From positions 491,891 to 555,890 of the forward strand of contig OZ241738.1 of NCBI GenBank assembly GCA_965200925.1: a stretch of DNA of 64,000 nt, in the 5' to 3' direction. Both the position numbers and the translations under genes were made by a program. Each line of letters opens with the position of its first letter. The stretch's first letter is position 1. This DNA comes from Alphaproteobacteria bacterium (GTDB taxonomy: Bacteria > Pseudomonadota > Alphaproteobacteria > UBA828). Shown piece by piece: positions 1 through 64,000 of the stretch. Under the pieces are notes generated by a model. That model made no database searches. It was not told where the DNA came from and worked only from the letters and a program-made list of their open reading frames with translations.

Positions 1-2634
1 GGGGCATGGAAGGATACACGCTGCCTCTACCCGATCCTCGATTTCCACGAGGCGGGGCATCGCGCGGTTCTGGTCTATCCCTACGAGGCCAGCGATCCCT
101 GCATCGGCGGTTGCGGACCGGGCATGGTCCAGCTTCTCGCCGAATGCCGCCAGCATGGCCTCGTCTGCCGCAACCTCCATCCCGCCAATCTGCGTGTCGT
201 CGATGGACAGGTCCGGCTGATCGATTACGGCTCGGACCTCCGCCCCCTCCATGACGAGCGCGAATTCACGGCGATGTGCCGGCGCGCCTGGCTGTGTTGC
301 CGGTGGGCCAATCGCCCCGACCTCAAGCGGATCATGCGCCGGGCGCTGGACGATGCCGGCATCCCCGAGCTGGAAGGGTTCGACCGGTTTTACGAAGCGG
401 TCCGGCGGGTGGCGGGGCTGCATGAGACGCCTGAGGACGTCGTGCTCGGGTTGGCCGGGCGGCCCGCGCACGTCCTCGATTACGGGTGCGGAAGCGGCCG
501 ACTGGCCAGCGTCCTGGCCAACCGGGGCGCACGGGTCCTGGGCTACGACCCCGACGGTGCCCATGGAACGCGCTGGGAGGCGCTTTGCGCCGGAGCCGAC
601 AGGCTGCGGTTCACGCGCGACCGGAGCGAGGCGCTGACGGTCGGCCCGTTCGATCTCGTGATCTGCCGCCGCGTTCTGTGCACCGTCGAGGAAGAGGCGG
701 AAATGCGGGCGATCCTCCGCGATTTGCGGGCCGCGGTGGCCGGGCATGGCCGGGTGATCGTAGCCGTCTGCGACCCGCATTTCACCTTCGGAGGCCCGAC
801 CCCGGAGGCCGATCGCGAACTGCCGCCCGGCGCCCGCTACGAGAGCGCGTTCGTATGGCGCAAACGCATTCGCGCGACGGGCCGGACACGCCGCGACGTC
901 CATCGGCCCGAGCGGATGCTGCGGCGCGCGTTCGCCCGCGCGGGCCTCGCGGTGCGCCGCCGCGTGGAGGCGCCGACCATCGACCTGGAGCGCTTCGAGC
1001 CGGCGTCGGACCTTCTGGCGTTCGAACTCCGGCCCCTGGCGCCGCTCGCCGGCGAGGTCGCACTCCTGGTCAAGGCGTGCGCGATGGAGGCGGGAACGAT
1101 CGAAACCCAGGTCCGCCACTTGGTGTCGCAGCTCGAAGGACCGAGGGCGTTCGCCGAGCGGATTCTCGTGATCGATTCCCGCGAGGACGACTTTCTCAGG
1201 CAATACACGCGGGGCGACCTGCGCAGCCTGCGCGAAGCGGCGCGTCGTCTGGCGGAGGCCGGCTGGATCGACCGGATCGTCGAGGGGTCCGGCGACGGCG
1301 AAGCCACCGCGGCGCTGCATCGGGCATGGTTCGGGATTTCGTGCCCGCTGGCGCATGCCGCGACCGGTGCCCAGACGGCTTCGGTGCTGGCGGGGTTCGA
1401 GGCATGCGCGGCGCGCTACGTCCTCCATGTGGATGCGGACGCCATGATCGGTCGTCTGGATCGCAACCATGACTATCTGGCCGAGATGACCGCGGTGCTG
1501 GCCGGTGACCCCGAAGCACTCACCGTATCGTTCAACATCGCCTCCGACCGCAACCGGCCCTACGGCGCCGAAGGAGAGTCCGGCCCGTGGCGCGTGGAAA
1601 CGCGCGCCGTGATGCTCGACCTCTTCCGGCTGCACCGGGCGCGCCCGCTGCCGAACGCGCTCGACGGAGGCCGTTTGGCGCTCCCTTGGCACAGGGCGTT
1701 GGACCAGGCCGTCCGGGGTGGGGCGGGGCGGTCCTGGCGCGGCGGTGACCGCCGGACTTTCTTCGTGCATCCGCCCAACGCACGCAAGCGGGACCGGGAA
1801 GCGTGGTTCGCGACGCTCGACCGTATCGAACGTGGGGCGGTCCCATGCATCCAGAAGGAAAGTGTGAATTGGACGGGAACCGCCGAGGAATGGTCGGAGC
1901 CGCGGCGGCGCGAACCCTTCGTGTTCGTCGTCTCGGGCCGCAACGTGCCGCCGGGCCGGCTGCGCCGCTGCTTCGGCTCGATGATCCGCCAGCGCGGCCC
2001 GCGATGGGGCGCCGTGGTCTTCGACGATGCATCGGAGCCGCGATTCGCCGAGCATTTCGAGATCGCCTGTGCGCGGCTGGGGGCGCACTGCACGGTCGTT
2101 CGCAACCGGGTTCGGCGCGGGCTGCTGGCCAACATGGTCGTCGCCATTCGGACGATATGCGCGAACCCCGACTCGGTAATCGTGACGCTGGATGCGGACG
2201 ACGTCCTGATCGGCGCGCGGGTCTTGGAGCGGCTGGCCGAGGAATACGACCGGGGCGCCGACGCCACTGTGGGTTCAATGCTGCGGACCGACAAGGCCGC
2301 CGACTATCCGGTGTGCTTCGACCGGCCGCGCGAACGGCGAGGCGGCAACGTCTGGCAGCATTTGCGGTCGTTCAGGAAGCGGCTGTTCGACGCCATACCG
2401 GACGAAGCCCTGCGCCTCGACGGCGACTACGTCGACCTCGCCAGCGACTGGGCTTTCATGCTGCCCATCGTGGAGAAGGCCCGTAACCCGGCGTACATCC
2501 GCGAACCGCTCTATCTCTACGAACCTTCGGGGACCGGGAAAGACCCGGCCGGCAGGGCGGCCCGCGAGAAAGTCATCGCGCGCATCGTCGCCAAGGGTCG
2601 CGCAACGGCGGGCAAAGGCCGCGCCGGGCAATGA
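1..2634 (+). CDS. Multidomain glycan-modification protein, 5' end outside the window. Kinase-like N-terminal region, class I SAM-dependent methyltransferase domain, GT2 glycosyltransferase domain.
   Basis: Frame of ORF 124..2634 is open back to position 1 (GAWKDTRCLYPILDFHEAGH... no stop). HPANLRVVDG..IDYGSD resembles a kinase catalytic loop. VLDYGCGSGRLASVLANRGARVLGYDPD is a SAM-MTase motif I. FVFVVSGRNVPP...VVFDDASEP is GT2-like. Confidence 0.6.
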   Translation, partial: GAWKDTRCLYPILDFHEAGHRAVLVYPYEASDPCIGGCGPGMVQLLAECRQHGLVCRNLHPANLRVVDGQVRLIDYGSDLRPLHDEREFTAMCRRAWLCCRWANRPDLKRIMRRALDDAGIPELEGFDRFYEAVRRVAGLHETPEDVVLGLAGRPAHVLDYGCGSGRLASVLANRGARVLGYDPDGAHGTRWEALCAGADRLRFTRDRSEALTVGPFDLVICRRVLCTVEEEAEMRAILRDLRAAVAGHGRVIVAVCDPHFTFGGPTPEADRELPPGARYESAFVWRKRIRATGRTRRDVHRPERMLRRAFARAGLAVRRRVEAPTIDLERFEPASDLLAFELRPLAPLAGEVALLVKACAMEAGTIETQVRHLVSQLEGPRAFAERILVIDSREDDFLRQYTRGDLRSLREAARRLAEAGWIDRIVEGSGDGEATAALHRAWFGISCPLAHAATGAQTASVLAGFEACAARYVLHVDADAMIGRLDRNHDYLAEMTAVLAGDPEALTVSFNIASDRNRPYGAEGESGPWRVETRAVMLDLFRLHRARPLPNALDGGRLALPWHRALDQAVRGGAGRSWRGGDRRTFFVHPPNARKRDREAWFATLDRIERGAVPCIQKESVNWTGTAEEWSEPRRREPFVFVVSGRNVPPGRLRRCFGSMIRQRGPRWGAVVFDDASEPRFAEHFEIACARLGAHCTVVRNRVRRGLLANMVVAIRTICANPDSVIVTLDADDVLIGARVLERLAEEYDRGADATVGSMLRTDKAADYPVCFDRPRERRGGNVWQHLRSFRKRLFDAIPDEALRLDGDYVDLASDWAFMLPIVEKARNPAYIREPLYLYEPSGTGKDPAGRAAREKVIARIVAKGRATAGKGRAGQ

Positions 2635-2909
2635 GGAGACATGTCGTCGCCATCGTTGGTTCGGCCGGCGCGCTTCCGAGAGACCTCCGGCATACCGTTG
2701 AGACGCTCGCATTGGCTCTGTCCAACGCCAACTTCGATCTTGTGACGGGGGGCATGGACGGCGTCATGCGTGCCGTGGCTCGGGGTCACAGCCAGTCGTC
2801 CAGCTCGTCGAATCTCGTCCATATCGAGCCCGAATGGGAGTGCGCATGGGAACAAACCCCAACGGCATACGCCGCACTTGCGGGCGTCGCGCTAGGTGCC
2901 GATCCATAA
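2631..2909 (+). pseudogene. Truncated LOG/TIGR00725-like (SLOG Rossmann) protein fragment
   Basis: VVAIVGSAG...LVTGGMDGVMRAVARG matches the N-terminal ~50 aa of LOG-family proteins. Only 92 aa, and the rest diverges into serine-rich nonsense. Its 3' end overlaps the out-of-frame extension of the GT2 gene on the opposite strand. Confidence 0.3.
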
Positions 2910-3118
2910 GCTCCCCACGGCCGGCAGGCGGCCATACCGTTCGCCCAGATCGGCAAGAAACTGATACGAAAAGGGCCAGCTATAGTCATTCCCCGTTACT
3001 TGGGCGTGCTCCGGCAAGCTCGCGGTGAAATAGGTGTCATCAGAAGTGGAGGCGCCGCCGTGAACCTGGTGGAAGGTCGACTCTCCGAGCAACAACACGT
3101 TGAGGGCGCCGGCTCGGC

Positions 3119-3790
3119 TCACATAGCGACCGAACAGTTCGAGATTGCAGAGCCCCCCCCCCCCGGCCGGAGGAATCCTTCATCATAACCCCCCACGGTA
3201 TTCCAGGTCTCTCTGGACACGCCAAAGGCATTGGTCTCGTTCTGCAGCAGGGGATTGCCCCCATGGTGTGCGCCTGCCCATACGCTGATGGCGTACAGTC
3301 GATCCAAATCGCCCTCCCAATCCACGGAGTCGAGCAAGGCATCCTCCACGGTCTGATCGTAACCTTCCAGCACGGATTGCATCTGTGGCTTGGGGCCGAG
3401 GTGGCGGCTGCCGACGAATGTGAAGGCGTCCGGATGGTGAGTCAGGACATCGAGAGTCCGGCGCACCAAGTGAGAGCTGGCCATGCGGGCGCCGTCGATA
3501 CAGATCAACAGCAAGTCCCCGGTGGCTGAGTCCCGGATCGCGTCGTTGATGGCGCGAGCCGGCGATACTCGGGCATCCTCGGGAGCGATCCGAACGAGAT
3601 GGACGGGACGCGATGACTGGTGGAGGAGATCTCCGAGTTCCAATGCGTCCGGCGAGCCGTTGTCGACGATGATGATCTCGTAATCGACATCCTCGACCGC
3701 TCTTTGCAACGGAGGCAGGAAGGACCGCAGGGTACGCGGTATTTCCCGTTGCATCTTGTAGGCTATGATGACGATCGACAGCTTGAGCAT
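3119..3790 (-). CDS. GT2-family glycosyltransferase (ATG 3790; current frame stops at 3119; a +1 shift at the G12 tract would extend it to 2892)
   Basis: MLKLSIVIIAYK...DYEIIIVDNGS... are GT2 N-terminal motifs, and the start is preceded by a GGAGG SD. The long ORF 3119..4231 upstream of this Met is leader artefact. C-terminal GGGG is encoded by the homopolymer. The out-of-frame ORF 2892..3122 (LCNLELFGRYVSRAGALNVLLLGESTFHQVH...) looks like the normal GT2 C-terminal region. Confidence 0.7.
   Translation of the reverse strand: MLKLSIVIIAYKMQREIPRTLRSFLPPLQRAVEDVDYEIIIVDNGSPDALELGDLLHQSSRPVHLVRIAPEDARVSPARAINDAIRDSATGDLLLICIDGARMASSHLVRRTLDVLTHHPDAFTFVGSRHLGPKPQMQSVLEGYDQTVEDALLDSVDWEGDLDRLYAISVWAGAHHGGNPLLQNETNAFGVSRETWNTVGGYDEGFLRPGGGGSAISNCSVAM
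3153..3164. repeat. Homopolymeric C12/G12 tract inside the GT2 coding sequence
   Basis: Read directly: agcccccccccccc ggccgg at 3151-3170, 12 consecutive C. Confidence 0.9.
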
Positions 3791-3897
3791 GGGAACCTCC
3801 AATGACCCGCTGCCCTTCTCAGGCCGATTAATTGGGGGATTACATACATAGGTTGACAAGAGGATATCAGCTTCGCTGCAGTTCGCTACCCGTATAA

Positions 3898-3964
3898 GCT
3901 GAAGGTCATGGGGTCGGGACCCAACTGCGATAAACTGTCGCCAGGGGTTCAAGCGCCACTGTCG
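3898..3964. repeat. 67-bp perfect direct repeat, left copy (putative attL core of genomic island)
   Basis: gctgaaggtcatggggtcgggacccaactgcgataaactgtcgccaggggttcaagcgccactgtcg is identical to 30213-30279. About 40 bp of weaker similarity lies immediately upstream of both copies, and both are preceded by AT-rich DNA. Confidence 0.75.
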
Positions 3965-4092
3965 ACGCTCGAGAGGCCGGTCTACGATGGCCGAGCGCGG
4001 CGGTATGGCGACGATGCCGGCGGATCGTGCGCGGGCGGAAAGCTGACAAGGCCGTCGAGTCATGTCCGCGCTTCCGCGGCGTTCGCCCCTGC

Positions 4093-5220
4093 TCAATCGA
4101 CGATGAGCCCGTGTTTGGGCAGGAGATCGCGCAGCACATAGATTCGGTGCAGTGCGGCGGCCTGATAGAAGCGCCAGATATGTGTATCCATGGCGATTCC
4201 GTAATCGTCGCCGCCGTCCAGACTTTCCCACTGCGCGTTCCAGTCCTCGCCCTCGTAATCCGGAATCGCCTCGCCGGCTTCACCGAACAGCGTGCCGGCC
4301 CGCGCAGCGTTCTGCCAAGCCTCGACACGTTCGGCTTCGTTGCCCTGGGTCAGCAGAATCTCCCGCACGCGGGGGGCGATGGCTTCGAAGTCCCGGCCGG
4401 CGCCGGTGTCGACGTCGGGCCGCAGACGGGCGAATCGCCGGAACATGTCGTGCAGGGCCCGGCACCCCGCCAGAAAGGTGACCGGGTTGTTGCGCGTGCT
4501 GCGTATCCCGGCGACCGCGTCCGGGCGCTCGTAGTCGTAACTCCAGACCAGATAGGGCCGGTCGGGCAGGGTGGCGACAGAGCCGTGCCCCAGCGCCCCC
4601 GACGCTTCTTCGGCGAGCCAGCCCTGGATGTTGGTGAGCAGGCCGCCATGCGCCCCCCGCTTCTCGAAGAACGAAGCGGCCTTCCGCGTGACATAATCCC
4701 GCATCTCGGACGACAGCTTCGCCGTCGCACCGTCTGCGCCTTCGACCTCCTCGTGAAAGCGGAAACTGCCGTTGTCGACTCTGTTGCCGCGGGAGCTGAC
4801 GCCCGAGAATCCGTAGTGCGAGAACGTGTCGGCATAGACGTGCGCGGCGATGCCCAGCAGGTGCGGCGCGAAGGCGCGATCCGCATACGTCAGATGGTGG
4901 TCGCGCATCTCCCGCGCGATCCCGCTGTCCATGCGGCACTTCAAGCGTTCCGTGTAGGTCTCGCCGACGTTGCCGGGAATGAAATGGAACGGCACCCACA
5001 CCCGGCGCTGGTCGCGGTCGTCGCGGTTGGAGAGGTCGAAGGGATGATGGGCGGTGGCTTCCGTGTCGATGCGCGACCCGTCCCGAAAGGTCACCCGGCT
5101 TCGCGCCGCGTTGTCGTCCACGAACTGGGCAGACATCGCGACGACCCGCGCCGTTTCCCGCTCCAGTCCCGCGGCGCGGGCCATGGCGTAGGCACCGTAA
5201 TAATGCATGTCGATCTGCAT
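4093..5220 (-). CDS. Hypothetical His-rich protein, possibly a metal-dependent hydrolase (Zn-PLC/S1-P1 nuclease-like fold very tentative); first gene inside the island
   Basis: Real start taken at MQIDMHYYGAYAMARAAG (ATG 5220); upstream part of ORF 4093..5382 is leader. Motifs HHPFD and HLLGIAAHVYADTFSH. Diverse amino-acid composition, unlike the overlapping antisense ORF 4027..5808. Confidence 0.45.
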   Translation of the reverse strand: MQIDMHYYGAYAMARAAGLERETARVVAMSAQFVDDNAARSRVTFRDGSRIDTEATAHHPFDLSNRDDRDQRRVWVPFHFIPGNVGETYTERLKCRMDSGIAREMRDHHLTYADRAFAPHLLGIAAHVYADTFSHYGFSGVSSRGNRVDNGSFRFHEEVEGADGATAKLSSEMRDYVTRKAASFFEKRGAHGGLLTNIQGWLAEEASGALGHGSVATLPDRPYLVWSYDYERPDAVAGIRSTRNNPVTFLAGCRALHDMFRRFARLRPDVDTGAGRDFEAIAPRVREILLTQGNEAERVEAWQNAARAGTLFGEAGEAIPDYEGEDWNAQWESLDGGDDYGIAMDTHIWRFYQAAALHRIYVLRDLLPKHGLIVD

Positions 5221-5286
5221 CGCGTTCTCCCGTCGTCGAATGCCCTTCGATATGCGGCGCCGGCGCGGGATTTCAAGGGGTTTCCT

Positions 5287-5312
5287 GTTTGCCGGCAAAC
5301 TTGCCGGCAAAC
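5287..5312. promoter_or_regulatory. Tandem palindromic operator-like site GTTTGCCGGCAAAC-TTGCCGGCAAAC in the divergent region upstream of brxA
   Basis: Perfect 14-bp palindrome followed by a second 10/12-bp copy with 12-bp periodicity. Located between the divergent hypothetical gene start (5220) and brxA start (5481). Confidence 0.4.
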
Positions 5313-5480
5313 ATATGGCCTGTCGTTGACGGAGCACCGGCGCCGTGGTAGCGACCAGCCGCCATGCACGGTCAGGCCGCATGTTCCTTTCGCCTCTCGC
5401 CGGACGCCGAGTCCCGCGCCGGGGCCGAAACGGCCGGCTTCCGCCTTGGGGCCAAAGGCACGCACACCAGCCGCACGATC

Positions 5481-6173
5481 ATGCTGGCGGAGCTGGAGGC
5501 GGTCCTGGCAGCGGCCGGTGCGGACGCCGCGCGGGCCGACTACGCGGCGGCGATCATTGAGACCAACTGTTTGTCGAAGCCTACCGCGGCGACGCGCCGG
5601 CTCTCGTGCCAGCGGCTGCGCGAGCTCCACGGGCTGGACCCGGCGCTGCCGCTGTTCCGCGTGCTCCGGCGCCTCTGGGCCTTCGATCCGGCGGGCCGCC
5701 CGCTTCTGGCCTTGCTGTCGGCGCTCGCTCGGGATCCGCTGCTTGCCGCCACCGTTCCCGCGATCGTGTCCCTGCCGCCCGGCGCCGATTTCCAGCGTGC
5801 GCCGATGAAGGCCGCGCTGCGGAGCGCCGTGGGCGAGCGCCTGAATGAGGCGGTCCTCGACAAGACCTGCCGCAACGCGGCCAGCAGCTGGACGCAATCG
5901 GGGCATCTCGAAGGGCGGACGTTCAAGAAGCGGCGGCGGGTCACGGCCTCCACGGCGGCCGTCGCCTTCGCCCTCTGGCTCGCCGGCGCCGCAGGCTGTC
6001 GCGGCGCTGGCGTCTTCGTCTCGGCGTGGCTGCGGCTGGCCGATTGCGGTCCCTCGCGGGCGCGCCGCCTGGCCCTGGAAGCGAAGCGGCTCGGCCTGAT
6101 CGACCTCCGGATGGCCGGCGATGTCGTCGAGCTCGACACGGCCCGGCTCGACCCCGCCGGAAGAGGGGTGTGA
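5481..6173 (+). CDS. brxA: BREX protein BrxA (DUF1819-like)
   Basis: First gene of a co-directional operon followed by BrxB and BrxC. Size ~230 aa; start ATG 5481 inside ORF 5364..6173. Assignment rests mainly on position and size. Confidence 0.55.
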   Translation: MLAELEAVLAAAGADAARADYAAAIIETNCLSKPTAATRRLSCQRLRELHGLDPALPLFRVLRRLWAFDPAGRPLLALLSALARDPLLAATVPAIVSLPPGADFQRAPMKAALRSAVGERLNEAVLDKTCRNAASSWTQSGHLEGRTFKKRRRVTASTAAVAFALWLAGAAGCRGAGVFVSAWLRLADCGPSRARRLALEAKRLGLIDLRMAGDVVELDTARLDPAGRGV

Positions 6174-6739
6174 CCGTGTCGCGCATCGAGGACCTCGCGG
6201 AAGCCTACGGCCGGCATATTGCGACGCCCTGGCAGCGGACGGTCGCCGGCGCCCAGCGTGTCGTGATGGTCGTCTACGACAAGGAGCAGGAGCGGATGCT
6301 GCGCGCCCGCAGGCTCGCCTTCGAGACCGCGACAAAGCGGGCCGGATACGCTTGGCTGGAGGTCGATCTGGCGCCGGCTTTCGCCGAATGGATGGCCGGC
6401 GACGAATACCGGGAGGCGTATTTCGCGACGCCCGAGGATCTGCGGCTGAAGCTCGACGCCGCGTTCCCGGACCATGTGGCCGGCCGCATCCGCGAGCGGC
6501 TGACTTCGGCGGACGCCACGGAGGCTTCCGTCGTCGCGGTCTTCGGCGCGGGCGCGCTCTTCGGCCTCGCGCGGGTCTCGCGAATCCTCGGCATGGTCGA
6601 GAGCGATATCCGCGGCCACCTCGTCCTTTTCTTCCCGGGTCAGTACGAACGGAACAACTACCGCTTGCTGGACGCGCGCGACGGCTGGAACTATCTCGCC
6701 GTGCCGATCACGCTGCGTGGCGCGGAGGAGCACGGATGA
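6170..6739 (+). CDS. brxB: BREX protein BrxB (DUF1788-like)
   Basis: ~190 aa. GTG 6170 overlaps the brxA stop (GTGA). Immediately precedes BrxC, whose ATG overlaps its stop (ATGA). Confidence 0.6.
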   Translation: MTVSRIEDLAEAYGRHIATPWQRTVAGAQRVVMVVYDKEQERMLRARRLAFETATKRAGYAWLEVDLAPAFAEWMAGDEYREAYFATPEDLRLKLDAAFPDHVAGRIRERLTSADATEASVVAVFGAGALFGLARVSRILGMVESDIRGHLVLFFPGQYERNNYRLLDARDGWNYLAVPITLRGAEEHG

Positions 6740-9700
6740 AGATCAAGGACGTCCTCCAGCGCGATCCTGCGGCGCACCCCCTCGTCAACAAGGGCCAGGC
6801 CCGGATCGCCGACCGCGAGGACGCGCAGGTGATGCGGGAGCTGCACGGCGAGCTCGCGACCTTCGTCTGCGAGGGCCAATATGCGGACGGCATCCAGAGG
6901 ATCGTCCGTTCGTTCCTCGACGATCTGGGCCGGACCAGCCAGCGCGGCGCCTGGGTCAGCGGCTTCTTCGGCAGCGGCAAGTCGCACCTCCTGAAGATGC
7001 TCTGCCACCTGTGGCGCAACACCGAATTCCCCGACGGGGCGACGGCGCGCAGCCTGGTTCCCGCGATCCCCGAAGATCTGGCCGCGCTGCTGCGCGAGCT
7101 CGACGTCGCCGCCCGGCGCGCCGGCGGCCTCATGGCCGCGGCCGGTTCGCTGCCCAGCGGCAGCACCGACCACGTGCGCCTCACCATCCTCGGGCTGCTG
7201 CTGCGCGCCGCCGGCCTGCCGGCGCAGTACCCCCAGGCCCGGTTCTGCCTGTGGCTGCACGCCGAGGGGCGCTTCGACGCCGTGAAATCCGCGGTCGAAG
7301 CGGAGGGCCGGCGCTTCGAGCGGGAGCTCAATGACCTCTATGTGAGCGGCGCGATCGCCCGCGCCGTCCTCGCCTGTGCCCCGTCCTTCGCGGCCGGCGA
7401 AGCCGAGGCCAGGCAAGCGATCAGGGCGCAATTCCCGCCCCAGGCCGCCGACATCGCGACGGCGGAGTTCCTGCGCACGGCCAAGGACGCCCTGGCGCAT
7501 GCTTCCGATAGTGAGGGCCGGGTGCCGTGCACACTCGTCGTGCTCGACGAAGTGCAGCAATATATCGGCGATTCGACCGAGCGTTCCATGCTCGTCACCG
7601 AAGTCGCGGAAGCCGTCGAAAAGCAGCTCGATAGCCACGTGATGATCGTCGGCGCGGGCCAGAGCGCGTTGACCGACGCGCCGCTCCTCCAGAAGCTGAT
7701 GGACCGCTTCACGATCCGCGTCCCGCTCTCCGACGCCGACGTGGAGACGGTCACCCGCAAGGTGCTGCTCCAGAAGAAACCCAGCGCCGTCGCCGCTCTG
7801 CGCGCGCTGCTCGAAAGGCACGGCGGCGAGATCTCGCGGCAACTCCAGGGGACCCGGCTGGGCGAGACCGCTGCGGACCGCGTGGCCCTTGCGGACGACT
7901 ACCCGCTGCTGCCGGTCCGCCGGCGTTTCTGGGACGCCTGCTTCCGCCAGATCGACGCGGCCGGCACCCACAGCCAGTTGCGTTCGCAGCTGCGCATCGT
8001 CCACGACGCCCTGGCCAGACTCTCCGACCGGCCGCTCGGCGCGGTCGTCGCCGGCGACGAACTGTTCGATGCGCTCGCGCCCGAGATGGTCAACACCGGC
8101 GTGCTGCTGCGGGAGATCAACGAACGGATCATCGAGGTCGGCGAGGCCGAAGGCGCGCTCGCGCGCCGCCTCTGCGGGCTGATCTTCCTGATCGGCAGGC
8201 TGGCGCGGGAGGCGGGAGCGGATACCGGCGTCCGGGCGACCGCAGACCACCTCGCCGATCTGGTCATCGACGATCTCGCCGCCGACAACGGCAAGCTCCG
8301 CAGCGCGGTCGAAACGACGCTCGGCAAGCTCGCCGGCAACGGCATCCTGATGCGGGTGGGCGAGGAATACCGCCTTCAGACCCGCCAGGGCGCCGAATGG
8401 GATCGGGAGTTCCGCAATCGGCAGACCCGCCTGAACAACGATTCCGCCGCGATCCAGCTTCGGCGCGACGCGCTTCTCCACGGAGAGATCGACAGGATCG
8501 TCCGCGGTCTGCGCATGGTCCAGGGGGCGGCGAAGGAACCCCGGCGCTTCGCCGTTCACCGGGGGGCGTCCCCGCCGCCCGCCGCCGACGGTTCCACGAT
8601 CCCGGTCTGGGTCCGCGACGGCTGGGCGGCGTCGGAGAAGGCGGCGGTGGAGGCGGCGCGGGCGGCGGGCGCCGCCGACCCGACGATTCACGTCTTCGTG
8701 CCCCGTCGTTCGGCGGACGATCTGCGCCGCCTGATCGTCGAGGCGGCCGCGGCCGAACAGGCGCTCGACGCGCGCGGCAACCCGACCGAGCCCGAAGGCC
8801 AGGAGGCGCGCCGGAGCATGGAGAGCCGTCGCGCCCGCGCCGAGGCCGGGCGCGACGCTCTGGTCCGCGACGTCGCCGCCAACGCCAAGGTCTTCCAGGG
8901 CGGCGGCAACGAGGTCCTTCTCGCGGCGCTGGAAGACCGCCTCCGGGCCGCCGGCGAGGACGCGCTCGCGCGCCTGTTCCCCCGCTTCAGGGAAGCCGAT
9001 GGCGCGGCGTGGCCGTCCGTCATCAAGCGTGCGCGTGACGGCGCCGACCACCCGCTCCAGCCGGTCGGGCACACGGACGCGGTGGAAAAGCACGCGGTCT
9101 GCCGGCAGGCGCTTGCCGAGATCGGCGTCGGCGCGTCCGGGGCCGCGTTGCGCAAGGCGCTGGCCGGCCCGCCCTTCGGTTGGCCGCGCGACGCCGTGGA
9201 CGCGGCGCTGATCGCGCTGCATCGCGCGCGGCATCTGTCCGCGACGCTGAACGGCGCGGCGCTCCCGCCAGGCGGGCTCGACCAGAACCGCATCGCGAAG
9301 GCGGCGTTCCGCGCCGAGCGCGCGGCCCTCTCGGTTCAGGATCGCTTGGTCCTGCGGAAGCTCTTCCAGGCCGCCGATCTTGCCTGCAAGAGTGGCGAGG
9401 AGGAAGCCCGGGCGAATGATTTCCTGGACACGCTTGCCGAACTCGCCCGTTCGGCCGGCGGTGAACCGCCGCTTCCCGTCCCGCCCGGTACGGTCGACGT
9501 CGAGGACGCGCGCCGGCTGGCCGGGAACGAACGGCTGGCGGCCATCCGCGACAAGGCCGACGAATGGGAAGGGAAGATCGCCGAGTGGCGCGCGGCGGCG
9601 AAGTCGATCGCCGCGCGTCTGCCGGCATGGCGCCTGGTCGAGCGGCTGGCGGCGCATGCCGAAGGGATCGAAGAGGCCGGGCCGCAGCGCCGCGAGGTGG

Positions 9701-10191
9701 CGGCGGTGCGCGACGGGCGGCAATTGCTGGCGGGCGCGGATCCGGCCGCCGCCATCCGCAAGGCGCTGGCGGACCTTCTCCGCGCTTCCGTCCGGGCCGG
9801 GTTCGAGGCCCTTGAGGCCGCCTTCGCCGAGGCCATGCGGACTCTCGACGCGAACGAAGCATGGCGAAAAGCCGCGCCCGCCGACCGCGAGGCGATCCTG
9901 AAAGAGGCGGGGCTGGCCGCACCGGCGAAGCCGGAGGTCGCGACCGACGAAGCCCTGGCCGACTGCCTCGACCGGCGCTCCCTTGCGGGCGTCCGCGCCG
10001 AGATCGACGCCGTCCCGGCACGCGCGGCCCGTGCCGTCGAGCGGGCGGCCCGGCTGCTGGAACCGAAGGTCCGCCCGGTCGCCCTGGAGCGGGCCACCTT
10101 GCGCGACGCCGCCGAGGTCGAGGCGTGGGCCGAGCGCCAGAAGAAGGCGCTGCTCGAAGCCGTCGCCGACGGCCCGGTGCTGGTGAATTGA
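6736..10191 (+). CDS. brxC: BREX P-loop ATPase BrxC/PglY (~1150 aa)
   Basis: MKIKDVLQRDP... N-terminus with Walker A GFFGSGKSHLLKMLCHLW. Large size and position between BrxB and PglX. Confidence 0.85.
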   Translation: MKIKDVLQRDPAAHPLVNKGQARIADREDAQVMRELHGELATFVCEGQYADGIQRIVRSFLDDLGRTSQRGAWVSGFFGSGKSHLLKMLCHLWRNTEFPDGATARSLVPAIPEDLAALLRELDVAARRAGGLMAAAGSLPSGSTDHVRLTILGLLLRAAGLPAQYPQARFCLWLHAEGRFDAVKSAVEAEGRRFERELNDLYVSGAIARAVLACAPSFAAGEAEARQAIRAQFPPQAADIATAEFLRTAKDALAHASDSEGRVPCTLVVLDEVQQYIGDSTERSMLVTEVAEAVEKQLDSHVMIVGAGQSALTDAPLLQKLMDRFTIRVPLSDADVETVTRKVLLQKKPSAVAALRALLERHGGEISRQLQGTRLGETAADRVALADDYPLLPVRRRFWDACFRQIDAAGTHSQLRSQLRIVHDALARLSDRPLGAVVAGDELFDALAPEMVNTGVLLREINERIIEVGEAEGALARRLCGLIFLIGRLAREAGADTGVRATADHLADLVIDDLAADNGKLRSAVETTLGKLAGNGILMRVGEEYRLQTRQGAEWDREFRNRQTRLNNDSAAIQLRRDALLHGEIDRIVRGLRMVQGAAKEPRRFAVHRGASPPPAADGSTIPVWVRDGWAASEKAAVEAARAAGAADPTIHVFVPRRSADDLRRLIVEAAAAEQALDARGNPTEPEGQEARRSMESRRARAEAGRDALVRDVAANAKVFQGGGNEVLLAALEDRLRAAGEDALARLFPRFREADGAAWPSVIKRARDGADHPLQPVGHTDAVEKHAVCRQALAEIGVGASGAALRKALAGPPFGWPRDAVDAALIALHRARHLSATLNGAALPPGGLDQNRIAKAAFRAERAALSVQDRLVLRKLFQAADLACKSGEEEARANDFLDTLAELARSAGGEPPLPVPPGTVDVEDARRLAGNERLAAIRDKADEWEGKIAEWRAAAKSIAARLPAWRLVERLAAHAEGIEEAGPQRREVAAVRDGRQLLAGADPAAAIRKALADLLRASVRAGFEALEAAFAEAMRTLDANEAWRKAAPADREAILKEAGLAAPAKPEVATDEALADCLDRRSLAGVRAEIDAVPARAARAVERAARLLEPKVRPVALERATLRDAAEVEAWAERQKKALLEAVADGPVLVN

Positions 10192-10203
10192 GGAGATACC
10201 GCA

Positions 10204-11403
10204 ATGTCCTTCATCCGCCGTATCGGCCTGCGCGGCCTGCTGTCGTTTCCGCCCGACATGGAGCCGTTCGATTTCCAGCCGCTGAACGTGCTGATCGGCC
10301 CCAACGGCTCCGGGAAGACGAACCTGATCGAGGCGCTGGAGCTTCTCCGCGCGACGCCAACGGATTTCGCCGCCGCGATCCGCGATGGCGGCGGCGCGGC
10401 GGAATGGTTGTGGAAAGGCGAGAATCCAGCGAGGGCGGCGACGGTAGACATCGAGACCGGAGACTCGACGCCATCGACCGGCCGGCCGTTGCGCTATCTT
10501 CTCCAATTCACGTCGTCGAATAGCCGGGTCGAGGTGCTCGACGAAGCGATCGAGGAAGTGAAGCCCGACATTGGACATGACGAACCGTATTTCTATTATC
10601 ACTTCCAGCAGGGACGACCGGCCATTAACGTCAAAGAGACAACGGAAGGTGGTTCTGGTGGACATGTGGAAAGGCGCCTCAAGCGAGACGACATTTTGCC
10701 GGATCAGTCTGTCCTGATGCAACGCAAGGAACCGGATCTCTACCCGGAAGTCGCTTGGATCGGGCGCATGTTCGGGCAAATCCAGACGTTCCGCGACTGG
10801 ACCTTCGGGCGTTATGCTCCATTAAGGCAGCCACAACCTGCGGATCTGCCGGAGGATCGACTGCTGCCCGATAATCGCAACTTAGCCTTGCTTCTCAATC
10901 AAGTCGAACACCGTGATCCTCGGCGGTTCAACGAACTCCTTAAGCGATTCTTCCCACGTTTTGAACGGATGTCGACCAGGATCTCCGGCGGCACGGTGCA
11001 ATTCTATCTGCATGAGTCCGGTTTCGAGTCACCGATCCCCCCGACACGGCTGTCGGATGGGACGGTGCGCTTTGTCGCTATCCTCGCGACCCTGCTGGCG
11101 CCGTCGCCGTCGCCGCTCGTATGCATTGAAGAACCGGAGCTCGGGCTGCACCCCGACGCGCTGACGCTGGTTGCCGAGCTTCTGGTAGAGGCATCCGAGC
11201 GTATGCAACTTGTGGTCACCACGCATTCGGATGCACTTGTCTCCGCGTTGACGAACCAACCGGAATCTGTCGTTGTTTGCGAGCGGCCGGGTGCGGGTAC
11301 CGTGCTGGAACGACTCGATCCCGAAAAGTTGGCGCACTGGTTGAACGAGGATTATGGGCTTGGCGACTTGTGGCGTATCGGAAAACTGGGCGCCAATCCA
11401 TGA
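10204..11403 (+). CDS. ABC-type ATPase (AAA_21/AAA_15-like; OLD/AriA/PtuA-like N-terminal ATPase), module 1
   Basis: Walker A LIGPNGSGKTNLIEALELL. Walker B/D-loop LVCIEEPELGLHPDA. H-loop VVTTHS. 399 aa. Confidence 0.75.
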   Translation: MSFIRRIGLRGLLSFPPDMEPFDFQPLNVLIGPNGSGKTNLIEALELLRATPTDFAAAIRDGGGAAEWLWKGENPARAATVDIETGDSTPSTGRPLRYLLQFTSSNSRVEVLDEAIEEVKPDIGHDEPYFYYHFQQGRPAINVKETTEGGSGGHVERRLKRDDILPDQSVLMQRKEPDLYPEVAWIGRMFGQIQTFRDWTFGRYAPLRQPQPADLPEDRLLPDNRNLALLLNQVEHRDPRRFNELLKRFFPRFERMSTRISGGTVQFYLHESGFESPIPPTRLSDGTVRFVAILATLLAPSPSPLVCIEEPELGLHPDALTLVAELLVEASERMQLVVTTHSDALVSALTNQPESVVVCERPGAGTVLERLDPEKLAHWLNEDYGLGDLWRIGKLGANP

Positions 11404-12011
11404 GTTCCGTCGAAATCTATATGGAGGGGGGAGGGGATCATCGAAATGGTAAGGAACGTCTTCGTCTCGGTATGGATGCGTTTCTTAGCGAGATGAAGGG
11501 CATGGCCAGGTCCCGGTCGACCCGCTGGAGACTCGTTCTTTGTGGTGGGCGGAACCAGGCATATCGGGCGTTTGTGGAAGCGTGTCGGAGCGACCGGGAC
11601 AGCATCTTCGTGCTGCTGGTCGATTCGGAAGGTCCCGTAAATTCCTCGCCGCGCGCCCATCTGGCCGCGGACGGGTGGGACCTGGACGGAGTGGACGAAG
11701 ACCGGGTTCATCTGATGGTCCAGACGATGGAAACCTGGATCGTCGCCGACCCCGAGGCCCTTGCCGCCTATTACAGGCAGAGCTTTCGAGCGAACGCTCT
11801 CCCGGCGGCGGACGACCTGGAAACGGTCGCCAAGAACGAGGTCGCCAGTGCCCTGGACCGGGCGACCGAGCAGACGCAGAAAGGCCGCTACCACAAGATC
11901 CACCACGCCGCCGACCTCCTCGCGTGCATCGACCCGGCGAAGGCGCGGGCGCGCTGCCGCCATTGCGAGCGCCTGTTCGCCACCCTCGACGCGGCCGTCG
12001 CGGCGGGGTGA
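11400..12011 (+). CDS. Small TOPRIM-like partner protein (DUF4276-like; alternatively DUF4435/AriB-like), module 1
   Basis: ATG 11400 overlaps the ATPase stop (ATGA). ~203 aa. N-terminal EIYMEGGGD (conserved Glu) and LLVDSEG (acidic motif) are consistent with TOPRIM/OLD-nuclease-like small partners of AAA_21 ATPases. Confidence 0.55.
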   Translation: MSSVEIYMEGGGDHRNGKERLRLGMDAFLSEMKGMARSRSTRWRLVLCGGRNQAYRAFVEACRSDRDSIFVLLVDSEGPVNSSPRAHLAADGWDLDGVDEDRVHLMVQTMETWIVADPEALAAYYRQSFRANALPAADDLETVAKNEVASALDRATEQTQKGRYHKIHHAADLLACIDPAKARARCRHCERLFATLDAAVAAG

Positions 12012-12100
12012 GGCGATGAGCGCGCTTTCGCGGGAATCGCGCCGGGCGCTGGAGAGGGCCGTCCGCAAGGCCCGCGCCGCCGCCGAAGCGGGCGCGGGCA
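11984..12100. repeat. ~117-bp direct duplication, copy A, spanning the DUF4276-1 3' end and the first 28 codons of pglX (near-identical copy B at 14003-14119)
   Basis: gcggccgtcgcggcggggtgaggcgatgagcgcgctttcgcgggaatcgcgccgggcgctggagagggccgtccgcaaggcccgcgccgccgccga is identical in both copies, then 2 mismatches and divergence after gggcaag. Confidence 0.85.
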
Positions 12101-12132
12101 AGATGAAGTTGGGGGGAGGGGAGGAGAGATGA
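12016..12132 (+). pseudogene. pglX 5' stub (MSALSRESRRALERAVRKARAAAEAGAGK + 9 unrelated codons); insertion scar
   Basis: Translation is identical to the first 28 residues of full-length PglX at 14025. Terminates after KLGGGEER; its stop overlaps the ATPase-2 start (ATGA). Confidence 0.7.
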
Positions 12133-13355
12133 ACATGACCGACGAACAGCTTGCTGGCGTTCCGCGGATCGAGCGTTTGAAGGTGCGGAATTTTCGGGTG
12201 TTGAAAGACGTCGATATAAGGGATTTGACGCCTTTGACGGTGCTGCTTGGACCGAACGGGAGCGGCAAAACCACCTTGTTCGACGTGTTCGCGTTCCTCT
12301 CCGAATCCTTCGAGGACGGCCTGAGGCGCGCCTGGGATCGACGCGGGCGGGCCAGAGAGCTCAAGACCCGTGGCGCCAAAGGCCCGGTCATCGTCGAACT
12401 CAAATACCGCGAGCGACCGGGCACACCGCTTATCACCTATCACCTGGAGGTGGACGAGCATGATGGCGCGCCCAGTGTCGTCCGTGAATGGCTATGGTGG
12501 AAACGGCACAGCTATGGACGCCCGTTTCGTTTTCTCGAATACCGAAATGGCGGAGGCACAGCGATCAGCGGCGAACAACCCGATGTCGAGGAGGATAGAA
12601 TCCCAATTCCTCTCAAGTCTCCCGACCTGCTGGCGGTCAACACGCTTGGGCAGCTCCGGGAGCATCCGCGCGTGGCCGCGCTGCGCGACTTCATTATGAA
12701 CTGGCACGTATCCTACCTTTCCGTGGATGACGCGCGCGGGCATCCGGAAGCGGGCCCCGAGAAGTGGTTGACCAGGACCGGCGATAATCTCGCCAACGTG
12801 ATTCAGTATCTGAAGGAGAATCATCCGAAGCGGTTGAAGAGGATATTCAAATTATTGGGGCGGCGGGTGCCGCATGTCGAGAAGGTTCGCGCTGAAACCA
12901 TGCCGGACGGGCGACTGCTTCTGCAAATCAAGGACGCGCCGTTCGATCATCCGGTTCAGGCGCGCTTCGCTTCCCATGGAACGCTCAAGATGCTGGCCTA
13001 TCTGGTGTTGCTGCATGACCGGAATCCGTCGCCGTTCATCGGTATCGAGGAACCGGAGAATTTCCTGCATCCGAGGCTACTTCCCGAATTGGCGGAAGAA
13101 TGCCGCGCGGCCAGCGCGCGCACGCAACTGCTCGTCACGACGCACTCCCCGTTTTTTCTGAACGCGCTTCGCCCCGAGGAAGTCCGCGTTTTGTGGCGCG
13201 ACGAAACCGGCCACGCGCAGGTCGAGCAGACCTCTGGTCTCGAGGGAGTGGCGGAGTTCATGGATAACGGGGCGCTGCTCGGGCAGCTGTGGGCAGAAGG
13301 GCAGTTCGGCGTCGGCGATCCACTGGTCCGTCGCGGCGGAGGACGCCGCCGATGA
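12129..13355 (+). CDS. ABC-type ATPase (AAA_21-like), module 2, diverged paralogue of the 10204 gene
   Basis: RIERLKVRNFRVLKDVDI...LTVLLGPNGSGKTTLFDVFAFL (Walker A). FIGIEEPENFLHP (Walker B). LVTTHSPFF (H-loop). 408 aa. Confidence 0.75.
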   Translation: MNMTDEQLAGVPRIERLKVRNFRVLKDVDIRDLTPLTVLLGPNGSGKTTLFDVFAFLSESFEDGLRRAWDRRGRARELKTRGAKGPVIVELKYRERPGTPLITYHLEVDEHDGAPSVVREWLWWKRHSYGRPFRFLEYRNGGGTAISGEQPDVEEDRIPIPLKSPDLLAVNTLGQLREHPRVAALRDFIMNWHVSYLSVDDARGHPEAGPEKWLTRTGDNLANVIQYLKENHPKRLKRIFKLLGRRVPHVEKVRAETMPDGRLLLQIKDAPFDHPVQARFASHGTLKMLAYLVLLHDRNPSPFIGIEEPENFLHPRLLPELAEECRAASARTQLLVTTHSPFFLNALRPEEVRVLWRDETGHAQVEQTSGLEGVAEFMDNGALLGQLWAEGQFGVGDPLVRRGGGRRR

Positions 13356-13969
13356 CGTCGGCGCGCCATTTTATATTTCTTGTCGAGGAACCATCCATGG
13401 AGGCGTTTCTCCAGGCGCTCGTTCCACGTATTCTTCCCGATTGCGAGTGCGACATTCGACTGTTTCAGGGGAAACGGGATACGATGAAAAATCTACCGAA
13501 CCGTCTTCGCGCTTATAGCCGCTGGCTGCCCGAAAATTGGCGTATCGTCGTGATGGTCGATCGCGACAACGACGATTGCCGGCTGCTCAAGGCGCAGCTG
13601 GAAAAGGCAGCTGCCGAGTCGCGGCTACGCACGCGCGCGCAATCCGGCGGCGCTTGTTGGCAGGTCGTCAACCGCATCGTGATCGAAGAACTGGAGGCTT
13701 GGTATTTCGGAGACTGGGACGCCGTTCGGCGCGCCTACCCAAAGGTTCCCGATACGATTCCGGGGAAAGCTAAATACCGGAACCCGGACGAGATACACGG
13801 CGGAACGTGGGAAGCATTCGAGCGTGTCCTTCAGAAGCACGGGTATTTCAAGGGTGGGCTACGCAAGATCGAGGCCGCGTGCGCCATCGCCCCGCACGTC
13901 GATCCAGGGCGCAACCGGTCGCCGAGTTTCGCGGCGTTTCGCGATGCACTCGTCGAGGCGGCTGCCTGA
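13352..13969 (+). CDS. Small TOPRIM-like partner protein (DUF4276-like), module 2
   Basis: ATG 13352 overlaps the ATPase-2 stop. ~205 aa. FIFLVEEPSMEAF (conserved Glu) and VMVDRDNDD (DxD) are typical of TOPRIM. Confidence 0.55.
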   Translation: MTSARHFIFLVEEPSMEAFLQALVPRILPDCECDIRLFQGKRDTMKNLPNRLRAYSRWLPENWRIVVMVDRDNDDCRLLKAQLEKAAAESRLRTRAQSGGACWQVVNRIVIEELEAWYFGDWDAVRRAYPKVPDTIPGKAKYRNPDEIHGGTWEAFERVLQKHGYFKGGLRKIEAACAIAPHVDPGRNRSPSFAAFRDALVEAAA

Positions 13970-14002
13970 CGATGGCGATTGGGAAGAAATGCTGGCGGCG
14001 CG

Positions 14003-14119
14003 GCCGTCGCGGCGGGGTGAGGCGATGAGCGCGCTTTCGCGGGAATCGCGCCGGGCGCTGGAGAGGGCCGTCCGCAAGGCCCGCGCCGCCGCCGAGGCGG
14101 GTGCGGGCAAGGCGCTGGA
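14003..14119. repeat. ~117-bp direct duplication, copy B (covers the start of functional pglX)
   Basis: See copy A at 11984-12100. Confidence 0.85.
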
Positions 14120-17100
14120 AAGCCTCGCGGTCGGCCGCCGCGAACCTTGGGAGTCGATGACGCCGGACGGCCGCGCGCTGCGCAACCGGCTGCGCGCCCA
14201 CGGGCGGCATCTCGGCGACCGGCGCGACCCCCGGAGCGGCACACAGGCGAGCGGCCGGCTGATGCGGGAATGCGCCTACGAGCACTGGCACCGGATGCTG
14301 TTCGCCCGCTTCCTCGCCGAGGCCGGCCTGCTGATCGAGCCGGAAACCGGCGTCGCCGTCACCCTCGCCGAGGCGAAGGAGCTCGCCCGCGCCACCGGCG
14401 ACCGACCACTGGCCACCGGCGACCGACCACTGGCCACCGGCGACCGACCACTGGCCACCGGCGACCGACCACTGGCCACCGGCGACCGACCACTGGCCAC
14501 CGGCGACCGACCACTGGCCACCGGCGACCGACCACTGGCCACCGGCGACCGATCACTGGCCACCGGCGACCGACCACACGACTGGCTGGCGCTGGCCGGC
14601 GCCTGGGCCGGGCGGATGCTGCCGCAGATCTTCCGCGCCGGCGACCCGGTTCTCGACGTCGCCTTGCCGCCGGAAACGCGGGCCGACCTCGAAGCGCTGC
14701 TGGAGGGGCTGCCGCGCGCGACCTTCCTCGCCGACGACAGCCTCGGCTGGGTCTACCAATTCTGGCAGGCGGACAGGAAGGAGGCGGTCAACCGCTCCGG
14801 CGTCAAGATCGGCGCCGACGAGCTCCCGGCCGTCACCCAGCTCTTCACCGAGGATTACATGGTCCTGTTCCTGCTCCACAACACGCTGGGCGCGTGGTGG
14901 GCGGGCAAGGTGCTGGCGGCGCGCCCCGGCCTCGCGCAATCGGCCGGAAGCGAGGAGGAACTGCGCGAAGCCTGCAAGGTCGGCGCCGTGGAGTGGCGCT
15001 ATCTGCGCTTCGTCCGCGCGGAGGGGGAAGATGGCGCACCCGGCCCGTGGCGCCCGGCGGCGGGCGCGTATCCCGGCTGGCCGCGCGCGGCGAAGGACGT
15101 GACGCTGTGCGACCCGTGCATGGGTTCGGGGCATTTCCTGGTCTTCGCCCTGCCGATCCTCGCCGCGTTGCGCATGGCGGAGGAGGGGCTTTCGCGGGAG
15201 GCGGCGACGGACGCCGTGTTGCGCGACAACCTCTTCGGCCTGGAGATCGACCCGCGCTGCACGCAGATCGCCGCCTTCACCCTCGCCTTCGCCGCGTGGC
15301 GCATGGCGGGATACCGCTCGCTGCCGGCGCTGAACCTCGCCTGTTCCGGCCGCGCCGTCGGCGCGTCGAAGGCGGAATGGCGGCGGCTGGCGGAGAGGGC
15401 CGCCGCGGCCGCCGACCCGGCCGCCGCCCGCGACCCGCTCGGCGCGGAGGAGACCTTGCGCGCGGCCGGCGTCGAAGAGCGCGTGAAGAACGGGCTCGAG
15501 GCGCTGCACGAATTGTTCGCCCAGGCGCCGGCGCTCGGCAGCCTGATCGACCCGCGCCGGGTGAGCGGCGACATCCTGACCGCGGATTTCGAGGCGCTGG
15601 AGTCGTTGCTGGGCGTGGTTCTCAAGGCGGCGGAGAACGACAGTGAGACCGCGGAGATGGCCGTCGCCGCGCAGGGCATGGCGAAGGCGGCGGAACTCCT
15701 GGGGCGGCGCTTCACGCTGGTGGTGACGAACGTGCCCTTCCTCGGGCGCGGCAAGCAGGACAGGGTGTTGCAGGACCATCTGGCGGTGCATTTCGACGAC
15801 GCGAAGCGCGATCTCGCCACCGCCATGCTTCGCCGCCTGCTGGGCTTCGCGGATACGGGCGGGGTGGTCGCCGCCGTTACGTCGCAGAATTGGCTGTTCC
15901 TGAAGTCCTACGCGAAGCTGCGCAAGCGCGTGTTGCGGGAAACGACATTGAACGTCGTCGCCGCGCTCGGGCCACGCGCGTTCGAGACCATCAGCGGCGA
16001 GGTCGTGAATACCGCCCTGGTAACACTCACCGCCACCTCGCCGCCAAGCGATGCGGCCTTTGCTAGCCTGGACACCAACGACGGTGCGGATGCGGCCGCG
16101 AAAGCGCGGGCGCTGTCGCAGGGGGAGCTATCGCTGCCGGCGCAGGCGGCGCAGAACGCGAATCCGGTTTCTAACCCTGATCTTGTTATTGGATATGAAA
16201 GCAAAGAAGGAACTCAAACCCTTGATAGCGTAAGTTATTGCTATCAGGGCTTGGCGACCAGCGATAATTCCCAATTTGTTATCAACTTTTGGGAACTTGC
16301 AAGGATTTCTGGTGGCTGGGAACCATTCCAAATGACATCCGATGGGACATCAACCTTGAGCGGATGCTCTTGGATAATCCATTGGGAGAACGGCGAAGGT
16401 CGTTATGCACGACATGCGAAGGCTCTAAAAAAGGCAGGAAGGCTTGGAGGATGGAAATCAGGCCATGAGGCTTGGGGGAAGGTTGGCGTCGCAGTCAACA
16501 GAATGAAAGATCTTCCATGTTCTCCATATTTCGGTACAATGTTCGATTGTAATGTTGCTGTTATTATACCTGACGATCCTGAAGATTTCTCGTGGATTTG
16601 GGCACAGGTTCGGACTTCTGAGTATTCAAAAGAGGTTCGTCGACTGAACCGGAATGTTAGTGTGGCCAATCTGACGTTGATCAGGGTGCCGATTGATGAA
16701 AAAATTCGTAGAGCCGATTCATTTCCTAACTTGAGCGCAGCGCAGTGCCCCAACCCGACGCAATGGCTGTTCGACGGACACCCCGCCCGCGCGGACGCAC
16801 CGCTGCAGGTCGCCGCCGCCCGCCTGTGCGGCTATCGCTGGCCACGCCAGACCGGCTCCAGCTTCATGGATTGCCCAACCGTCGGCCCCGACGGGCTCGA
16901 GCGCCACGCGGACGCCGACGGCATCGTCTGCCTCGCCGCCATCGCCGGCGAGGCCCCGGCGCACGAACGGCTGGCCGCGCTGCTCACCGACGCCTTCGGC
17001 CCCGATTGGTCGGCGGCCCGGTTCGCCGGCCTGCTCGCCGAGGCGGGCTTCGCCGGCAAGAGCCTCGACGACTGGCTCCGCGACGGCTTCTTCGCCCAGC

Positions 17101-17735
17101 ACTGCAAGCTGTTCCGCCACCGCCCCTTCGTCTGGCACGTCTGGGACGGCCGCCGCGACGGCTTCCACGCGCTGGTCAACTGCCACCGCCTCGCCGCGCC
17201 CGGCGGCGAAGGCCGGCGCACGCTGGAGAAGCTGATCTGGTCCTGTCTCGGCGCCTGGATCGACCGCCAGCGGGCCGAACGGGACGCGGAAACCGAAGGC
17301 GCCGACGCCCGCCTCGCCCACGCCGAACACCTGCGCGCCGAACTCGTCAAGGTCCTCGAAGGCACGCCGCCCTACGACCTCTTCGCCCGCTGGAAGCCGC
17401 TCCACGAACAACCCCTCGGCTGGGAGCCGGACGCGAACGACGGCGTGCGCGTCAACATCCGCCCCTTCATGACCGCCCGCCCCCTCGCCGCCAGGGCAAG
17501 GAACGCTTGCATCCTGCGCACGACGCCCAACATCCACTGGCGCAAGGACCGCGGCAAGGAGCCCCGGCGGGAGAAGGCCGACCACCCCTGGTTCTGGAGC
17601 CGCAACCCGGACGACCCTGCCCACGAAGTCGATTTCCCCGGTGGCGCGGATTTCGACGGCAACCGCTGGAACGATCTGCACTACACTCGCGCCGCCAAAG
17701 AAGCCGCGCGGGCGGCGGAAGGAGAAGGCCGATGA
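14025..17735 (+). CDS. pglX: BREX adenine-specific DNA methyltransferase PglX (~1236 aa)
   Basis: N6-adenine MTase motifs DPCMGSGHFLVFA and VVTNVPFLG. Size and position. ATG 14025 chosen inside ORF 13824..17735. Confidence 0.85.
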   Translation: MSALSRESRRALERAVRKARAAAEAGAGKALESLAVGRREPWESMTPDGRALRNRLRAHGRHLGDRRDPRSGTQASGRLMRECAYEHWHRMLFARFLAEAGLLIEPETGVAVTLAEAKELARATGDRPLATGDRPLATGDRPLATGDRPLATGDRPLATGDRPLATGDRPLATGDRSLATGDRPHDWLALAGAWAGRMLPQIFRAGDPVLDVALPPETRADLEALLEGLPRATFLADDSLGWVYQFWQADRKEAVNRSGVKIGADELPAVTQLFTEDYMVLFLLHNTLGAWWAGKVLAARPGLAQSAGSEEELREACKVGAVEWRYLRFVRAEGEDGAPGPWRPAAGAYPGWPRAAKDVTLCDPCMGSGHFLVFALPILAALRMAEEGLSREAATDAVLRDNLFGLEIDPRCTQIAAFTLAFAAWRMAGYRSLPALNLACSGRAVGASKAEWRRLAERAAAAADPAAARDPLGAEETLRAAGVEERVKNGLEALHELFAQAPALGSLIDPRRVSGDILTADFEALESLLGVVLKAAENDSETAEMAVAAQGMAKAAELLGRRFTLVVTNVPFLGRGKQDRVLQDHLAVHFDDAKRDLATAMLRRLLGFADTGGVVAAVTSQNWLFLKSYAKLRKRVLRETTLNVVAALGPRAFETISGEVVNTALVTLTATSPPSDAAFASLDTNDGADAAAKARALSQGELSLPAQAAQNANPVSNPDLVIGYESKEGTQTLDSVSYCYQGLATSDNSQFVINFWELARISGGWEPFQMTSDGTSTLSGCSWIIHWENGEGRYARHAKALKKAGRLGGWKSGHEAWGKVGVAVNRMKDLPCSPYFGTMFDCNVAVIIPDDPEDFSWIWAQVRTSEYSKEVRRLNRNVSVANLTLIRVPIDEKIRRADSFPNLSAAQCPNPTQWLFDGHPARADAPLQVAAARLCGYRWPRQTGSSFMDCPTVGPDGLERHADADGIVCLAAIAGEAPAHERLAALLTDAFGPDWSAARFAGLLAEAGFAGKSLDDWLRDGFFAQHCKLFRHRPFVWHVWDGRRDGFHALVNCHRLAAPGGEGRRTLEKLIWSCLGAWIDRQRAERDAETEGADARLAHAEHLRAELVKVLEGTPPYDLFARWKPLHEQPLGWEPDANDGVRVNIRPFMTARPLAARARNACILRTTPNIHWRKDRGKEPRREKADHPWFWSRNPDDPAHEVDFPGGADFDGNRWNDLHYTRAAKEAARAAEGEGR
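14391..14577 (+). repeat. In-frame 21-bp tandem repeat (gccaccggcgaccgaccactg, ~8.9 copies) encoding (ATGDRPL)n within pglX
   Basis: Eight perfect or near-perfect copies from 14391 (copy 8 carries a C>T giving P>S) plus a partial ninth. Translation ATGDRPL x7, ATGDRSL, ATGDRPHDW. Confidence 0.9.
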
Positions 17736-20494
17736 CCTTCCAACGACAGGCCACGGAAAAGTGGCGTAACGAAGTCCCCGGCGCGCGCTGGTTCAAGGCC
17801 GACCTGCACGTCCATACCATCGACGACCACGCCGGCCGGGCGAAAATGCCGGACGGCCTGTCGGGCGATCCGGCGGACCCACAGACGCTGGAGGACTACG
17901 CGCGGCGCTTTCTCCGGGCCGTCGTGGAACGCGGCGTGCAGGTCGTCGGGCTGACGCCGCATTCGCCGCGCGCGGGGGACGGCTCGGACACGAGCGCCGT
18001 CTGGCGCATCGTCGAGGAGTGGAACGAAGGAACCGACGACGACGGCATCCCGTTCCGGAAGAAGATATACGCCGTGTTCCCCGGATTCGAACCGTCGCTC
18101 CGGGAGGGAAAAGAAGGCTTGCATCTCCTGTTTCTGTTCGATCCCGAAATCGGCCGCGATCGTTATCTGAGAGTCTTCGATCTTGTTATGGGCGGCGTTT
18201 CGCCTTGGCAAGGCGGAACCTTGCAGATCTCCGGCAAGCGTGCGGACCAAGCTTTCGACGATTTGAAGAATTTCCGGGAGCGTGAACACTCCGTCGGCGA
18301 GGGTTGGAATTCTCTTGTCCTCGCCCCCCATATCGACGCCGACAAGGGTTTGCTCGGCACGCAGAAAGCCCAGGTTCTGCAACTCTTTGATCACGGAGCA
18401 ATCGCCGGTCTGGAACTCGGCGACGACAAGCTGCCGAAAGAAATTTTGCAGAACCGTCTGTGGCTCCGCGATGGAATGGAAACGCATCGTCAGGCGTTCT
18501 TCCACGCCAGCGACGCCTACGGTCCGGGCGACGTCGGCCGTCGCCATACGTGGATCAAGCTCGCGAGTCCGCGCATCGAAGCCCTGCGCCAAGCGTTCGT
18601 CGCCAGCGATTCGCGCGTGCGGATCGGCTTCGAGAAAGGCAGCGATGGCGCGCTCCGGCCGATCGACCATCCGCCCGCCGTTATATCCGGAAACCGCCCT
18701 TGGCTGAGAGAGGTGACGGTACGCGGCGGCGTTTCGTTCTTCGGCGGCCAGGAAGATGGTAAGCCGAGAGGGACCCGCTTCCGGCTGAATCCGGACCTGA
18801 CCTGCATCATCGGCGGCAGCATGACCGGCAAGAGCACCTTGCTCGACGGCCTGCGCTTGCATGTCGGTGCGCCGTTGCCCTCCAACGAGGCGGTCCGCAG
18901 GCAGGTCGAAACCCGGGGCCGGAACGTTTTCGCCGCCGGTTCGCCCGAGGTTGCGCTCGACTGCCCTGGCCAGGACCCCACTGCACCACCGTTGGAACGG
19001 TGGCCCGCCCGGTTCTTCGCCCAGAACGAATTGCAGCGCCTCTCCCAAGAGAGCGCGGCCGCTGAAGACATTCTTGCGCGCCTGATTCCGTCCGAAATAG
19101 AAGGAATCGATGGGCGCGGCGCCGAGTTGAAACGCCTCGACAAGCGCCTCGCCGATCTGGCCAGGCAGCTCGCGAAACTCGATGAAACCGTCGGGGAAGC
19201 GGAGCAGGATTGTCAACGCACCGGCGACGCGAAAGTGGCGCTCGCCGCCTTTTCCGAAGCCGGCGTGGACGATCTCCACCAAGCCAGCCGTGAGCGGCGG
19301 GCCTGGGAATCGACGGCGAGCACCGTTCAGACGGCTCTCCGAGGTCCTGTCAGGGAAATCGTTCGAGCCGCGCGGGAAATCGACTTGCCGCCCGTGGGCG
19401 GGAAGCAGGTGGAGATTCCGTCAGAGAATTCGGTCGATTGGCGAAAGCTGGATCTGGACGGAAGACAACGCCGGATCGTCGAACGCCTGGAAGCCGTGTC
19501 GCAAGAGGCGGAGAAATGGATCGCTGACATTCTCGACGTCTCCTTGAAAATGGGCAAACGCGAGGCCGCCGTTCGTATCGAAGTGGAGCGAGCTCTTGCC
19601 GCCCGCGGATACGACGCCGGGACACTCAAGGAGATTCAGCAACTCACACGCCAAGCATCGCTGTTTCCCAATTACGCGGCGCATCGCGACGATACGCGCC
19701 GCCGACTCGCGGCGGACGAGAAGGCGTTCGGCGACTCGTCGAAGGAGCGCCGTGCTCTCGTCGAAGAGCAGCGACGGGCCTTCGCGCGCGTTGCCCAAGG
19801 CGTGAACCGGGAATTCGGAGGCCGGATCCGTGTGCACCGGATTGACGACGCCGACACCCGGACTCTCGACGATTTCTTGAGAGGGCTACGGCAAAAGGGC
19901 GTGACGCGCTGGTGGAACGACTTCGACCCGACGAAGAAACCCTCGCCCGACAGGCTGGTCGCGTGCCTCGCCGCTGGTTCCCTCGCCGAAGTCGGCATGA
20001 GCGATGCCGTCCAGGAAAGGTTCCGCGAGAGCGTCACCAAGTCGAAGCGGCGTGAGTTGGCCGCGCTGCGGTGCCCGGACCGTTACGTTCTCGAACTGCG
20101 GATGGACGACGGTTCCTACCGCCCTCTGGACGATCTTTCTGGAGGCCAACGAGTCAGCGTTCTTCTCTCCCTTCTTCTGGAAACCGAAGATGCCCGCCCG
20201 CTGGTGATCGACCAACCCGAGGACGAACTCGACAACCGGTTTCTGTCGGAAACGGTCCTCCCGGCACTGAAGAAACTGCGCGGTCGGCGGCAAGTCATCG
20301 TCGCGACGCACAAGGCGGAGATCGTCGTCAATGGAGACCCCGACATGGTGATCCTTCTCGACGCGACGGCCCACCACGGGCGCGTGGCATGCGCCGGCGC
20401 GATCGAGGAACCGGCCGTTCGCGACGCCATCGTGCGCACTGTGGACGGCGGGGAGGAAGCATTCCGTCTTCGACGGCGGAAATACGGATTCTGA
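17732..20494 (+). CDS. PHP-domain phosphoesterase fused to an SbcC/RecF-like ABC ATPase (920 aa); nested accessory gene between pglX and pglZ
   Basis: N-terminal PHP motifs: FKADLHVHTIDDHAG, LTPHSP, APHIDADKG. RecF/SbcC-like N-lobe with Walker A: LTCIIGGSMTGKSTLLDGLRL. Long coiled-coil-like middle region. ABC signature and Walker B/D-loop: LSGGQRVSVLLSLLLE...LVIDQPEDELD. ATG overlaps the pglX stop. Confidence 0.7.
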   Translation: MTFQRQATEKWRNEVPGARWFKADLHVHTIDDHAGRAKMPDGLSGDPADPQTLEDYARRFLRAVVERGVQVVGLTPHSPRAGDGSDTSAVWRIVEEWNEGTDDDGIPFRKKIYAVFPGFEPSLREGKEGLHLLFLFDPEIGRDRYLRVFDLVMGGVSPWQGGTLQISGKRADQAFDDLKNFREREHSVGEGWNSLVLAPHIDADKGLLGTQKAQVLQLFDHGAIAGLELGDDKLPKEILQNRLWLRDGMETHRQAFFHASDAYGPGDVGRRHTWIKLASPRIEALRQAFVASDSRVRIGFEKGSDGALRPIDHPPAVISGNRPWLREVTVRGGVSFFGGQEDGKPRGTRFRLNPDLTCIIGGSMTGKSTLLDGLRLHVGAPLPSNEAVRRQVETRGRNVFAAGSPEVALDCPGQDPTAPPLERWPARFFAQNELQRLSQESAAAEDILARLIPSEIEGIDGRGAELKRLDKRLADLARQLAKLDETVGEAEQDCQRTGDAKVALAAFSEAGVDDLHQASRERRAWESTASTVQTALRGPVREIVRAAREIDLPPVGGKQVEIPSENSVDWRKLDLDGRQRRIVERLEAVSQEAEKWIADILDVSLKMGKREAAVRIEVERALAARGYDAGTLKEIQQLTRQASLFPNYAAHRDDTRRRLAADEKAFGDSSKERRALVEEQRRAFARVAQGVNREFGGRIRVHRIDDADTRTLDDFLRGLRQKGVTRWWNDFDPTKKPSPDRLVACLAAGSLAEVGMSDAVQERFRESVTKSKRRELAALRCPDRYVLELRMDDGSYRPLDDLSGGQRVSVLLSLLLETEDARPLVIDQPEDELDNRFLSETVLPALKKLRGRRQVIVATHKAEIVVNGDPDMVILLDATAHHGRVACAGAIEEPAVRDAIVRTVDGGEEAFRLRRRKYGF

Positions 20495-20503
20495 GGCGCG
20501 GCG

Positions 20504-21706
20504 ATGGAATGGGCGAACGTACTGCGACGCATAGAAGCGGGCGAAGACCGAACCACCGAGTTCAAGCGGGAGCTCGGAAACGACCTGTCCGCCGTCGGCA
20601 AGGCGATTTGCGCGTTCGCGAACGGTGAAGGCGGCTTGATCGTCCTTGGAATCGACGACGCGGGATCCATCATCGGGCTGAACGCAGATCCGCACAAGGT
20701 GCATGAGCGATTGACCGATTTCCTGCAAACCGGATGCAGCGCGCCGGTCGGGGCGCGCTATGGACGGCACGAGGTCGCGAACGGCTGGGTCCACTGGATC
20801 GAGGCGCCCCGCATCCGGGGACCGGAACCGCTTCGCTACCGCGGGCGCACCTACATTCGCCGCGAACGAAGCAGCGTGGAGCCCTCTCCCCACGAGCTTC
20901 AGGAATTGTTCAACGCCTTCGGCTTTGTCTTAACCGAAGAACAGGCGATTCTGGCGGCGAGTGTCGAAGACATCGATATCAAGTCGTTCCGGTCGTTCCT
21001 GCGCAGACGGGGGCTCGAAACGGAGGAAGAGCCGCAACCCTCGATCGAGGACGATCTGCGCAATGCCCGCGTTCTGCGCGACGTCGACGGAACGCTTCGC
21101 CCCACTCTCTACGGGCTGATGGTCTTCGGCCGGGATCCCCAGGCGCATCCGCACACCGGAAGCTTCTGGATCCAATGCACCGCCTATGCGGGCCGCGACC
21201 GGGCGTCGGACGTCATCCTGGTCGGGGAGGGCAAGGGGCACCTCGACGAACAGGTGCGCCGGGCGCTCGGCTGGCTGAAGAGCCTGGGGTGGACCGAATC
21301 CTATCCCGGCATCCTTCGCGAGGATCGCCCGCTGATCCCCGAACCCGCGGTTCGCGAAGCGCTGGTGAACGCCGTCGCCCACCGCGACTACGCGCTCATC
21401 GGCTCGCCCGTGCAGCTCGAAGTGTTCCGCGACCGGGCCGCCGTCACCAGCCCCGGCACGCTCCCCAACCACATGACGGTCGAAAACGTCCGGTTCGGCG
21501 GTCTCCCACGCTCCCGCAACGAGTGGATGGCGAACGCCATGGTCGTGGCGCGCCTGATGGAAAAGCGGGGGCTCGGTTGGCTCAGGATGCGCCGCGAAAT
21601 GCAGGCGTTCAACGGCACCGAACCGGAACTGGTCAACGACGAAGGCGGCAAATTCGTCCGCGTGACCTTCCGCCTGAAGCCGGAACCCGCCGGGGAAAAA
21701 GCGTGA
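20504..21706 (+). CDS. AlbA_2/Schlafen-like divergent-AAA ATP-binding protein with C-terminal HATPase_c_4-like region (putative nucleic-acid-binding)
   Basis: N-terminus ...EDRTTEFKRELGND...AICAFANGEGGLIVLGIDDAGSIIGL is typical of the AlbA_2 (Schlafen group) domain. 400 aa. The PglZ GTG start overlaps its stop. Confidence 0.5.
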   Translation: MEWANVLRRIEAGEDRTTEFKRELGNDLSAVGKAICAFANGEGGLIVLGIDDAGSIIGLNADPHKVHERLTDFLQTGCSAPVGARYGRHEVANGWVHWIEAPRIRGPEPLRYRGRTYIRRERSSVEPSPHELQELFNAFGFVLTEEQAILAASVEDIDIKSFRSFLRRRGLETEEEPQPSIEDDLRNARVLRDVDGTLRPTLYGLMVFGRDPQAHPHTGSFWIQCTAYAGRDRASDVILVGEGKGHLDEQVRRALGWLKSLGWTESYPGILREDRPLIPEPAVREALVNAVAHRDYALIGSPVQLEVFRDRAAVTSPGTLPNHMTVENVRFGGLPRSRNEWMANAMVVARLMEKRGLGWLRMRREMQAFNGTEPELVNDEGGKFVRVTFRLKPEPAGEKA

Positions 21707-24030
21707 CGACCGCCACCCTGATCGACGCGATCCGCGAGTCGATGGCCGCGAGCCTGCACGGGCCGGACGGCGCGGAACCGCCCGCCGCCCTGCTCTGGAC
21801 CGACCCGGACGGCCAGTGGCGGCCGCTGATCCCCGCGCTCATGAAGGCGCTGCCAGAACTCTACGCCCTCGGCGCCTACGCGCCCGCGGAACGGCGCGGA
21901 CCGGTCATCTGGCTCAAATGCGTCGTCGAACGGACCCTGCCCGACGCGGCGCCGGAAGTGGGCGCGACGCCGGTCCTCTACCTGCCCGAGGTGGGGCGCC
22001 AGACGCTGCGGGCCGCCGACGATTGCGACGCCACGCTCCAGCCGCTGGTCGAGCTGCAATATCGCGGCGCCGTCTGGCATCAGCGCAACGGCCGCGACTG
22101 GACGGTCGAGGCGTTCCTCGCTTCCGACGACGCGCTCGGGCTCGACGTGGCGCGCGACGCGGCGACCCGCGCCGCCGCGTTGCGCGCCCTGCCCTTGCTG
22201 GCGGCGGAGCCGGTCGCGACGCTGCGCGGCCGCCGGCTCGAGGCGGAGGATTTCGACCGCCTGTCGATCGGCGATCCGATCCGCGATCTGTTGACCTGGA
22301 TGAGCGACGCCGCGGCGTTCGAGGCGGACTGCGACCCGGACCGCTGGGCGGCGTTTCGCGACGTCTGCGCGCGCGAATTCGCGTTCGACCCGGAGACGGA
22401 CGGCCTCCGCGCCGCCGCGGACACGCTGGCCGCGGGCGGCGGCAAGTGGAACGAGGCTTGGCGGCGTTTCTGCGATGTGCCGCTGCTTTACCCCGGTATT
22501 CCCGCCGTTCTGCGCACGGCGCGGCCCAAGGACCTGTTGCACCCGGTCGAACCGTCCCGCCGGCCGGGCCTGAACGAGGAGCGGGAAGACCGGCTTCGCG
22601 CGGCGCTGGAAGCGGCCGCCGGGCTTCCCCACGCCGACGCCTGCGACAGGGTCGCGGCGCTGGACGACGAACACAGGGAACGCCGCGGCTGGGTGTGGGC
22701 ACAGCTCGGCGAGAGCCCCTGCGCGTTGGCGCTGGAGCCGCTCGGCCGCCTCGCCCGCGCGGCGAAGCGCGAGGCGGAGGCCGCCTCGGCCGAAGCGCTG
22801 GCCGCGGACTACGCCACGCAAGGGTGGCGCTGCGACCGGGCGGCGATCGAGGCGCTGGCCTGCCCCAAACCCGGCGCCGGACACGGTCTCGTCACCAGCG
22901 TCGTGCGGGCGCTGTACGAACCGTGGCTCGACCGCGCGGCGCGGCGCTTCCAGAGCCTGCTTTCCGCCGGGCATCCCGATCCGGGCGCGTTGACGAGCGG
23001 CGTCGACGCCGAACCCGGGGTCTGCATCCTCTTCGCCGACGGGCTGCGCTTCGATCTCGGGGCCATGCTGGGCGAGCGGCTGGAGGCGCGCGGCGTCCGG
23101 GTGCGGCTCGGGCATCGCATGGCGCCGATCCCGACCGTGACCGCCACTGCGAAGCCGCTGGCTTCCCCCGCCCATGCGGCCTGTGCCGGCGCGGCGAGCG
23201 CGGAGGATTTCTGCCCCGCGGTTGCCGGCGCCGGCAAGCCGGCGACCGCCGCGCGGCTTCGCGCCCTCATGGTGCGGCAGGGCATCGCGATTCCGGAGGC
23301 CGGCGAAATACCCATGGCGCTCGACGGCGGCGCCGGCGCCTGGATGGAAACGGGAAAGATCGACACGCTCGGCCATTCCCTGGACGCCGCACTCGCCCGC
23401 CAGATCGACGCGGAGATCGACGCCATCGCCGACCGTGTCGATGCGCTTCTCGCGGCCGGCTGGCGCAAGGTCCGGGTCGTGACCGATCACGGCTGGTTGC
23501 TGCTTGCGGGCGGATTGCCGCGGGTCGATCTGCCGCCGTCGTTGGTCGAAACCAAATGGTCCCGCTGCGCCGCCGTTCGAGGCGAGTCGGAACCCGTCGT
23601 TCCCACCTACCCGTGGCACTGGGACCCGTCGCTGCGGATCGCCTCGCCGCCGGGAATCGGCGCCTTCCGTGCCGGCACGGAATACGCCCACGGCGGCGTC
23701 AGTCCCCAGGAATGCGTCGTGCCCGATTTGCTCGCGGAGCGCGACGCGGCCGTCGCCGCCGCGCGGATAACGAGCGTGGTCTGGCGTGGGATGCGCTGCC
23801 GGATCGCCGTCGAGACCGGCGCGCCGGGGGCGAAAGTCGACCTGCGGCTCAACCGCAGGCAGGCCGAATCCAGCATCGCCGCCGCGGTCCGGGCGCTGAA
23901 CGATGCCGGCGAGGCGAGCCTCGTCGTTCCCGACGACGAGCACGAAGGCGCCGCGGCCCTGGTCGTGGTTCTGGACGAAGCGGGGCGGGTGCTCGACGAC
24001 CGCCCGACCACCGTCGGCGACGGAGGGTGA
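21703..24030 (+). CDS. pglZ: BREX alkaline-phosphatase-superfamily protein PglZ (~775 aa)
   Basis: N-terminus LIDAIRESMAASLHGPDG...LLWTDPDGQW. PglZ-domain motif VVTDHGWLLL. Position before brxL. Start GTG 21703 (alternative ATG 21742). Confidence 0.85.
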   Translation: MTTATLIDAIRESMAASLHGPDGAEPPAALLWTDPDGQWRPLIPALMKALPELYALGAYAPAERRGPVIWLKCVVERTLPDAAPEVGATPVLYLPEVGRQTLRAADDCDATLQPLVELQYRGAVWHQRNGRDWTVEAFLASDDALGLDVARDAATRAAALRALPLLAAEPVATLRGRRLEAEDFDRLSIGDPIRDLLTWMSDAAAFEADCDPDRWAAFRDVCAREFAFDPETDGLRAAADTLAAGGGKWNEAWRRFCDVPLLYPGIPAVLRTARPKDLLHPVEPSRRPGLNEEREDRLRAALEAAAGLPHADACDRVAALDDEHRERRGWVWAQLGESPCALALEPLGRLARAAKREAEAASAEALAADYATQGWRCDRAAIEALACPKPGAGHGLVTSVVRALYEPWLDRAARRFQSLLSAGHPDPGALTSGVDAEPGVCILFADGLRFDLGAMLGERLEARGVRVRLGHRMAPIPTVTATAKPLASPAHAACAGAASAEDFCPAVAGAGKPATAARLRALMVRQGIAIPEAGEIPMALDGGAGAWMETGKIDTLGHSLDAALARQIDAEIDAIADRVDALLAAGWRKVRVVTDHGWLLLAGGLPRVDLPPSLVETKWSRCAAVRGESEPVVPTYPWHWDPSLRIASPPGIGAFRAGTEYAHGGVSPQECVVPDLLAERDAAVAAARITSVVWRGMRCRIAVETGAPGAKVDLRLNRRQAESSIAAAVRALNDAGEASLVVPDDEHEGAAALVVVLDEAGRVLDDRPTTVGDGG

Positions 24031-24032
24031 CG

Positions 24033-26081
24033 ATGGAACTCGACCGTCTGGACGAACTGGCCGCCGCCGCCTTCGATGGCTACCTGGTGCGCAAGGATCT
24101 GGTCCGCAGATACGCGCGCCAGTACCCGGTGCCGACCTACGTCGTCGAATTCCTCCTCGGGCGCTACTGCGCGAGCGTCGACGAGGCGGAGATCGAAGAA
24201 GGGCTGCGCATCGTCGAACGGTTGCTGAAGGACCGGACCGTCCGCACCGGCGACGAGGAGCTGTTCAAGGCGCGGGCGCGGGAGAACGGGTCGATCCGCC
24301 TCATCGATCTGGTCAAGGCGCGGCTGGACGCGCGCAACGATTGCTATGTCGCCGAACTGCCCAGCCTGAATCTGCGCCACGTCCGCATCGACGACGAACT
24401 CGTCGGCGACAACGAGCGCATGCTGACCGACGGCTTCTATGCCGAGGTCACGCTCGGCTACGACGGCGTCATCGCTCAGGAGAAGGATGGGCGGCCTTTC
24501 AAGGCGGAGGCACTGCGGCCGATCCAGATGTCGAAGCCGGATGTGCTCGACGTCTACGCCGGCGCGCGGCGCGGGTTCGCGACCGGCGAGTGGATCGATT
24601 TCCTGCTGCGCTCCGTCGGCCTGGAGCCGGCGGCGTTCGACGAGCGCGCGAAGCGGGTGGCGCTGCTGCGCATGGTCCCGTTCGTGGAGCGGAACTACAA
24701 TCTGGTGGAGCTCGGGCCGCGCGGGACCGGCAAGAGCCATCTCTTCCAGCAGATATCGCCCTACGCGCATCTGGTTTCCGGCGGCAAGGCGACCGTCGCC
24801 AAGATGTTCGTCAACAACGCCAACGGCCAGCGCGGCCTGGTCTGCCGCTACGACGTGGTCTGCTTCGACGAGGTCGCCGGCATCTCCTTCGACCAGAAGG
24901 ACGGCGTCGGCATCATGAAGGGCTACATGGCCTCGGGCCAGTTCAGCCGCGGCAAGGAGAACATCCGTGCCGACGGCAGCTTGGTGATGGTCGGCAACCT
25001 GGATGCCGACATCGAGCAGCAGCAGCGGATCGGCCATCTGTTGCGCCCGCTACCGCCCGAGATGCGGGACGACACCGCGTTCATGGACCGCCTGCATGCG
25101 TTCGCGCCGGGCTGGGACTACCCGAAGCTCGCGCCGGGTGCGCATCTGACCGACCATTTCGGCCTCGTCAGCGATTTCCTCAGCGAGTGCTGGAGCCGGC
25201 TGCGCAGCGGCAACCGCGTCTCTGCGATGCAGAGCCGGGTGCATCTGGGCGGCGCGTTGAGCGGGCGCGACATCGAGGCGGTCAACAAGACCGTCGGCGG
25301 CCTCATCAAGCTGCTGTTCCCGGACCCGGACATGCCGGTCGCCGACGACGATCTCGAATGGACCGTGCGGCTGGCCCTGGAAGCGCGCCGCCGCGTCAAG
25401 GAACAGCAGAAGCGCGTCTTCAAGAGCGAGTTCCGCAACACCCATTTCAGCTACATCCTGGGTACGGAGGGCGTCGAGCGGTTCGTGGCGACGCCGGAGC
25501 TGCACAGCGACGAGGCGATCGACAGCGACCCGTTGCCGCCGGGGCAGGTCTGGGGCGTCGGCGCCGGGTCGGGCGGCGCCGGGGCCGGCCTCTACCGCAT
25601 CGACGTCACCTGCGGTCCGGGCGGCGGCGTGCGCATCCTGAACCAGCCGACTCCGCCCGCGTTCCGAGAGAGCGTGCGGGTGGGCGAACAGAACCTGTAT
25701 GCGCGGGCAAAGCAGCTGGTCGGCGACCGCAACCCGCGCGAGGACGAGTTCACGGTCCAGATGCGTCCCATGGACGCCACCATGTCGGGCGAGGGGCTGG
25801 GGGTGCCGGTGCTGGTCGCCCTCTGCGGGGCCCTGCTCGGCCGCAACACCCGCGGCGGCGCCATCGTCGCCGGGGCGCTCAATCTCGGCGGCTCGATCGA
25901 GCCGGTCCCGAACGCGGCGCGGGTCGCGGAGCTCGCCGTCGACAAGCAGGCCCAGACGCTGCTGATGCCCGTCTCCGCGCGCCGGCAGCTCGACGACTTG
26001 CCCGACGATCTGTGGACCAGGATCAACATCGAGTTCTACAAGGACGGCCCCGACGGCGTATTCAAGGCGCTGATGGAGTGA
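24033..26081 (+). CDS. brxL: BREX Lon-like protease BrxL (~682 aa)
   Basis: MELDRLDELAAAAFDGYLVRKDLVRRYARQYPVPTYVVEFLLGRYC N-terminus. AAA+ Walker A GPRGTGKSHLFQQISPYA. Lon-like C-terminus. Last gene of the operon. Confidence 0.85.
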   Translation: MELDRLDELAAAAFDGYLVRKDLVRRYARQYPVPTYVVEFLLGRYCASVDEAEIEEGLRIVERLLKDRTVRTGDEELFKARARENGSIRLIDLVKARLDARNDCYVAELPSLNLRHVRIDDELVGDNERMLTDGFYAEVTLGYDGVIAQEKDGRPFKAEALRPIQMSKPDVLDVYAGARRGFATGEWIDFLLRSVGLEPAAFDERAKRVALLRMVPFVERNYNLVELGPRGTGKSHLFQQISPYAHLVSGGKATVAKMFVNNANGQRGLVCRYDVVCFDEVAGISFDQKDGVGIMKGYMASGQFSRGKENIRADGSLVMVGNLDADIEQQQRIGHLLRPLPPEMRDDTAFMDRLHAFAPGWDYPKLAPGAHLTDHFGLVSDFLSECWSRLRSGNRVSAMQSRVHLGGALSGRDIEAVNKTVGGLIKLLFPDPDMPVADDDLEWTVRLALEARRRVKEQQKRVFKSEFRNTHFSYILGTEGVERFVATPELHSDEAIDSDPLPPGQVWGVGAGSGGAGAGLYRIDVTCGPGGGVRILNQPTPPAFRESVRVGEQNLYARAKQLVGDRNPREDEFTVQMRPMDATMSGEGLGVPVLVALCGALLGRNTRGGAIVAGALNLGGSIEPVPNAARVAELAVDKQAQTLLMPVSARRQLDDLPDDLWTRINIEFYKDGPDGVFKALME

Positions 26082-26127
26082 GTCGACGCTGATATCGGTG
26101 GCTGCGGATTCGCCCCGAGGGGCGCCT

Positions 26128-26568
26128 CTACGCGGCCCGCGTCGCCACCACCAGCCGCTGTCCGAGGGCGTGAAGCGCCGCCTCGATATGGCCGATGTGC
26201 GACCGGTGGTCGAGGTCGAGCAGGCACCGCACCGTCCCCTCCACGGTCCCCAATCGCTTGGCCAGCGCGGCGTTGCCGAGCCCGCGCTCGCGCATCGCGC
26301 GGTAGAGAGCGATCTCGGCGGCGACCAGTGCGGGCAGCGCGACAAGCGGACGTCCCCTTCCCGGCGACGGCAGCGGAATGTCGCGGCGGGCTTCGATGTA
26401 TCCACCGAGCGCGGCGACGAGGCAGTCCTCCGCCTCCGCCAGCGCCTCCCGCTCCATGGCGCCTTCCGTCAAGGCTTCCGGGACGTCGGGAAACGACGCC
26501 AGCACGGACCCCCCTTCCTCCGCCTCGAGCCTGACGGGATACGCCAACCGCATCGACCGTATCGTCAT
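26128..26568 (-). CDS. hicB: Type II antitoxin HicB family
   Basis: MTIRSMRLAYPVRLEAEEGGSVLASFPDVPEALTEGAMEREALAEAEDCLVAAL matches HicB N-domain consensus. C-terminal DNA-binding tail. SD caggag upstream of ATG 26568. Confidence 0.7.
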   Translation of the reverse strand: MTIRSMRLAYPVRLEAEEGGSVLASFPDVPEALTEGAMEREALAEAEDCLVAALGGYIEARRDIPLPSPGRGRPLVALPALVAAEIALYRAMRERGLGNAALAKRLGTVEGTVRCLLDLDHRSHIGHIEAALHALGQRLVVATRAA

Positions 26569-26620
26569 GGTTTTCTCCTGAGTCCCCGGAGGTCCTCTCG
26601 GGACAGCCCGAGTTGCCGGA

Positions 26621-26797
26621 TCATGGCCGCGAGGAGGCCTTGGCCGATTTCCTTGAAGCGGTCCTTGACCGTGATGAAACGATCCCCATAACGCAGACGG
26701 CCATGACTTCCCTTGCCCGTTCGGGATTCGAAGCGCACCGCGACGCCCGTTCCCGACCGAGCCTTCGGACGCGCCTGACGAACTCGTCACCGGTCAT
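26621..26797 (-). pseudogene. Possible decayed hicA toxin remnant (frameshifted; GSH motif replaced by GSV)
   Basis: MTGDEFVRRVRRLG in one frame. HicA-like ...EGSVGNGRRGALRIPNGQGKSW only in the adjacent frame, fused to the hicB leader. No intact HicA ORF. Confidence 0.25.
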
Positions 26798-26873
26798 GGA
26801 ACGACGTACACACGTGTACGGATAAGGCTCTGCCGGCGCTTCTTGTCGGGACGCTATCCGCTTTATCAAGACG

Positions 26874-27125
26874 CTATCCGCTGATCTCCGCGATTCTGTT
26901 TGCGATGCGGTTAGCGGCGGCCTTGAGGGAATCGTTGGCGAGGTGAGCGTAGCGGGCGGTGGTCTGGACCTGGGTGTGGCCGAGCAGCTTGCCGATCATC
27001 GGCAGGCCCTCGCCGACCAGCAGGCCGCCGCTGGCGAAGCTGTGGCGCAGGTCGTGGAGGCGCACGTCGTCGAGACCGGCCCGCGCCCGGATGCGTCGCC
27101 AGGGATGCGGCGATGGCGAAGTCAC
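26874..27125 (-). pseudogene. Tyrosine recombinase/integrase C-terminal fragment only
   Basis: LHDLRHSFAS...LLGHTQVQTTARYAHL contains the catalytic H-x-x-R ... Y box at the very C-terminus. Only ~70 genuine residues remain. The N-terminal part is replaced by unrelated sequence at ~27075-27125. Confidence 0.7.
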
Positions 27126-28310
27126 CTACACCATCGAACGGTCCGGCACGCTCAACGCTCCGGCCACGCTGCCCTGCGGGCTGGCGTTCATCGGGTCAGG
27201 ACGCCTCCGGGCCACGGCAAGCACGGCCACCGGCAAGCTCCACCCGGCCGACTGCTCGTCGCGCAACACCCGCTACACCCTGGTCGCAACGGATGTGGAC
27301 GGCGACCGCGCAACCCTGGACTTCGTTCTTGCGGTTGGCAGCGAGCTCACCTTCGGCGACGTCACCGGGCCGACCCTGACGGTCCGCATTGGTCATCTCG
27401 TCGAGGTCGAGTTGCCGGGTGCAGAAGGAGGCGACGGGCGGGTGGACTACAGCCTGGGCACCACGCCGGCGCTGCCGGACGGGTTGAGGTTTCTGCGTTC
27501 CCGCCGAGGATCGAACGCCAAGCAGTCCCACACCCTATGGAGCACGCCGACCGGGGCGCATCCGCGCACCACCTATACGCTCACCACCACGGGCCGCGAC
27601 GGCGACGCCGCGACACGGAACTCCACCATCCAGGCGACGACGAACCGCACCCCGTCGTTCGCTGCCTCATCCACCCGTGCCCGGCGCTTCACGGTTGGTC
27701 AGGTGGCTAGCGACCGTTTGCCGGGCGCCACCGGCGGCAATGGGTCGCTCACCTACACGATCGACCCGGCCTTGCCGCACGACCTGTCGCTGAACGGGAC
27801 CACCATCACCGGCGCGGCCACGGAAGCCAGGGCCGAGACCAGCGACACGCTGGCGGCGAGCGATGCAGACGGCGACGCGGCCACGCTAACCTTCCGGCTG
27901 GCGGTGGCGAGCGCGACCGCACCGAAGATCTCCGATGCGGCCGTCACCTCGACACTGTCGCGCGGCGGCGACACCTACGCCATGGGCGATGCGATCACTG
28001 TGCGGATCGACTTCGACCGGCTGGTCGCGGTCGGCGGCTCGCCCCGACTCGGCATCGGCACGGCCACGCGCTACGCCATGCTTTCCACCAGGGCGCCGCC
28101 GGGGCCGGGCCTGCGGTCAGCGAGCTCGGCTACCGGCACCGGGGGCGCGACCGCTTCGGGCGGCGGTGCGATCGCCGGCACGCCGACCGGTGAGCAGGCC
28201 GCGGCCACCTACACGCCGAGGGCGACGGATGCCGACGGCGACGAGACGGCCGACGACGCGGCGACGCACCCCTTCACCATCGAGGCCGCCAGGCGGGCGC
28301 AGGTGCGCTC
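27098..28310 (+). pseudogene. Fragment of a large repetitive surface protein (putative-Ig/cadherin-like He_PIG-type repeats), no start or signal peptide, ends in nonsense
   Basis: Repeats of the form LPxGLxF...tG..tYTLxATDxDGDxATLxF (three recognisable copies). Begins at the junction with the integrase fragment. Decayed repeat 2. Downstream part of ORF 26959..28569 is low-complexity. Confidence 0.4.
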
Positions 28311-28318
28311 GGTGGAGA

Positions 28319-29066
28319 TCAGCCCGATGTGGGCCGAAGGGGGTGCGCCGCTGCGGCTTTGGCCAGAAGAAACCCGACCAGATCCGAGACGTTCACCTCG
28401 GCGCTACGGTCGATGCCCTCGATCCGGGCGTTCAGCTCGCGTACTTCCATGTCGCGGGCCGCGAAACCGGTGCTGCGGAGATTCAAAGCTCCCAGGTTCT
28501 CGCACGCATCGAACGCGATCGTCGCCTCCGCCGGTTCGCTGTGGAAATCGTCCAACAGCTCGAACTTGACGACCGCTGCGCAGGAAGCCTTGCCCGCGAC
28601 CCAACGCCAGGACCGTCCATCCTCGGGGACAAACCCGGTATCGCGGAGCGCTTCCTCGAGGCGGGCCGCATTCACCGCCCCGCATGCGATTTCGAGATCG
28701 ACCTGTGCGTCTACGTTCGGTTGTCCCGGCGTGATGGAACGCGCTTTCGGCGCAAAGCAGTTCCGGGACCAACCCTCCGAGCACCACGAATTCCGGCCGT
28801 TGCCCGTAGTGGTGGACAATACGCGATAGCGCTGCTTCCGCCGCCGCCCGGGAACGGGGAGGCGGTTCGCTGACCACGGACAATCTCTCGGAGATGCTCG
28901 ACGGCTTCCTCGCCGCGCACGCCCACGGCGCGCAGGTCTGCATACACGCGGGGCCATGGGGCGACGCGCAGGCCGGCTTGCGCGGCCACGGATTCGATCC
29001 CGGCGACCGTTGCCCTGGCGACATAGACCTCGCGATCGTAACCGCAGCAAGGTAGGGAGCAAGCAT
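28319..29066 (-). pseudogene. Frameshifted nucleotidyltransferase-fold protein (AbiEii/GSU2403-like family tentative)
   Basis: Upstream part (EFVVLGGLVPELLCAESAFHHAG) lies in ORF 28404..29066. Downstream part (NVDAQVDLEIACGAVNAARLEEAL...) lies in ORF 28319..29149, a different frame. Confidence 0.25.
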
Positions 29067-29222
29067 CGACGCTGCGATGGTGCCCGTGACTGCTCATGCG
29101 ATGCCCGCGGTATCCCACCGACGGCCGATCTCACATAGTCCCGCCGCAAAGTCGCGCCACGTCACGCCGACCGTGATGGCGGTCGCCGGCGTCGTCGCCG
29201 GGATCGGCGAGAAGCACGGGCG

Positions 29223-29420
29223 GTGATCCTGGCCGATACCGGCCCGCTGGTCGCGCTGTTCGATCCTGCTGACGGCAGCCACGGGCGATGCGTCGAAACC
29301 CTCGCAGCGATCGAAGAGCCGACCGCGACGACCGTCCCCGTCCTGACGGAAGCCTTCCCTCTGTTGGGGCCGGCGAGCGTCGGCGCGCAACGGCTCATGG
29401 ATTTCGTCGTCGACGGCGGT
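29223..29420 (+). pseudogene. PIN-domain (VapC-like) toxin N-terminal fragment
   Basis: (V)ILADTGPLVALFDPADGSHGRCVETLAAIEEPTATTVPVLTEAFPLLG is PIN N-terminal consensus. Reading degenerates after ~65 aa into Arg/Pro-rich sequence. No recognisable VapB upstream. Confidence 0.35.
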
Positions 29421-29879
29421 CTGCGAGGTTCTCCATCTCGACGATCCGGGCCTCGACCGCACCGACTTCGCCGTCTACCGCATCAAGCGCGGCACCGGCA
29501 CGCGGCGTTCCGCGTGATCGGGTAGCCTTCATGTGCGGTCGCTTCACGCAGATGGCGCTATCACATCACCAATGCGGACAACATCGAGCCGAACGGACTG
29601 CGTCCGAAGTGCCGTATGACTGATGTCACGGGCTACTCCATCGGCAAGGCGTATGCGCCACCCTTCGGTTGAGACGATGCTCGCGGCAAGAAACCACGCC
29701 GATTGGCGCGCATGTTCGTCGAGCATTTTCCCTGAATAGCCGAAGACGGAGAAGGAGGAAACCAAGCCTATGCGGGCTGGTTTACCGGAATACTGGCCGT
29801 GGCCGAGAAAGGTCGATTACCGGTTTTCTTCGGAGATTACGAGATCGATTTATCGAGCCTTTCGGTGTCACCGTTGTAG

Positions 29880-30210
29880 TCAATAAGTCCTGAGACAATG
29901 GTATAGATACTAAACCCTGCTTCCACATTTTACAAACGATAGTTATTTATTTTTCCGACAGTTACCAATATCCATACAACTATCCAAAGACCAAAAGTAA
30001 GTACGAATAGAAGAAGATGTAATATATGATTCGGCTTTTGGCCTGTTGCCAGCACTCTTTCATTGCAATGGGAGCAAAACCTGCTCGTTTGTTTTTGACT
30101 CATTCGCCTCCACCTCTAAACAATCATAGATATCCTGCAACCTGGTAGGGACACTCGCGCCACGCATGCTCTACTTGGGACGTTGAGGACGCCAGCTTCA
30201 TTGCCTGTAT
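29880..30210. other. AT-rich (~35-40% GC) non-coding block just inside the right island boundary
   Basis: Read directly; no ORFs in the track; strongly contrasts with ~70% GC flanks. Confidence 0.8.
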
Positions 30211-30212
30211 CG

Positions 30213-30279
30213 GCTGAAGGTCATGGGGTCGGGACCCAACTGCGATAAACTGTCGCCAGGGGTTCAAGCGCCACTGTCG
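30213..30279. repeat. 67-bp perfect direct repeat, right copy (putative attR core)
   Basis: Identical to 3898-3964. Confidence 0.75.
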
Positions 30280-30355
30280 GCGCGCGTTGTCCGGGCGGGT
30301 TGCGGCGGGGGGCGGCTTGGGCCACGGTGCGGTGGGCGAAGCGAGGGGGAACGGC

Positions 30356-30931
30356 ATGGCGATTCCGGCGGACGACGGGCTGCTGCGGCGGGAGCGCTCG
30401 GCGCTGGTCGCGATCGACCTTCAGGAGCGGCTCATGCCCGCCATCGCAGACGGCGAGGCGGTGGCGAAGGCGGCCGGGAGCCTGATCGACGCCGCGCGGA
30501 TGCTCGACGTGCCCGTCGTCGCCACCGAGCAATACCCGAAGGGCCTGGGCCCGACCGTCCCCGCCATCGCCGGGCGCCTGCCCGACGACGCGCCGGTCGT
30601 CGTCAAGCTCACCTTCAGCGCGGCGCGCAACCGCGACTTCACGGCGCAGATCGACGCGCTGGCGGCGGAAGGCCGGGACCACCTCGTGATCTGCGGCGTC
30701 GAAAGCCATGTCTGCGTGTTGCAGACGGCCGCCGCTCTTCACGCGCGGGGCAGCGCCGTTCATCTCGCCGTCGACGCCTGCGGCTCGCGCCGGGCCGCGA
30801 GCAAGGACGCCGCGCTGGCGCGCTGCCGCGCCATGGGCATCGCCTGTGTGACCACGGAGATGGTGCTGTTCGAATGGCTGGAGGCGGCCGGAACGGACGA
30901 GTTCAAGGCCGTCTCCGCTCTCGTCAAATGA
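30356..30931 (+). CDS. Isochorismatase-family cysteine hydrolase
   Basis: LVAIDLQERL...VVATEQYPKGLG...VVVKLTFSA...ICGVESHVCVLQTAAALHARG is a typical isochorismatase-like fold signature. Confidence 0.8.
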   Translation: MAIPADDGLLRRERSALVAIDLQERLMPAIADGEAVAKAAGSLIDAARMLDVPVVATEQYPKGLGPTVPAIAGRLPDDAPVVVKLTFSAARNRDFTAQIDALAAEGRDHLVICGVESHVCVLQTAAALHARGSAVHLAVDACGSRRAASKDAALARCRAMGIACVTTEMVLFEWLEAAGTDEFKAVSALVK

Positions 30932-31680
30932 CGCCGCGCGTCTCGCCCTGGCGGCGGGCGCCCGGGCGGCTGCCCGAAGGCCGGCGAATCTACGCCATCG
31001 GCGACGTCCATGGCCGGCTCGACCTCCTGCGCGCGCTGATCGCGGCGATCGATACGGAACAGAAGGATGCCGGCACCGCACGCCCGACGCTGGTCCTCCT
31101 CGGCGACTACGTGGACAGGGGACCGGACTCGCGCGGCGTCGTCGAGACGCTGATCGAAGGCCCCCTGCCGGCCTTTGAGCGCGTCCATCTGCGCGGCAAT
31201 CACGAGGACTCCTTCCTGCGGTTCCTCGACGACATCGCCGTCGGGCCGAGCTGGCTCTATTACGGCGGCGCCGAAACCCTGGCGAGCTACGGCATCGCGG
31301 CCGCGCGCGACGAGGACGACCCGGCGCGGCTCGTGGCGCTGCAAGCGGCCTTCGCGGCGGCGCTGCCGGACTCCCATCGCGCCTTCATGCGCGGGCTCGA
31401 ACCCTGCCAGGCGATCGGCGGGTATCTCTTCGTCCATGCCGGAGTCCGGCCGGGCGTGCCCCTTGCCGGACAATCGCTCGACGACCTGCTTTGGATCCGC
31501 GGCGAGTTCCTGCGGTCTGCCGCGGATCACGGCCATGTCGTCGTGCACGGCCATACGATCGACAGGGAGCCCCAGATTCGCCGCAACCGCATCGGCATTG
31601 ACACCGGCGCCTTCGCGACCGGCGTGCTGACCTGCCTGGTGCTGGAGGCGGACGGATACCGCCTGATCCAGACGGCGTGA
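30928..31680 (+). CDS. Serine/threonine protein phosphatase (calcineurin-like metallophosphoesterase, ApaH/PrpE-like)
   Basis: IYAIGDVHGRLDLL, LVLLGDYVDRGPDS, LRGNHE motifs. Confidence 0.8.
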   Translation: MTPRVSPWRRAPGRLPEGRRIYAIGDVHGRLDLLRALIAAIDTEQKDAGTARPTLVLLGDYVDRGPDSRGVVETLIEGPLPAFERVHLRGNHEDSFLRFLDDIAVGPSWLYYGGAETLASYGIAAARDEDDPARLVALQAAFAAALPDSHRAFMRGLEPCQAIGGYLFVHAGVRPGVPLAGQSLDDLLWIRGEFLRSAADHGHVVVHGHTIDREPQIRRNRIGIDTGAFATGVLTCLVLEADGYRLIQTA

Positions 31681-31683
31681 TCC

Positions 31684-32253
31684 CTATTCCTCCGCGGGGA
31701 GCGCCGCCGGGCGCGCGCTGAGGGAGCGGAGGAAGACGAGGACGTTGGCGCGGTCGGCCCCTTTCGAAAGGCCCTTGAAGACCATCTTCGTGCCGGAGAC
31801 CGTCCCTTTCGGGTCGGCGATGAAGCCGTTCAGGCGCGCGAAATCCCAGACGCCGCCGAATCCCGCCATGGCCTCGGAATAGGCGAAGCCCTCGACGCTC
31901 GCGACCGGCCGGTTCACGACGTCCCAGAGATTGGGGCCGATCTTGTTCTTGCCGCCCTCCGCCACGGTGTGGCAGGCCGCACATTTCTTGAATGCCTTCT
32001 GGCCCTTGGCGGCGTCCCCATGGGCCAGCAGCGTGGCCAGGGGGACGCTTTCCCGGGCGGCTTCCTCCTCCGCTGCCGCGCCGTGGGCGGGCGCGTCCTG
32101 TTCGAGGCCGACCACCCGGTAGTGGACAACCCGCTCGTGCGCGCCGTGTTCGAACTTGCCGTAGGCCGCGAGCGAGATCAGCCACGCCGTCATCGCGACG
32201 AGGCCCGCGAAAAGGACCGCGCCGAAGAGCTTGTTCAACTCGAAGCTGTTCAT
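31684..32253 (-). CDS. Membrane-anchored class I cytochrome c
   Basis: N-terminal TM helix [20 protein letters not shown]. Heme-binding CAACH in [24 protein letters not shown]...M near the C-terminus. Confidence 0.8.
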
Positions 32254-32402
32254 GCCGACCGCTGTTTCGGATGGAACGGGTGCGCCGGGCGCCGACGGCG
32301 CGGGAGACTAGCCAACTCGTTCGATCCTGTCCAACCTCCTCGACAAGGCCCATGCCGCGCCCTATCCGTTCAGGCGCGAACCGCTCAGGGAGGCCCGAGC
32401 GC

Positions 32403-33200
32403 ATGAACGCGCCCGTCGAGACCCGATCGCCCGCGCCGCGCGCCCCGCTGGTGCTGATTCCTGCGCGCATGGCCTCGACGCGGCTCCCCGGCAAGCCGCT
32501 CGCGGACGTGGCCGGGAAGCCGATGATCGTGCGCGTCCTGGAGCGCGCCGAGGCCGCCGCAATCGGCCCCGTGGCGGTCGCCTGCGCCGACCCGGAGATC
32601 GCGGAGGCGGTCGTGCATGCCGGCGGCCGCGCCGTCCCGACCCGCCCGGAGCACGCCTCCGGCTCCGACCGCATCTTCGAGGCGCTGGAGGCGCTGGACC
32701 CGGACGGCCGGCACGACGCGGTCGTCAACCTGCAAGGCGACCTGCCGACCCTCGATTCCGCCCTGCCGCGCCGCGCCCTGGCGCTGCTGGACGACCCCGC
32801 CGTCGCCATCGGGACCCTCGCCGCCGAGAGCGCCGACCCGGCCGAGCGGGACGACCCGAACGTGGTCAAGGCGGTGGTTTCGTGGGCGCCCGGCGGCGCG
32901 CGGGGCCGCGCCCTCTACTTCACCCGCGCGCCCGCGCCCGCCGGCACCGGGCCTCTCTGGCACCATATCGGCCTCTACGCCTGGCGGCGCGCGGCGCTCG
33001 CGCGTTTCGTCCGCCTGCCGCCGAGCCCCCTGGAGTGCCGCGAGGGCCTGGAGCAGCTCCGCGCGCTTGAAGGCGGCATGCGCATCGACGTGGCCCGCGT
33101 TGACACCGTTCCCCTCGGCGTCGACACTCCGGCGCATCTTGAACGGGCGCGGGCGCTGGTCGCCGGCGCCCGCCGCGCTTTCGACCGGGGGTCCGCGTGA
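32403..33200 (+). CDS. kdsB: 3-deoxy-manno-octulosonate cytidylyltransferase (CMP-KDO synthetase)
   Basis: [34 protein letters not shown] and GSDRIFEAL...[11 protein letters not shown] are KdsB hallmarks. Confidence 0.85.
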
Positions 33201-34153
33201 GCGCACAGACCGGCCGCCTCGAACCGCCCGGCGATCCGGCGAACACCATCGCCTTCCAGGGCGCGCGCGGCGCCTACTCCGAGGCCGCCTGTGCGGCGCG
33301 CTACCCGGCGATGGCGGTGCTCCCGTGCAAGACCTTCGGCGACGCCTTCGCCGCGGTCGCCGACGGCCGCGCCGCGCGCGCGATGATCCCGATCGAGAAC
33401 TCGGTGGCGGGCCGCGTCGCCGACATCCACCAGCTGCTGCCTGAGTCCGGCCTCCACATCGTGGCCGAGCATTTCGCGCGCGTCCGCCACAACCTCCTCG
33501 CCTGCCCCGGCGCGACCGTCGAGGGGCTCGCGACCGTCCGCTCGCACATCCACGCCCTCGCCCAGTGCCGCCGGCTGATCGAGCGGCTCGGCCTCGCGCC
33601 GGTCGTCCATGCGGACACCGCCGGTGCGGCCGCCGAAGTGGTGGCGGCGGGGGACCCGGCCCAGGCCGCCATCGCCTCGGTGCTGGCCGCCGAGACCTAC
33701 GGGCTCGCCGTCCTCGAAGCCGACGTCGAGGACGAGCCGCACAACACGACGCGGTTCGTCGTGCTCGCCCGCGCGCCCGTCGATCCCGGCGCCCATGGCG
33801 GGCCGGTGGTCACCTCCTTCATGTTCGAGGTCCGCAACGTGCCGGCAGCGCTCTACAAGTGCCTCGGCGGCTTCGCCACCAACGGCGTCAACATGACCAA
33901 GCTCGAAAGCTACATGGCAGGCGGGATGTTCACCGCGACCGTCTTCTTCGCTGAAGTCGACGGCCATCCCTCCGAGACGGCGCTCGAACGCGCCCTGGAG
34001 GAGCTCCGCTTCTTCTCCCGCCGAGTCCGCATCATGGGCGTCTATCCGGCCCATCCCTACCGCCGCGCGGCGGCGGCGCAGCCGCGCGGGCGGGGTCAGG
34101 GCGGGATGCGGCCCGCCAGCCAGTCCTCGATCAGGCGCCGCGAGATCGAATAG
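33197..34153 (+). CDS. pheA: Prephenate dehydratase
   Basis: [14 protein letters not shown]...[11 protein letters not shown]...TRFVVLAR plus C-terminal ACT-like region. Confidence 0.85.
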
Positions 34154-35046
34154 CGGCCGGGCAGGCGGAATTCGTCGCTGTCGGGGCGGCCGGCGAGGGC
34201 ACCGCGCGTGTACCAATGGGCGTATTCCAGCTCGGTATCGTCCACGGCGATCGCGCGGGTGAGCGCGCGGGCCATGAACCCGACCATGAGCGTGCCGGGG
34301 AAGGGCCAGGGCTGCGAGGAGTGGTAGCGCACGTCGCCCACCCGCACGCCGCTCTCCTCGCGGATCTCGCGGAAGACGCACTCCTCCAGGCTCTCGCCGG
34401 GCTCGAGGAAGCCGGCGAGCGTGGAGTGCATCCCCGCTGGCCAGCGCGACTGACGGCAGAGCAGGCAGGCGTCGCCATCGTGGACCAGCACGATGACCGC
34501 GGAATCGGTCCGGGGGAAGTGCACCGCCCCGCAATCACCGTTGCCGCAGCGCCGCTGGTGCCCGGCCTCGCGCGATTCCGTGGGCGCGCCGCAGGTGCCG
34601 CAATGACGGTGCCGGCTGTGCCAGTAGGTGAGGCCGCGCGCATAGGCGATCAGCGCCGCATCCGCCCCCGGCACGATCTGCACCGAGTCCCGCAGGTCCA
34701 TCATCCGGCCTCCCGGTGCGCGGGCGAGGAGCGCGTCGGCCTCCACGTGGGAGAGATCCACGACGAAGCGCGCCGTGCCTGCGCCGTCGTTTCCCGCCTC
34801 GATTCCGAGCAGGCAGGGCTCGGCGCGCGCGTCCAGCAGCCCGTCCAGGGCCTCGCGGGCGTGCAACGCCGCGCGCGGCTCCGGCTCCATGTGGATGACG
34901 GCATTCTGCCGCCAGATGGCGACGAAGCGGCTCGCGGGATCGTCCAGCCGGGCCGCGAGCCACGCCTCGTCCGCCCGCAAATGGGCGGCCCGGTCGAGCG
35001 GCATCCCGGAGAGAACGTTCCCGCCGATTCGCGCGAGGGAGGCCAT
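34096..35046 (-). CDS. nudC: NAD+ diphosphatase (NUDIX, NudC family)
   Basis: Zinc ribbon CGTCGAPTESREAGHQRRCGNGDCGAVHFPR. Nudix box GFLEPGESLEECVFREIREESGV. Start ATG 35046 chosen (upstream part of ORF is leader). Confidence 0.8.
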   Translation of the reverse strand: MASLARIGGNVLSGMPLDRAAHLRADEAWLAARLDDPASRFVAIWRQNAVIHMEPEPRAALHAREALDGLLDARAEPCLLGIEAGNDGAGTARFVVDLSHVEADALLARAPGGRMMDLRDSVQIVPGADAALIAYARGLTYWHSRHRHCGTCGAPTESREAGHQRRCGNGDCGAVHFPRTDSAVIVLVHDGDACLLCRQSRWPAGMHSTLAGFLEPGESLEECVFREIREESGVRVGDVRYHSSQPWPFPGTLMVGFMARALTRAIAVDDTELEYAHWYTRGALAGRPDSDEFRLPGRYSISRRLIEDWLAGRIPP

Positions 35047-35209
35047 GTCCCGAAGGTCGCACGGCGCGCGCCGGGGCGCAAAGGCGCCCCGCGGAATCGC
35101 GCCCGGCGCGCCTCCCTGGGCGCGCGGGTCTCCAGCCCCGCATTGCACGCGGCGCATGCAGGAATATAGAGTAGGGCATAGGGAAGAAAGACCGGCAGGG
35201 CACGGGACG

Positions 35210-35917
35210 ATGCCAGGGACCGGCGGCGGCGTACCGCAACGCCAGCACAACGAAGACCGGATGCGGCGCGCCGAAAGCTGGCTGGCGAGGGCGGACAGAG
35301 CCGCGAGCGAGAGTGAGAAGACGGGTGCTGGCGCCGATGATACCGGGTTCGCGTGCGAGCGATTCCTGTTTCTCTGGATATCCTTCAACGCCGCCTATGG
35401 ATACGAGATGATGGAGGACGGTACACATGTGGCCTATCTGGAAGAAAAGAAGAAATTTACAAAATTTTTGTATGAAATCGTAAGACGGGACAGGGGAGGG
35501 ACCATCCGGAACATCCTGTGGGAGCAGTACTCTGGTCCTGTGCGTGTCCTTCTGAAAAACAAATATGTTTTCAAGCCATTCTGGGAATCGGTCCGTGGCT
35601 CTCCGAGCGGCGGGGATTGGGAACAACAATTCGAGAAGGAAAAACGACAGTCGAATCGCGCGCTGGAGAACGGTAACGTTGAGCGTGTTCTCGAAATCGT
35701 CTTCTTGCGGCTCTATGTGCTGCGCAACCAGATCTTTCACGGCGGTGCTACCTTCGCCGCGGGCTGGGGAGGGGATCAGATCAGGGACGGCAGCCGCATC
35801 ATGGCCGCCCTCGTGCCGGCGATTCTCGACATCATGCGCGCCGACCTCGCCGCGAACCCGGACACCGACGCCTGGGGAAAAGTCGCCTACCCGCGTATCA
35901 ACGAAAGCAGGGAGTAG
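35210..35917 (+). CDS. HEPN-like protein (Rx4H motif LRNQIFHGG), lower-GC gene
   Basis: C-terminal R-x4-H matches the HEPN RNase motif. Region 35330-35760 is visibly AT-richer than surroundings. No recognisable partner gene. Confidence 0.4.
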   Translation: MPGTGGGVPQRQHNEDRMRRAESWLARADRAASESEKTGAGADDTGFACERFLFLWISFNAAYGYEMMEDGTHVAYLEEKKKFTKFLYEIVRRDRGGTIRNILWEQYSGPVRVLLKNKYVFKPFWESVRGSPSGGDWEQQFEKEKRQSNRALENGNVERVLEIVFLRLYVLRNQIFHGGATFAAGWGGDQIRDGSRIMAALVPAILDIMRADLAANPDTDAWGKVAYPRINESRE

Positions 35918-36189
35918 CGAACGGCGCCCGCGGTTCGAGGGCCGCGCCCTCTTCGAATCGGAACGTCACCCGCCGGCGCCCATCGCCGCCGCCATCCGTG
36001 CGGCCCGTGGCGACCTCGTAACCCGCGCGGACTTCTGGCGCGGCATGTTCGGGCTGGCAGCGTTCATCGTCGCCGTCGCCGCCCTCTCCATCGGCTTGAT
36101 GCAACTCCTGCGGTAAGCTGCCGCCGCGCGCGCCAGGCGCCCGGCCCGCCGCCGCGCCGATGACCGCGCGGGCGGAAGCTGCTAGGATG

Positions 36190-36298
36190 GGCGCGGGAGG
36201 CCGGTGGTGGACGGCTCTCTCGCCAACCCGGTCAGGTCCGGAAGGAAGCAGCCGTAACGAGCCCGAGCCGGGTCGTCCGCCGGTCTCCCGCCGCGCCC
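36190..36298 (+). ncRNA. ffs: Signal recognition particle RNA (4.5S/ffs), small bacterial type
   Basis: Conserved domain IV motif ggtcaggtccggaaggaagcagcc at 36231-36254. Flanking arms ggcgcgggaggccgg / ccggtctcccgccgcgcc can pair. Lies immediately upstream of dnaX. Confidence 0.75.
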
Positions 36299-36321
36299 GC
36301 GAGCCCTGGGGACGAACAGCG

Positions 36322-37986
36322 ATGAGCGAGGACGGCGCCGCCTACCGCGTGCTCGCGCGCAAGCACAGGCCGGCCGACTTCGCCGGGCTCATCGGCCAGG
36401 AGCCGCTCGTGCGCACGCTCGGCAACGCGATCACGACGGACCGCCTGGCCCATGCCTACCTGCTGACCGGCGTGCGCGGCGTCGGCAAGACCTCCACGGC
36501 GCGGATCATCGCCCGCGCGCTCAATTGCGTCGGCCCGGACGGCCAGGGCGGCCCCACGCCGGAGCCGTGCGGGGCCTGCGAACACTGCGTCGCCATCGCC
36601 GGGGACCGCCACGCGGACGTGATCGAGATGGACGCCGCCTCGCGCACCGGCGTCGACGACGTGCGCGAGCTCATCGAGAGCGTGCGCTACCGCCCGGTGT
36701 CCGCGCGCTACAAGGTGTACATCGTCGACGAAGTGCACATGCTCTCGAAGCAGGCGTTCAACGCGCTCCTCAAGACCCTCGAAGAGCCGCCGGCGCACGT
36801 CAAATTCGTGTTCGCGACCACCGAGGCGCGCCGGCTGCCGGTCACCGTCCTGTCGCGCTGCCAGCGTTTCGACCTGCGCCGGGTGGAGATGGAGACGCTC
36901 ACGGCGCATCTCGCGCGAATCGCCGCCGCCGAAGGCGCGGAAGCGGAGCCGGCGGCGCTCGCCCTGATCGCCCGCGCGGCCGACGGCTCGGTGCGGGACG
37001 GCCTTTCCCTGCTCGACCAGGCGATGTCCCACGCCGGGGCGCGGATTTCCGAAGCGGACGTCCAGGCCATGTTGGGGCTGGCCGACCGGACCCGCCTGTT
37101 CGACCTGTTCGACATGCTGATGCGCGGCGCCCTCAAGGACGCGCTGGAGTGCTTCGCGGAACTCCACGACGCCGGCGCGGAACCCTCGGTCCTGTTGCAG
37201 GACATGCTGGAGCTCTGCCACTGGCTGACCCGGCTGAAGCTGGCGCCCGCCGCGGCCGACGACCCGGCGGTCCCGGAGGCTGAGCGCGCGCGCGGCCGCG
37301 TGATGGCCGAGGCGTTGACCGTCCCGGTGCTGACGCTGACCTGGCAGATGCTGCTCAAGGGGCTGGAGGAGACCAACCAGGCCGCGCGCCCCGCCCTGGC
37401 GGCGGAGATGACCCTGGTGCGGATCGCCTATGCCGCCGATCTGCCGAGCCCGGCCGAGGCCCTCCGCGCCCTCGGCCCCGGCGGCGCGCCGGCGTCCGGC
37501 GAGGCCCCCCGCGCCGCACCCCGCGGCAGCGCCGCCGCCGCGCCAGCGCCCGCGGCGGTGCCCGCGGCGGCCGCCCCCGCGCCGCGCAGGCCGTCTCCGG
37601 CGTCGCTCGAGGAGATCGCGGCGCTGGCCGAAACCCACCGGGAGCCGACCTTGGGCGCGTGGCTGAAGACGGAAGTGCGCCCCGTCCGCGTCGCCGCCGG
37701 GACCCTCGAAATCGATTGCGGCCCGGCGCCGAACCGGAAGATGCTGGCCCTGCTCCAGAGCAGGCTCGAGGCCTGGACCGGCGCACGCTGGATGATCGCG
37801 CTGACGGACGCCGGCGGCGGGGCCACCCTCGCGGAGCAGGCACAGGCGGCGGCGGATGCGGCGGACGAAGCGGCGAAAGGCCATCCGCTGGTGCGCGAGA
37901 TCCTCGAGGCATTCCCCGGCGCCCGCGTGCGGGCGGTGCAGCGGGCGTCGGGGAGCGGCGCGGTCGAAGGAGACCCCTCGCCATGA
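36322..37986 (+). CDS. dnaX: DNA polymerase III subunits gamma/tau
   Basis: YRVLARKHRPADFAGLIGQEPLVRTLGNAI...LLTGVRGVGKTSTARIIARALNC and zinc-binding CGACEHC. Confidence 0.9.
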   Translation: MSEDGAAYRVLARKHRPADFAGLIGQEPLVRTLGNAITTDRLAHAYLLTGVRGVGKTSTARIIARALNCVGPDGQGGPTPEPCGACEHCVAIAGDRHADVIEMDAASRTGVDDVRELIESVRYRPVSARYKVYIVDEVHMLSKQAFNALLKTLEEPPAHVKFVFATTEARRLPVTVLSRCQRFDLRRVEMETLTAHLARIAAAEGAEAEPAALALIARAADGSVRDGLSLLDQAMSHAGARISEADVQAMLGLADRTRLFDLFDMLMRGALKDALECFAELHDAGAEPSVLLQDMLELCHWLTRLKLAPAAADDPAVPEAERARGRVMAEALTVPVLTLTWQMLLKGLEETNQAARPALAAEMTLVRIAYAADLPSPAEALRALGPGGAPASGEAPRAAPRGSAAAAPAPAAVPAAAAPAPRRPSPASLEEIAALAETHREPTLGAWLKTEVRPVRVAAGTLEIDCGPAPNRKMLALLQSRLEAWTGARWMIALTDAGGGATLAEQAQAAADAADEAAKGHPLVREILEAFPGARVRAVQRASGSGAVEGDPSP

Positions 37987-38306
37987 AGAACATCGGCCAG
38001 ATGCTGAAGCAGGCCCAGGCCATGCAGTCCCGCATGGCCGAATTGCAGGAGAGCCTGGGCGCGCTCGAGGTCGAAGGCTCCGCCGGCGGCGGCATGGTCC
38101 GGGTGACGCTGACGGGCAAGGGCGAGATGCGCCGGCTCGCGATCGATCCCGCGCTCTTCTCCGGCGGCGAGAAGGAGGTGCTGGAGGATCTGATCGTCGC
38201 CGCCTTCAACGACGGCAAGGCCAAGGTGGAGCGGCTGGTCCAGGAGAAGATGGCGGAGGTCACGGGCGGCCTCAAGCTGCCGCCCGGCCTCGATCTCGGC
38301 TTGTGA
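37983..38306 (+). CDS. ybaB: Nucleoid-associated protein YbaB/EbfC
   Basis: [25 protein letters not shown]...VTLTGKGEM; 107 aa; ATG overlaps the dnaX stop. Confidence 0.9.
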
Positions 38307-38340
38307 CGGCGGGAAGCGCGCGGCCGAAGGTCCGCCTCCG

Positions 38341-38940
38341 GTGACCGCGGGCGCGGCGGTCGAGCGGCTGATCGAATATCTCGGCAGGCTCCCGGGCCTC
38401 GGCCCGAGGTCGGCGCGCCGCGCCGCGCTGCACCTGCTGGAGCGCCGCGAATCGCATCTGGAGCCGCTCCTGGCCGTGCTCGCGGCCGCGGCGGAGAGCG
38501 TCCGCCCCTGCGCCACCTGCGGCAATCTCGATGCCGCCGACCCCTGCGCGATCTGCGCCGATCCGGAACGCGACCGCGCGACCATCTGCGTGGTCGAACA
38601 GGTCGCCGACCTGTGGGCGCTGGAGCGCACGCGGACCTTTCGCGGCGGCTACCACGTGCTGGGGGGGCTGCTCTCGGCCCTGGACGGAATCGGGCCGGAC
38701 GATCTGGCGATCGCCGGGCTGGTCGCGCGCGCCGGCGCGCCGGAGGTCACGGAGATCATCCTCGCGACCGGTGCCACGGTCGACGGGCAGACCACCGCGC
38801 ATTACCTGACCGATCGCCTCGCCGGCAGCGGCGCCGCAGTCTCCCGTCTCGCGCACGGCCTGCCGGTCGGCGGCGAGATCGACTATCTCGACGACGGCAC
38901 GTTGACCGCCGCGCTCAAGGCGCGCCGCCGCATCGCGTGA
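38341..38940 (+). CDS. recR: Recombination protein RecR
   Basis: [24 protein letters not shown] (HhH). C4 zinc finger [16 protein letters not shown]. Toprim region [10 protein letters not shown]. Confidence 0.9.
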
Positions 38941-38946
38941 GCGGCC

Positions 38947-39909
38947 GTGGCTCGCGCGGGCGGAACGACGGCAGGCGCGCCGAAGAGCGCCGGGCGCCTG
39001 GAACGGGTGCTGCGCACGGGCGGCTTCGCCCTCACCGCGGAGACGGGGCCGCCCGATTCCGCCGACCCGGCCGCCGTCCTCGCCCGCGCCGGGTGCCTGG
39101 AGGGCCTGGTCGACGCCGTGAACGTGCTCGACGGCGCCGGCGCGCGGGCGCATCTCTCGCCGCTGGCGACCGCCGCCATCCTGGCGCGGGCCGGCATCGA
39201 GCCGGTGCTCCAGTTCACCATGCGGGACCGCAACCGCCTGGCGCTCCAGGCCGACGCGCTGGGCGCTGCCGCGCTCGGCGTCCACAACCTGCTCTGCCTG
39301 ACGGGGGATCCGCCGGAGGCCGGCGACGAGCCGGCGGCGAAGCCGGTATTCGACCTCACCGCCGGCGCCTTCATGACGCTCGTCCGCGCCATGCGCGACG
39401 AGGCGGTGCTGCCGGGCGGGCGGGCGCTCGAAGCCGCGCCGCGCCTGCTGATCGGCGGTGCGGACGCGCCTCGCGAGCCGCCCGCCGGCGCGGCGCCGTC
39501 CGGCCTGCTGGCGAAAATCGAGGCCGGCGCGGATTTCTTCCAGACCCAGTTCTGCTTCGACCTCGCCATGCTCAGGCGCTACCTCGCGTGGCTCGGGGAT
39601 TTCGGAATCCCCGCCCGCGCGCCCATCCTCGTCGGCATCGGGCCTCTGCGCTCGGCGCGCGCCGCCCGCTGGATGAACGCGAATCTCTACGGTGTGCACG
39701 TCCCCGATTCCGTCGTCCGCCGCCTGGACCGCGCCGGGGATGCGCGGGCCGAAGGGATCCGCATCTGCGTCGAGCTGCTGGAGGAGCTGCGCACGATCGA
39801 GGGAGTCGCCGGTGCGCACCTGATGGCGCCCCACGGCGAACGCGCGATCGCCGAAGCCATCGCCGAATCGGGCCTCCGTCGCGCCCGTTCGCCCGACGGC
39901 ACCGGATGA
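38947..39909 (+). CDS. Methylenetetrahydrofolate reductase-family protein
   Basis: TIM-barrel MTHFR-like motifs LQFTMRDRNR, LCLTGDPP, ADFFQTQFCFD. Confidence 0.65.
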   Translation: MARAGGTTAGAPKSAGRLERVLRTGGFALTAETGPPDSADPAAVLARAGCLEGLVDAVNVLDGAGARAHLSPLATAAILARAGIEPVLQFTMRDRNRLALQADALGAAALGVHNLLCLTGDPPEAGDEPAAKPVFDLTAGAFMTLVRAMRDEAVLPGGRALEAAPRLLIGGADAPREPPAGAAPSGLLAKIEAGADFFQTQFCFDLAMLRRYLAWLGDFGIPARAPILVGIGPLRSARAARWMNANLYGVHVPDSVVRRLDRAGDARAEGIRICVELLEELRTIEGVAGAHLMAPHGERAIAEAIAESGLRRARSPDGTG

Positions 39910-39990
39910 CGGCACCCGGCGGCGTTGCGGGGCAATTCGCTTTCGGCCACGATGCGGGCCAACGAAACGCAACCCGGAGGGGAGGGAGAG

Positions 39991-40443
39991 ATGGCCGTCA
40001 CGCGAGCGAAGGTCGTCGCCAAGGTCGGGGCGGCGGCGGACCGCGTCTGGAACGAGATCGCGCCGTTCAACAACCTGACCGCGATCATGCCGGACGCGAT
40101 CTCGAAGAGCACCCTCGACGACAAGGGCGTGGTGCGGGCGCTCAAGATCAGGGGGCGGCGGGGCACGCTCTACGAGCGCCTGCTGAAATACGACTCGACG
40201 ACGCGCGTGACGCGCTACGAGATCATCGACGACCCGGATGACCTCGTGCCCTTCACCGACTACACCGCCACCATCCGGGTCAAGCCCGCCTCGGTGCGCA
40301 GTTGCACGGTCGAATGGTCCAGCCGCTTCGTGCCGAAATCCGGGCGGACGAAGGCCGAATGCGTCGAGTTCGCCGAAGGCATCTACAACGCCGGCATCGA
40401 GGGAACCAAGCAGGTGCTCGGCCTCCGCAAGGGCGGCGCATAG
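39991..40443 (+). CDS. SRPBCC-family (Bet v1-like/polyketide cyclase-like) protein
   Basis: 150 aa; AADRVWNEIAPFNNLTAIMP...; strong SD ggaggggagggagag. Confidence 0.55.
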   Translation: MAVTRAKVVAKVGAAADRVWNEIAPFNNLTAIMPDAISKSTLDDKGVVRALKIRGRRGTLYERLLKYDSTTRVTRYEIIDDPDDLVPFTDYTATIRVKPASVRSCTVEWSSRFVPKSGRTKAECVEFAEGIYNAGIEGTKQVLGLRKGGA

Positions 40444-40466
40444 CCCGCGTTCTCCGGCCACGCGGC

Positions 40467-41212
40467 TCACGCCTCCGGCGGATAGACGACCGCCTCCAGA
40501 TAGAGGCCGCAGGCGGGCGCCGTCGGCCCGCAGCGGTTGCGGTCGCAGGCGCTGAGCGCGGCGCCCACGTCGGCGAGTGTCCGCCGCCCTTCGCCCACCT
40601 GCGCCAGCGTCCCCGCCATCGCGCGCACCTGGTGCTGGAGGAAGGAGCGCGCCCGGGCGCGGAGCGTGATCTCGGCGCCGTCGCGGGCGACGACGAGGCT
40701 GTCGAGGGTGCGAACCGGCGAGGCCGCCTGGCAACGCGCGGCCCGGAAGGTCGTGAAGTCGTGGGTGCCTTCCAGCAGGCGGGCGGCTTCGGCCATCGCG
40801 CCCTCGTCGAGCCGGCGCGGGAGATGCCAGGCGCGGCCGCGGGCGAGGGCGAGCGGCGCCTTGCGGTCGATGATCCGGTAGCGATAGACCCGCGCCGTCG
40901 CGTCGCGCCGGGCGTCGAAGGCGTCCGCCGCGCGGGCCGCGGCGAGGACGGCCACCGGCGCCGGCCTGAGATGCGCGTTCACCGCGTCGCGCAGCACCTC
41001 GGGGGCGACGGGGCGCGCCAAGTCGAAATGGCAGCACTGGCCCAGGGCATGGACGCCGGAATCGGTGCGCCCGGCCCCGTGCACCCGCGTCCGCGCACCG
41101 CAGAAGCCCGCGACCGCCCGTTCCAGCGCTTCCTGTACCGAGCGGCCGTTCCCCTGGTGCTGCCAGCCGACGAAGCCGCCGCCGTCATATTCGACGATCA
41201 GCCTGTAGCGGG
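40467..41212 (-). CDS. truA: tRNA pseudouridine(38-40) synthase
   Basis: [19 protein letters not shown]...[16 protein letters not shown] (catalytic Asp). Confidence 0.85.
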
Positions 41213-42145
41213 GCACGGCAGGCGCGTTCCCGGCGCGATGGGGCGGCCGCGAAGGAAGGCGTCCGCCTCCAGCGGCGCCTTGCCGGCCCGCTGGAGGCGC
41301 GTCGGGCGGAGCGCCGAGCCCGCGCCGCAGGCGACGGTCGGCGCCGCGTCGAGGACCGTTCCCGGCGGTGCCGGGCCGGCCGCCGGCACCGCTTTCGCCG
41401 CCAGGAGCTTGATGCGTTCGCCGCCATGGGCGAACCAGGCGCCGGGCGCGGGCGCCAGCGCGCGCACCAGGCGCTCGATGCGCGAAGCCGGCGCGCGCCA
41501 GTCGATGGCGGCCTCGCGCTTCTCGATCTTCGCGGCGTAGGTGGCGCCGTCCGCCGGTTGCGGCGTGGCGGGCAGCGCGCCCGCGGCGAGCCCGTCCAGC
41601 GCGGCGCGGAGCAGGCGCGCCGAGAGCGCGGCGAGGGCGTCGTGCAGCGCGCCCGCCGTCGCGGCCGGCCCGATGGGCACCCGCTCCGCCAGCAGGACGG
41701 GGCCGGTGTCGAGGCCCTCGTCCATGCGCATGATGGTGACGCCGGTTTCCGTATCGCCCGCCATGATCGCGCGCTGGATCGGCGCCGCCCCGCGCCAGCG
41801 CGGCAGCAGCGAGGCGTGGGCGTTGACGAAGCCCAGCCGGGGCGCGGCCAGCCACGTCGGCGGCAGGATCAGGCCGTAGGCGACCGTCACCCCGAGATCG
41901 CAGCCGAGCGCGGCCAGCGCGGCCCCCGCGTCCGCACCGTCCAGGTGCCGGGGGGTCTCGACCGGGACGCCGGCGGCTTCGGCGCGCAACGCGACCGGCG
42001 TGGGCCGCGGACGGTGCCCGCGCCCGGCCGCGCGCGCGGGCTGCGTATAGACCCGCGCCACCTCGTGGCGGCTCGCCAGCAGGGCGTCGAGCGTCGGCAC
42101 GGCATAGGCCGGCGTCCCCATGAACGCCAGCCGCAGGCGCGTCAT
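41198..42145 (-). CDS. fmt: Methionyl-tRNA formyltransferase
   Basis: [40 protein letters not shown]...[17 protein letters not shown]. Confidence 0.9.
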
Positions 42146-42153
42146 CGCGGTGC

Positions 42154-42672
42154 TTACGCGCCCGCGGCGGCGCGGCGCGCCTTGGCCATCTTGCGCAGGA
42201 TGAGGCCGCGCCGGGCCAGCGAGAGGCGGTCCACGAACAGCATCCCGTCCAGATGGTCGATCTCGTGTTGCAGGCAGACGGCGAGCATGTCCGCGGCTTG
42301 CAGTTCGCGGGGCGCGCCGGTCTCGTCGAGATAGGCGACCGTCACCGCCGCCGGCCGCTCCACGTCGGCGTAGTGGTCGGGGAAGGAGAGGCAGCCCTCC
42401 GGGCGGCGGAGCCGCTCCTCGGAACGCCAGCGGATCGCGGGGTTGACCAGCTTGAGCGGTGCCGGTGCTGCGCCGGGCGGTTGCACGTCGGCGACGATGC
42501 AGCGCCTGCGCTCGCCGATCTGGATGGCGGCCAAGCCGATCCCCGCGGAGTCGTACATGGTCTCGAGCATGTCGTCGAGCAGCGCGCGGATCGCGTCGTC
42601 GACGACGGCGACCGGCGCGGAGCGTGCTTTCAGCCGCCGGTCGGGCGCGAGAATGATCGGGCGTACGGCCAT
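42154..42672 (-). CDS. def: Peptide deformylase
   Basis: [27 protein letters not shown] motifs. Confidence 0.9.
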
Positions 42673-42736
42673 CGGTTCGGTCGGGGAACGAAGCGTGCTA
42701 GGTATGACGGCCCGTTCGGGAGGTCAAGCGCCGCCG

Positions 42737-43825
42737 ATGGAGCACATGGCCTTGGCGGCCGTCCTCGCCGTCGCGCTCGCCGCGGCCGTCGCCCTGCCGC
42801 TGCGCCGCGGGCGCCGCGAGCGGGCGGAGACGGACGCCGGGATGGCGCGGCTGGCCGACTCCCTCCGCGCCGGCCAGGGCGAGATGGAGAAGCGCCTCCG
42901 CGACGATCAGAACGCCCTCGCCAAGCGCTTGCACGACCAGGAGCTCGCCCTCACCAAGACTCTGGGCGCCGGCCTCGACTCCGCTACCAAGCGCACGCTG
43001 GAGACGATGGCGCGCCTCGAAGGGCGGCTCGCCGTGATCGACAAGGCGCAGGAAAACATCGTGGCGCTTTCCAGCCAGATGGTGAGCCTTCAGGACATCC
43101 TCGCCAACAAGCAGGCGCGCGGTGCCTTCGGCGAAATCCAGCTGGCCGACCTGGTGCGCCAGGTCCTCCCGCCTTCGGCCTACCGCCTCCAGGCGACGCT
43201 TTCCGACGGCCGCCGCGCCGACTGCCTGTTGACGCTCCCGAACCCGCCGGGCGCCATCGCCATCGACGCGAAGTTCCCGCTGGAGAGCTACCACGCGCTG
43301 CGCGAGGCCGGGAGCGACGACGCGCGCAAGGCGGCGGCGCGCACCTTCCGCGCGGCGATACTCACCCATATCCGCCACATCGCGGGGCGCTACGTGATCG
43401 TGGGCGAAACGGCCGACGCCGCGCTCATGTTCCTGCCCTCGGAGGCGGTCTATGCCGAGCTGCACGGGAACTTCCCCGACGCCGTCCAGGAATCGCACCG
43501 GGCGCGGGTCTTCATCGTCTCGCCCACCACCCTGTGGGCGACGCTGAACACCGTCCGCGCCGTCCTCAAGGACGTGGAGATGCGCGAGCAGGCCGGCCTG
43601 ATCCAGCGCCATGTCCGTTCCCTGATGGGCGACGTGGGCCGCCTCGACGACCGCGTCGCCAAGCTCGACCGCCATTTCGGGCAGGCCACGGAGGACATCC
43701 GTCAGATCCAGATCTCGACGCAGAAGGTGACGCGCGGCGCGGAAAAGATCGACTCGCTCGAGCTCGATCAGGACTCGCCGCCGGCGGTGCCGCCCGCCGG
43801 CCCGGACGTGCCGTCCCGCCCGTAA
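42737..43825 (+). CDS. rmuC: DNA recombination protein RmuC
   Basis: N-terminal TM helix. Coiled coil. RGAFGEIQLADLV...PDCLLTLPNPPGAIAIDAKFPLESY is the RmuC signature. Confidence 0.85.
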   Translation: MEHMALAAVLAVALAAAVALPLRRGRRERAETDAGMARLADSLRAGQGEMEKRLRDDQNALAKRLHDQELALTKTLGAGLDSATKRTLETMARLEGRLAVIDKAQENIVALSSQMVSLQDILANKQARGAFGEIQLADLVRQVLPPSAYRLQATLSDGRRADCLLTLPNPPGAIAIDAKFPLESYHALREAGSDDARKAAARTFRAAILTHIRHIAGRYVIVGETADAALMFLPSEAVYAELHGNFPDAVQESHRARVFIVSPTTLWATLNTVRAVLKDVEMREQAGLIQRHVRSLMGDVGRLDDRVAKLDRHFGQATEDIRQIQISTQKVTRGAEKIDSLELDQDSPPAVPPAGPDVPSRP

Positions 43826-43839
43826 CGCGGCCGGACGGA

Positions 43840-44808
43840 TCAACGGTCGGCGCGGGGGCGGATCTCTTCGGCGAAGCCGGTCATGGCGTCGAGGGTTTCC
43901 TCGATGGTGGGGCGGAGGAACTGGAGCACCAGGTGGCGGACGCCCAGGCCGCGCAGGGCCTGGATGTCGCCGGCGATGTCGTCGGCCGCGCCGGAGAGCA
44001 GCATGCGCTCCCCCGTCTCCGCCTTCACGGGCTCTTCGCTCGCACCGTACCAGACGGCCCAGTAGGCGAGGTCGATGGTGGCCGGGTCGCGGCCCTCCTT
44101 CTCCGCCATGGCCCGCAGGTCGTCGAGCGAGGCGGCGAAGCGGCCCAGCGTGTCCAGGGGGAAACGCGGGTTGCAACCGATCGGGAACCAAGCGTCGCCG
44201 TGGCGCACCGCGCGGCGCCTGGCCGGCTTGCTCTCGCCGCCCACCCAGATCGGCGGATGCGGCTTCTGCACCGGCTTCGGATGGAAGAGGATGTCGTCGA
44301 ACGAGGCGAACTCCCCGGCGTAGCGCGGGTCGTCCGCCGTCCACAGCTCCTTGTAGATCGCGAGATACTCGTCGGTGGCGCGGCCGCGGGCCTCGAAGGG
44401 CGGCGCGCCGACGGGCGGGAATTCCTCGGCCATCCAGCCGGCGCCGACGCCGACCACGACGCGCCCGCGCGACAGCAGGTCGATGGTGGAAAGGAGCTTG
44501 GCCGTGAGCACCGGCTGGCGGTAGGGAACCACCATCACCGAGGTGAGCAGACGCGCCTGCCGCGTGATCCCGGCGAGATGGGCCATCAAGGCGATCGGCT
44601 CCAGGCACTCGCCGGCCAGCAGCGTCGGGAAGTTGAGCTTCCCGTCCGGGGAGTAGGGGTAGGGCGAGGCGATGCCCTTGGGCACGATGATGTGGTCCGG
44701 AATCGCGAGCAGGCGGTAGCCGAGCGCCTCGCCGCGTTCGGCGATGGTCGCGATATGCTCGGGCACGGCGAGCGGGCCGCCGTTCGGCACGTTGAAGCCG
44801 TATTCCAT
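43840..44808 (-). CDS. LLM-class (luciferase-like) flavin/F420-dependent oxidoreductase
   Basis: MEYGFNVPNGGPLA...PIWVGGESKPARRRAVRHGDAWFP; SD ggaggacgacg before ATG 44808. Confidence 0.75.
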   Translation of the reverse strand: MEYGFNVPNGGPLAVPEHIATIAERGEALGYRLLAIPDHIIVPKGIASPYPYSPDGKLNFPTLLAGECLEPIALMAHLAGITRQARLLTSVMVVPYRQPVLTAKLLSTIDLLSRGRVVVGVGAGWMAEEFPPVGAPPFEARGRATDEYLAIYKELWTADDPRYAGEFASFDDILFHPKPVQKPHPPIWVGGESKPARRRAVRHGDAWFPIGCNPRFPLDTLGRFAASLDDLRAMAEKEGRDPATIDLAYWAVWYGASEEPVKAETGERMLLSGAADDIAGDIQALRGLGVRHLVLQFLRPTIEETLDAMTGFAEEIRPRADR

Positions 44809-44899
44809 CGTCGTCCTCCCGCGGGGCTGGTGGGCGGCGACGGTTTTACGCGGCGCCCGGCCGTTTCGCAAACGCCGGGGCCGGTCGAAGGAGGGAGCC

Positions 44900-45748
44900 A
44901 TGGAAGGGAAGGTCTGCGTCGTCACCGGCGCCACCGCCGGGATCGGCCGCGTCACGGCGGAGGTGCTGGCCGGCAAGGGCGCGGCAGTCGTCCTCGTCGG
45001 GCGCAACGAACCCAAGGGCGCGGCCGCCCTCGACGCCATCCGGCGGGCGACCGGGAACGGGCGGCTCCGCTTCGAGAAGGCCGATCTTTCCAGCCAAGCC
45101 GAGATCCGGGCGCTGGCGGGGCGGCTCGGCGCGCGGTTCGACGCCATCGACGTCCTCGTCAACAACGCCGGCGCCCTGTTCACCCGCCGGCAGGAGAGCG
45201 CGGACGGCATCGAGATGACCTTCGCGCTGAACCATCTGGGCTACTTCCTGTTGACCGGGCTTCTCCTGGACCGCCTGCGGGCGAGCGCGGCGGCGCGCAT
45301 CGTCAACGTCGCCTCCGGGGCCCATCGCGGGGCGCGAATCGAGCTGGACGACCCGCAAGGGACGCAGCGTTACGGCGGCTGGCGCGCCTACAAGTGGAGC
45401 AAGCTCGCCAACGTCCTGTTCACCTACCGGCTGGCGGCGCTGCTGGCGGGGACGCCGATCACGGCGAATTGCCTCCATCCGGGCTTCGTCGCCAGCCGGT
45501 TCGGGCACGAGAACGGCGGCCTCTTCGCGGCGGTGCTGAAGGTCGCGCAGCGGCTCTTCGCCATCGACGAGGCGGCAGGCGCGCGCACCGGCATCCATCT
45601 CGCGACCGCCCCGGAGGTGGCGGCGGTGACGGGCCGCTATTTCGACCGCTGCCGCGAAGCCGAAAGCGCGCCCGCCTCCCGCGACGAAGCCGCCGCCCGC
45701 CGCCTGTGGGCGCTCAGCGAGTCGCTGACCGGCTGCCGCTATCCGTGA
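44900..45748 (+). CDS. SDR-family oxidoreductase
   Basis: VTGATAGIGRVTAEVLA (TGxxxGxG), NNAG, and YKWSK (YxxxK). Confidence 0.8.
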   Translation: MEGKVCVVTGATAGIGRVTAEVLAGKGAAVVLVGRNEPKGAAALDAIRRATGNGRLRFEKADLSSQAEIRALAGRLGARFDAIDVLVNNAGALFTRRQESADGIEMTFALNHLGYFLLTGLLLDRLRASAAARIVNVASGAHRGARIELDDPQGTQRYGGWRAYKWSKLANVLFTYRLAALLAGTPITANCLHPGFVASRFGHENGGLFAAVLKVAQRLFAIDEAAGARTGIHLATAPEVAAVTGRYFDRCREAESAPASRDEAAARRLWALSESLTGCRYP

Positions 45749-45763
45749 GGCCACCCGCCGGCG

Positions 45764-46708
45764 TCACTCCCCGATCTCGCGCGCGGCCCGTCCGAGATCG
45801 GCGGCCAGGGCCATGAGGCGGCGGTCGCGCCAAGCCTGGCGGGCGCCGAGATCGGCGAGGGGCAGACGGGCGCGGCGCTCCCCGTGCGCCTTGGCGACCG
45901 CGGCCTCCGACAGGGGGCGCGCCGGCTCGCCCTGCTTCACCATTTCGTAGAAGCCTTCGCCCAGGCGGGCGGCGAAATCGGCCAGGCCGCCGGGGGCGTT
46001 CAGGTCGATGGTCTCGAACGGGCCGATGAAGGCCCAGCGGCGGCCGAGCCCGGCCGCGATCACGGTGTCGATGTCGGCGGCCGTGGCGTAGCCGCCTTCG
46101 AGGAGGCGGAAGGCCTCCCAGAGAAGCGCGGCCTGGAGCCGGTTGGCGATAAAGCCGTCGATCTCCCGCGCGAGCATGACGGGCGCCATGCCGACCGCCG
46201 CCATCAGCTCCCGGCAATACGCCACGGCTTGGGCGTTCGTGTGCGGTGCCGGCGCGATCTCCACCAGCGGGATCACGTAGGGCGGGTTGATCGGGTGGGC
46301 GATCAGGGCGCGTTCCCCGATGGCGAGCCCCTCCGTGAAGACCGACGACGGAATCCCTGAGGAGGAGGAGCCGACGACGAGCGCCGGGTCGGCGAGCCCG
46401 TCGATCGCGGCGTAGACCTGCCGCTTCACGTCTGCCCGTTCGAAGACGCTTTCCTGGGCGTAGGCGGCGCCCTCCAGCGCGTCTTCGAGCCCGGAGGCGA
46501 CGCGGATGCGGGCGCGGGTGGCGGCCGGGTCCGCGATCAGGCCGTGGGTTTCGAGCGCCGCGAGATTGATCTCGATGCGCGCGAGCGCCGCTTCGCACTG
46601 GCCTTCGGCGTCGTCATACAGCGCGACCTGCCGGCCGGCGCGGGCGAAGACGATCGCCCAGGCGCTGCCGACCAGCCCGGCGCCCAGGATCGCGATCTTG
46701 TCCGGCAT
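45764..46708 (-). CDS. 3-hydroxyacyl-CoA dehydrogenase family (carnitine/3-hydroxybutyryl-CoA dehydrogenase-like)
   Basis: KIAILGAGLVGSAWAIVFARAG NAD-binding N-terminus and conserved C-terminal domain. Confidence 0.8.
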   Translation of the reverse strand: MPDKIAILGAGLVGSAWAIVFARAGRQVALYDDAEGQCEAALARIEINLAALETHGLIADPAATRARIRVASGLEDALEGAAYAQESVFERADVKRQVYAAIDGLADPALVVGSSSSGIPSSVFTEGLAIGERALIAHPINPPYVIPLVEIAPAPHTNAQAVAYCRELMAAVGMAPVMLAREIDGFIANRLQAALLWEAFRLLEGGYATAADIDTVIAAGLGRRWAFIGPFETIDLNAPGGLADFAARLGEGFYEMVKQGEPARPLSEAAVAKAHGERRARLPLADLGARQAWRDRRLMALAADLGRAAREIGE

Positions 46709-47756
46709 GAGAAACCTCCTCGGGCGGGCGCGGGCCCATTCCGTTGAACGCGGCGAGCGAGCGCTCGACGGCGCTCCGCGAAAGCCCGTCGACGATGAAG
46801 ACGATGTGCGAGCGGCGGTCCGCGCCGGGCCAGGCGGCCAGATGCAGGGGCGGGTGGACCACGTGCTGCACGCCGTTGAGCACGACCGGTGCCGCCGTTC
46901 CCGCGACGTTGAGGACGCCCTTCACGCGCAGCACCCGTTCGCCGTGGGCATGGAGCAGCATGGTGAGCCAGATGCCGAACGCGGTCCAGTCGAGGGCGCC
47001 GTCGAAGCTCAGGGTGAAGGAATGGATGGTCGCGTCGTGGCGGCTCGCATCGTGCCCGTGCGGCCGGTCCACCGCCTTCCGGGCCTCCGCCGCGAGCCAG
47101 CGGCGCACGTCGGCGCCCTTGGTGCGCGGGTCGTAGATATCCGCGCGCAGCACGCGGCGGACGTCGACCTTGCCGTGTTCCGCCGTCAGGATGTCCGCCG
47201 AGCGGTTGAGCCGCTCCAGGCTGGCGCGGAGCCGCGCCAGCGCCGCCGCGTCGACGAGATCGGGTTTCGTCAACACGATCCTGTCGGCCGCCGCCGCCTG
47301 CTTCACCGCTTCCCCGCGCCGCGCGAGCTGCCGCGGGCCGTTTGCGCCGTCGACCGTCGCGACCACGGTAGCGAGCCGGTAATGGTGCTTGAGGACGGGA
47401 TCGGCGCTGAGCGTGGAGAGGATGGGCGCCGGGTCCGCGAGCCCGGTGGTCTCGACGATCAGCCGCCTGTAGGGAGGAATCTCGCCGCGCGCCCGCCTGC
47501 CGTCGAGGGCCAGGATCGAGTCCTTGAGGTCGCCGCGGATGGTGCAGCAGAGGCAGCCGCTCTGGAGCAGCACCGTGCTTTCGTCCATCGCCTCGACCAG
47601 GAAATGATCGAGGCCCACGGTGCCGAACTCGTTGACCAGCACGGCCGCGTCGGCGAGGGAGGGGTGCTTGAGCATGTGGTTCAGCAGCGTCGTCTTGCCG
47701 CTGCCGAGGAACCCGGTGACGACGAAGACCGGGGTCAGCCGCGCATAGGCCGCCAT
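46614..47756 (-). CDS. CobW/G3E-family GTPase (COG0523 zinc-chaperone-like)
   Basis: FVVTGFLGSGKTTLLNHML, ESTVLLQSGCLCCTIRGDL (CxCC), TTGLADP. Start ATG 47756 chosen inside ORF 46614..48200. Tail overlaps the downstream gene. Confidence 0.8.
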   Translation of the reverse strand: MAAYARLTPVFVVTGFLGSGKTTLLNHMLKHPSLADAAVLVNEFGTVGLDHFLVEAMDESTVLLQSGCLCCTIRGDLKDSILALDGRRARGEIPPYRRLIVETTGLADPAPILSTLSADPVLKHHYRLATVVATVDGANGPRQLARRGEAVKQAAAADRIVLTKPDLVDAAALARLRASLERLNRSADILTAEHGKVDVRRVLRADIYDPRTKGADVRRWLAAEARKAVDRPHGHDASRHDATIHSFTLSFDGALDWTAFGIWLTMLLHAHGERVLRVKGVLNVAGTAAPVVLNGVQHVVHPPLHLAAWPGADRRSHIVFIVDGLSRSAVERSLAAFNGMGPRPPEEVSHAGQDRDPGRRAGRQRLGDRLRPRRPAGRAV

Positions 47757-48097
47757 TCTCCCCCCGCCCGCCCGGCCTCTTCGAGCGCCGAAACCAGGGC
47801 GGGATTGAGCGGGTCCGCGGCCCGCCCGGTCAGCCGCTCGACCGCCATCCAGAGGCCCGGCAGGTCGGCGGTCACCTCGGTCGCGCCGCCGCTCCTGTTG
47901 TGCACGAGATACCGGGCGCCGGCCCAGTCGTCGGCCGCGCACCCGTAAGCCGCGAGGACGCGGTTCAGCAGCGCGAGCCTGTGCCGACGTTCGAGATGGC
48001 GGGTGCGGCCGCCGGGCGCCGCGTCGCTGCGGCCGGCGTCGGTCCCGGCCTCCGTCCAGTGCGGGCCTTCCGCCAGGGCGCCGCAGAGCGCGCACAT
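47735..48097 (-). CDS. Small hypothetical protein (CxxC N-terminus) upstream of the cobW-like gene
   Basis: ORF only; MCALCGALAEGPHW...; co-directional with and overlapping the cobW-like start. Confidence 0.3.
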   Translation of the reverse strand: MCALCGALAEGPHWTEAGTDAGRSDAAPGGRTRHLERRHRLALLNRVLAAYGCAADDWAGARYLVHNRSGGATEVTADLPGLWMAVERLTGRAADPLNPALVSALEEAGRAGGEWRPMRG

Positions 48098-48102
48098 CGG
48101 GT

Positions 48103-49014
48103 CTATTTCTTCTTCCTGGAGGGCTTCCGGCCCTTGAACGGCCGGCGCCTGATGAAGTCGTCGGCGATCTCGTCGAAGGTCGCCCAGCGGACCCCGTCAT
48201 GGGCGCCGATATGGGCGATGATTCGCTCGAGCATGAGGAGCGTCTGCGGGCGGCCCGAAATGTCGGGGTGGATGGTGAGCGTATAGACCGCGTAATCCAT
48301 CTCGCGGTAGACCCAGTCGAACTGGTCGCGCCACCAGTCCTCGATGTCCCGGGGGTTGGTCCAGCCGCCGGAATTCGGCACCTTCTTCATGAACATCATC
48401 GGCGGCAGGTCGTCGAGATACCAGCTGCCGGGGATCTGCACGATGGGGAAGGTATCGCCCTTCTTCATCGGCTTCATCCAGGTCTTCGCCGGCTTGGAAT
48501 AGTCGATCAGCGTCCATTCCTCGTTGATGCGCATCCAGTACGGTTCGAAGTCGTGGTGCATCTGGCTGTGGTCGTACTTGATGCCGCGCTCCATCAGCAG
48601 GTGCGGGGTGTGGGCGCTCATCTCCCACCACGGCGCGACATAGCCGGTGGGGGCGCGCCCGCCCTGGAGCTTCGTCACCAGCGCCATGGTCTTGTCGAGG
48701 ATGTCCGCCTCCTGCTCGGGCGTCATGGCGATGGGGTTCTCGTGGGTGTAGCCGTGCAGCCCGATCTCGTGCCCGGCAGTCGCCACGGCCTTCATCTCCT
48801 TCGGGAAGGTCTCGATCGAGTGGCCGGGGATGAACCAGCTGGTGCGGATGCCCAGCCGGTCGAACAGCTTGAGCATCCGGGGGGTTCCGACCTCGGCGGC
48901 GAAGACGCCGCGCGAAATGTCGCTGGGCGAATCGCCGCCGGCATAGGAGCCGATCTGCCCCGCCACCGCGTCCACGTCCACCCCGATCCCGACGAAGATC
49001 TCCTTCCTGGCCAT
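48103..49014 (-). CDS. Polysaccharide deacetylase family protein
   Basis: Start ATG 49014 with SD ggagggcggg. Deacetylase motif [21 protein letters not shown]...[12 protein letters not shown]. Confidence 0.8.
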
Positions 49015-49173
49015 CCCGCCCTCCTTTCGGTTCGCTTCGCCCGAGCCTACGGAAGCCGCCGCGCCCTGGCAAGGCGGGTCTTGATGCGCACTTGCATCGG
49101 GGGCTAAAATCTGATAGGAACACACCATGCACAAAGAGACTGCCCGCCAGGGGCGAAGGGACCGCGCACCGGA

Positions 49174-50421
49174 GTGCTCCCGATGAGCGGCGGCCCGAAC
49201 TGGTCCAATCAGACGATCTGGACTGCGGACAACCTCGGCATCATGCGGGGGATGAACGCCGCGTCGGTTGACCTTATCTACCTCGACCCGCCGTTCAACT
49301 CGAAGGCCAATTACGCCGCGCCCATCGGAAGTAAGGCGGCCGGTGCCGCCTTCAAGGATACGTGGGGACTCGACGATGTGAATCTCGCGTGGCATGGCGA
49401 GATCATGCACGAGCATCCGGGGCTCTACGCCTTGCTCCAGGCGACGCGACAGATACACGGTGACTCCATGATGAGCTACCTCATCTACATGGCGATTCGC
49501 GTCATGGAGATGAGGCGGCTGCTCAAGCCGACCGGGAGCATCTACCTCCACTGCGACACCTTTGCCAGCCACTACCTGAAACTGCTGATGGACAGCTTGT
49601 TCGGAAAGCAATGCTTCCGAAACGAAATCGTGTGGCGGATCGGTTGGGTGAGCGGATTCAAGACGCAAAAACGGGGATGGATCAGAAACCACGATACCAT
49701 CCTGTATTACGTGGCCTCCCCGGGCGCCGCTAAACGGTTCAACAAGGAATACATCCCATATGCGTCCGATTATGTGCGGCGCGACGGAAAGAAGCCGACC
49801 GGCAAAGGCATTCCGTTAGAGGACACATGGAATTGCTCCGATGCCGACCGGCTGGACTCCCTGATGATCAAGAGCTTCGCTCAGAAGACTGGCTATCCGA
49901 CCGAAAAGCCGCTCGACTTGGTTCGGCGCATTATCCGGGCCAGCAGCAATGAGGGCGATATGGTGCTTGACCCCTTCTGCGGATGTGCCACGGCGTGTAT
50001 CGCGGCGGAGATCGAACAGCGCCGATGGGCAGGGATCGACATCTCACCGAAGGCGGCAGATCTCGTAAAAGACCGGATGGATAAGGAACTTGGCTTGTTC
50101 TACAAGGGCGCGCACCGTACCGACATCCCGAAGCGCACCGATCTTGGAAAGGTCATCCGCTACAACGATGCGAAGAACAAACGATACCTATACGGCGAGC
50201 AAGGCGGTTACTGTAACGGATGCGAACACCATTTCGAGATGCGTAACCTTGCGGTAGACCACATCATCCCGCGATCGAAGGGCGGAACGGACCATATCAG
50301 TAACCTGCAACTCCTGTGCGGGGCCTGCAACTCTCTCAAAGGCGACCGGCCCCACGAATACCTGCTTGCATGCCTGACTGACAAGGGATGGATAAGGCGG
50401 AAGAAGGCCGCTCGAAACTGA
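49174..50421 (+). CDS. Beta-class DNA (N6-adenine/N4-cytosine) methyltransferase fused to a C-terminal HNH endonuclease domain; lower-GC, no adjacent R gene
   Basis: Motif [15 protein letters not shown] precedes motif [18 protein letters not shown] (beta-class order). HNH: [45 protein letters not shown]. Confidence 0.75.
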
Positions 50422-50674
50422 ACGAGGTGCTTGACATGTGGGGGGATCTGGTATGTGGGTCTCCGAAACCCGCCTGCGCGCGAGGCATGAAACAAAAGAC
50501 AGGCGACAAGCCACCTGCCGTTGCTCTCGGCGCGTCATCCGCCATCTCTGGACGATCCTGCCGGTGGTTGAGGACGAGTGGGGTTTCCGAGGCGTTCGTG
50601 CATTTCGTACCCGACATCGAGTACGATCCGGAGTGGGCGATCCCAGTATGGCACGATGTCGCGCGGGATGAGAA

Positions 50675-50730
50675 CGCGCTTGCGCCATGCGCCCCGCCGG
50701 CCCTAGGCCTTGGCGCATGGCGCAAGCGCG
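50675..50730. terminator. 19-bp perfect inverted repeat (cgcgcttgcgccatgcgcc / ggcgcatggcgcaagcgcg) between convergent MTase-HNH and tldD; putative bidirectional terminator
   Basis: Read directly; 18-nt loop containing a cctagg palindrome; no T-tract. Confidence 0.4.
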
Positions 50731-50803
50731 TTCGACACCTTGGCTTACGCGCGCAAGCTCAAGGCCGCTGGAGTCGACGAAGCCCAGGCCGACGCGCCGC
50801 CGG

Positions 50804-52237
50804 TCAGGCTTCGGTACCGCCGACGGTGAGAGGGTCCACCAGGAGGGTGGGCAGGCCGACGCCGACGGGGACGCCCTGGCCGTCCTTGCCGCAGGTGCCG
50901 ACGCCCGGGTCGAGGGCGAAGTCGTCGCCGACGGCCGCCACCCTGGTGAGTACGTCCGGGCCGTTGCCGATCAGGCTCGCGCCCTTGAGCGGCGCGGTCG
51001 CCTTGCCGTCCTCGATCAGATACGCCTCGGAGGCCGAGAACACGAACTTGCCCGAGGTGATGTCCACCTGCCCGCCGCCGAAACTCCGCGCGTACACGCC
51101 CCGCTTCACCCGGCGCAGGATGTCCTCCGGCGCGGCGTCGCCGGCCGGCATGAAGGTGTTGGTCATGCGCGGCAGGGGCGCATGGGCAAAGCTCTCGCGC
51201 CGCCCGTTGCCGGTCGGCTCCATGCCCATCAGGCGGGCGTTCAGGCGGTCCTGAAGATAGCCGCGGAGGATGCCGTCCTCGATCAGCACCGTGCGCCCCG
51301 TGGGCGTGCCCTCGTCGTCCACGGTGAGCGAGCCGCGGCGGCGGTCGAGGGTCCCGTCGTCCACCACGGTGACGCCCGGCGCCGCGACTCGCGCGCCGAG
51401 AAGCCCGGAGAAGGCGCTGGTCTTCTTGCGGTTGAAATCGCCCTCCAGGCCGTGGCCCACCGCCTCGTGCAGCAGGATACCCGGCCAGCCGGGGCCCAGC
51501 ACCACCGGCATCTCGCCGGCCGGTGCCGCCACCGATTCGAGATTGACCAGCGCCTGGCGGAGCGCTTCGTCCACCTGCGCCCGCCACCGCTCGGGCGCCA
51601 GGAAATCCGCATAGGCGACGCGCCCGCCCGTCCCGTGGGAGCCCGTCTCCTGACGGGCGCCGTCGCCCACCATGACCGAGACGTCGAGGCGCACGAGGGG
51701 GCGCAGGTCGCAGGCAGAGGCGCCGTCGGCGCGGACGATCTGCACCGCCTGCCAGCTGCCGGAGAGGGAGGCCATCACCTGGCGCACCCGCGGCTCCTTC
51801 GCCCGCGCGTAGGCGTCGATCTCCGCCAGCGCCGCGACCTTGTCTTCGAAGGGCGCGGAATCGAGCGGGTTGTCGCCGGCGTAGAGCGCGCGGTCGGTCC
51901 GCGACGGCCCGTCCGCGTGAAGCCCGCCATGGCCCCGCCGGACGGCACGGACGGTCTCGCAGGCCCGCTTCAGCGCCGCCTCGTCGAGCGCGCCGGCGTG
52001 GGCGTAGGCGCTGGTCTCACCGGCCACGGCGCGCAGGCCGAAGCCCTGGGCGGTGTCGAAGGCGGCGTTCTTGAGGCGGCCGTCGTCGAACGCGAGGCGC
52101 TCGCTCTGGCGGTATTCGAGGAAGAGCTCGCCGTCGTCCGCGCCCTCCAGGGCCTCGCCCACCAGCCGCTCGGTGCGCGCCCGGTCGAGGCCGGTGCGCC
52201 CGAAGAAGAGATCGTCCGTGATCGATTCGCGGTTCAT
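50804..52237 (-). CDS. tldD: Metalloprotease TldD
   Basis: MNRESITDDLFFGRTGLDRARTERLVGEALEGADDGELFLEYRQSE... conserved throughout; 477 aa. Confidence 0.9.
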   Translation of the reverse strand: MNRESITDDLFFGRTGLDRARTERLVGEALEGADDGELFLEYRQSERLAFDDGRLKNAAFDTAQGFGLRAVAGETSAYAHAGALDEAALKRACETVRAVRRGHGGLHADGPSRTDRALYAGDNPLDSAPFEDKVAALAEIDAYARAKEPRVRQVMASLSGSWQAVQIVRADGASACDLRPLVRLDVSVMVGDGARQETGSHGTGGRVAYADFLAPERWRAQVDEALRQALVNLESVAAPAGEMPVVLGPGWPGILLHEAVGHGLEGDFNRKKTSAFSGLLGARVAAPGVTVVDDGTLDRRRGSLTVDDEGTPTGRTVLIEDGILRGYLQDRLNARLMGMEPTGNGRRESFAHAPLPRMTNTFMPAGDAAPEDILRRVKRGVYARSFGGGQVDITSGKFVFSASEAYLIEDGKATAPLKGASLIGNGPDVLTRVAAVGDDFALDPGVGTCGKDGQGVPVGVGLPTLLVDPLTVGGTEA

Positions 52238-52459
52238 CCTGGCCTCCCGCCGCCGGCGCGCCGGGCCGCGCCCGGCGGAAATCCGCGCCCCGACCGCCCG
52301 CCGTCAATGCAGGGCTTCAAAAACGACGGGGCGCGTGTTAGGACCCTGCCCGGTCCCGCATGCGCCATGCCGCGCAGCGCCGGGTGTGCGGGCGCGCCCC
52401 GGTCCGGGCATGGGCGCGACCTGTCAGGTGGCTTTCGCCGAGCGAGTGGAGGAGCCGGA

Positions 52460-53323
52460 GTGAGGTATCTCGCGAAACTGGGCGCGCGGATGACCGCCGC
52501 CGCCGGCTTGGCTGTCGCCGGACCGGCGGCGGCACAGGCGCCCACCCCCTGGGAGATCGATTTCCAGACCGCGCTCTCGCCCTCCATGGAGCGGATCGTC
52601 GATTTCAATTTCATGGTCACGATCATCATCGTGGTGATCACGGCCTTCGTGTTCGGCCTCATGGCATGGATCGTGATCCGCTACAACGCCAAGCGGAACC
52701 CGGTGCCGACGCGCACCACCCACAATACCCTCCTTGAAGTGGCCTGGACCATCGTGCCGGTGATCATCCTCCTGGTCATCGCCGTCCCCTCGTTCCGGCT
52801 GCTCTATTTCACCGACAGCGTCGAGGACGCCGACATGACCCTCAAGGCGGTTGGCCACCAGTGGTACTGGTCCTACGAATATCCCGACCACGGCGATTTC
52901 ACCTTCGACGCAGTGATGCTGGAGGAGGACGAGCTCGAGGAAGGGCAGCTCAGGCTGCTGGCGACCGACACCCCCGTCGTCCTGCCGGTCGGCGCCACGA
53001 TCAGGCTGCTCACCACCGCCGACGACGTGATCCACTCCTGGGCGGTGCCGGCGCTCGGCGTCAAGCTCGATTCGGTGCCCGGCCGGGTTAACGAGACCTG
53101 GTTCCGGATCAACCGGGAGGGCACCTATTACGGACAATGCTCCGAGCTCTGCGGGACGCTGCACGGCTTCATGCCGATCATGATCGAGGCGGTCCCGCAG
53201 GAAGCCTTCGACGCCTGGGTGGAGGAGGCGCGGGAGGAATACGCATCCACCGGCGCGCGCCCCGACCGCGTCGCGGCCCTCGCCGTCGGCGCGCCGGGGG
53301 AAGACGCGCCGGCGGCGCGCTGA
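52460..53323 (+). CDS. coxB: Cytochrome c oxidase subunit II
   Basis: GTG 52460 after SD ggaggagccggag. Two TM helices. CuA site HSWAVPALGVKLDSVPGRVNETWF...GQCSELCGTLHGFM. Confidence 0.9.
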   Translation: MRYLAKLGARMTAAAGLAVAGPAAAQAPTPWEIDFQTALSPSMERIVDFNFMVTIIIVVITAFVFGLMAWIVIRYNAKRNPVPTRTTHNTLLEVAWTIVPVIILLVIAVPSFRLLYFTDSVEDADMTLKAVGHQWYWSYEYPDHGDFTFDAVMLEEDELEEGQLRLLATDTPVVLPVGATIRLLTTADDVIHSWAVPALGVKLDSVPGRVNETWFRINREGTYYGQCSELCGTLHGFMPIMIEAVPQEAFDAWVEEAREEYASTGARPDRVAALAVGAPGEDAPAAR

Positions 53324-53338
53324 GGGAGGAGAGAGGCC

Positions 53339-54937
53339 ATGGCGCACGAGGCCCACGCCCACGCCACGCACGACCACATGCCGCGGGGCATCACGCGGTG
53401 GCTCTACTCCACCAACCACAAAGACATCGGCACGATGTACATCGCGTACGCGGTGGTGTTCGGCATCGTCGGCGCCGTGCTCTCCATCTTCATGCGGATC
53501 GAGCTCGCCGAACCGGGGATGCAGATCTTCGTCGATCCGCACACCTTCAACGTCTTCGTCACCGGCCACGGGCTGATCATGGTGTTCTTCATGATCATGC
53601 CGGCGTTCATCGGCGGCTTCGGCAACTGGTTCGTGCCGCTGATGATCGGGGCGCCCGACATGGCCTTCCCGCGCATGAACAACATCAGCTTCTGGCTGCT
53701 GGTGCCCTCGGGCGCGCTGCTGGTGACGTCGATGTTCGTGGATGGCGGCCCCGGGCCGGGGGTGGGCGCGGGCTGGACGGTGTACGCGCCGCTCTCGACC
53801 TCGGGCCACGTCGGGCCGGCGATGGACCTCGGCATCTTCGCGCTCCATCTCGCCGGCGCCTCCTCGATCCTGGGCGCCATCAACTTCATCACCACCATCC
53901 TCAACATGCGCGCGCCGGGCATGACGATGCACAAGCTGCCGCTGTTCGTCTGGTCGGTGCTGGTGACGGCGTTCCTGCTGCTGCTGTCGCTGCCCGTGCT
54001 CGCCGGCGCGATCACCATGCTGCTCACCGACCGCAATTTCGGCACCGCCTTCTTCGACGCGGCCGGCGGCGGCGATCCGATCCTCTACCAGCACCTGTTC
54101 TGGTTCTTCGGGCACCCGGAGGTCTACATCCTGATCCTCCCGGCCTTCGGGATCGTGAGCCACATCGTCTCGACCTTCTCCCGGAAGCCGGTCTTCGGCT
54201 ATCTGGGCATGGCCTACGCGATGGTCTCCATCGGCTTCATCGGCTTCGTCGTCTGGGCGCACCACATGTTCACGGTCGGCATGGACGTGGACACCCGCGC
54301 CTATTTCGTTGGCGCGACGATGGTCATCGCGGTGCCGACCGGCATCAAGATCTTCAGCTGGATCGCCACCATGTGGGGCGGCTCCATCGAGTTCAAGACG
54401 CCGATGCTCTGGGCCTTCGGCTTCATCTTCCTGTTCACCGTGGGCGGGGTGACGGGCGTGGTGCTGGCCAATGCCGGGCTGGATAGCGCGCTGCATGACA
54501 CCTACTACGTGGTCGCGCACTTCCACTACGTGCTGTCGCTCGGCGCGGTGTTCATCATCTTCGGCGCCTTCTACTACTGGATCGGCAAGATGTGCGGCCG
54601 GCAATATCCGGAGGCGCTCGGCAAGCTCCACTTCTGGATCACCTTCGTCGGCGTGAACCTCACCTTCTTCCCGATGCACTTCTCCGGCGTCTCGGGGATG
54701 CCGCGCCGCATCCCGGACTACCCGGACGCCTTCGCCGGGTGGAACATGATCTCGTCCATCGGCTCCTACATCTCGGCGGCGGGCCTGGTGCTGTTCCTCT
54801 ACATCCTGGTCTACACGCTGTTCTTCGGCCGGCGCTGCGCCGACAATCCGTGGGGCGAGGGCGCGCGCACCCTCGAATGGACGGTCCCGTCGCCCGCGCC
54901 ATTCCACACCCACGAAGAACTCCCCCGGGTCCGCTAG
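53339..54937 (+). CDS. ctaD: Cytochrome c oxidase subunit I
   Basis: [15 protein letters not shown]...[24 protein letters not shown]...[16 protein letters not shown]; 532 aa. Confidence 0.95.
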
Positions 54938-54956
54938 GCGGGGGCGGAGGGGCGCC

Positions 54957-55877
54957 ATGACCGAGCCCGCGGCCGCCGGGGCGGCCTCCGCCGGGAGCGC
55001 CGGCCCCGTCGCGCTGGGCGACGCCCTGGCTCTGCTCAAGCCGCGGGTGATGTCGCTGGTCGTGTTCACGGGAGCGGTGGGCCTCGTCGTCGCGCCGGGC
55101 GGCATCCACCCCCTGATCGCGCTGGTCGCCGTGCTCTGCATCGCGGCCGGTGCCGGCGGCGCGGCGGCCATCAACATGTGGTACGACAGGGATATCGACG
55201 CCGCGATGGCGCGGACCCGCCACCGGCCCGTCCCGGCCGGGCGGGTGGAGCCCGGCGCCGCCTTGGGCCTCGGCATCGTCCTGTCGGCGGGGGCGACGGC
55301 GCTGATGGGAATCGCCGTCAACTGGCTGGCGGCCGGCCTGCTCGCCTTCACGGTCTTCTTCTATGTCGTGGTCTATACGATGTGGCTGAAGCGGCGCACG
55401 CCGCAGAACATCGTGATCGGCGGCGCCGCCGGCGCCTTCCCGCCGATGATCGGCTGGGCCGCGGCGACCGGCGAGGTCGGCCCCGCTGCGGCGGCGCTCT
55501 TCGCCATCGTCTTCCTGTGGACGCCGCCGCATTTCTGGGCGCTGGCGCTGGTCCGCGCCGACGACTACGCCCGTGCCGGCGTGCCGATGCTGCCGGTGAC
55601 GGCCGGTGCCCGCGCCACCCGCCGCCAGATCGCGGCCTACGCGCTGCTCCTGCTACCGGCGGGCTTGGCGCCTTGCGCGCTGGGCGCGGCGGGCGCGGTG
55701 TACGGGGCAGGCGCCCTCGTCCTGGGCCTTCTGCTGGCGGCGGGCGCGTTCCGGGTGTTGACGGACCGAGGCAAGGCGGCCGCCCGCCGGCTGTTCGGCT
55801 TCTCGATCCTCTACCTGTTCGCCCTGTTCGCGCTCCTGGTCGTGGACAGCGCGTGGCCGGTTCCGGTCTGGCCATGA
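54957..55877 (+). CDS. ctaB: Protoheme IX farnesyltransferase (heme O synthase)
   Basis: [21 protein letters not shown]...[25 protein letters not shown]... Confidence 0.9.
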
Positions 55878-56005
55878 GGGATGAAGCGAGGGGCCGCGAG
55901 GCCGGGCGGCGGCGGCGCGTGCGGAATCTCGCCGTCGGCGGCGCGCTGCTGGCGCTCGCGATCCTCTTCTACCTGATCACCATCGTCAGGATGGGAGGCG
56001 CGTGA
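55874..56005 (+). CDS. Small membrane protein of the cox cluster (CoxF-like position)
   Basis: 43-aa ORF with a single hydrophobic helix [20 protein letters not shown]; ATG overlaps the ctaB stop; sits between ctaB and ctaG. Confidence 0.35.
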
Positions 56006-56006
56006 G

Positions 56007-56594
56007 ATGGCGCGGGCGGGCAGGCGCCGGGTGGCGACCGCGCTCGTCCTGGGCGGGGTGGTCTTGGGCATGGCCGGCCTCGCCTTCGCCGCCGTCCCTC
56101 TCTACCGGCTCTTCTGCCAGGTGACCGGGTTCGGCGGCACCGTCCAGGTGGCGGAAGCGGCGCCGGCCGAGATCGGCGAGCGCATCGTCACGGTGCGCTT
56201 CAACGCCGACACCGCGCGCGACCTGCCCTGGCGCTTCGTTCCGGAGCGGCGCGCGATGGCCGTGCGCGTCGGCGAAGTGAACTTGGCGTTCTACAGCGCC
56301 GAGAACCTGTCCGACCGGGCCTCGGTTGGCAGTTCGACCTTCAACGTCACGCCGGTGAAGGCGGGGGTCTATTTCAACAAGATCGAATGCTTCTGCTTCG
56401 AGGAGCAGGCGCTCGCGCCGGGCGAGCGGGTGCGGTTCCCGGTGTCGTTCTTCGTCGATCCCGACATCGTCGAGGACCGGCGGCTCGACGATGTGAACAC
56501 GATCACCCTTTCCTATACGTTCTTCGGACGGGGCGGCGGTGCGGCCGAGGCCGCCCTGTCCGACGAGGGAGCGAGAGCGAGCGATGGCGGATAG
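56007..56594 (+). CDS. ctaG: Cytochrome c oxidase assembly protein CtaG/Cox11
   Basis: NADTARDLPWRFVPE...FNVTPVKAGVYFNKIECFCFEEQALAPGE (CFCF copper motif). Confidence 0.85.
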   Translation: MARAGRRRVATALVLGGVVLGMAGLAFAAVPLYRLFCQVTGFGGTVQVAEAAPAEIGERIVTVRFNADTARDLPWRFVPERRAMAVRVGEVNLAFYSAENLSDRASVGSSTFNVTPVKAGVYFNKIECFCFEEQALAPGERVRFPVSFFVDPDIVEDRRLDDVNTITLSYTFFGRGGGAAEAALSDEGARASDGG

Positions 56595-57390
56595 CGCGCA
56601 CGGTGCGGCGAACCACGATTTCCACATGGTGCGGCCGAGCCCGTGGCCGGTCATCGGCGCCCTCGGCGGCGGCGGGCTGGGCCTGGGCGGCGTCGTCGTC
56701 TTCATGCATTCCGGGCAGCTCTGGCTGATGACGATCGGCGGCCTCGTCGTCCTCCTGACCATGTATTTCTGGTGGCGCGACGTGATCCGCGAGGGGCTGG
56801 TCGAAGGCGAGCACACCCAGGTGGTGCAGCGCGGCCTGCGCTTCGGCATGATCCTCTTCATCGCCTCGGAGGTCATGTTCTTCGCGGCGTTCTTCTGGGC
56901 GTTCTTCAACGCCTCGATCATGCCGACGGACGCCATCGGCAACGTCTGGCCGCCGCCCGGAGTCGAGGTCATCCCGGCTTGGCGGCTGCCCTTCATCAAC
57001 ACGCTGCTGCTGCTCACCTCGGGCGCGACGGTGACCTGGGCCCACCACGCGCTCCGCCACGGCAACCACCGGCACACGATCTACGGGCTGGCGCTGACCG
57101 TCATGCTCGGCGTCGCCTTCATCGGCGTCCAGGGCTACGAATACGCCCATGCGGCGTTCGGCTTCCGCGAGGGGATCTACCCCTCCACCTTCTTCATGGC
57201 GACGGGGTTCCACGGCTTCCACGTGACGGTCGGCGCGATCTTCCTCGCGGTCTGCCTCTACCGGGCGTTGAAGCGCCAGTTCAAGCCGGATCAGCACATC
57301 GGCTTCGAGGCGGCCGCGTGGTACTGGCATTTCGTCGACGTGGTCTGGCTGTTCCTCTTCATCTGGGTCTATTGGTGGGGCGAGGGCTGA
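56584..57390 (+). CDS. coxC: Cytochrome c oxidase subunit III
   Basis: HDFHMVRPSPWP...ASEVMFFAAFFWAFF...GFHGFHVTVG... Confidence 0.9.
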   Translation: MADSAHGAANHDFHMVRPSPWPVIGALGGGGLGLGGVVVFMHSGQLWLMTIGGLVVLLTMYFWWRDVIREGLVEGEHTQVVQRGLRFGMILFIASEVMFFAAFFWAFFNASIMPTDAIGNVWPPPGVEVIPAWRLPFINTLLLLTSGATVTWAHHALRHGNHRHTIYGLALTVMLGVAFIGVQGYEYAHAAFGFREGIYPSTFFMATGFHGFHVTVGAIFLAVCLYRALKRQFKPDQHIGFEAAAWYWHFVDVVWLFLFIWVYWWGEG

Positions 57391-57400
57391 TCGCGAGGCC

Positions 57401-57727
57401 ATGGGGGAGAGCTACCATCCACCGGTCTCGGTCCTGAAGGCGGGTTTCCTCTCCCGCTGCCCCCGCTGCGGGCGCGGCAGGCTCTTCGCCGGCTACCTGC
57501 GCGTCGCCGAACGGTGTGAGGCCTGCGCCTTCGAATTGCGGCGGCACGACAGCGGCGACGGGCCGGCGGTCTTCGTCATGTTCCTCGTCGGCGGAGTCGT
57601 CGTCGCCCTCGCGCTCTGGCTCGAACTCGCCTTTGAACCGCCCTATTGGCTCCACGTGGCGTTGTGGGCGCCCCTGATCGTCGTCGGCAGCCTCGTCCTG
57701 CTGTGCGGCCCGCCAAGGCCATCCTGA
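57401..57727 (+). CDS. DUF983 family protein (cox-cluster associated)
   Basis: CPRCGRGRLFAGYLRVAERCEAC zinc-ribbon-like region followed by 2 TM helices; 108 aa. Confidence 0.75.
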   Translation: MGESYHPPVSVLKAGFLSRCPRCGRGRLFAGYLRVAERCEACAFELRRHDSGDGPAVFVMFLVGGVVVALALWLELAFEPPYWLHVALWAPLIVVGSLVLLCGPPRPS

Positions 57728-58486
57728 TTGCCCTCCAGTACCGACACAAAGCCGCCGGCTTCGGCGCGGAGTGACCGCGCCCGCCGGCGCGCCACCCTGT
57801 TCGCGATCCCCGGCGTGCTGATCCTGCTCGCGCTCGGCTCCTGGCAGGTCCACCGCCTGATGTGGAAGACCGAGCTCAACGAGGAGCGCCGCGCCCGCCA
57901 CCAGGCGGAGGCGGTGCTGCTCCCGGCGGTGCTCGAAGAGCCGGCTTCCTTCGCCTTCCGCCGCGTCTGGCTGGAGGGGCGCTTTCGCCACGAGGCGGAG
58001 ATGTTTCTCGCCGCACGCACCCACGACCGCCGGGTCGGCTACCACGTGATCACGCCGTTCGAACGGGAAGGCGGCGCGCCCGTCCTGGTGAATCGCGGCT
58101 GGGTGCCGCTCGACAACAAGATGCCGGAAACGCGGCGGGCGGGGCAGATCGAGGGGCGCATCCGCTTCGAAGGCGTCGTGGTGCCCGGCGGGCGCGCCGG
58201 CTGGTTCACGCCGGACAACGCGCCCGAGGAAAACCTCTGGTTCTGGGCGGACACGGAATCGCTGGCGGCGAAGGCGGGCATCCCCGCGCCCGGGTTTCTG
58301 GTCGAGGCCGGCCCTGCGCCCAACCCCGGCGGCCTCCCCATCGGCGGGCAGACGAAGGTCGAACTGCGCAGCGAGCATCTGCAATACATCGTCATCTGGT
58401 ACGCCCTCGCGGTGGCCCTCGCGGTCATCTACCTCCTCTACATGCGCCGCGGCCGCCGCGACGATTCCGGAGAGGCCGGAGCGTGA
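57728..58486 (+). CDS. SURF1 cytochrome oxidase biogenesis protein
   Basis: LALGSWQVHRLMWKTELNEE...HDRRVGYHVITPFEREGGAPVLVNRGWVP. Confidence 0.85.
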   Translation: MPSSTDTKPPASARSDRARRRATLFAIPGVLILLALGSWQVHRLMWKTELNEERRARHQAEAVLLPAVLEEPASFAFRRVWLEGRFRHEAEMFLAARTHDRRVGYHVITPFEREGGAPVLVNRGWVPLDNKMPETRRAGQIEGRIRFEGVVVPGGRAGWFTPDNAPEENLWFWADTESLAAKAGIPAPGFLVEAGPAPNPGGLPIGGQTKVELRSEHLQYIVIWYALAVALAVIYLLYMRRGRRDDSGEAGA

Positions 58487-59970
58487 GCGCCTACGGCGCG
58501 CTGGAGGCCCGGTTCGCGCGCCTCGGCAACCTGGCCGGCGCGGCCGCGATCCTGCATTGGGACTGGGCCGTGACGATGCCGCCCGGCGGCGCCCAGGTGC
58601 GCGCGGCCCAGCTCGCCGAGCTCGAGCTGCTCCGCCACGAAGCGTTGACCGACTCCCGCCTGGGCGACCTGCTGGACGAAGCGGCGGCGGAGGAGGGCGT
58701 CCTCGACCCGTGGCGCCGGGCCAATCTCGCCGCCATGCGCAGGCGGCGGCGCCTCGCGGCAGCCCTGCCCGCCGATCTGGTCAAGGCGTTGAGCGAGGCC
58801 GCTTCGCGCTGCGAAATGGTCTGGCGTGCGGCACGCCCGGCGAACGACTACGCGGGGTTCGCGGCGGCCTTCGCGCCGCTGCTCGGGCTGGTCCGCGACA
58901 AGGCGGCGGCGCTCGCCGACGCCCTGGATTGCGCCCCCTACGACGCGCTGGTCGATCACTATGACGCCGGGATGCGCTGCGCGATCATCGATCCGTTGTT
59001 CGCCGATCTCGCGTGCTTCCTGCCGGATTTCCTCGGCTGCGTCCGCGAGCGCCAGGCGCGCGCGGTGCCGCCGGCCCCGCCTCTCCGCGCGCCCGAGCCG
59101 GCGCAGAAGGCGCTGGCCCGGCGCCTGATGGCGGCGCTCGGTTTCGATTTCGACCACGGGCGCCTCGACGCCAGCTTCCATCCCTTCTGCGGCGGCGTGA
59201 GCGGGGACATCCGGGTCACTGCGCGCTACGACGAGGCGGACATCCTGTCCGGTCTGATGGCGGTCCTGCACGAGACGGGCCACGCCCTCTACGAGGCGGG
59301 CCTGCCGGCGGAATGGCGGCTCCAGCCCGTGGGCGAGGCCGCCGGCATGGCGCTCCACGAGAGCCAGTCGCTGCTGGTCGAGATGCAGGCCTGCCGCAGC
59401 CTGTCGTTCATGCGCTTCCTGGCGCCGCTTCTGCGTGATCTTCCTGGCGGCGACGGCGGCGCGGCGACGGCGGAGGCGCTTTACCGCCGGGCGGTCCACG
59501 TCGAGCCGGGCTTCATCCGGGTGGAGGCCGACGAGGTGACCTACCCGGCGCACGTCATGCTCCGCTACCGGCTGGAGAAGGCCTTGGTCGCGAGCGATCT
59601 CGCCGTGGGCGATCTCCCCGGCGCCTGGGCCGACGCGCTCGACTCCCTGCTCGGCTTGCGCCCGCCCGATCACGCCCGCGGCTGCCTGCAAGACATCCAC
59701 TGGGCGGCCGGCGAGTTCGGCTACTTCCCGAGCTACACCCTGGGCGCGCTGATGGCGGCGCAGTTCTTCGCCGCCGCCGCCCGCGCCGTGCCCGATCTCT
59801 GGCCGGCGCTCGGGCGCGGCGATTTTGCCCCCCTTCTCGGCTGGTTGCGGGCCAACGTCCACCGCTTCGCCTCCCGCCACCCCGCCGCCGGGATCGTCGA
59901 ACGGGCGACCGGCGCTCCCCTCGCCACGACGGCCTTCAAGACCCACCTGCACCGCCGCTACCTCGCCTGA
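58483..59970 (+). CDS. Carboxypeptidase Taq (M32) metallopeptidase
   Basis: HETGHALYE (HExxH), DIRVTARYDE, GCLQDIHWAAGEFGYFPSYTLG. Confidence 0.85.
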   Translation: MSAYGALEARFARLGNLAGAAAILHWDWAVTMPPGGAQVRAAQLAELELLRHEALTDSRLGDLLDEAAAEEGVLDPWRRANLAAMRRRRRLAAALPADLVKALSEAASRCEMVWRAARPANDYAGFAAAFAPLLGLVRDKAAALADALDCAPYDALVDHYDAGMRCAIIDPLFADLACFLPDFLGCVRERQARAVPPAPPLRAPEPAQKALARRLMAALGFDFDHGRLDASFHPFCGGVSGDIRVTARYDEADILSGLMAVLHETGHALYEAGLPAEWRLQPVGEAAGMALHESQSLLVEMQACRSLSFMRFLAPLLRDLPGGDGGAATAEALYRRAVHVEPGFIRVEADEVTYPAHVMLRYRLEKALVASDLAVGDLPGAWADALDSLLGLRPPDHARGCLQDIHWAAGEFGYFPSYTLGALMAAQFFAAAARAVPDLWPALGRGDFAPLLGWLRANVHRFASRHPAAGIVERATGAPLATTAFKTHLHRRYLA

Positions 59971-60024
59971 TTTCGGGTTCGCGGGCTGGAGGCCGTGCAT
60001 CCGAAATCACGAACAGGGGAGCGG

Positions 60025-63000
60025 TTACGCCGCCAGGGTGTGTTCGATGATTCGGCGGAGGCAGGTGGGATCGTGCAGGAAGTAGACTCCGCGCTTCTCC
60101 CATTCGCGCTGCGGGCGCGACTCGTCGCCGATGTTCTGGGGTGCCGTGACGGAGAGGACGTAGGCATGCAGGCGGAGCGCCGGGTCGGCTTCCCGCACCC
60201 GCGCCTCGGTCTCCTTGATCTCGGCGTGCAGCCGCACCTTGCGCCGTTCCTTCGGGCCGTAGCGGCCCAAGCCCTTCGGGTCGAGGAAGACGACGTGCTG
60301 ATCCGCCTCGTCCTTCAACCAGACGATGAAATCCGGGTAGTAGGCGAAGTCGTCGAAGAACGACAAGCCCCGGCCCCGCGTCATGTTGCGGATCAGGTAG
60401 AGTTCCCGCCCCCGCAGGCAGGGGGCGTCCGTCTTCGCCAGCCCGGCCAGCGCCTCGACGACCTTGCGCTCGCTGTCGTCCAGGGGGACGGGCTGGACGG
60501 AGATTTCGCCCTTCCCGGCGGCGGCGTAGAGGAGCGGCCTGTAGGCGTGGGTGTCGGCCATGACGGCGCCGACGTTCATCAGACGACAGACGCTGCCGTC
60601 GCGCAGGAGGGCCGCGAATCCACGGACATCCTCGACCAGCGTTTTCTTCGCCGCGTCCACGGAGAGCCGGTATTCCCGGATGTTGTTGGGGTCGGCCTCG
60701 CCCAGCGTCGTCACGTCGATGTTGGCGTGCTCCCACCGCCGGCGGCGCTTGCGCCAGAACCGGTCGGCGTACTCGGCGATCAGGTCGACGGCCAGCGCCT
60801 CCAATGCGCGCAGGTCCTCGACGCGCCTGACAGCCAGCCGCTCCGGCGGCGCGCGGAGGGTGTACCACCCGTCGTCGTCCAGCAGCCGGTCCACCGTCTC
60901 GCGCTCGATGGCCAGATTGTTCCAGCCCATCCGCCGCTTGCGCGCCAGCAGCCTGTCGTGGATGCGCGCCCGGTCGAAGAAGGCGACGTGGCGGCGGTCG
61001 AGCCTGACCTGCGCCTTCCCCGTTCCAGGCGCGGCGTCGGGAGCGCCGGCCTGGGCGGTTTGCAGCCGCGAGTACAGATCCATTTCCACGACCGGCGGTG
61101 CGTCCGGCTCAGGGGGCGGCAGGGTGGGGCGGTCGTCCGAGCGGTCGTAGGCCGTGCCCTCTTCGAGGCGCAGGATTTTCAGGTCCTTCCTGGCGAAGTT
61201 CCAGGTGACGGGCAGGGTGATGGTTTCCCGCTCCGCGCCGATGCCCTCTTCCCGCAACAACTCGCGGAAGGTCTGCATGTAGGCGGCGCGCAGACCGAAG
61301 ATGCGGAGAGTCTCCAGTTCCGCCAGAAGGCCGCCGTCGGCGGGCGGTTCGGCGCCGCTCTCGCGGTGGCGCTTCAGGCTCATGTTCCAGCCCTTCAGCC
61401 GCACGCCGCGGCCGAACATCTGGACGATCTCGGGCCCCTCGCCGACGCCGACATGCATCAGCCCCATGGTGCTCACCCGCCAGGAATTCCAGCCGGCGAT
61501 GAAGCGCCGCGCGCCGACGACGAGGTTCACGGTCGACTCCGCCCGGTCCACGTTGGCGAAGAGCCGCTCGGCGAAGCCGGCTTCCCGCTCGACCGCGAGA
61601 TCGGGGTTGGCCGCCTCGACGAGCAGCCGGTGGAGCGCCGCCGAGTCGCCCACATTGACCACGCCGAACGGCGGGTTATCCGCGCTGCGCAGATGCAGTT
61701 CGCCTTCGCCGGCGGTGAGATAGACGACATGCAGCCGCCCCTTCCCGTGGAACAAGGTTTGGCAGACGTCGTCATAGATCGTGCCGGCCCCTTCGCCTTC
61801 CAGCCCGCCGAAGCGGCCGGTGAAGTAGTCGCGGCCGGAATCGTCGGTCAGCCCTGCTTCCCCGGTGAGCAGGCGGGCGATCATCGGGCGCACCGCCTCG
61901 CCATGGGCCAGCACCCAGGCGAGGAAGTCGAGGATGCGGAGGACGTCCGACCGGGTTTCCCTGTCCGCACGAGAGTTGCCGGTGACCGTCTTGCCCAGGA
62001 AGACCCAGAGCGGCCTGGCTACGTTGAAGGCCTGCCATCCGGCGTGCCCGTCGCGCCAGATGCGGCACTGCCGGTAGAAGCTCAGGAGGCAGCCGAGCAG
62101 GTACATGCGGCTGTTCGCGTCCTCCGCCCCGCCCGGCAGGTTGGAGATGGCGTAGTCCTTGCCGTAGCCGTCCGCATGGAAGGCGCGGTAGGGGTAGTCG
62201 AACAGCAGGCATTTGCCGTAGGCGTCGCGCAGGCTCTCGTCTTTCGCGGTGATCTGGTTGAAGGTCGCCGAATATTCGAAGGTGAAGCCGCCGCGGGAGA
62301 GCGCCGCGCGCCGTTCGCGCCAAGCCTTGCCCGAGGCGCCCAGATGGCCTTCGTCCACCAGCACCAGGTTGTCGCCGCCGAAATCGCTCACGGCGACGCG
62401 CTTGATTCCCTTCCTCTCCGCCAGCTTGTTGATGTCGACGATTTCGATGGGCGCCAGCAGGTCGGCGCCGGCCGCGCTGGAGAAGAGGCGCGCGTGCAGG
62501 CCGCTTTCGTCCAATTCGCGTTCGTGCTGCGCCGACAGCTGTTCGTTCGGCGTCACCAGTACGACGTTGACGGGTCGCTTGCCGGCGCGCGCCCGGTAAT
62601 GGCGATATTGCAGGATGTGGGCGTGCATCAGCAGCGTCTTGCCGGAGCCGGTGGCGCTCTGGAAGGCCAGGGTGCGCAGGTCGTCCGTCTCGTAGCCCGG
62701 CATCCACCGGGTGAGGGGGTCGTGGAGCCGGGCGCGGTTCAGGTCCGCCCGCAGCGTCTCCGGGTCGTCGAACCAGCGGCGCAGGTAGTGTTCGGTGAAC
62801 AGCAGGGCGAGCCATTGGTGGGGTTTCCAGGTTCGCCCGTGTTCGCCGGTCATGCGCAGGCGGCGGCTGTGCGCGGCGATGTTGGCGTCGTATTCGACCA
62901 TGTGCTCCCGTGCGACCGTGGCCCGTTGCGGGTCCAGGTAGAGCGCCCGCGCGTATTCGCTTTCGCCGCCGGGCCCGATGTCGGCGGGGATGCCGCGCAG

Positions 63001-63117
63001 CCGGTCGAGCATTTCGTTCATGCCCTTGTGGTAGCCGAATTCGCGGCAGGCGAAGCGATGCAGGACGAGGCGGTTGCCGAGGGGAGCGGCCTTCGGCTTG
63101 CGGGTGCGCGGCGGCAT
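60025..63117 (-). CDS. SF2 helicase fused to a C-terminal PD-(D/E)xK-like nuclease domain (Type III restriction Res-like / helicase-nuclease defence protein), solitary
   Basis: Motif I AFQSATGSGKTLLM. Motif II LVLVDEGHLG. Motif VI QMFGRGVRLKG. C-terminal YYPDFIVWL...VVFLDPKG fits a PD-(D/E)xK signature. 1030 aa. No adjacent Mod-like gene. Confidence 0.6.
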   Translation of the reverse strand: MPPRTRKPKAAPLGNRLVLHRFACREFGYHKGMNEMLDRLRGIPADIGPGGESEYARALYLDPQRATVAREHMVEYDANIAAHSRRLRMTGEHGRTWKPHQWLALLFTEHYLRRWFDDPETLRADLNRARLHDPLTRWMPGYETDDLRTLAFQSATGSGKTLLMHAHILQYRHYRARAGKRPVNVVLVTPNEQLSAQHERELDESGLHARLFSSAAGADLLAPIEIVDINKLAERKGIKRVAVSDFGGDNLVLVDEGHLGASGKAWRERRAALSRGGFTFEYSATFNQITAKDESLRDAYGKCLLFDYPYRAFHADGYGKDYAISNLPGGAEDANSRMYLLGCLLSFYRQCRIWRDGHAGWQAFNVARPLWVFLGKTVTGNSRADRETRSDVLRILDFLAWVLAHGEAVRPMIARLLTGEAGLTDDSGRDYFTGRFGGLEGEGAGTIYDDVCQTLFHGKGRLHVVYLTAGEGELHLRSADNPPFGVVNVGDSAALHRLLVEAANPDLAVEREAGFAERLFANVDRAESTVNLVVGARRFIAGWNSWRVSTMGLMHVGVGEGPEIVQMFGRGVRLKGWNMSLKRHRESGAEPPADGGLLAELETLRIFGLRAAYMQTFRELLREEGIGAERETITLPVTWNFARKDLKILRLEEGTAYDRSDDRPTLPPPEPDAPPVVEMDLYSRLQTAQAGAPDAAPGTGKAQVRLDRRHVAFFDRARIHDRLLARKRRMGWNNLAIERETVDRLLDDDGWYTLRAPPERLAVRRVEDLRALEALAVDLIAEYADRFWRKRRRRWEHANIDVTTLGEADPNNIREYRLSVDAAKKTLVEDVRGFAALLRDGSVCRLMNVGAVMADTHAYRPLLYAAAGKGEISVQPVPLDDSERKVVEALAGLAKTDAPCLRGRELYLIRNMTRGRGLSFFDDFAYYPDFIVWLKDEADQHVVFLDPKGLGRYGPKERRKVRLHAEIKETEARVREADPALRLHAYVLSVTAPQNIGDESRPQREWEKRGVYFLHDPTCLRRIIEHTLAA

Positions 63118-63418
63118 GGTTTTCAGGATACCCTATGGAGGCGGGCCGGAAAGCGCCCGCGCGCCGCCGGGATTGCCTGCGCCGGGTGGACATCGCACGT
63201 TCCTGGAAGCGCGACCAAGCGGAAGGACGGGCCATGGTGAAGCGCTCCGGCTCCCAGGCATCCGGAGAGGGTGCCGGCGCGGTGGCCGTTCGGAGGGAGA
63301 TCGTGGAAGATCACATGTCCGGCCAGCCGGGGTTTCTTCCGGGTATCCCCATGTCGGTTGCCCCGGTGGGAAGGATGCGCGATAGTGCTCCGACGGGGTT
63401 GCCGGAGGCGAGAGGGGC

Positions 63419-63817
63419 ATGGGAGTCATGCACGTCACCGTCACCATCCGCAATCCGGCCGAGCCCGCCCGCGCCTGGGAGGGGCCGTTCCTGGTCGATA
63501 CCGGCGCGATCGATTCCCTTGTGCCGCGGCCGCACCTGGAAGCCGTCGGGCTGAAGCTCAAGGGGCGGCGAGTGTATGAAACCGCCGACGGCCGTGAAGT
63601 CGAAATGGACGTCACGACCGGAGACATCGAGGTCATGAGGGAGATCACGGCGGGGCTCATCATCGTCGGAGACGCCGATGCCGAGCCGCTGCTCGGCGTG
63701 ACGGCCCTGGAGTCGGTGGGAATCGAAGTCGATCCGCAGAATCAGCGGTTGAAGAAATTGCCTGCCGTGCGGCTCAAAGGGGTTGCGTGCCGTTTCGATA
63801 GGCCATCACGTCGATGA
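63419..63817 (+). CDS. Retropepsin-like (clan AA) aspartic protease family protein
   Basis: FLVDTGAIDSLVP is the DTG active-site motif; 132 aa. Confidence 0.55.
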   Translation: MGVMHVTVTIRNPAEPARAWEGPFLVDTGAIDSLVPRPHLEAVGLKLKGRRVYETADGREVEMDVTTGDIEVMREITAGLIIVGDADAEPLLGVTALESVGIEVDPQNQRLKKLPAVRLKGVACRFDRPSRR

Positions 63818-63910
63818 TCATTCGAGAGATATTTCAAGCGCATAGGCTCCGGTAAGGGCTCGTATCCATAACGTTGCGAAAACGTTGGATGGGCAGCGGA
63901 ACGATGTCGA

Positions 63911-64000
63911 TTATCGTTCATCGTTCGAATCCTCGAACATCAGCTCGCGGAATACCGGTTCGATGGTCACGGCGATCCAGCCCTCGCCGGGCTGGCACAA
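63911..64000 (-). CDS. 3' end of an unknown CDS continuing beyond the window
   Basis: Open frame from the window edge: ...LCQPGEGWIAVTIEPVFRELMFEDSNDER, stop at 63911-63913. Confidence 0.2.
   Translation of the reverse strand: MCQPGEGWIAVTIEPVFRELMFEDSNDER

Follow-up and report, generated by a model that had tools for sequence, protein, structure and literature searches.

Type IIG/IIC restriction-modification (R-M) enzymes consist of an N-terminal PD-(D/E)XK nuclease and a gamma-class methyltransferase (MTase), in chains of about 900-1000 aa. For Type IIG genes, allelic diversity of the TRD has been described (PMC2853133). Known transporter insertion sequences (tIS) of the IS1595 family, such as MTnSag1/tISSag10 and tISCpe8, have inverted repeats (IRs) of ~25 bp, 8-bp repeats and lincomycin-resistance cargo (PMC5704250). 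The literature searched on MTase-HNH fusions, IS1595 passengers and R-M in sponge symbionts supplied general background and nothing on the MTase-HNH family; neither a description of an IS1595 element with an MTase-HNH passenger nor enzymatic or methylome results for any member of the family were found in it.

The gene analysed here lies in a stretch of 64,000 nucleotides of an alphaproteobacterial contig (OZ241738.1), referred to below as the window, and encodes a beta-class DNA MTase fused to an HNH nuclease domain. Its position and those of the associated features are given in Table 1.

Table 1. Features of the MTase-HNH gene and of its surroundings in the window
Feature	Nucleotides	Strand	Residues	Basis or remark
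Polymorphic segment, 1720 bp	49066..50785	.		Near-identical strains have ~189 bp of unrelated spacer instead
Sigma-70-like promoter match, TTGATG-18-TAAAAT	49081..49110	+		Consensus scan; pattern match only
Putative degenerate left terminal IR of an ancestral IS1595-type element (GGGGCTAAAATCTGATAGGAACACA)	49100..49124	+		Match to the L023 IR, suggestive only
MTase-HNH fusion gene	49174..50421	+		ORF list; Pfam PF01555 and PF01844; two-domain homologues at 57-99% identity
Beta-class N6/N4 DNA MTase domain	49267..50070	+	32-299	Pfam PF01555
Hypervariable central region	49621..49884	+	150-237	Place where beta-class enzymes carry the target-recognition domain
Linker between MTase and HNH, specific to the MTase-HNH family	50086..50211	+	305-346	Conservation
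HNH nuclease domain	50212..50349	+	347-392	Pfam PF01844
Extra downstream segment with hairpin, ~360 bp	50426..50785	.		Present in the window and L009; not in L010 or the empty alleles

Domain architecture and variable recognition region

The open reading frame encodes 415 aa when counted from the GTG at 49174, and translation probably begins at the ATG at 49183, which would give a protein of 412 aa, as in the 412-aa homologue P0001. A first-pass annotation, made from the letters of this DNA, had read the product as a beta-class MTase fused to HNH because DPPF precedes DPFCGCATA, and the profile searches bore this out, as both Pfam domains scored above their gathering cut-offs: N6_N4_Mtase (PF01555) with an E value of 8e-37 and 127.8 bits against a cut-off of 26.7, and HNH (PF01844) with an E value of 5e-13 and 49.5 bits against 21.4.

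Motif IV (DPPF, aa 38-41, nt 49285-49296) lies N-terminal to motif I (DPFCGCATA, aa 266-274, nt 49969-49995), which matched DPFMGSGTT of M.BceJIV in the alignment. With the variable region between the two motifs, this order is the beta-class permutation, and the MTase motif residues were invariant in the 36 aligned sequences. Searches of PDB sequences with the MTase part returned M.BceJIV, M.MboIIA, CcrM and M.RsrI, and the best Foldseek matches were those same enzymes together with Type III Mod subunits (4zcf, 7dsu and 6k0w). The methylated base is probably N6-adenine, as predicted from the motif DPPF (not SPPF/Y) and from the nearest structures being N6-adenine enzymes. When the protein was compared with the PADLOC models, the best 25 of 97 matches were all MTase models, including MTase_III and an orphan MTase model, and no multi-gene defence system was found among these 25.

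The HNH domain aligned to the HNH domain of a type II-C Cas9 (8d2k, E value of 2e-7), to other HNH proteins, to a group II intron maturase and to IscB. The annotation's description of the motif was correct in its two CxxC pairs, which form the zinc site C347/C350/C382/C385, and in the completeness of the domain. Alignment to Cas9-type HNH domains placed the catalytic residues at D362-H363 (nt 50257-50262), N377 and N386, so that the reading 'HH...N...H' was slightly misassigned: the HH at 352-353 is not the catalytic pair, and the last position is Asn, not His. A loss of catalytic residues, which the annotation had considered as an argument against its proposal, was not observed on alignment; D362, H363, N377, N386 and all four Cys of the zinc site were invariant in 36/36 sequences, and the proposal stands on this point. 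Residues R315, P319, R321, D323, L339, Y340, Q343 and G345 of the linker were also invariant in the 36 sequences. An AlphaFold2 run on the 36-sequence alignment gave a good MTase core, with pLDDT values below 50 for the HNH domain and the linker, so that an inter-domain geometry placing the nuclease on the target of the MTase has no support from the model.

Conservation was calculated by region as mean pairwise identity among the 36 diverse members. Values of 78% for the N-terminal part, 73% for the motif I region, 75% for the HNH domain and 66% for the linker (aa 311-340) were obtained, against 23% for the central region, whose length varied from 85 to 177 aa and which fell into 18 types among the 36 sequences. 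Some pairs had frames more than 85% identical and middle regions less than 25% identical; for P0007 and P0035, the two parts of the frame were 92% and 91% identical and the centre 17%. One and the same centre type was also present in divergent frames, and several genomes or loci held two differing MTase-HNH paralogues. Taken together, the hypervariable centre in a conserved frame, the differing paralogues, the invariant HNH residues and the relatives of the MTase core form the signature of specificity diversification known from R-M enzymes. A homing nuclease with a fixed site would not be expected to show it, nor would a cofactor of transposition or an epigenetic regulator.

The family as cargo of IS1595 insertion sequences

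The annotation had regarded compact MTase-HNH fusions as unusual, a view that does not hold. The homologue search returned at least 8000 candidates, both PF01555 and HNH being present in 120/120 of the matches listed (57-99% identity), and at least 591 relatives were found in species-representative genomes, in which each species is represented by one genome. Searched against the representative library, the C-terminal module matched 30 clusters with E values below 1e-30 and 874 below 1e-10, many of which are fragments; no alternative architecture for this module was evident in the library, and the module was always C-terminal.

To describe the genomic context, all ORFs within 5 kb of the gene were clustered in the 80 genome loci that were best by similarity to the window protein. 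The only recurrent neighbour was a protein of ~312 aa, whose gene directly adjoined the MTase-HNH gene in 17 of the 80 loci. This protein is an IS1595-family transposase (Pfam Zn_ribbon_IS1595 and DDE_Tnp_IS1595, E value of 7e-38; NCBIfam transpos_IS1595, E value of 6e-53), and locus L101 likewise carried an IS1595-family transposase. At 15 loci, terminal IRs of 24-38 bp (GGGAATTATAT..., starting with GGG(A/G)ATTA) enclosed the MTase-HNH gene, with or without the transposase, and among these 15 delimited elements there was none in which the IRs enclosed the transposase alone. Target-site duplications (TSDs) of 8 bp were perfect in 10 of them and had one mismatch in three; the remaining two had none. 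In L034 (1539 bp) and L073 (1877 bp), the IRs enclosed the gene without any transposase and the TSDs were perfect, and these elements are thus non-autonomous derivatives. Three loci (L012, L019 and L025) had an IS1-like transposase; a plausible enclosing IR pair was found only in L025, with flanking 8-mers matching at 7/8 positions.

Evidence of recent movement came from a 488-aa protein (P0031) encoded identically on at least six contigs of two assemblies. Its gene was always located 10 nt 3' of an IS1595 transposase gene, and next came a 54-aa ORF and a DUF6998 gene. Over 3735 bp, the copies of this element were 99.65-99.92% identical; their 27-bp IRs were perfect, as were the 8-bp TSDs, found at two different sites. 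As the copies are near-identical and occupy two sites, the element has been active recently.

IS1595-family 'transporter' insertion sequences carry the MTase-HNH family as cargo. Insertion-sequence features were lacking at about three quarters of the loci sampled, and some of the family may therefore have come to be carried by transposons only secondarily. Even without any functional claim, the IS1595 elements with an MTase-HNH gene constitute a clearly delimited transposon family that is partly still active. Homing into a fixed site was also considered and rejected: the homologues occupy different loci, the insertion sites differ, and the TSDs are AT-rich and without consensus, which indicates that there is no fixed homing site.

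Almost all of the best 80 loci came from MAGs. The hosts were Poribacteria, Poriferihabitaceae, Porisulfidus, Dehalococcoidia/Chloroflexota and Caldilineaceae, and also Rhodothermales, Acidobacteriota, Nitrospirales, alphaproteobacteria and gammaproteobacteria; several of these lineages are typical sponge symbionts. Because the matches were ranked by similarity to the window protein, the enrichment in sponge lineages may be partly a sampling effect. The sister contigs of the window bear the code PANK22, and other family members bear ROBB19 and MORG22. In one study, sponge metagenomes of 16 studies were pooled, and its reference list includes Pankey 2022 and Morganti 2022 (PMC13083261). PANK22 and MORG22 fit these two sponge metagenome studies, an assignment inferred from the names, as the codes are absent from the text of PMC13083261.

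The copy in the window

In the window, the MTase-HNH gene has a GC content of 57.7%, compared to 70.7% in its flanks, in agreement with the annotation, which had also correctly found no restriction partner. The neighbours are genes for a polysaccharide deacetylase and for TldD, followed by cytochrome oxidase genes. No restriction endonuclease gene adjoins the MTase-HNH gene in the window, and the best 80 loci showed neither a restriction partner nor a recurrent neighbour other than the transposase; a Res (helicase-nuclease) neighbour was likewise absent from the window and from these 80 loci.

To examine the variation at this site, contigs encoding a TldD protein identical to that of the window were compared. 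Seven of them lacked the MTase-HNH gene and had flanks 99.3-99.7% identical to the window at the nucleotide level; in these, TldD lies 258 bp from the deacetylase gene. Homology between the window and the empty allele breaks at 49060-49065 and at 50786, and the junctions of the empty allele lie 34 bp and ~360 bp outside the gene-proximal sequences. In a contig 97% identical to the window (L009) and a lineage 93% identical (L010), the gene occupies this same site and shares its left junction with the window copy. The simplest history is a single old insertion into the interval separating the deacetylase gene from tldD, followed by allele exchange via the flanks. Among near-identical strains, seven contigs are empty versus one or two that are filled; as empty strains are this common, loss or absence of the gene is tolerated, which counts against a strong addiction effect. 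That the gene is foreign to its host is supported by its composition and by the presence/absence polymorphism.

The dN/dS ratio of the MTase-HNH gene was 0.107 in comparison with L010 and 0.057 in comparison with L011, and that of the C-terminal part with the HNH domain was 0.12 (versus L010). The flanking core genes gave 0.18 (TldD) and 0.13 (deacetylase). The window copy of the gene is under purifying selection.

The annotation's very stable inverted repeat downstream of the gene is real, with corrected dimensions: the arms are not 19 bp long but comprise 22 perfectly matching nt (50672-50693 and 50712-50733) around an 18-nt loop, and the hairpin (50672-50733; dG of -62 kcal/mol, z of -6.9) lies 250 nt past the stop codon. 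It was rejected as a canonical terminator, as a T-run is missing after it on either strand. The hairpin lies outside the conserved element; the segment that holds it is missing from the sister lineage L010. For this ~360-bp downstream segment, no relatives were found among the fetched loci, one weak tblastx match (E value of 9e-4) was obtained, and no transposase remnant was found within it. An Rfam scan of 48000-52000 detected no RNA family at E values up to 1.

Just 5' of the gene, the sigma-70-like promoter match overlaps the IR-like sequence.

The IR-like sequence at 49100-49124, located 50-74 nt 5' of the start codon, has the expected orientation and agrees with the L023 IR at 16/25 positions. 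A match this good or better occurred at 25 of about 128,000 window positions, which gives an expectation of ~0.02 in the 110-nt upstream gap, and the sequence is conserved in L009 and L010. A search by tblastn revealed no transposase or remnant of one in the window, no right IR was found in the window, and no 8-bp TSD was found at the window copy. A 15/25 match at 50463-50439 is at chance level and was discarded. The left IR-like match makes a transposon origin of the window copy likely, yet with no transposase, right IR or TSD this origin is unproven. The window copy is most likely an old, immobilised relic, still conserved and polymorphic in the population.

Function and comparison with known systems

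Of the roles listed by the annotation, a single-chain R-M enzyme fits best, because its recognition region varies strongly and can be swapped while the frame around it is conserved. The sequence evidence gives about an even chance that the protein is a single-chain R-M-like enzyme, carried as transposon cargo and immobilised at this locus. In such an enzyme, the beta-class MTase would read its target via the central exchangeable recognition region and would mark the host copies of the target sequence, and the conserved linker would join it to the Cas9/IscB-type HNH nuclease. The HNH part, steered by the same recognition region, would nick or cut unmarked copies of the target on incoming DNA or in cells no longer carrying the element, which would give the enzyme a role in defence or addiction. 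Beta-class enzymes usually act as dimers, and cleavage of both strands would probably require one; the closest HNH relatives, those of Cas9 and IscB, cut a single strand, so that the enzyme may be limited to nicking. Both activities would share one recognition module, and the nuclease would act on unmethylated targets. The IS1595-family transporter insertion sequences would have spread the family over many bacterial phyla, mostly seen in MAGs of sponge symbionts. The window copy would descend from one old insertion from which the transposase and most of the terminal repeats have since disappeared; it would now move between strains only by homologous recombination of the flanks, and selection still keeps it intact.

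A broader proposal can be put forward only tentatively. The family may represent an uncharacterised class of single-polypeptide R-M enzymes of ~400-490 aa, reprogrammed by exchange of the centre cassette and travelling as IS1595 passengers, which would constitute the smallest self-mobile R-M unit known (~2.4 kb, or 1.5 kb in its non-autonomous form) and would be spread over many phyla in sponge microbiomes, where such units would shape gene-flow barriers and phage defence.

Three other explanations were weighed against the R-M reading. The location of the MTase-HNH gene inside the IRs of an IS1595 transposon, the resemblance of its HNH domain to nucleases of mobile elements (Cas9, IscB and a group II intron maturase) and the presence/absence polymorphism at one site among near-identical strains would all suit a nuclease that serves the transposon. 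Such a nuclease would cleave empty or sister sites that are unmethylated and thereby have the element copied back in by repair, a form of retention or homing like that provided by TnpB and IscB for IS200/IS605, or would couple transposition to replication via hemimethylation, any host defence being incidental. This explanation is unlikely, as most sampled copies are intact without a transposase, the window copy, which lacks a transposase altogether, shows purifying selection, and the combination of a hypervariable recognition region with conserved IR termini is the opposite of what a nuclease recognising its own site would show. Most IS1595-family elements, moreover, transpose without a gene of this kind. 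A solitary MTase, either a CcrM-like epigenetic regulator or one shielding the element and host DNA from other restriction systems, in which the HNH domain would act as a DNA-binding or clamp module or in minor nicking of the repair type, would agree with the orphan regulators CcrM and M.BceJIV being the closest solved relatives, with the C-terminal DNA-binding extension of CcrM, with the orphan MTase model among the PADLOC matches and with the tolerance of sister strains for the absence of the gene. It appears improbable nonetheless, given that all catalytic and zinc residues of the HNH domain are invariant in 36 diverse members; together with the dN/dS of 0.12 for the part containing this domain, their invariance indicates that catalysis, and not merely the fold, is conserved. 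Nor would a regulator be expected to show cassette-swapped specificity, differing paralogues in one genome or carriage by transposons.

The annotation had also suggested a methylase of phage or ICE origin, with an anti-restriction role and an HNH nuclease of the homing type, to which a packaging-type nuclease may be added. Phages and plasmids commonly carry relatives of the MTase part, one full-length copy of the fusion was found on a putative viral contig, and phage HNH proteins adjoining terminase genes are known (PMC3592412). The full fusion is nearly absent from such records, though: at least 80% of the window protein was covered in 3/305 phage and 0/360 plasmid records, the rest being almost only MTase-only relatives, and 3/38 matches in IMG/VR reached the HNH part. 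The viral-contig case examined proved to be an IS1595 element with an MTase-HNH gene inserted in that contig, and no phage or conjugation genes were found around the window locus or the related loci. Homologues are thus not uniformly borne by prophages, a possibility that the annotation had raised against its own proposal, and relatives ride IS1595-type elements. A phage or ICE origin is largely refuted by this context analysis and has very little probability left.

If the single-chain R-M reading is true, the family would extend the single-chain R-M enzymes by a compact new architecture, and its modular recognition cassette, with 18 types in 36 sequences, would be attractive to efforts in enzyme discovery and engineering. 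A complete system for discriminating self from non-self DNA would then also be shown to fit into a simple insertion sequence. Transposon biology, defence systems and horizontal transfer would be linked in dense host-associated communities such as sponge microbiomes. For the window genome the meaning is more modest, that of an old, immobilised and conserved copy that is polymorphic in the population.

Among known R-M systems, the Type IIG/IIC enzymes (MmeI family and BpuSI) resemble the MTase-HNH proteins in having MTase, recognition region and nuclease in one polypeptide without a partner, and in evolving their specificity via exchange of the recognition region in a conserved frame. The MTase-HNH protein differs from them in joining a beta-class MTase to an HNH domain at its C-terminus, within ~415 aa, the nuclease activity being predicted. 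Type III Mod subunits (EcoP15I Mod, Mbo45V Mod and the phase-variable mod alleles) share the beta-class order and a variable recognition region in the middle of the frame, whereas the MTase-HNH protein is shorter, has a fused HNH nuclease domain and is without a Res partner in the 80 loci. CcrM and M.BceJIV, with their motifs DPPY/F and DPFxGxG-like, are the best matches of the MTase core in sequence and fold; identity is ~20-25%, and, in contrast to the MTase-HNH proteins, they are vertically inherited regulators of fixed specificity without a nuclease domain.

As regards mobility, the relatives of the window gene share with the known IS1595 tIS a DDE transposase, IRs of ~25 bp, 8-bp TSDs and a passenger gene inside the IRs. 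The known elements carry lincomycin resistance in Firmicutes, whereas the MTase-HNH elements occur in many phyla and in sponge-symbiont lineages, and the window copy itself no longer shows transposon features. Finally, the best sequence matches of the HNH domain, which lie in Cas9, IscB and group II intron maturases, share its CxxC...DH...N...CxxC-N pattern. Those nucleases are RNA-guided, whereas the only plausible guide for the MTase-HNH enzyme would be its own recognition region.

Divergence, indels and the segment downstream of the MTase-HNH gene

When the gene for the beta-class DNA methyltransferase fused to an HNH nuclease domain (MTase-HNH gene) was compared with its counterpart in L010, a relative with the gene at the same site, a dS of 0.33 was obtained, more than twice the 0.12-0.14 of the flanking core genes in the same comparison. 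Possible reasons for this raised dS are that a foreign gene has undergone GC amelioration, or that allele exchange has led to a deeper coalescence.

The gene is followed by a segment of ~360 bp with a perfect 22-bp hairpin (dG -62 kcal/mol); a terminator-like site lies on its minus strand. The window and L009, another relative with the gene at this site, share the segment, but neither L010 nor the empty alleles of near-identical strains have it; no relatives of it were found among the fetched loci.

A second indel polymorphism was observed among close relatives, at a site where the window has just a few bases, L009 ~0.9 kb and L010 ~1.5 kb of extra sequence. The window also contains another low-GC patch (0.57-0.60, against ~0.72 in its surroundings).

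Coordinates of the features described
Feature	Locus	Position
MTase-HNH gene	window	49174-50421 (+)
MTase-HNH gene	L010	6001-7248
Downstream segment	window	50426-50785
Hairpin	window	50672-50733
Terminator-like site	window	50519-50498 (-)
Second indel site	window	~45743-45750
Extra sequence at second indel site	L009	1630-2563
Extra sequence at second indel site	L010	1016-2561
Low-GC patch	window	10400-11600
IS1595-type repeat match	window	3835-3859
3735-bp element	L094	2959-6693
Larger element variant	L026	9245-12962
Larger element variant	L042	8675-11881
Larger element variant	L076	9317-12772
Larger element variant	L064	8741-12714
Paralogue pair	L086	10001-12872
Paralogue pair	L041	5092-11203
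Paralogue pair	L080	5845-11209
Element with split frame	L018	9932-12657
4.8-kb unit	L025	7437-12226

IS1595-type element variants and a possible solo repeat

In the recently active 3735-bp element (L092-L099), the MTase-HNH gene is followed by two further passengers, a 54-aa ORF and a 152-aa DUF6998 protein. The flanks of the L092 and L097 copies do not match, which suggests recombination between copies. Larger variants (3.2-4.0 kb), whose terminal inverted repeat (IR) subtype ends in ...TTGACA, also carry extra ORFs, small and membrane-protein-like by appearance in L026, L042 and L076, and of 429 aa in L064.

The window's top score for an IS1595-type terminal repeat was given by GGGGATTACATACATAGGTTGACAA, which matches the L042 IR at 22/25 positions and lies in an intergenic, lower-GC stretch upstream of a glycosyltransferase-like ORF. 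With neither an inverted partner nor a nearby transposase, this repeat could be the solitary remnant of a further element.

Paralogues, a split frame and a possible second transposon type

Pairs of full-length MTase-HNH paralogues less than 5 kb apart were detected in three loci, those of L086 being in tandem, and copies of one genome (L016/L027; L066/L074) were just 50-55% identical. In L018, the reading frame is broken into 329 aa and 95 aa within an otherwise intact element with perfect target-site duplications; either a frameshift has made the gene a pseudogene, or the break is an artefact of assembly.

In L025, the gene is enclosed in a 4.8-kb unit that ends in 22-nt IS1-like inverted repeats (GGTAGTGTCTCAGTTTGAAATT), holds an IS1-like transposase at one end and is flanked by 8-mers agreeing at 7/8 positions. 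Given these features, the gene may here have been captured by a second, IS1-like type of transposon.

Follow-up and report, generated by a model that had tools for sequence, protein, structure and literature searches.

The uninterrupted reading frame at 60025..63117 (minus strand) of the window, the 64,000-nucleotide stretch of DNA analysed here, most probably encodes the restriction subunit (Res) of a Type III-like restriction-modification system that depends on ATP and consists of two subunits, the modification partner (mod) being encoded upstream; we put the probability of this reading at about 0.85. The Type III-like system is of an ordinary kind that has been catalogued before, and in the long-form family to which it belongs Mod measures ~1040-1110 aa and Res ~1020-1120 aa. 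Along the locus, mod comes first, then a middle slot of variable content, then res. Judged from sequence, it would be Type III by architecture, with SF2 motifs, a C-terminal nuclease and an adjacent, co-oriented Mod all present. The original prediction had called the gene solitary and without a Mod. The partner was overlooked because the window reaches just 883 bases upstream of res, and the final 87 bases of the window (63914..64000, minus strand) code for the C-terminal 29 residues of a Type III Mod, the gene for which runs on past base 64000.

The res gene starts with ATG and encodes 1030 aa, and its earlier description as an SF2 helicase holds. Pfam ResIII, the profile proposed as a check, matches residues 146-286 (E 8e-8), and PADLOC assigns the protein to REase_III model PDLC03654 with E 2.9e-147 and 490 bits; the match falls into two stretches, the better of which aligns residues 291-1017 with model positions 369-1115 of 1154. 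The SF2 ATPase/translocase core spans approximately residues 146-620 (61258..62682, minus strand), as supported by motif conservation and Foldseek. Within it, on the same strand, lie Walker A (motif I, G157-S-G-K-T161; 62635..62649), motif II (D255-E-G-H258; 62344..62355), motif III (S283-A-T285; 62263..62271) and motif VI (Q566..G569-R-G..R573; 61399..61422). These four motifs are invariant or nearly so both among 46 close homologues and across 81 aligned sequences, which cover three clades down to ~35% identity. Compared with sister strains, Res differs at 26-27 synonymous and 12-13 nonsynonymous codons, with no difference at motif residues, and this excess of synonymous changes with untouched motifs points to purifying selection. 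The full-length AlphaFold model is of moderate quality (pLDDT 68, pTM 0.41, with a poor motif VI region) and was therefore used for the helicase core alone; with it, Foldseek matched generic SF2 cores, EcoR124I HsdR among them. A housekeeping role had been named as a reason to abandon the defence assignment, but no match to Lhr, RecG or other housekeeping helicase families was found in NCBIfam, where the sole match, RhlE (E 0.15), scored 11 bits, the cut-off being 743.

Because the full-length model is moderate, the nuclease domain (residues 870-1030; 60028..60510, minus strand) was modelled separately, with better confidence (pLDDT 87, pTM 0.83). The top structural matches of this model are restriction-type nucleases, which answers the concern that the C-terminus might not adopt a nuclease fold. 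The two strings on which the original prediction relied are both present: YYPDFIVWL contains P928-D929 (60331..60336, minus strand) and VVFLDPKG contains D946-P-K948 (60274..60282, minus strand). These residues, together with E883, are invariant in all three Res clades. Modelling and conservation thus support a predicted PD-(D/E)xK fold with its catalytic residues retained, and the order of SF2 ATPase followed by C-terminal nuclease is, as had been recognized, that of Type III Res proteins.

The 3' end of mod, comprising its last 29 codons and the stop, occupies 63911..64000 on the same strand as res and ends ~800 bases upstream of it. In tblastn searches, the Mod proteins of homologous loci match this tail at 70% identity. 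Two further sources bear on the remainder of the gene. The first is the contig of a related strain, here L084, which aligns with the window at 99.04% identity over 13,215 bases, remaining collinear up to base 64000; it carries, in order, a Mod of 1040 aa, a small antisense aspartic protease gene and Res, and 28 of the 29 tail residues of its Mod are identical to those in the window. The second is a pair of protein records: a 1048-aa Mod (P0378) whose tail matches the 29 residues exactly, and a Res (P0124) that is 100% identical to that of the window, each recorded on a contig of 3,548,566 bp. Neither Res nor the aspartic protease of the window had a record in exact database look-ups, and a metagenome scan with 30 bases taken from the last 69 of the window gave no match.

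Both full-length Mods are beta-class N6_N4 methyltransferases (PF01555) in which DPPY (motif IV) precedes FxGxG (motif I); DPPY lies at 511 and FAGSG at 788 in the L084 Mod, and at 519 and 796 in P0378. On PADLOC, P0378 matches MTase_III PDLC03646 over nearly the whole model (E 3.7e-202). The L084 Mod is homologous to solved structures (4zcf_A, 7dsu and 6k0w), with E values of 7.9e-22 for Mbo45V, 2.5e-20 for 6k0w and 1.9e-16 for the EcoP15I Mod (4zcf_A). Unlike canonical Mods, it carries an N-terminal extension of ~480-500 residues that has no annotation. Elsewhere in the window, an N6_N4_Mtase-HNH gene (49174..50421) was considered as a 'distant Mod' and rejected: it is Type II-like, with MTase_II as its best PADLOC match, resembles the long Mod at DPPY only, and lies in a strain-specific insert absent from L084.

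The presence of the Mod 3' end inside the window bears directly on the proposal that the gene is a stand-alone, Hna-like helicase-nuclease, one protein that works on its own with no methyltransferase. Hna-type systems do combine a superfamily helicase and a nuclease in one polypeptide, the helicase-then-nuclease order is common to single-gene helicase-nuclease systems, and no complete methyltransferase gene adjoins res inside the window. However, Hna-type proteins act alone, and the Res family studied here is paired with Mod in every informative locus: of 83 homologous loci, 81 have a co-oriented mod upstream of res, and the other two offer fewer than 810 bases of upstream sequence. On PADLOC, the only models that Res matches at E <0.01 are those of REase_III, apart from marginal hits to PbeA and CARF (E ~0.009); no match is named Hna, although the library may hold no Hna model. 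We regard a single-gene system as scarcely credible.

The pairing extends to distant relatives of the Type III-like system. Among the more than 6,700 Res homologues scored, the nearest one not from the population of the window shares 73% identity, and the long-form family is found across many phyla at 58-73% identity. Sister clades occur on IncF plasmids of E. coli and Klebsiella and on pHsw1 of Hymenobacter swuensis, at 33-38% identity across 96-99% of the protein length, and here too a DNA methyltransferase, of 1046-1113 aa, is kept directly upstream. These plasmid proteins are annotated as 'DEAD/DEAH box helicase family protein' or, for some members in NCBI, as 'type III restriction endonuclease subunit R'. 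The surroundings differ: the E. coli pEC316_2 locus has a gene for an SNF2-related protein upstream and the Hymenobacter locus has genes for large AAA proteins as neighbours, and the window locus has neither. The SNF2-related neighbour raised DISARM as a candidate, which was rejected in view of the general composition of DISARM systems, as no DrmA/DrmB-type match was found and the window locus lacks the SNF2 gene. No biochemically characterized member of the long-form family came up in limited literature searches.

Between mod and res lies the variable slot. In 34 of the 83 loci it holds a full-length gene of the PDC-S32/AbiJ_NTD4 family; the copy in one locus (L003), for example, matches PADLOC PDC-S32 with E 3.5e-48 and also Pfam AbiJ_NTD4. 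What the window retains is a remnant at 63742..63921 (minus strand), the start of which overlaps the end of mod; homology is confined to the first 26-40 residues, after which the reading frame enters an antisense gene. When eight PDC-S32 proteins were compared with the window by tblastn, their N-termini alone matched, at 63927..63808, and no C-terminal remnant was detected. The antisense gene (63419..63817, plus strand) encodes a clan AA, retropepsin-like aspartic protease of 132 aa with a DTGA motif (NCBIfam TIGR03698, E 4.8e-23; Pfam gag-asp_proteas). It occupies the slot in the window, L001 and L084 only, that is, in the window's own lineage among the 83 loci. With the catalogued pairs of REase_III PDLC03654 and MTase_III PDLC03646, the window's system shares the mod-then-res order and the protein lengths, which are also those of the 81 loci, but its slot neither contains an intact PDC-S32 gene nor stands empty. 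Save for a short 5' stub, the retropepsin-like gene has here replaced the PDC-S32/AbiJ_NTD4 gene. The original prediction had correctly identified this small aspartic protease and, on the other side of res, a carboxypeptidase, which belongs to family M32, as the neighbours; nothing shows the protease to be a functional part of the restriction system. With an antisense gene in the slot, Res probably depends on read-through or on a promoter that belongs to its own gene. Promoters of this second sort are annotated for the res gene of phage P1, and a scan upstream of the present gene found no sigma-70-like promoter, such a scan being uninformative at ~70% GC. Literature searches on PDC-S32, and on AbiJ with Type III restriction, found nothing specific.

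Destruction of the middle gene, and the antisense gene that now parts mod from res, might be taken to indicate that Res is an orphan, an inert remnant left behind by the loss or inactivation of Mod in the source genome. One population variant does carry a res split by a frameshift, and we infer the full mod of the source genome from the exact 29-residue tail and the two 3,548,566-bp contig records rather than from upstream DNA. Decay is nevertheless very unlikely. The matching Mod record has intact DPPY and FxGxG motifs as well as the exact tail, and its contig is of the same size as that of the identical Res; the 99% identical strain has an intact Mod; and Res itself is undamaged, as every catalytic residue is present and its codons show the excess of synonymous changes described above. 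The earlier suggestion of a Res with a lost Mod consequently falls together with that of a stand-alone gene.

How far the Type III designation reaches is best seen by comparison with EcoP1I and EcoP15I (phage P1 res/mod; PDB 4ZCF). There, too, the enzyme consists of two subunits and mod precedes res, Mod is a homologous beta-class PF01555 methyltransferase, and Res is a protein of ~1000 aa in which an SF2 ATPase is followed by a C-terminal PD-(D/E)xK nuclease. The differences are that EcoP15I Mod has 644 aa, ~400 residues fewer than the 1040-1048 aa found here, and that motif II of the window's Res reads DEGH. When EcoP1I Res was aligned by hhalign with two Res alignments, A1 and A3, the probabilities were 0.5% and 2.2%, with nothing beyond the Walker A neighbourhood. 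Searches of solved structures with the single sequence, A1 and A3, using sequence and profile methods, gave no significant PDB match for Res. EcoP1I Res itself matches PADLOC models PDLC03649 and PDLC03647, not PDLC03654. The lack of detectable homology and the different models place the present Res outside the EcoP1I/EcoP15I Res clade, and its Type III label accordingly rests on architecture, partner and curated model.

These differences could mean that the proteins carry out Mod-dependent restriction by a mechanism apart from that of classical Type III enzymes, so that the label would be architectural only; another geometry of translocation or cleavage, or a role for the long N-terminal extension of Mod, may be examples. 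The absence of detectable similarity to EcoP1I Res and the assignment of the latter to other REase_III models fit such a view, as do the unannotated N-terminal half of Mod and the defence-candidate gene embedded in 34 of the 83 loci. We nonetheless consider it improbable: the homology of Mod to solved Type III Mods is clear, the Type III plan is followed in gene order, in the sizes of the subunits, in the SF2 motifs and in the C-terminal position of the PD-(D/E)xK nuclease, and a divergent Type III lineage is the simplest reading. A further possibility, for which we see a small chance, is that long-form Mod/Res pairs form a functionally distinct class of ATP-dependent restriction system in which the slot perhaps supplies a second, possibly abortive-infection, layer; the dissimilarity to EcoP1I Res, the Mod extension and the variable accessory slot may be features of such a class.

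In classical Type III systems, Res requires Mod, ATP and two inversely oriented unmethylated sites; EcoP15I methylates one strand and cuts ~25-27 bp from its site. If the divergent Type III-like system described here works by analogy with EcoP1I and EcoP15I, Mod would recognize a short asymmetric site and methylate one strand, and Res would be active only when complexed with Mod. ATP hydrolysis in the SF2 core would then switch the complex to long-range movement along DNA, and the nuclease would cut unmodified DNA upon an encounter between complexes that started from inversely oriented sites. Cleavage would serve the cell as protection against foreign DNA, that of phage included.

The value of these findings is mainly corrective: the boundary of the window cuts through a normal two-gene system, of which the apparent orphan is the restriction half, and res is no target for pursuit as a new single-protein defence gene. 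The long-form family to which it belongs is very large and frequently has PDC-S32, a candidate defence gene, in the slot that separates mod from res; in the lineage of the window, this slot has been overwritten by an unrelated antisense gene, with mod and res kept intact.

The res open reading frame (60025..63117, minus strand, ATG start) encodes a 1030-aa protein, Res, in which residues 146-286 match Pfam ResIII (E 8e-8). In an alignment of 46 homologues at 64-73% identity (A1) and in a broader one of 81 sequences from three clades, down to about 35% identity (A3), the helicase residues show no or almost no variation: Walker A (G157-S-G-K-T161), motif II (D255-E-G-H258), motif III (S283-A-T285) and motif VI (Q566..G569-R-G..R573). 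The same holds at the C-terminus for E883, P928-D929-F930 and D946-P-K948-G949; the stretches YYPDFIVWL and VVFLDPKG, in which the original prediction had seen a possible restriction-endonuclease active site, do hold the PD and DxK elements. PADLOC classifies the protein as REase_III (model PDLC03654, E 2.9e-147), and Res was not placed in a housekeeping helicase family by NCBIfam, which returned RhlE alone at E 0.15. Around the nuclease motifs (residues about 925-960, window about 60238..60345), the sole sub-threshold PDB profile match (E 0.15) was to 7w5z_6L, a chain of 88 residues that carries the label 'Decapping nuclease' / cytochrome c oxidase subunit 6B-like and aligns at PEFLVWF...DPKGLRN.

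Because the AlphaFold model of full-length Res was only moderate (pLDDT 68, pTM 0.41) and Foldseek matched it to generic SF2 cores (MDA5, SWI2/SNF2, Hef and EcoR124I HsdR), residues 870-1030 were modelled alone, with a three-clade alignment (A2) as input. The resulting model (pLDDT 87.2, pTM 0.83) has the secondary structure order alpha-beta-beta-beta-alpha-beta, with the second strand directly after PD and the third ending at DxK. Its best Foldseek matches were XisH, an R2-element restriction-like endonuclease, PaqCI and BstEII (E 4e-3 to 1e-2, none reaching 1e-3). On this model and these matches, the C-terminal domain is predicted to be a nuclease fold, as originally proposed.

The original prediction had also described Res as solitary, without a Mod methyltransferase, and this part did not survive comparison with homologous loci. 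The first two homologues examined on megabase contigs have an N6_N4_Mtase gene (1033-1060 aa) and a small gene ahead of the helicase gene, which is last in a three-gene array. We fetched 80 loci from species-representative genomes and searched 83 loci in total with the homologues' Mod; it lies upstream of Res on the same strand in 81, the two exceptions (L001 and L028) each having <810 bases of upstream sequence. Gaps between Mod and Res fall into groups of about 0-100 bases, about 880-1030 bases and longer. Within the window, the final ~20 residues of Mod were located by tblastn at its very edge (63994..63932, minus strand, 70% identity). A metagenome scaffold of 196,847 bp (L084) is collinear with 50786..64000 to base 64000, at 99.04% identity over 13,215 bases, and carries an intact Mod of 1040 aa, an oppositely oriented gene for a 132-aa aspartic protease and Res, followed by the M32 carboxypeptidase and cox operon as in the window. 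A protein 100% identical to the window's Res (P0124) is recorded on a 3,548,566-bp contig, and so is a 1048-aa Mod, P0378, whose C-terminus is exactly the window's 29-residue Mod tail (LCQPGEGWIAVTIEPVFRELMFEDSNDER), including a Cys that sets both apart from L084. P0378 has DPPY at 519 and FAGSG at 796 and matches MTase_III (PDLC03646, E 3.7e-202); the L084 Mod matches the solved Type III Mods Mbo45V (7.9e-22), Mod in 6k0w (2.5e-20) and EcoP15I Mod (4zcf_A, 1.9e-16). The exact tail, the recording of P0124 and P0378 both on 3,548,566-bp contigs and the 99%-identical L084 together indicate that the absence of Mod is a window-edge artefact, and from them we infer the source genome's Mod.

In 34 of the 83 loci, mod and res flank a gene assigned to PADLOC candidate PDC-S32 / Pfam AbiJ_NTD4. 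In the window, an ORF starting at 63921 overlaps the mod end and resembles PDC-S32 N-termini over its first 26-40 residues (40-65% identity). This resemblance stops where an antisense gene ends, and no C-terminal remnant of the PDC-S32 gene was found in the window. This antisense gene (63419..63817, plus strand) is intact and encodes a clan AA DTG-type (retropepsin-like) aspartic protease (TIGR03698, E 4.8e-23), present in the mod-res slot in the window's own lineage only. The N-terminal stub lacking its C-terminal counterpart, with the protease gene in the slot, indicates that the middle gene was largely overwritten, leaving mod and res intact. We found no evidence of the protease acting with the restriction-modification system. 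The interval 63419..63921 varies more between strains than its flanks, the protease protein being 92-97% identical against 99% for DNA overall. Position 1 of L001, a 99%-identical 11-kb metagenome contig, falls at about window 63921, almost exactly at the junction of mod and the stub, which suggests an assembly break from strain variation or repeated mod copies.

Every motif residue is intact in the window's Res. Compared with L084 and L001, res has 26-27 synonymous and 12-13 nonsynonymous codon differences, with the invariant motif positions unaffected; since random change would yield roughly three nonsynonymous per synonymous change, these counts indicate purifying selection, as a rough estimate rather than a formal dN/dS. 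One assembly of the same population (the P0001 90% cluster) has res in two pieces, broken at about residue 225: P0129 (243 aa) and P0123 (788 aa) lie on a 36,200-bp contig, and either a genuine frameshift or a misassembly may be the cause. A promoter scan detected no sigma-70-like site upstream of res, a result of low weight in a GC-rich genome; separate transcription has a precedent in phage P1, whose res has its own annotated promoters.

At 58-73% identity (L004-L083), the Res family spans Alpha- and Gammaproteobacteria, Acidobacteriota, Nitrospirales, Binatia, Latescibacterota, Spirochaetia and Caldilineaceae, a spread across distant phyla that speaks for horizontal transfer. Several record titles among these loci bear sponge-associated names (Poriferihabitaceae, Porisulfidus). 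Two separate Mod-Res copies share one contig in three cases: L017/L018 (CBDBCV010000012.1), L026/L027 (CBDBNQ010000002.1) and L024/L042 (OZ242026.1). Elsewhere in the window, 49066..50785 (about 1.7 kb; GC about 0.63 versus about 0.70 nearby) is missing from L084, where 189 bases stand instead, and looks like a strain-specific mobile insert. It encodes a 415-aa protein that joins an N6_N4 DNA methyltransferase to a C-terminal HNH nuclease (49174..50421, plus strand; PF01555 E 8e-37, PF01844 E 5e-13), which we rejected as the Type III Mod on the grounds that its best PADLOC matches are MTase_II models and the stretch is absent from L084. A perfect 22-base inverted repeat with an 18-base spacer (50672..50733) lies at the insert edge, just upstream of the TldD gene end. 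GC is also low (0.62-0.64, background about 0.70-0.75) in the segments 2001..4000, 10001..14000 and 16001..20000, which may likewise have been acquired horizontally as islands.

The system has a two-gene architecture, SF2 ATPase motifs, the fold and residues of a PD-(D/E)xK nuclease, and a beta-class Mod. The case for calling Res Type III is made by architecture, the Mod partner and a curated PADLOC model; homology to characterised enzymes could not be demonstrated at the sequence level. Searches of the PDB with Res, by sequence and by profile, gave no significant hit, and hhalign against EcoP1I Res gave probabilities of 0.5% (A1) and 2.2% (A3). EcoP1I Res matches other PADLOC REase_III models than the window's Res, and an unannotated N-terminal half gives the long-form Mod about 400 residues more than EcoP15I Mod has. 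On plasmids, the Mod-Res pairing persists in sister clades with 33-38% identity to Res, and some of their members already bear the name 'type III restriction endonuclease subunit R'. Extra neighbours accompany the pair on E. coli pEC316_2 (L085) and Hymenobacter swuensis pHsw1 (L086): an SNF2-related protein directly upstream of Mod on IncF plasmids of E. coli and Klebsiella, and very large AAA-domain proteins with a primase/polymerase at the Hymenobacter locus. By analogy with the established EcoP1I and EcoP15I systems, Mod would recognise an asymmetric site and methylate one strand, Res would be active only when Mod-bound, ATP hydrolysis would trigger long-range movement on DNA, and the meeting of complexes from inversely oriented unmodified sites would lead to cleavage. 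Nothing here points to a different mechanism, although one is conceivable because the literature searches run found no characterised member of the Mod/Res family. The window's Mod-Res pair is of an already catalogued kind, and the apparent solitude of Res, the element of interest, is an artefact of the window boundary.
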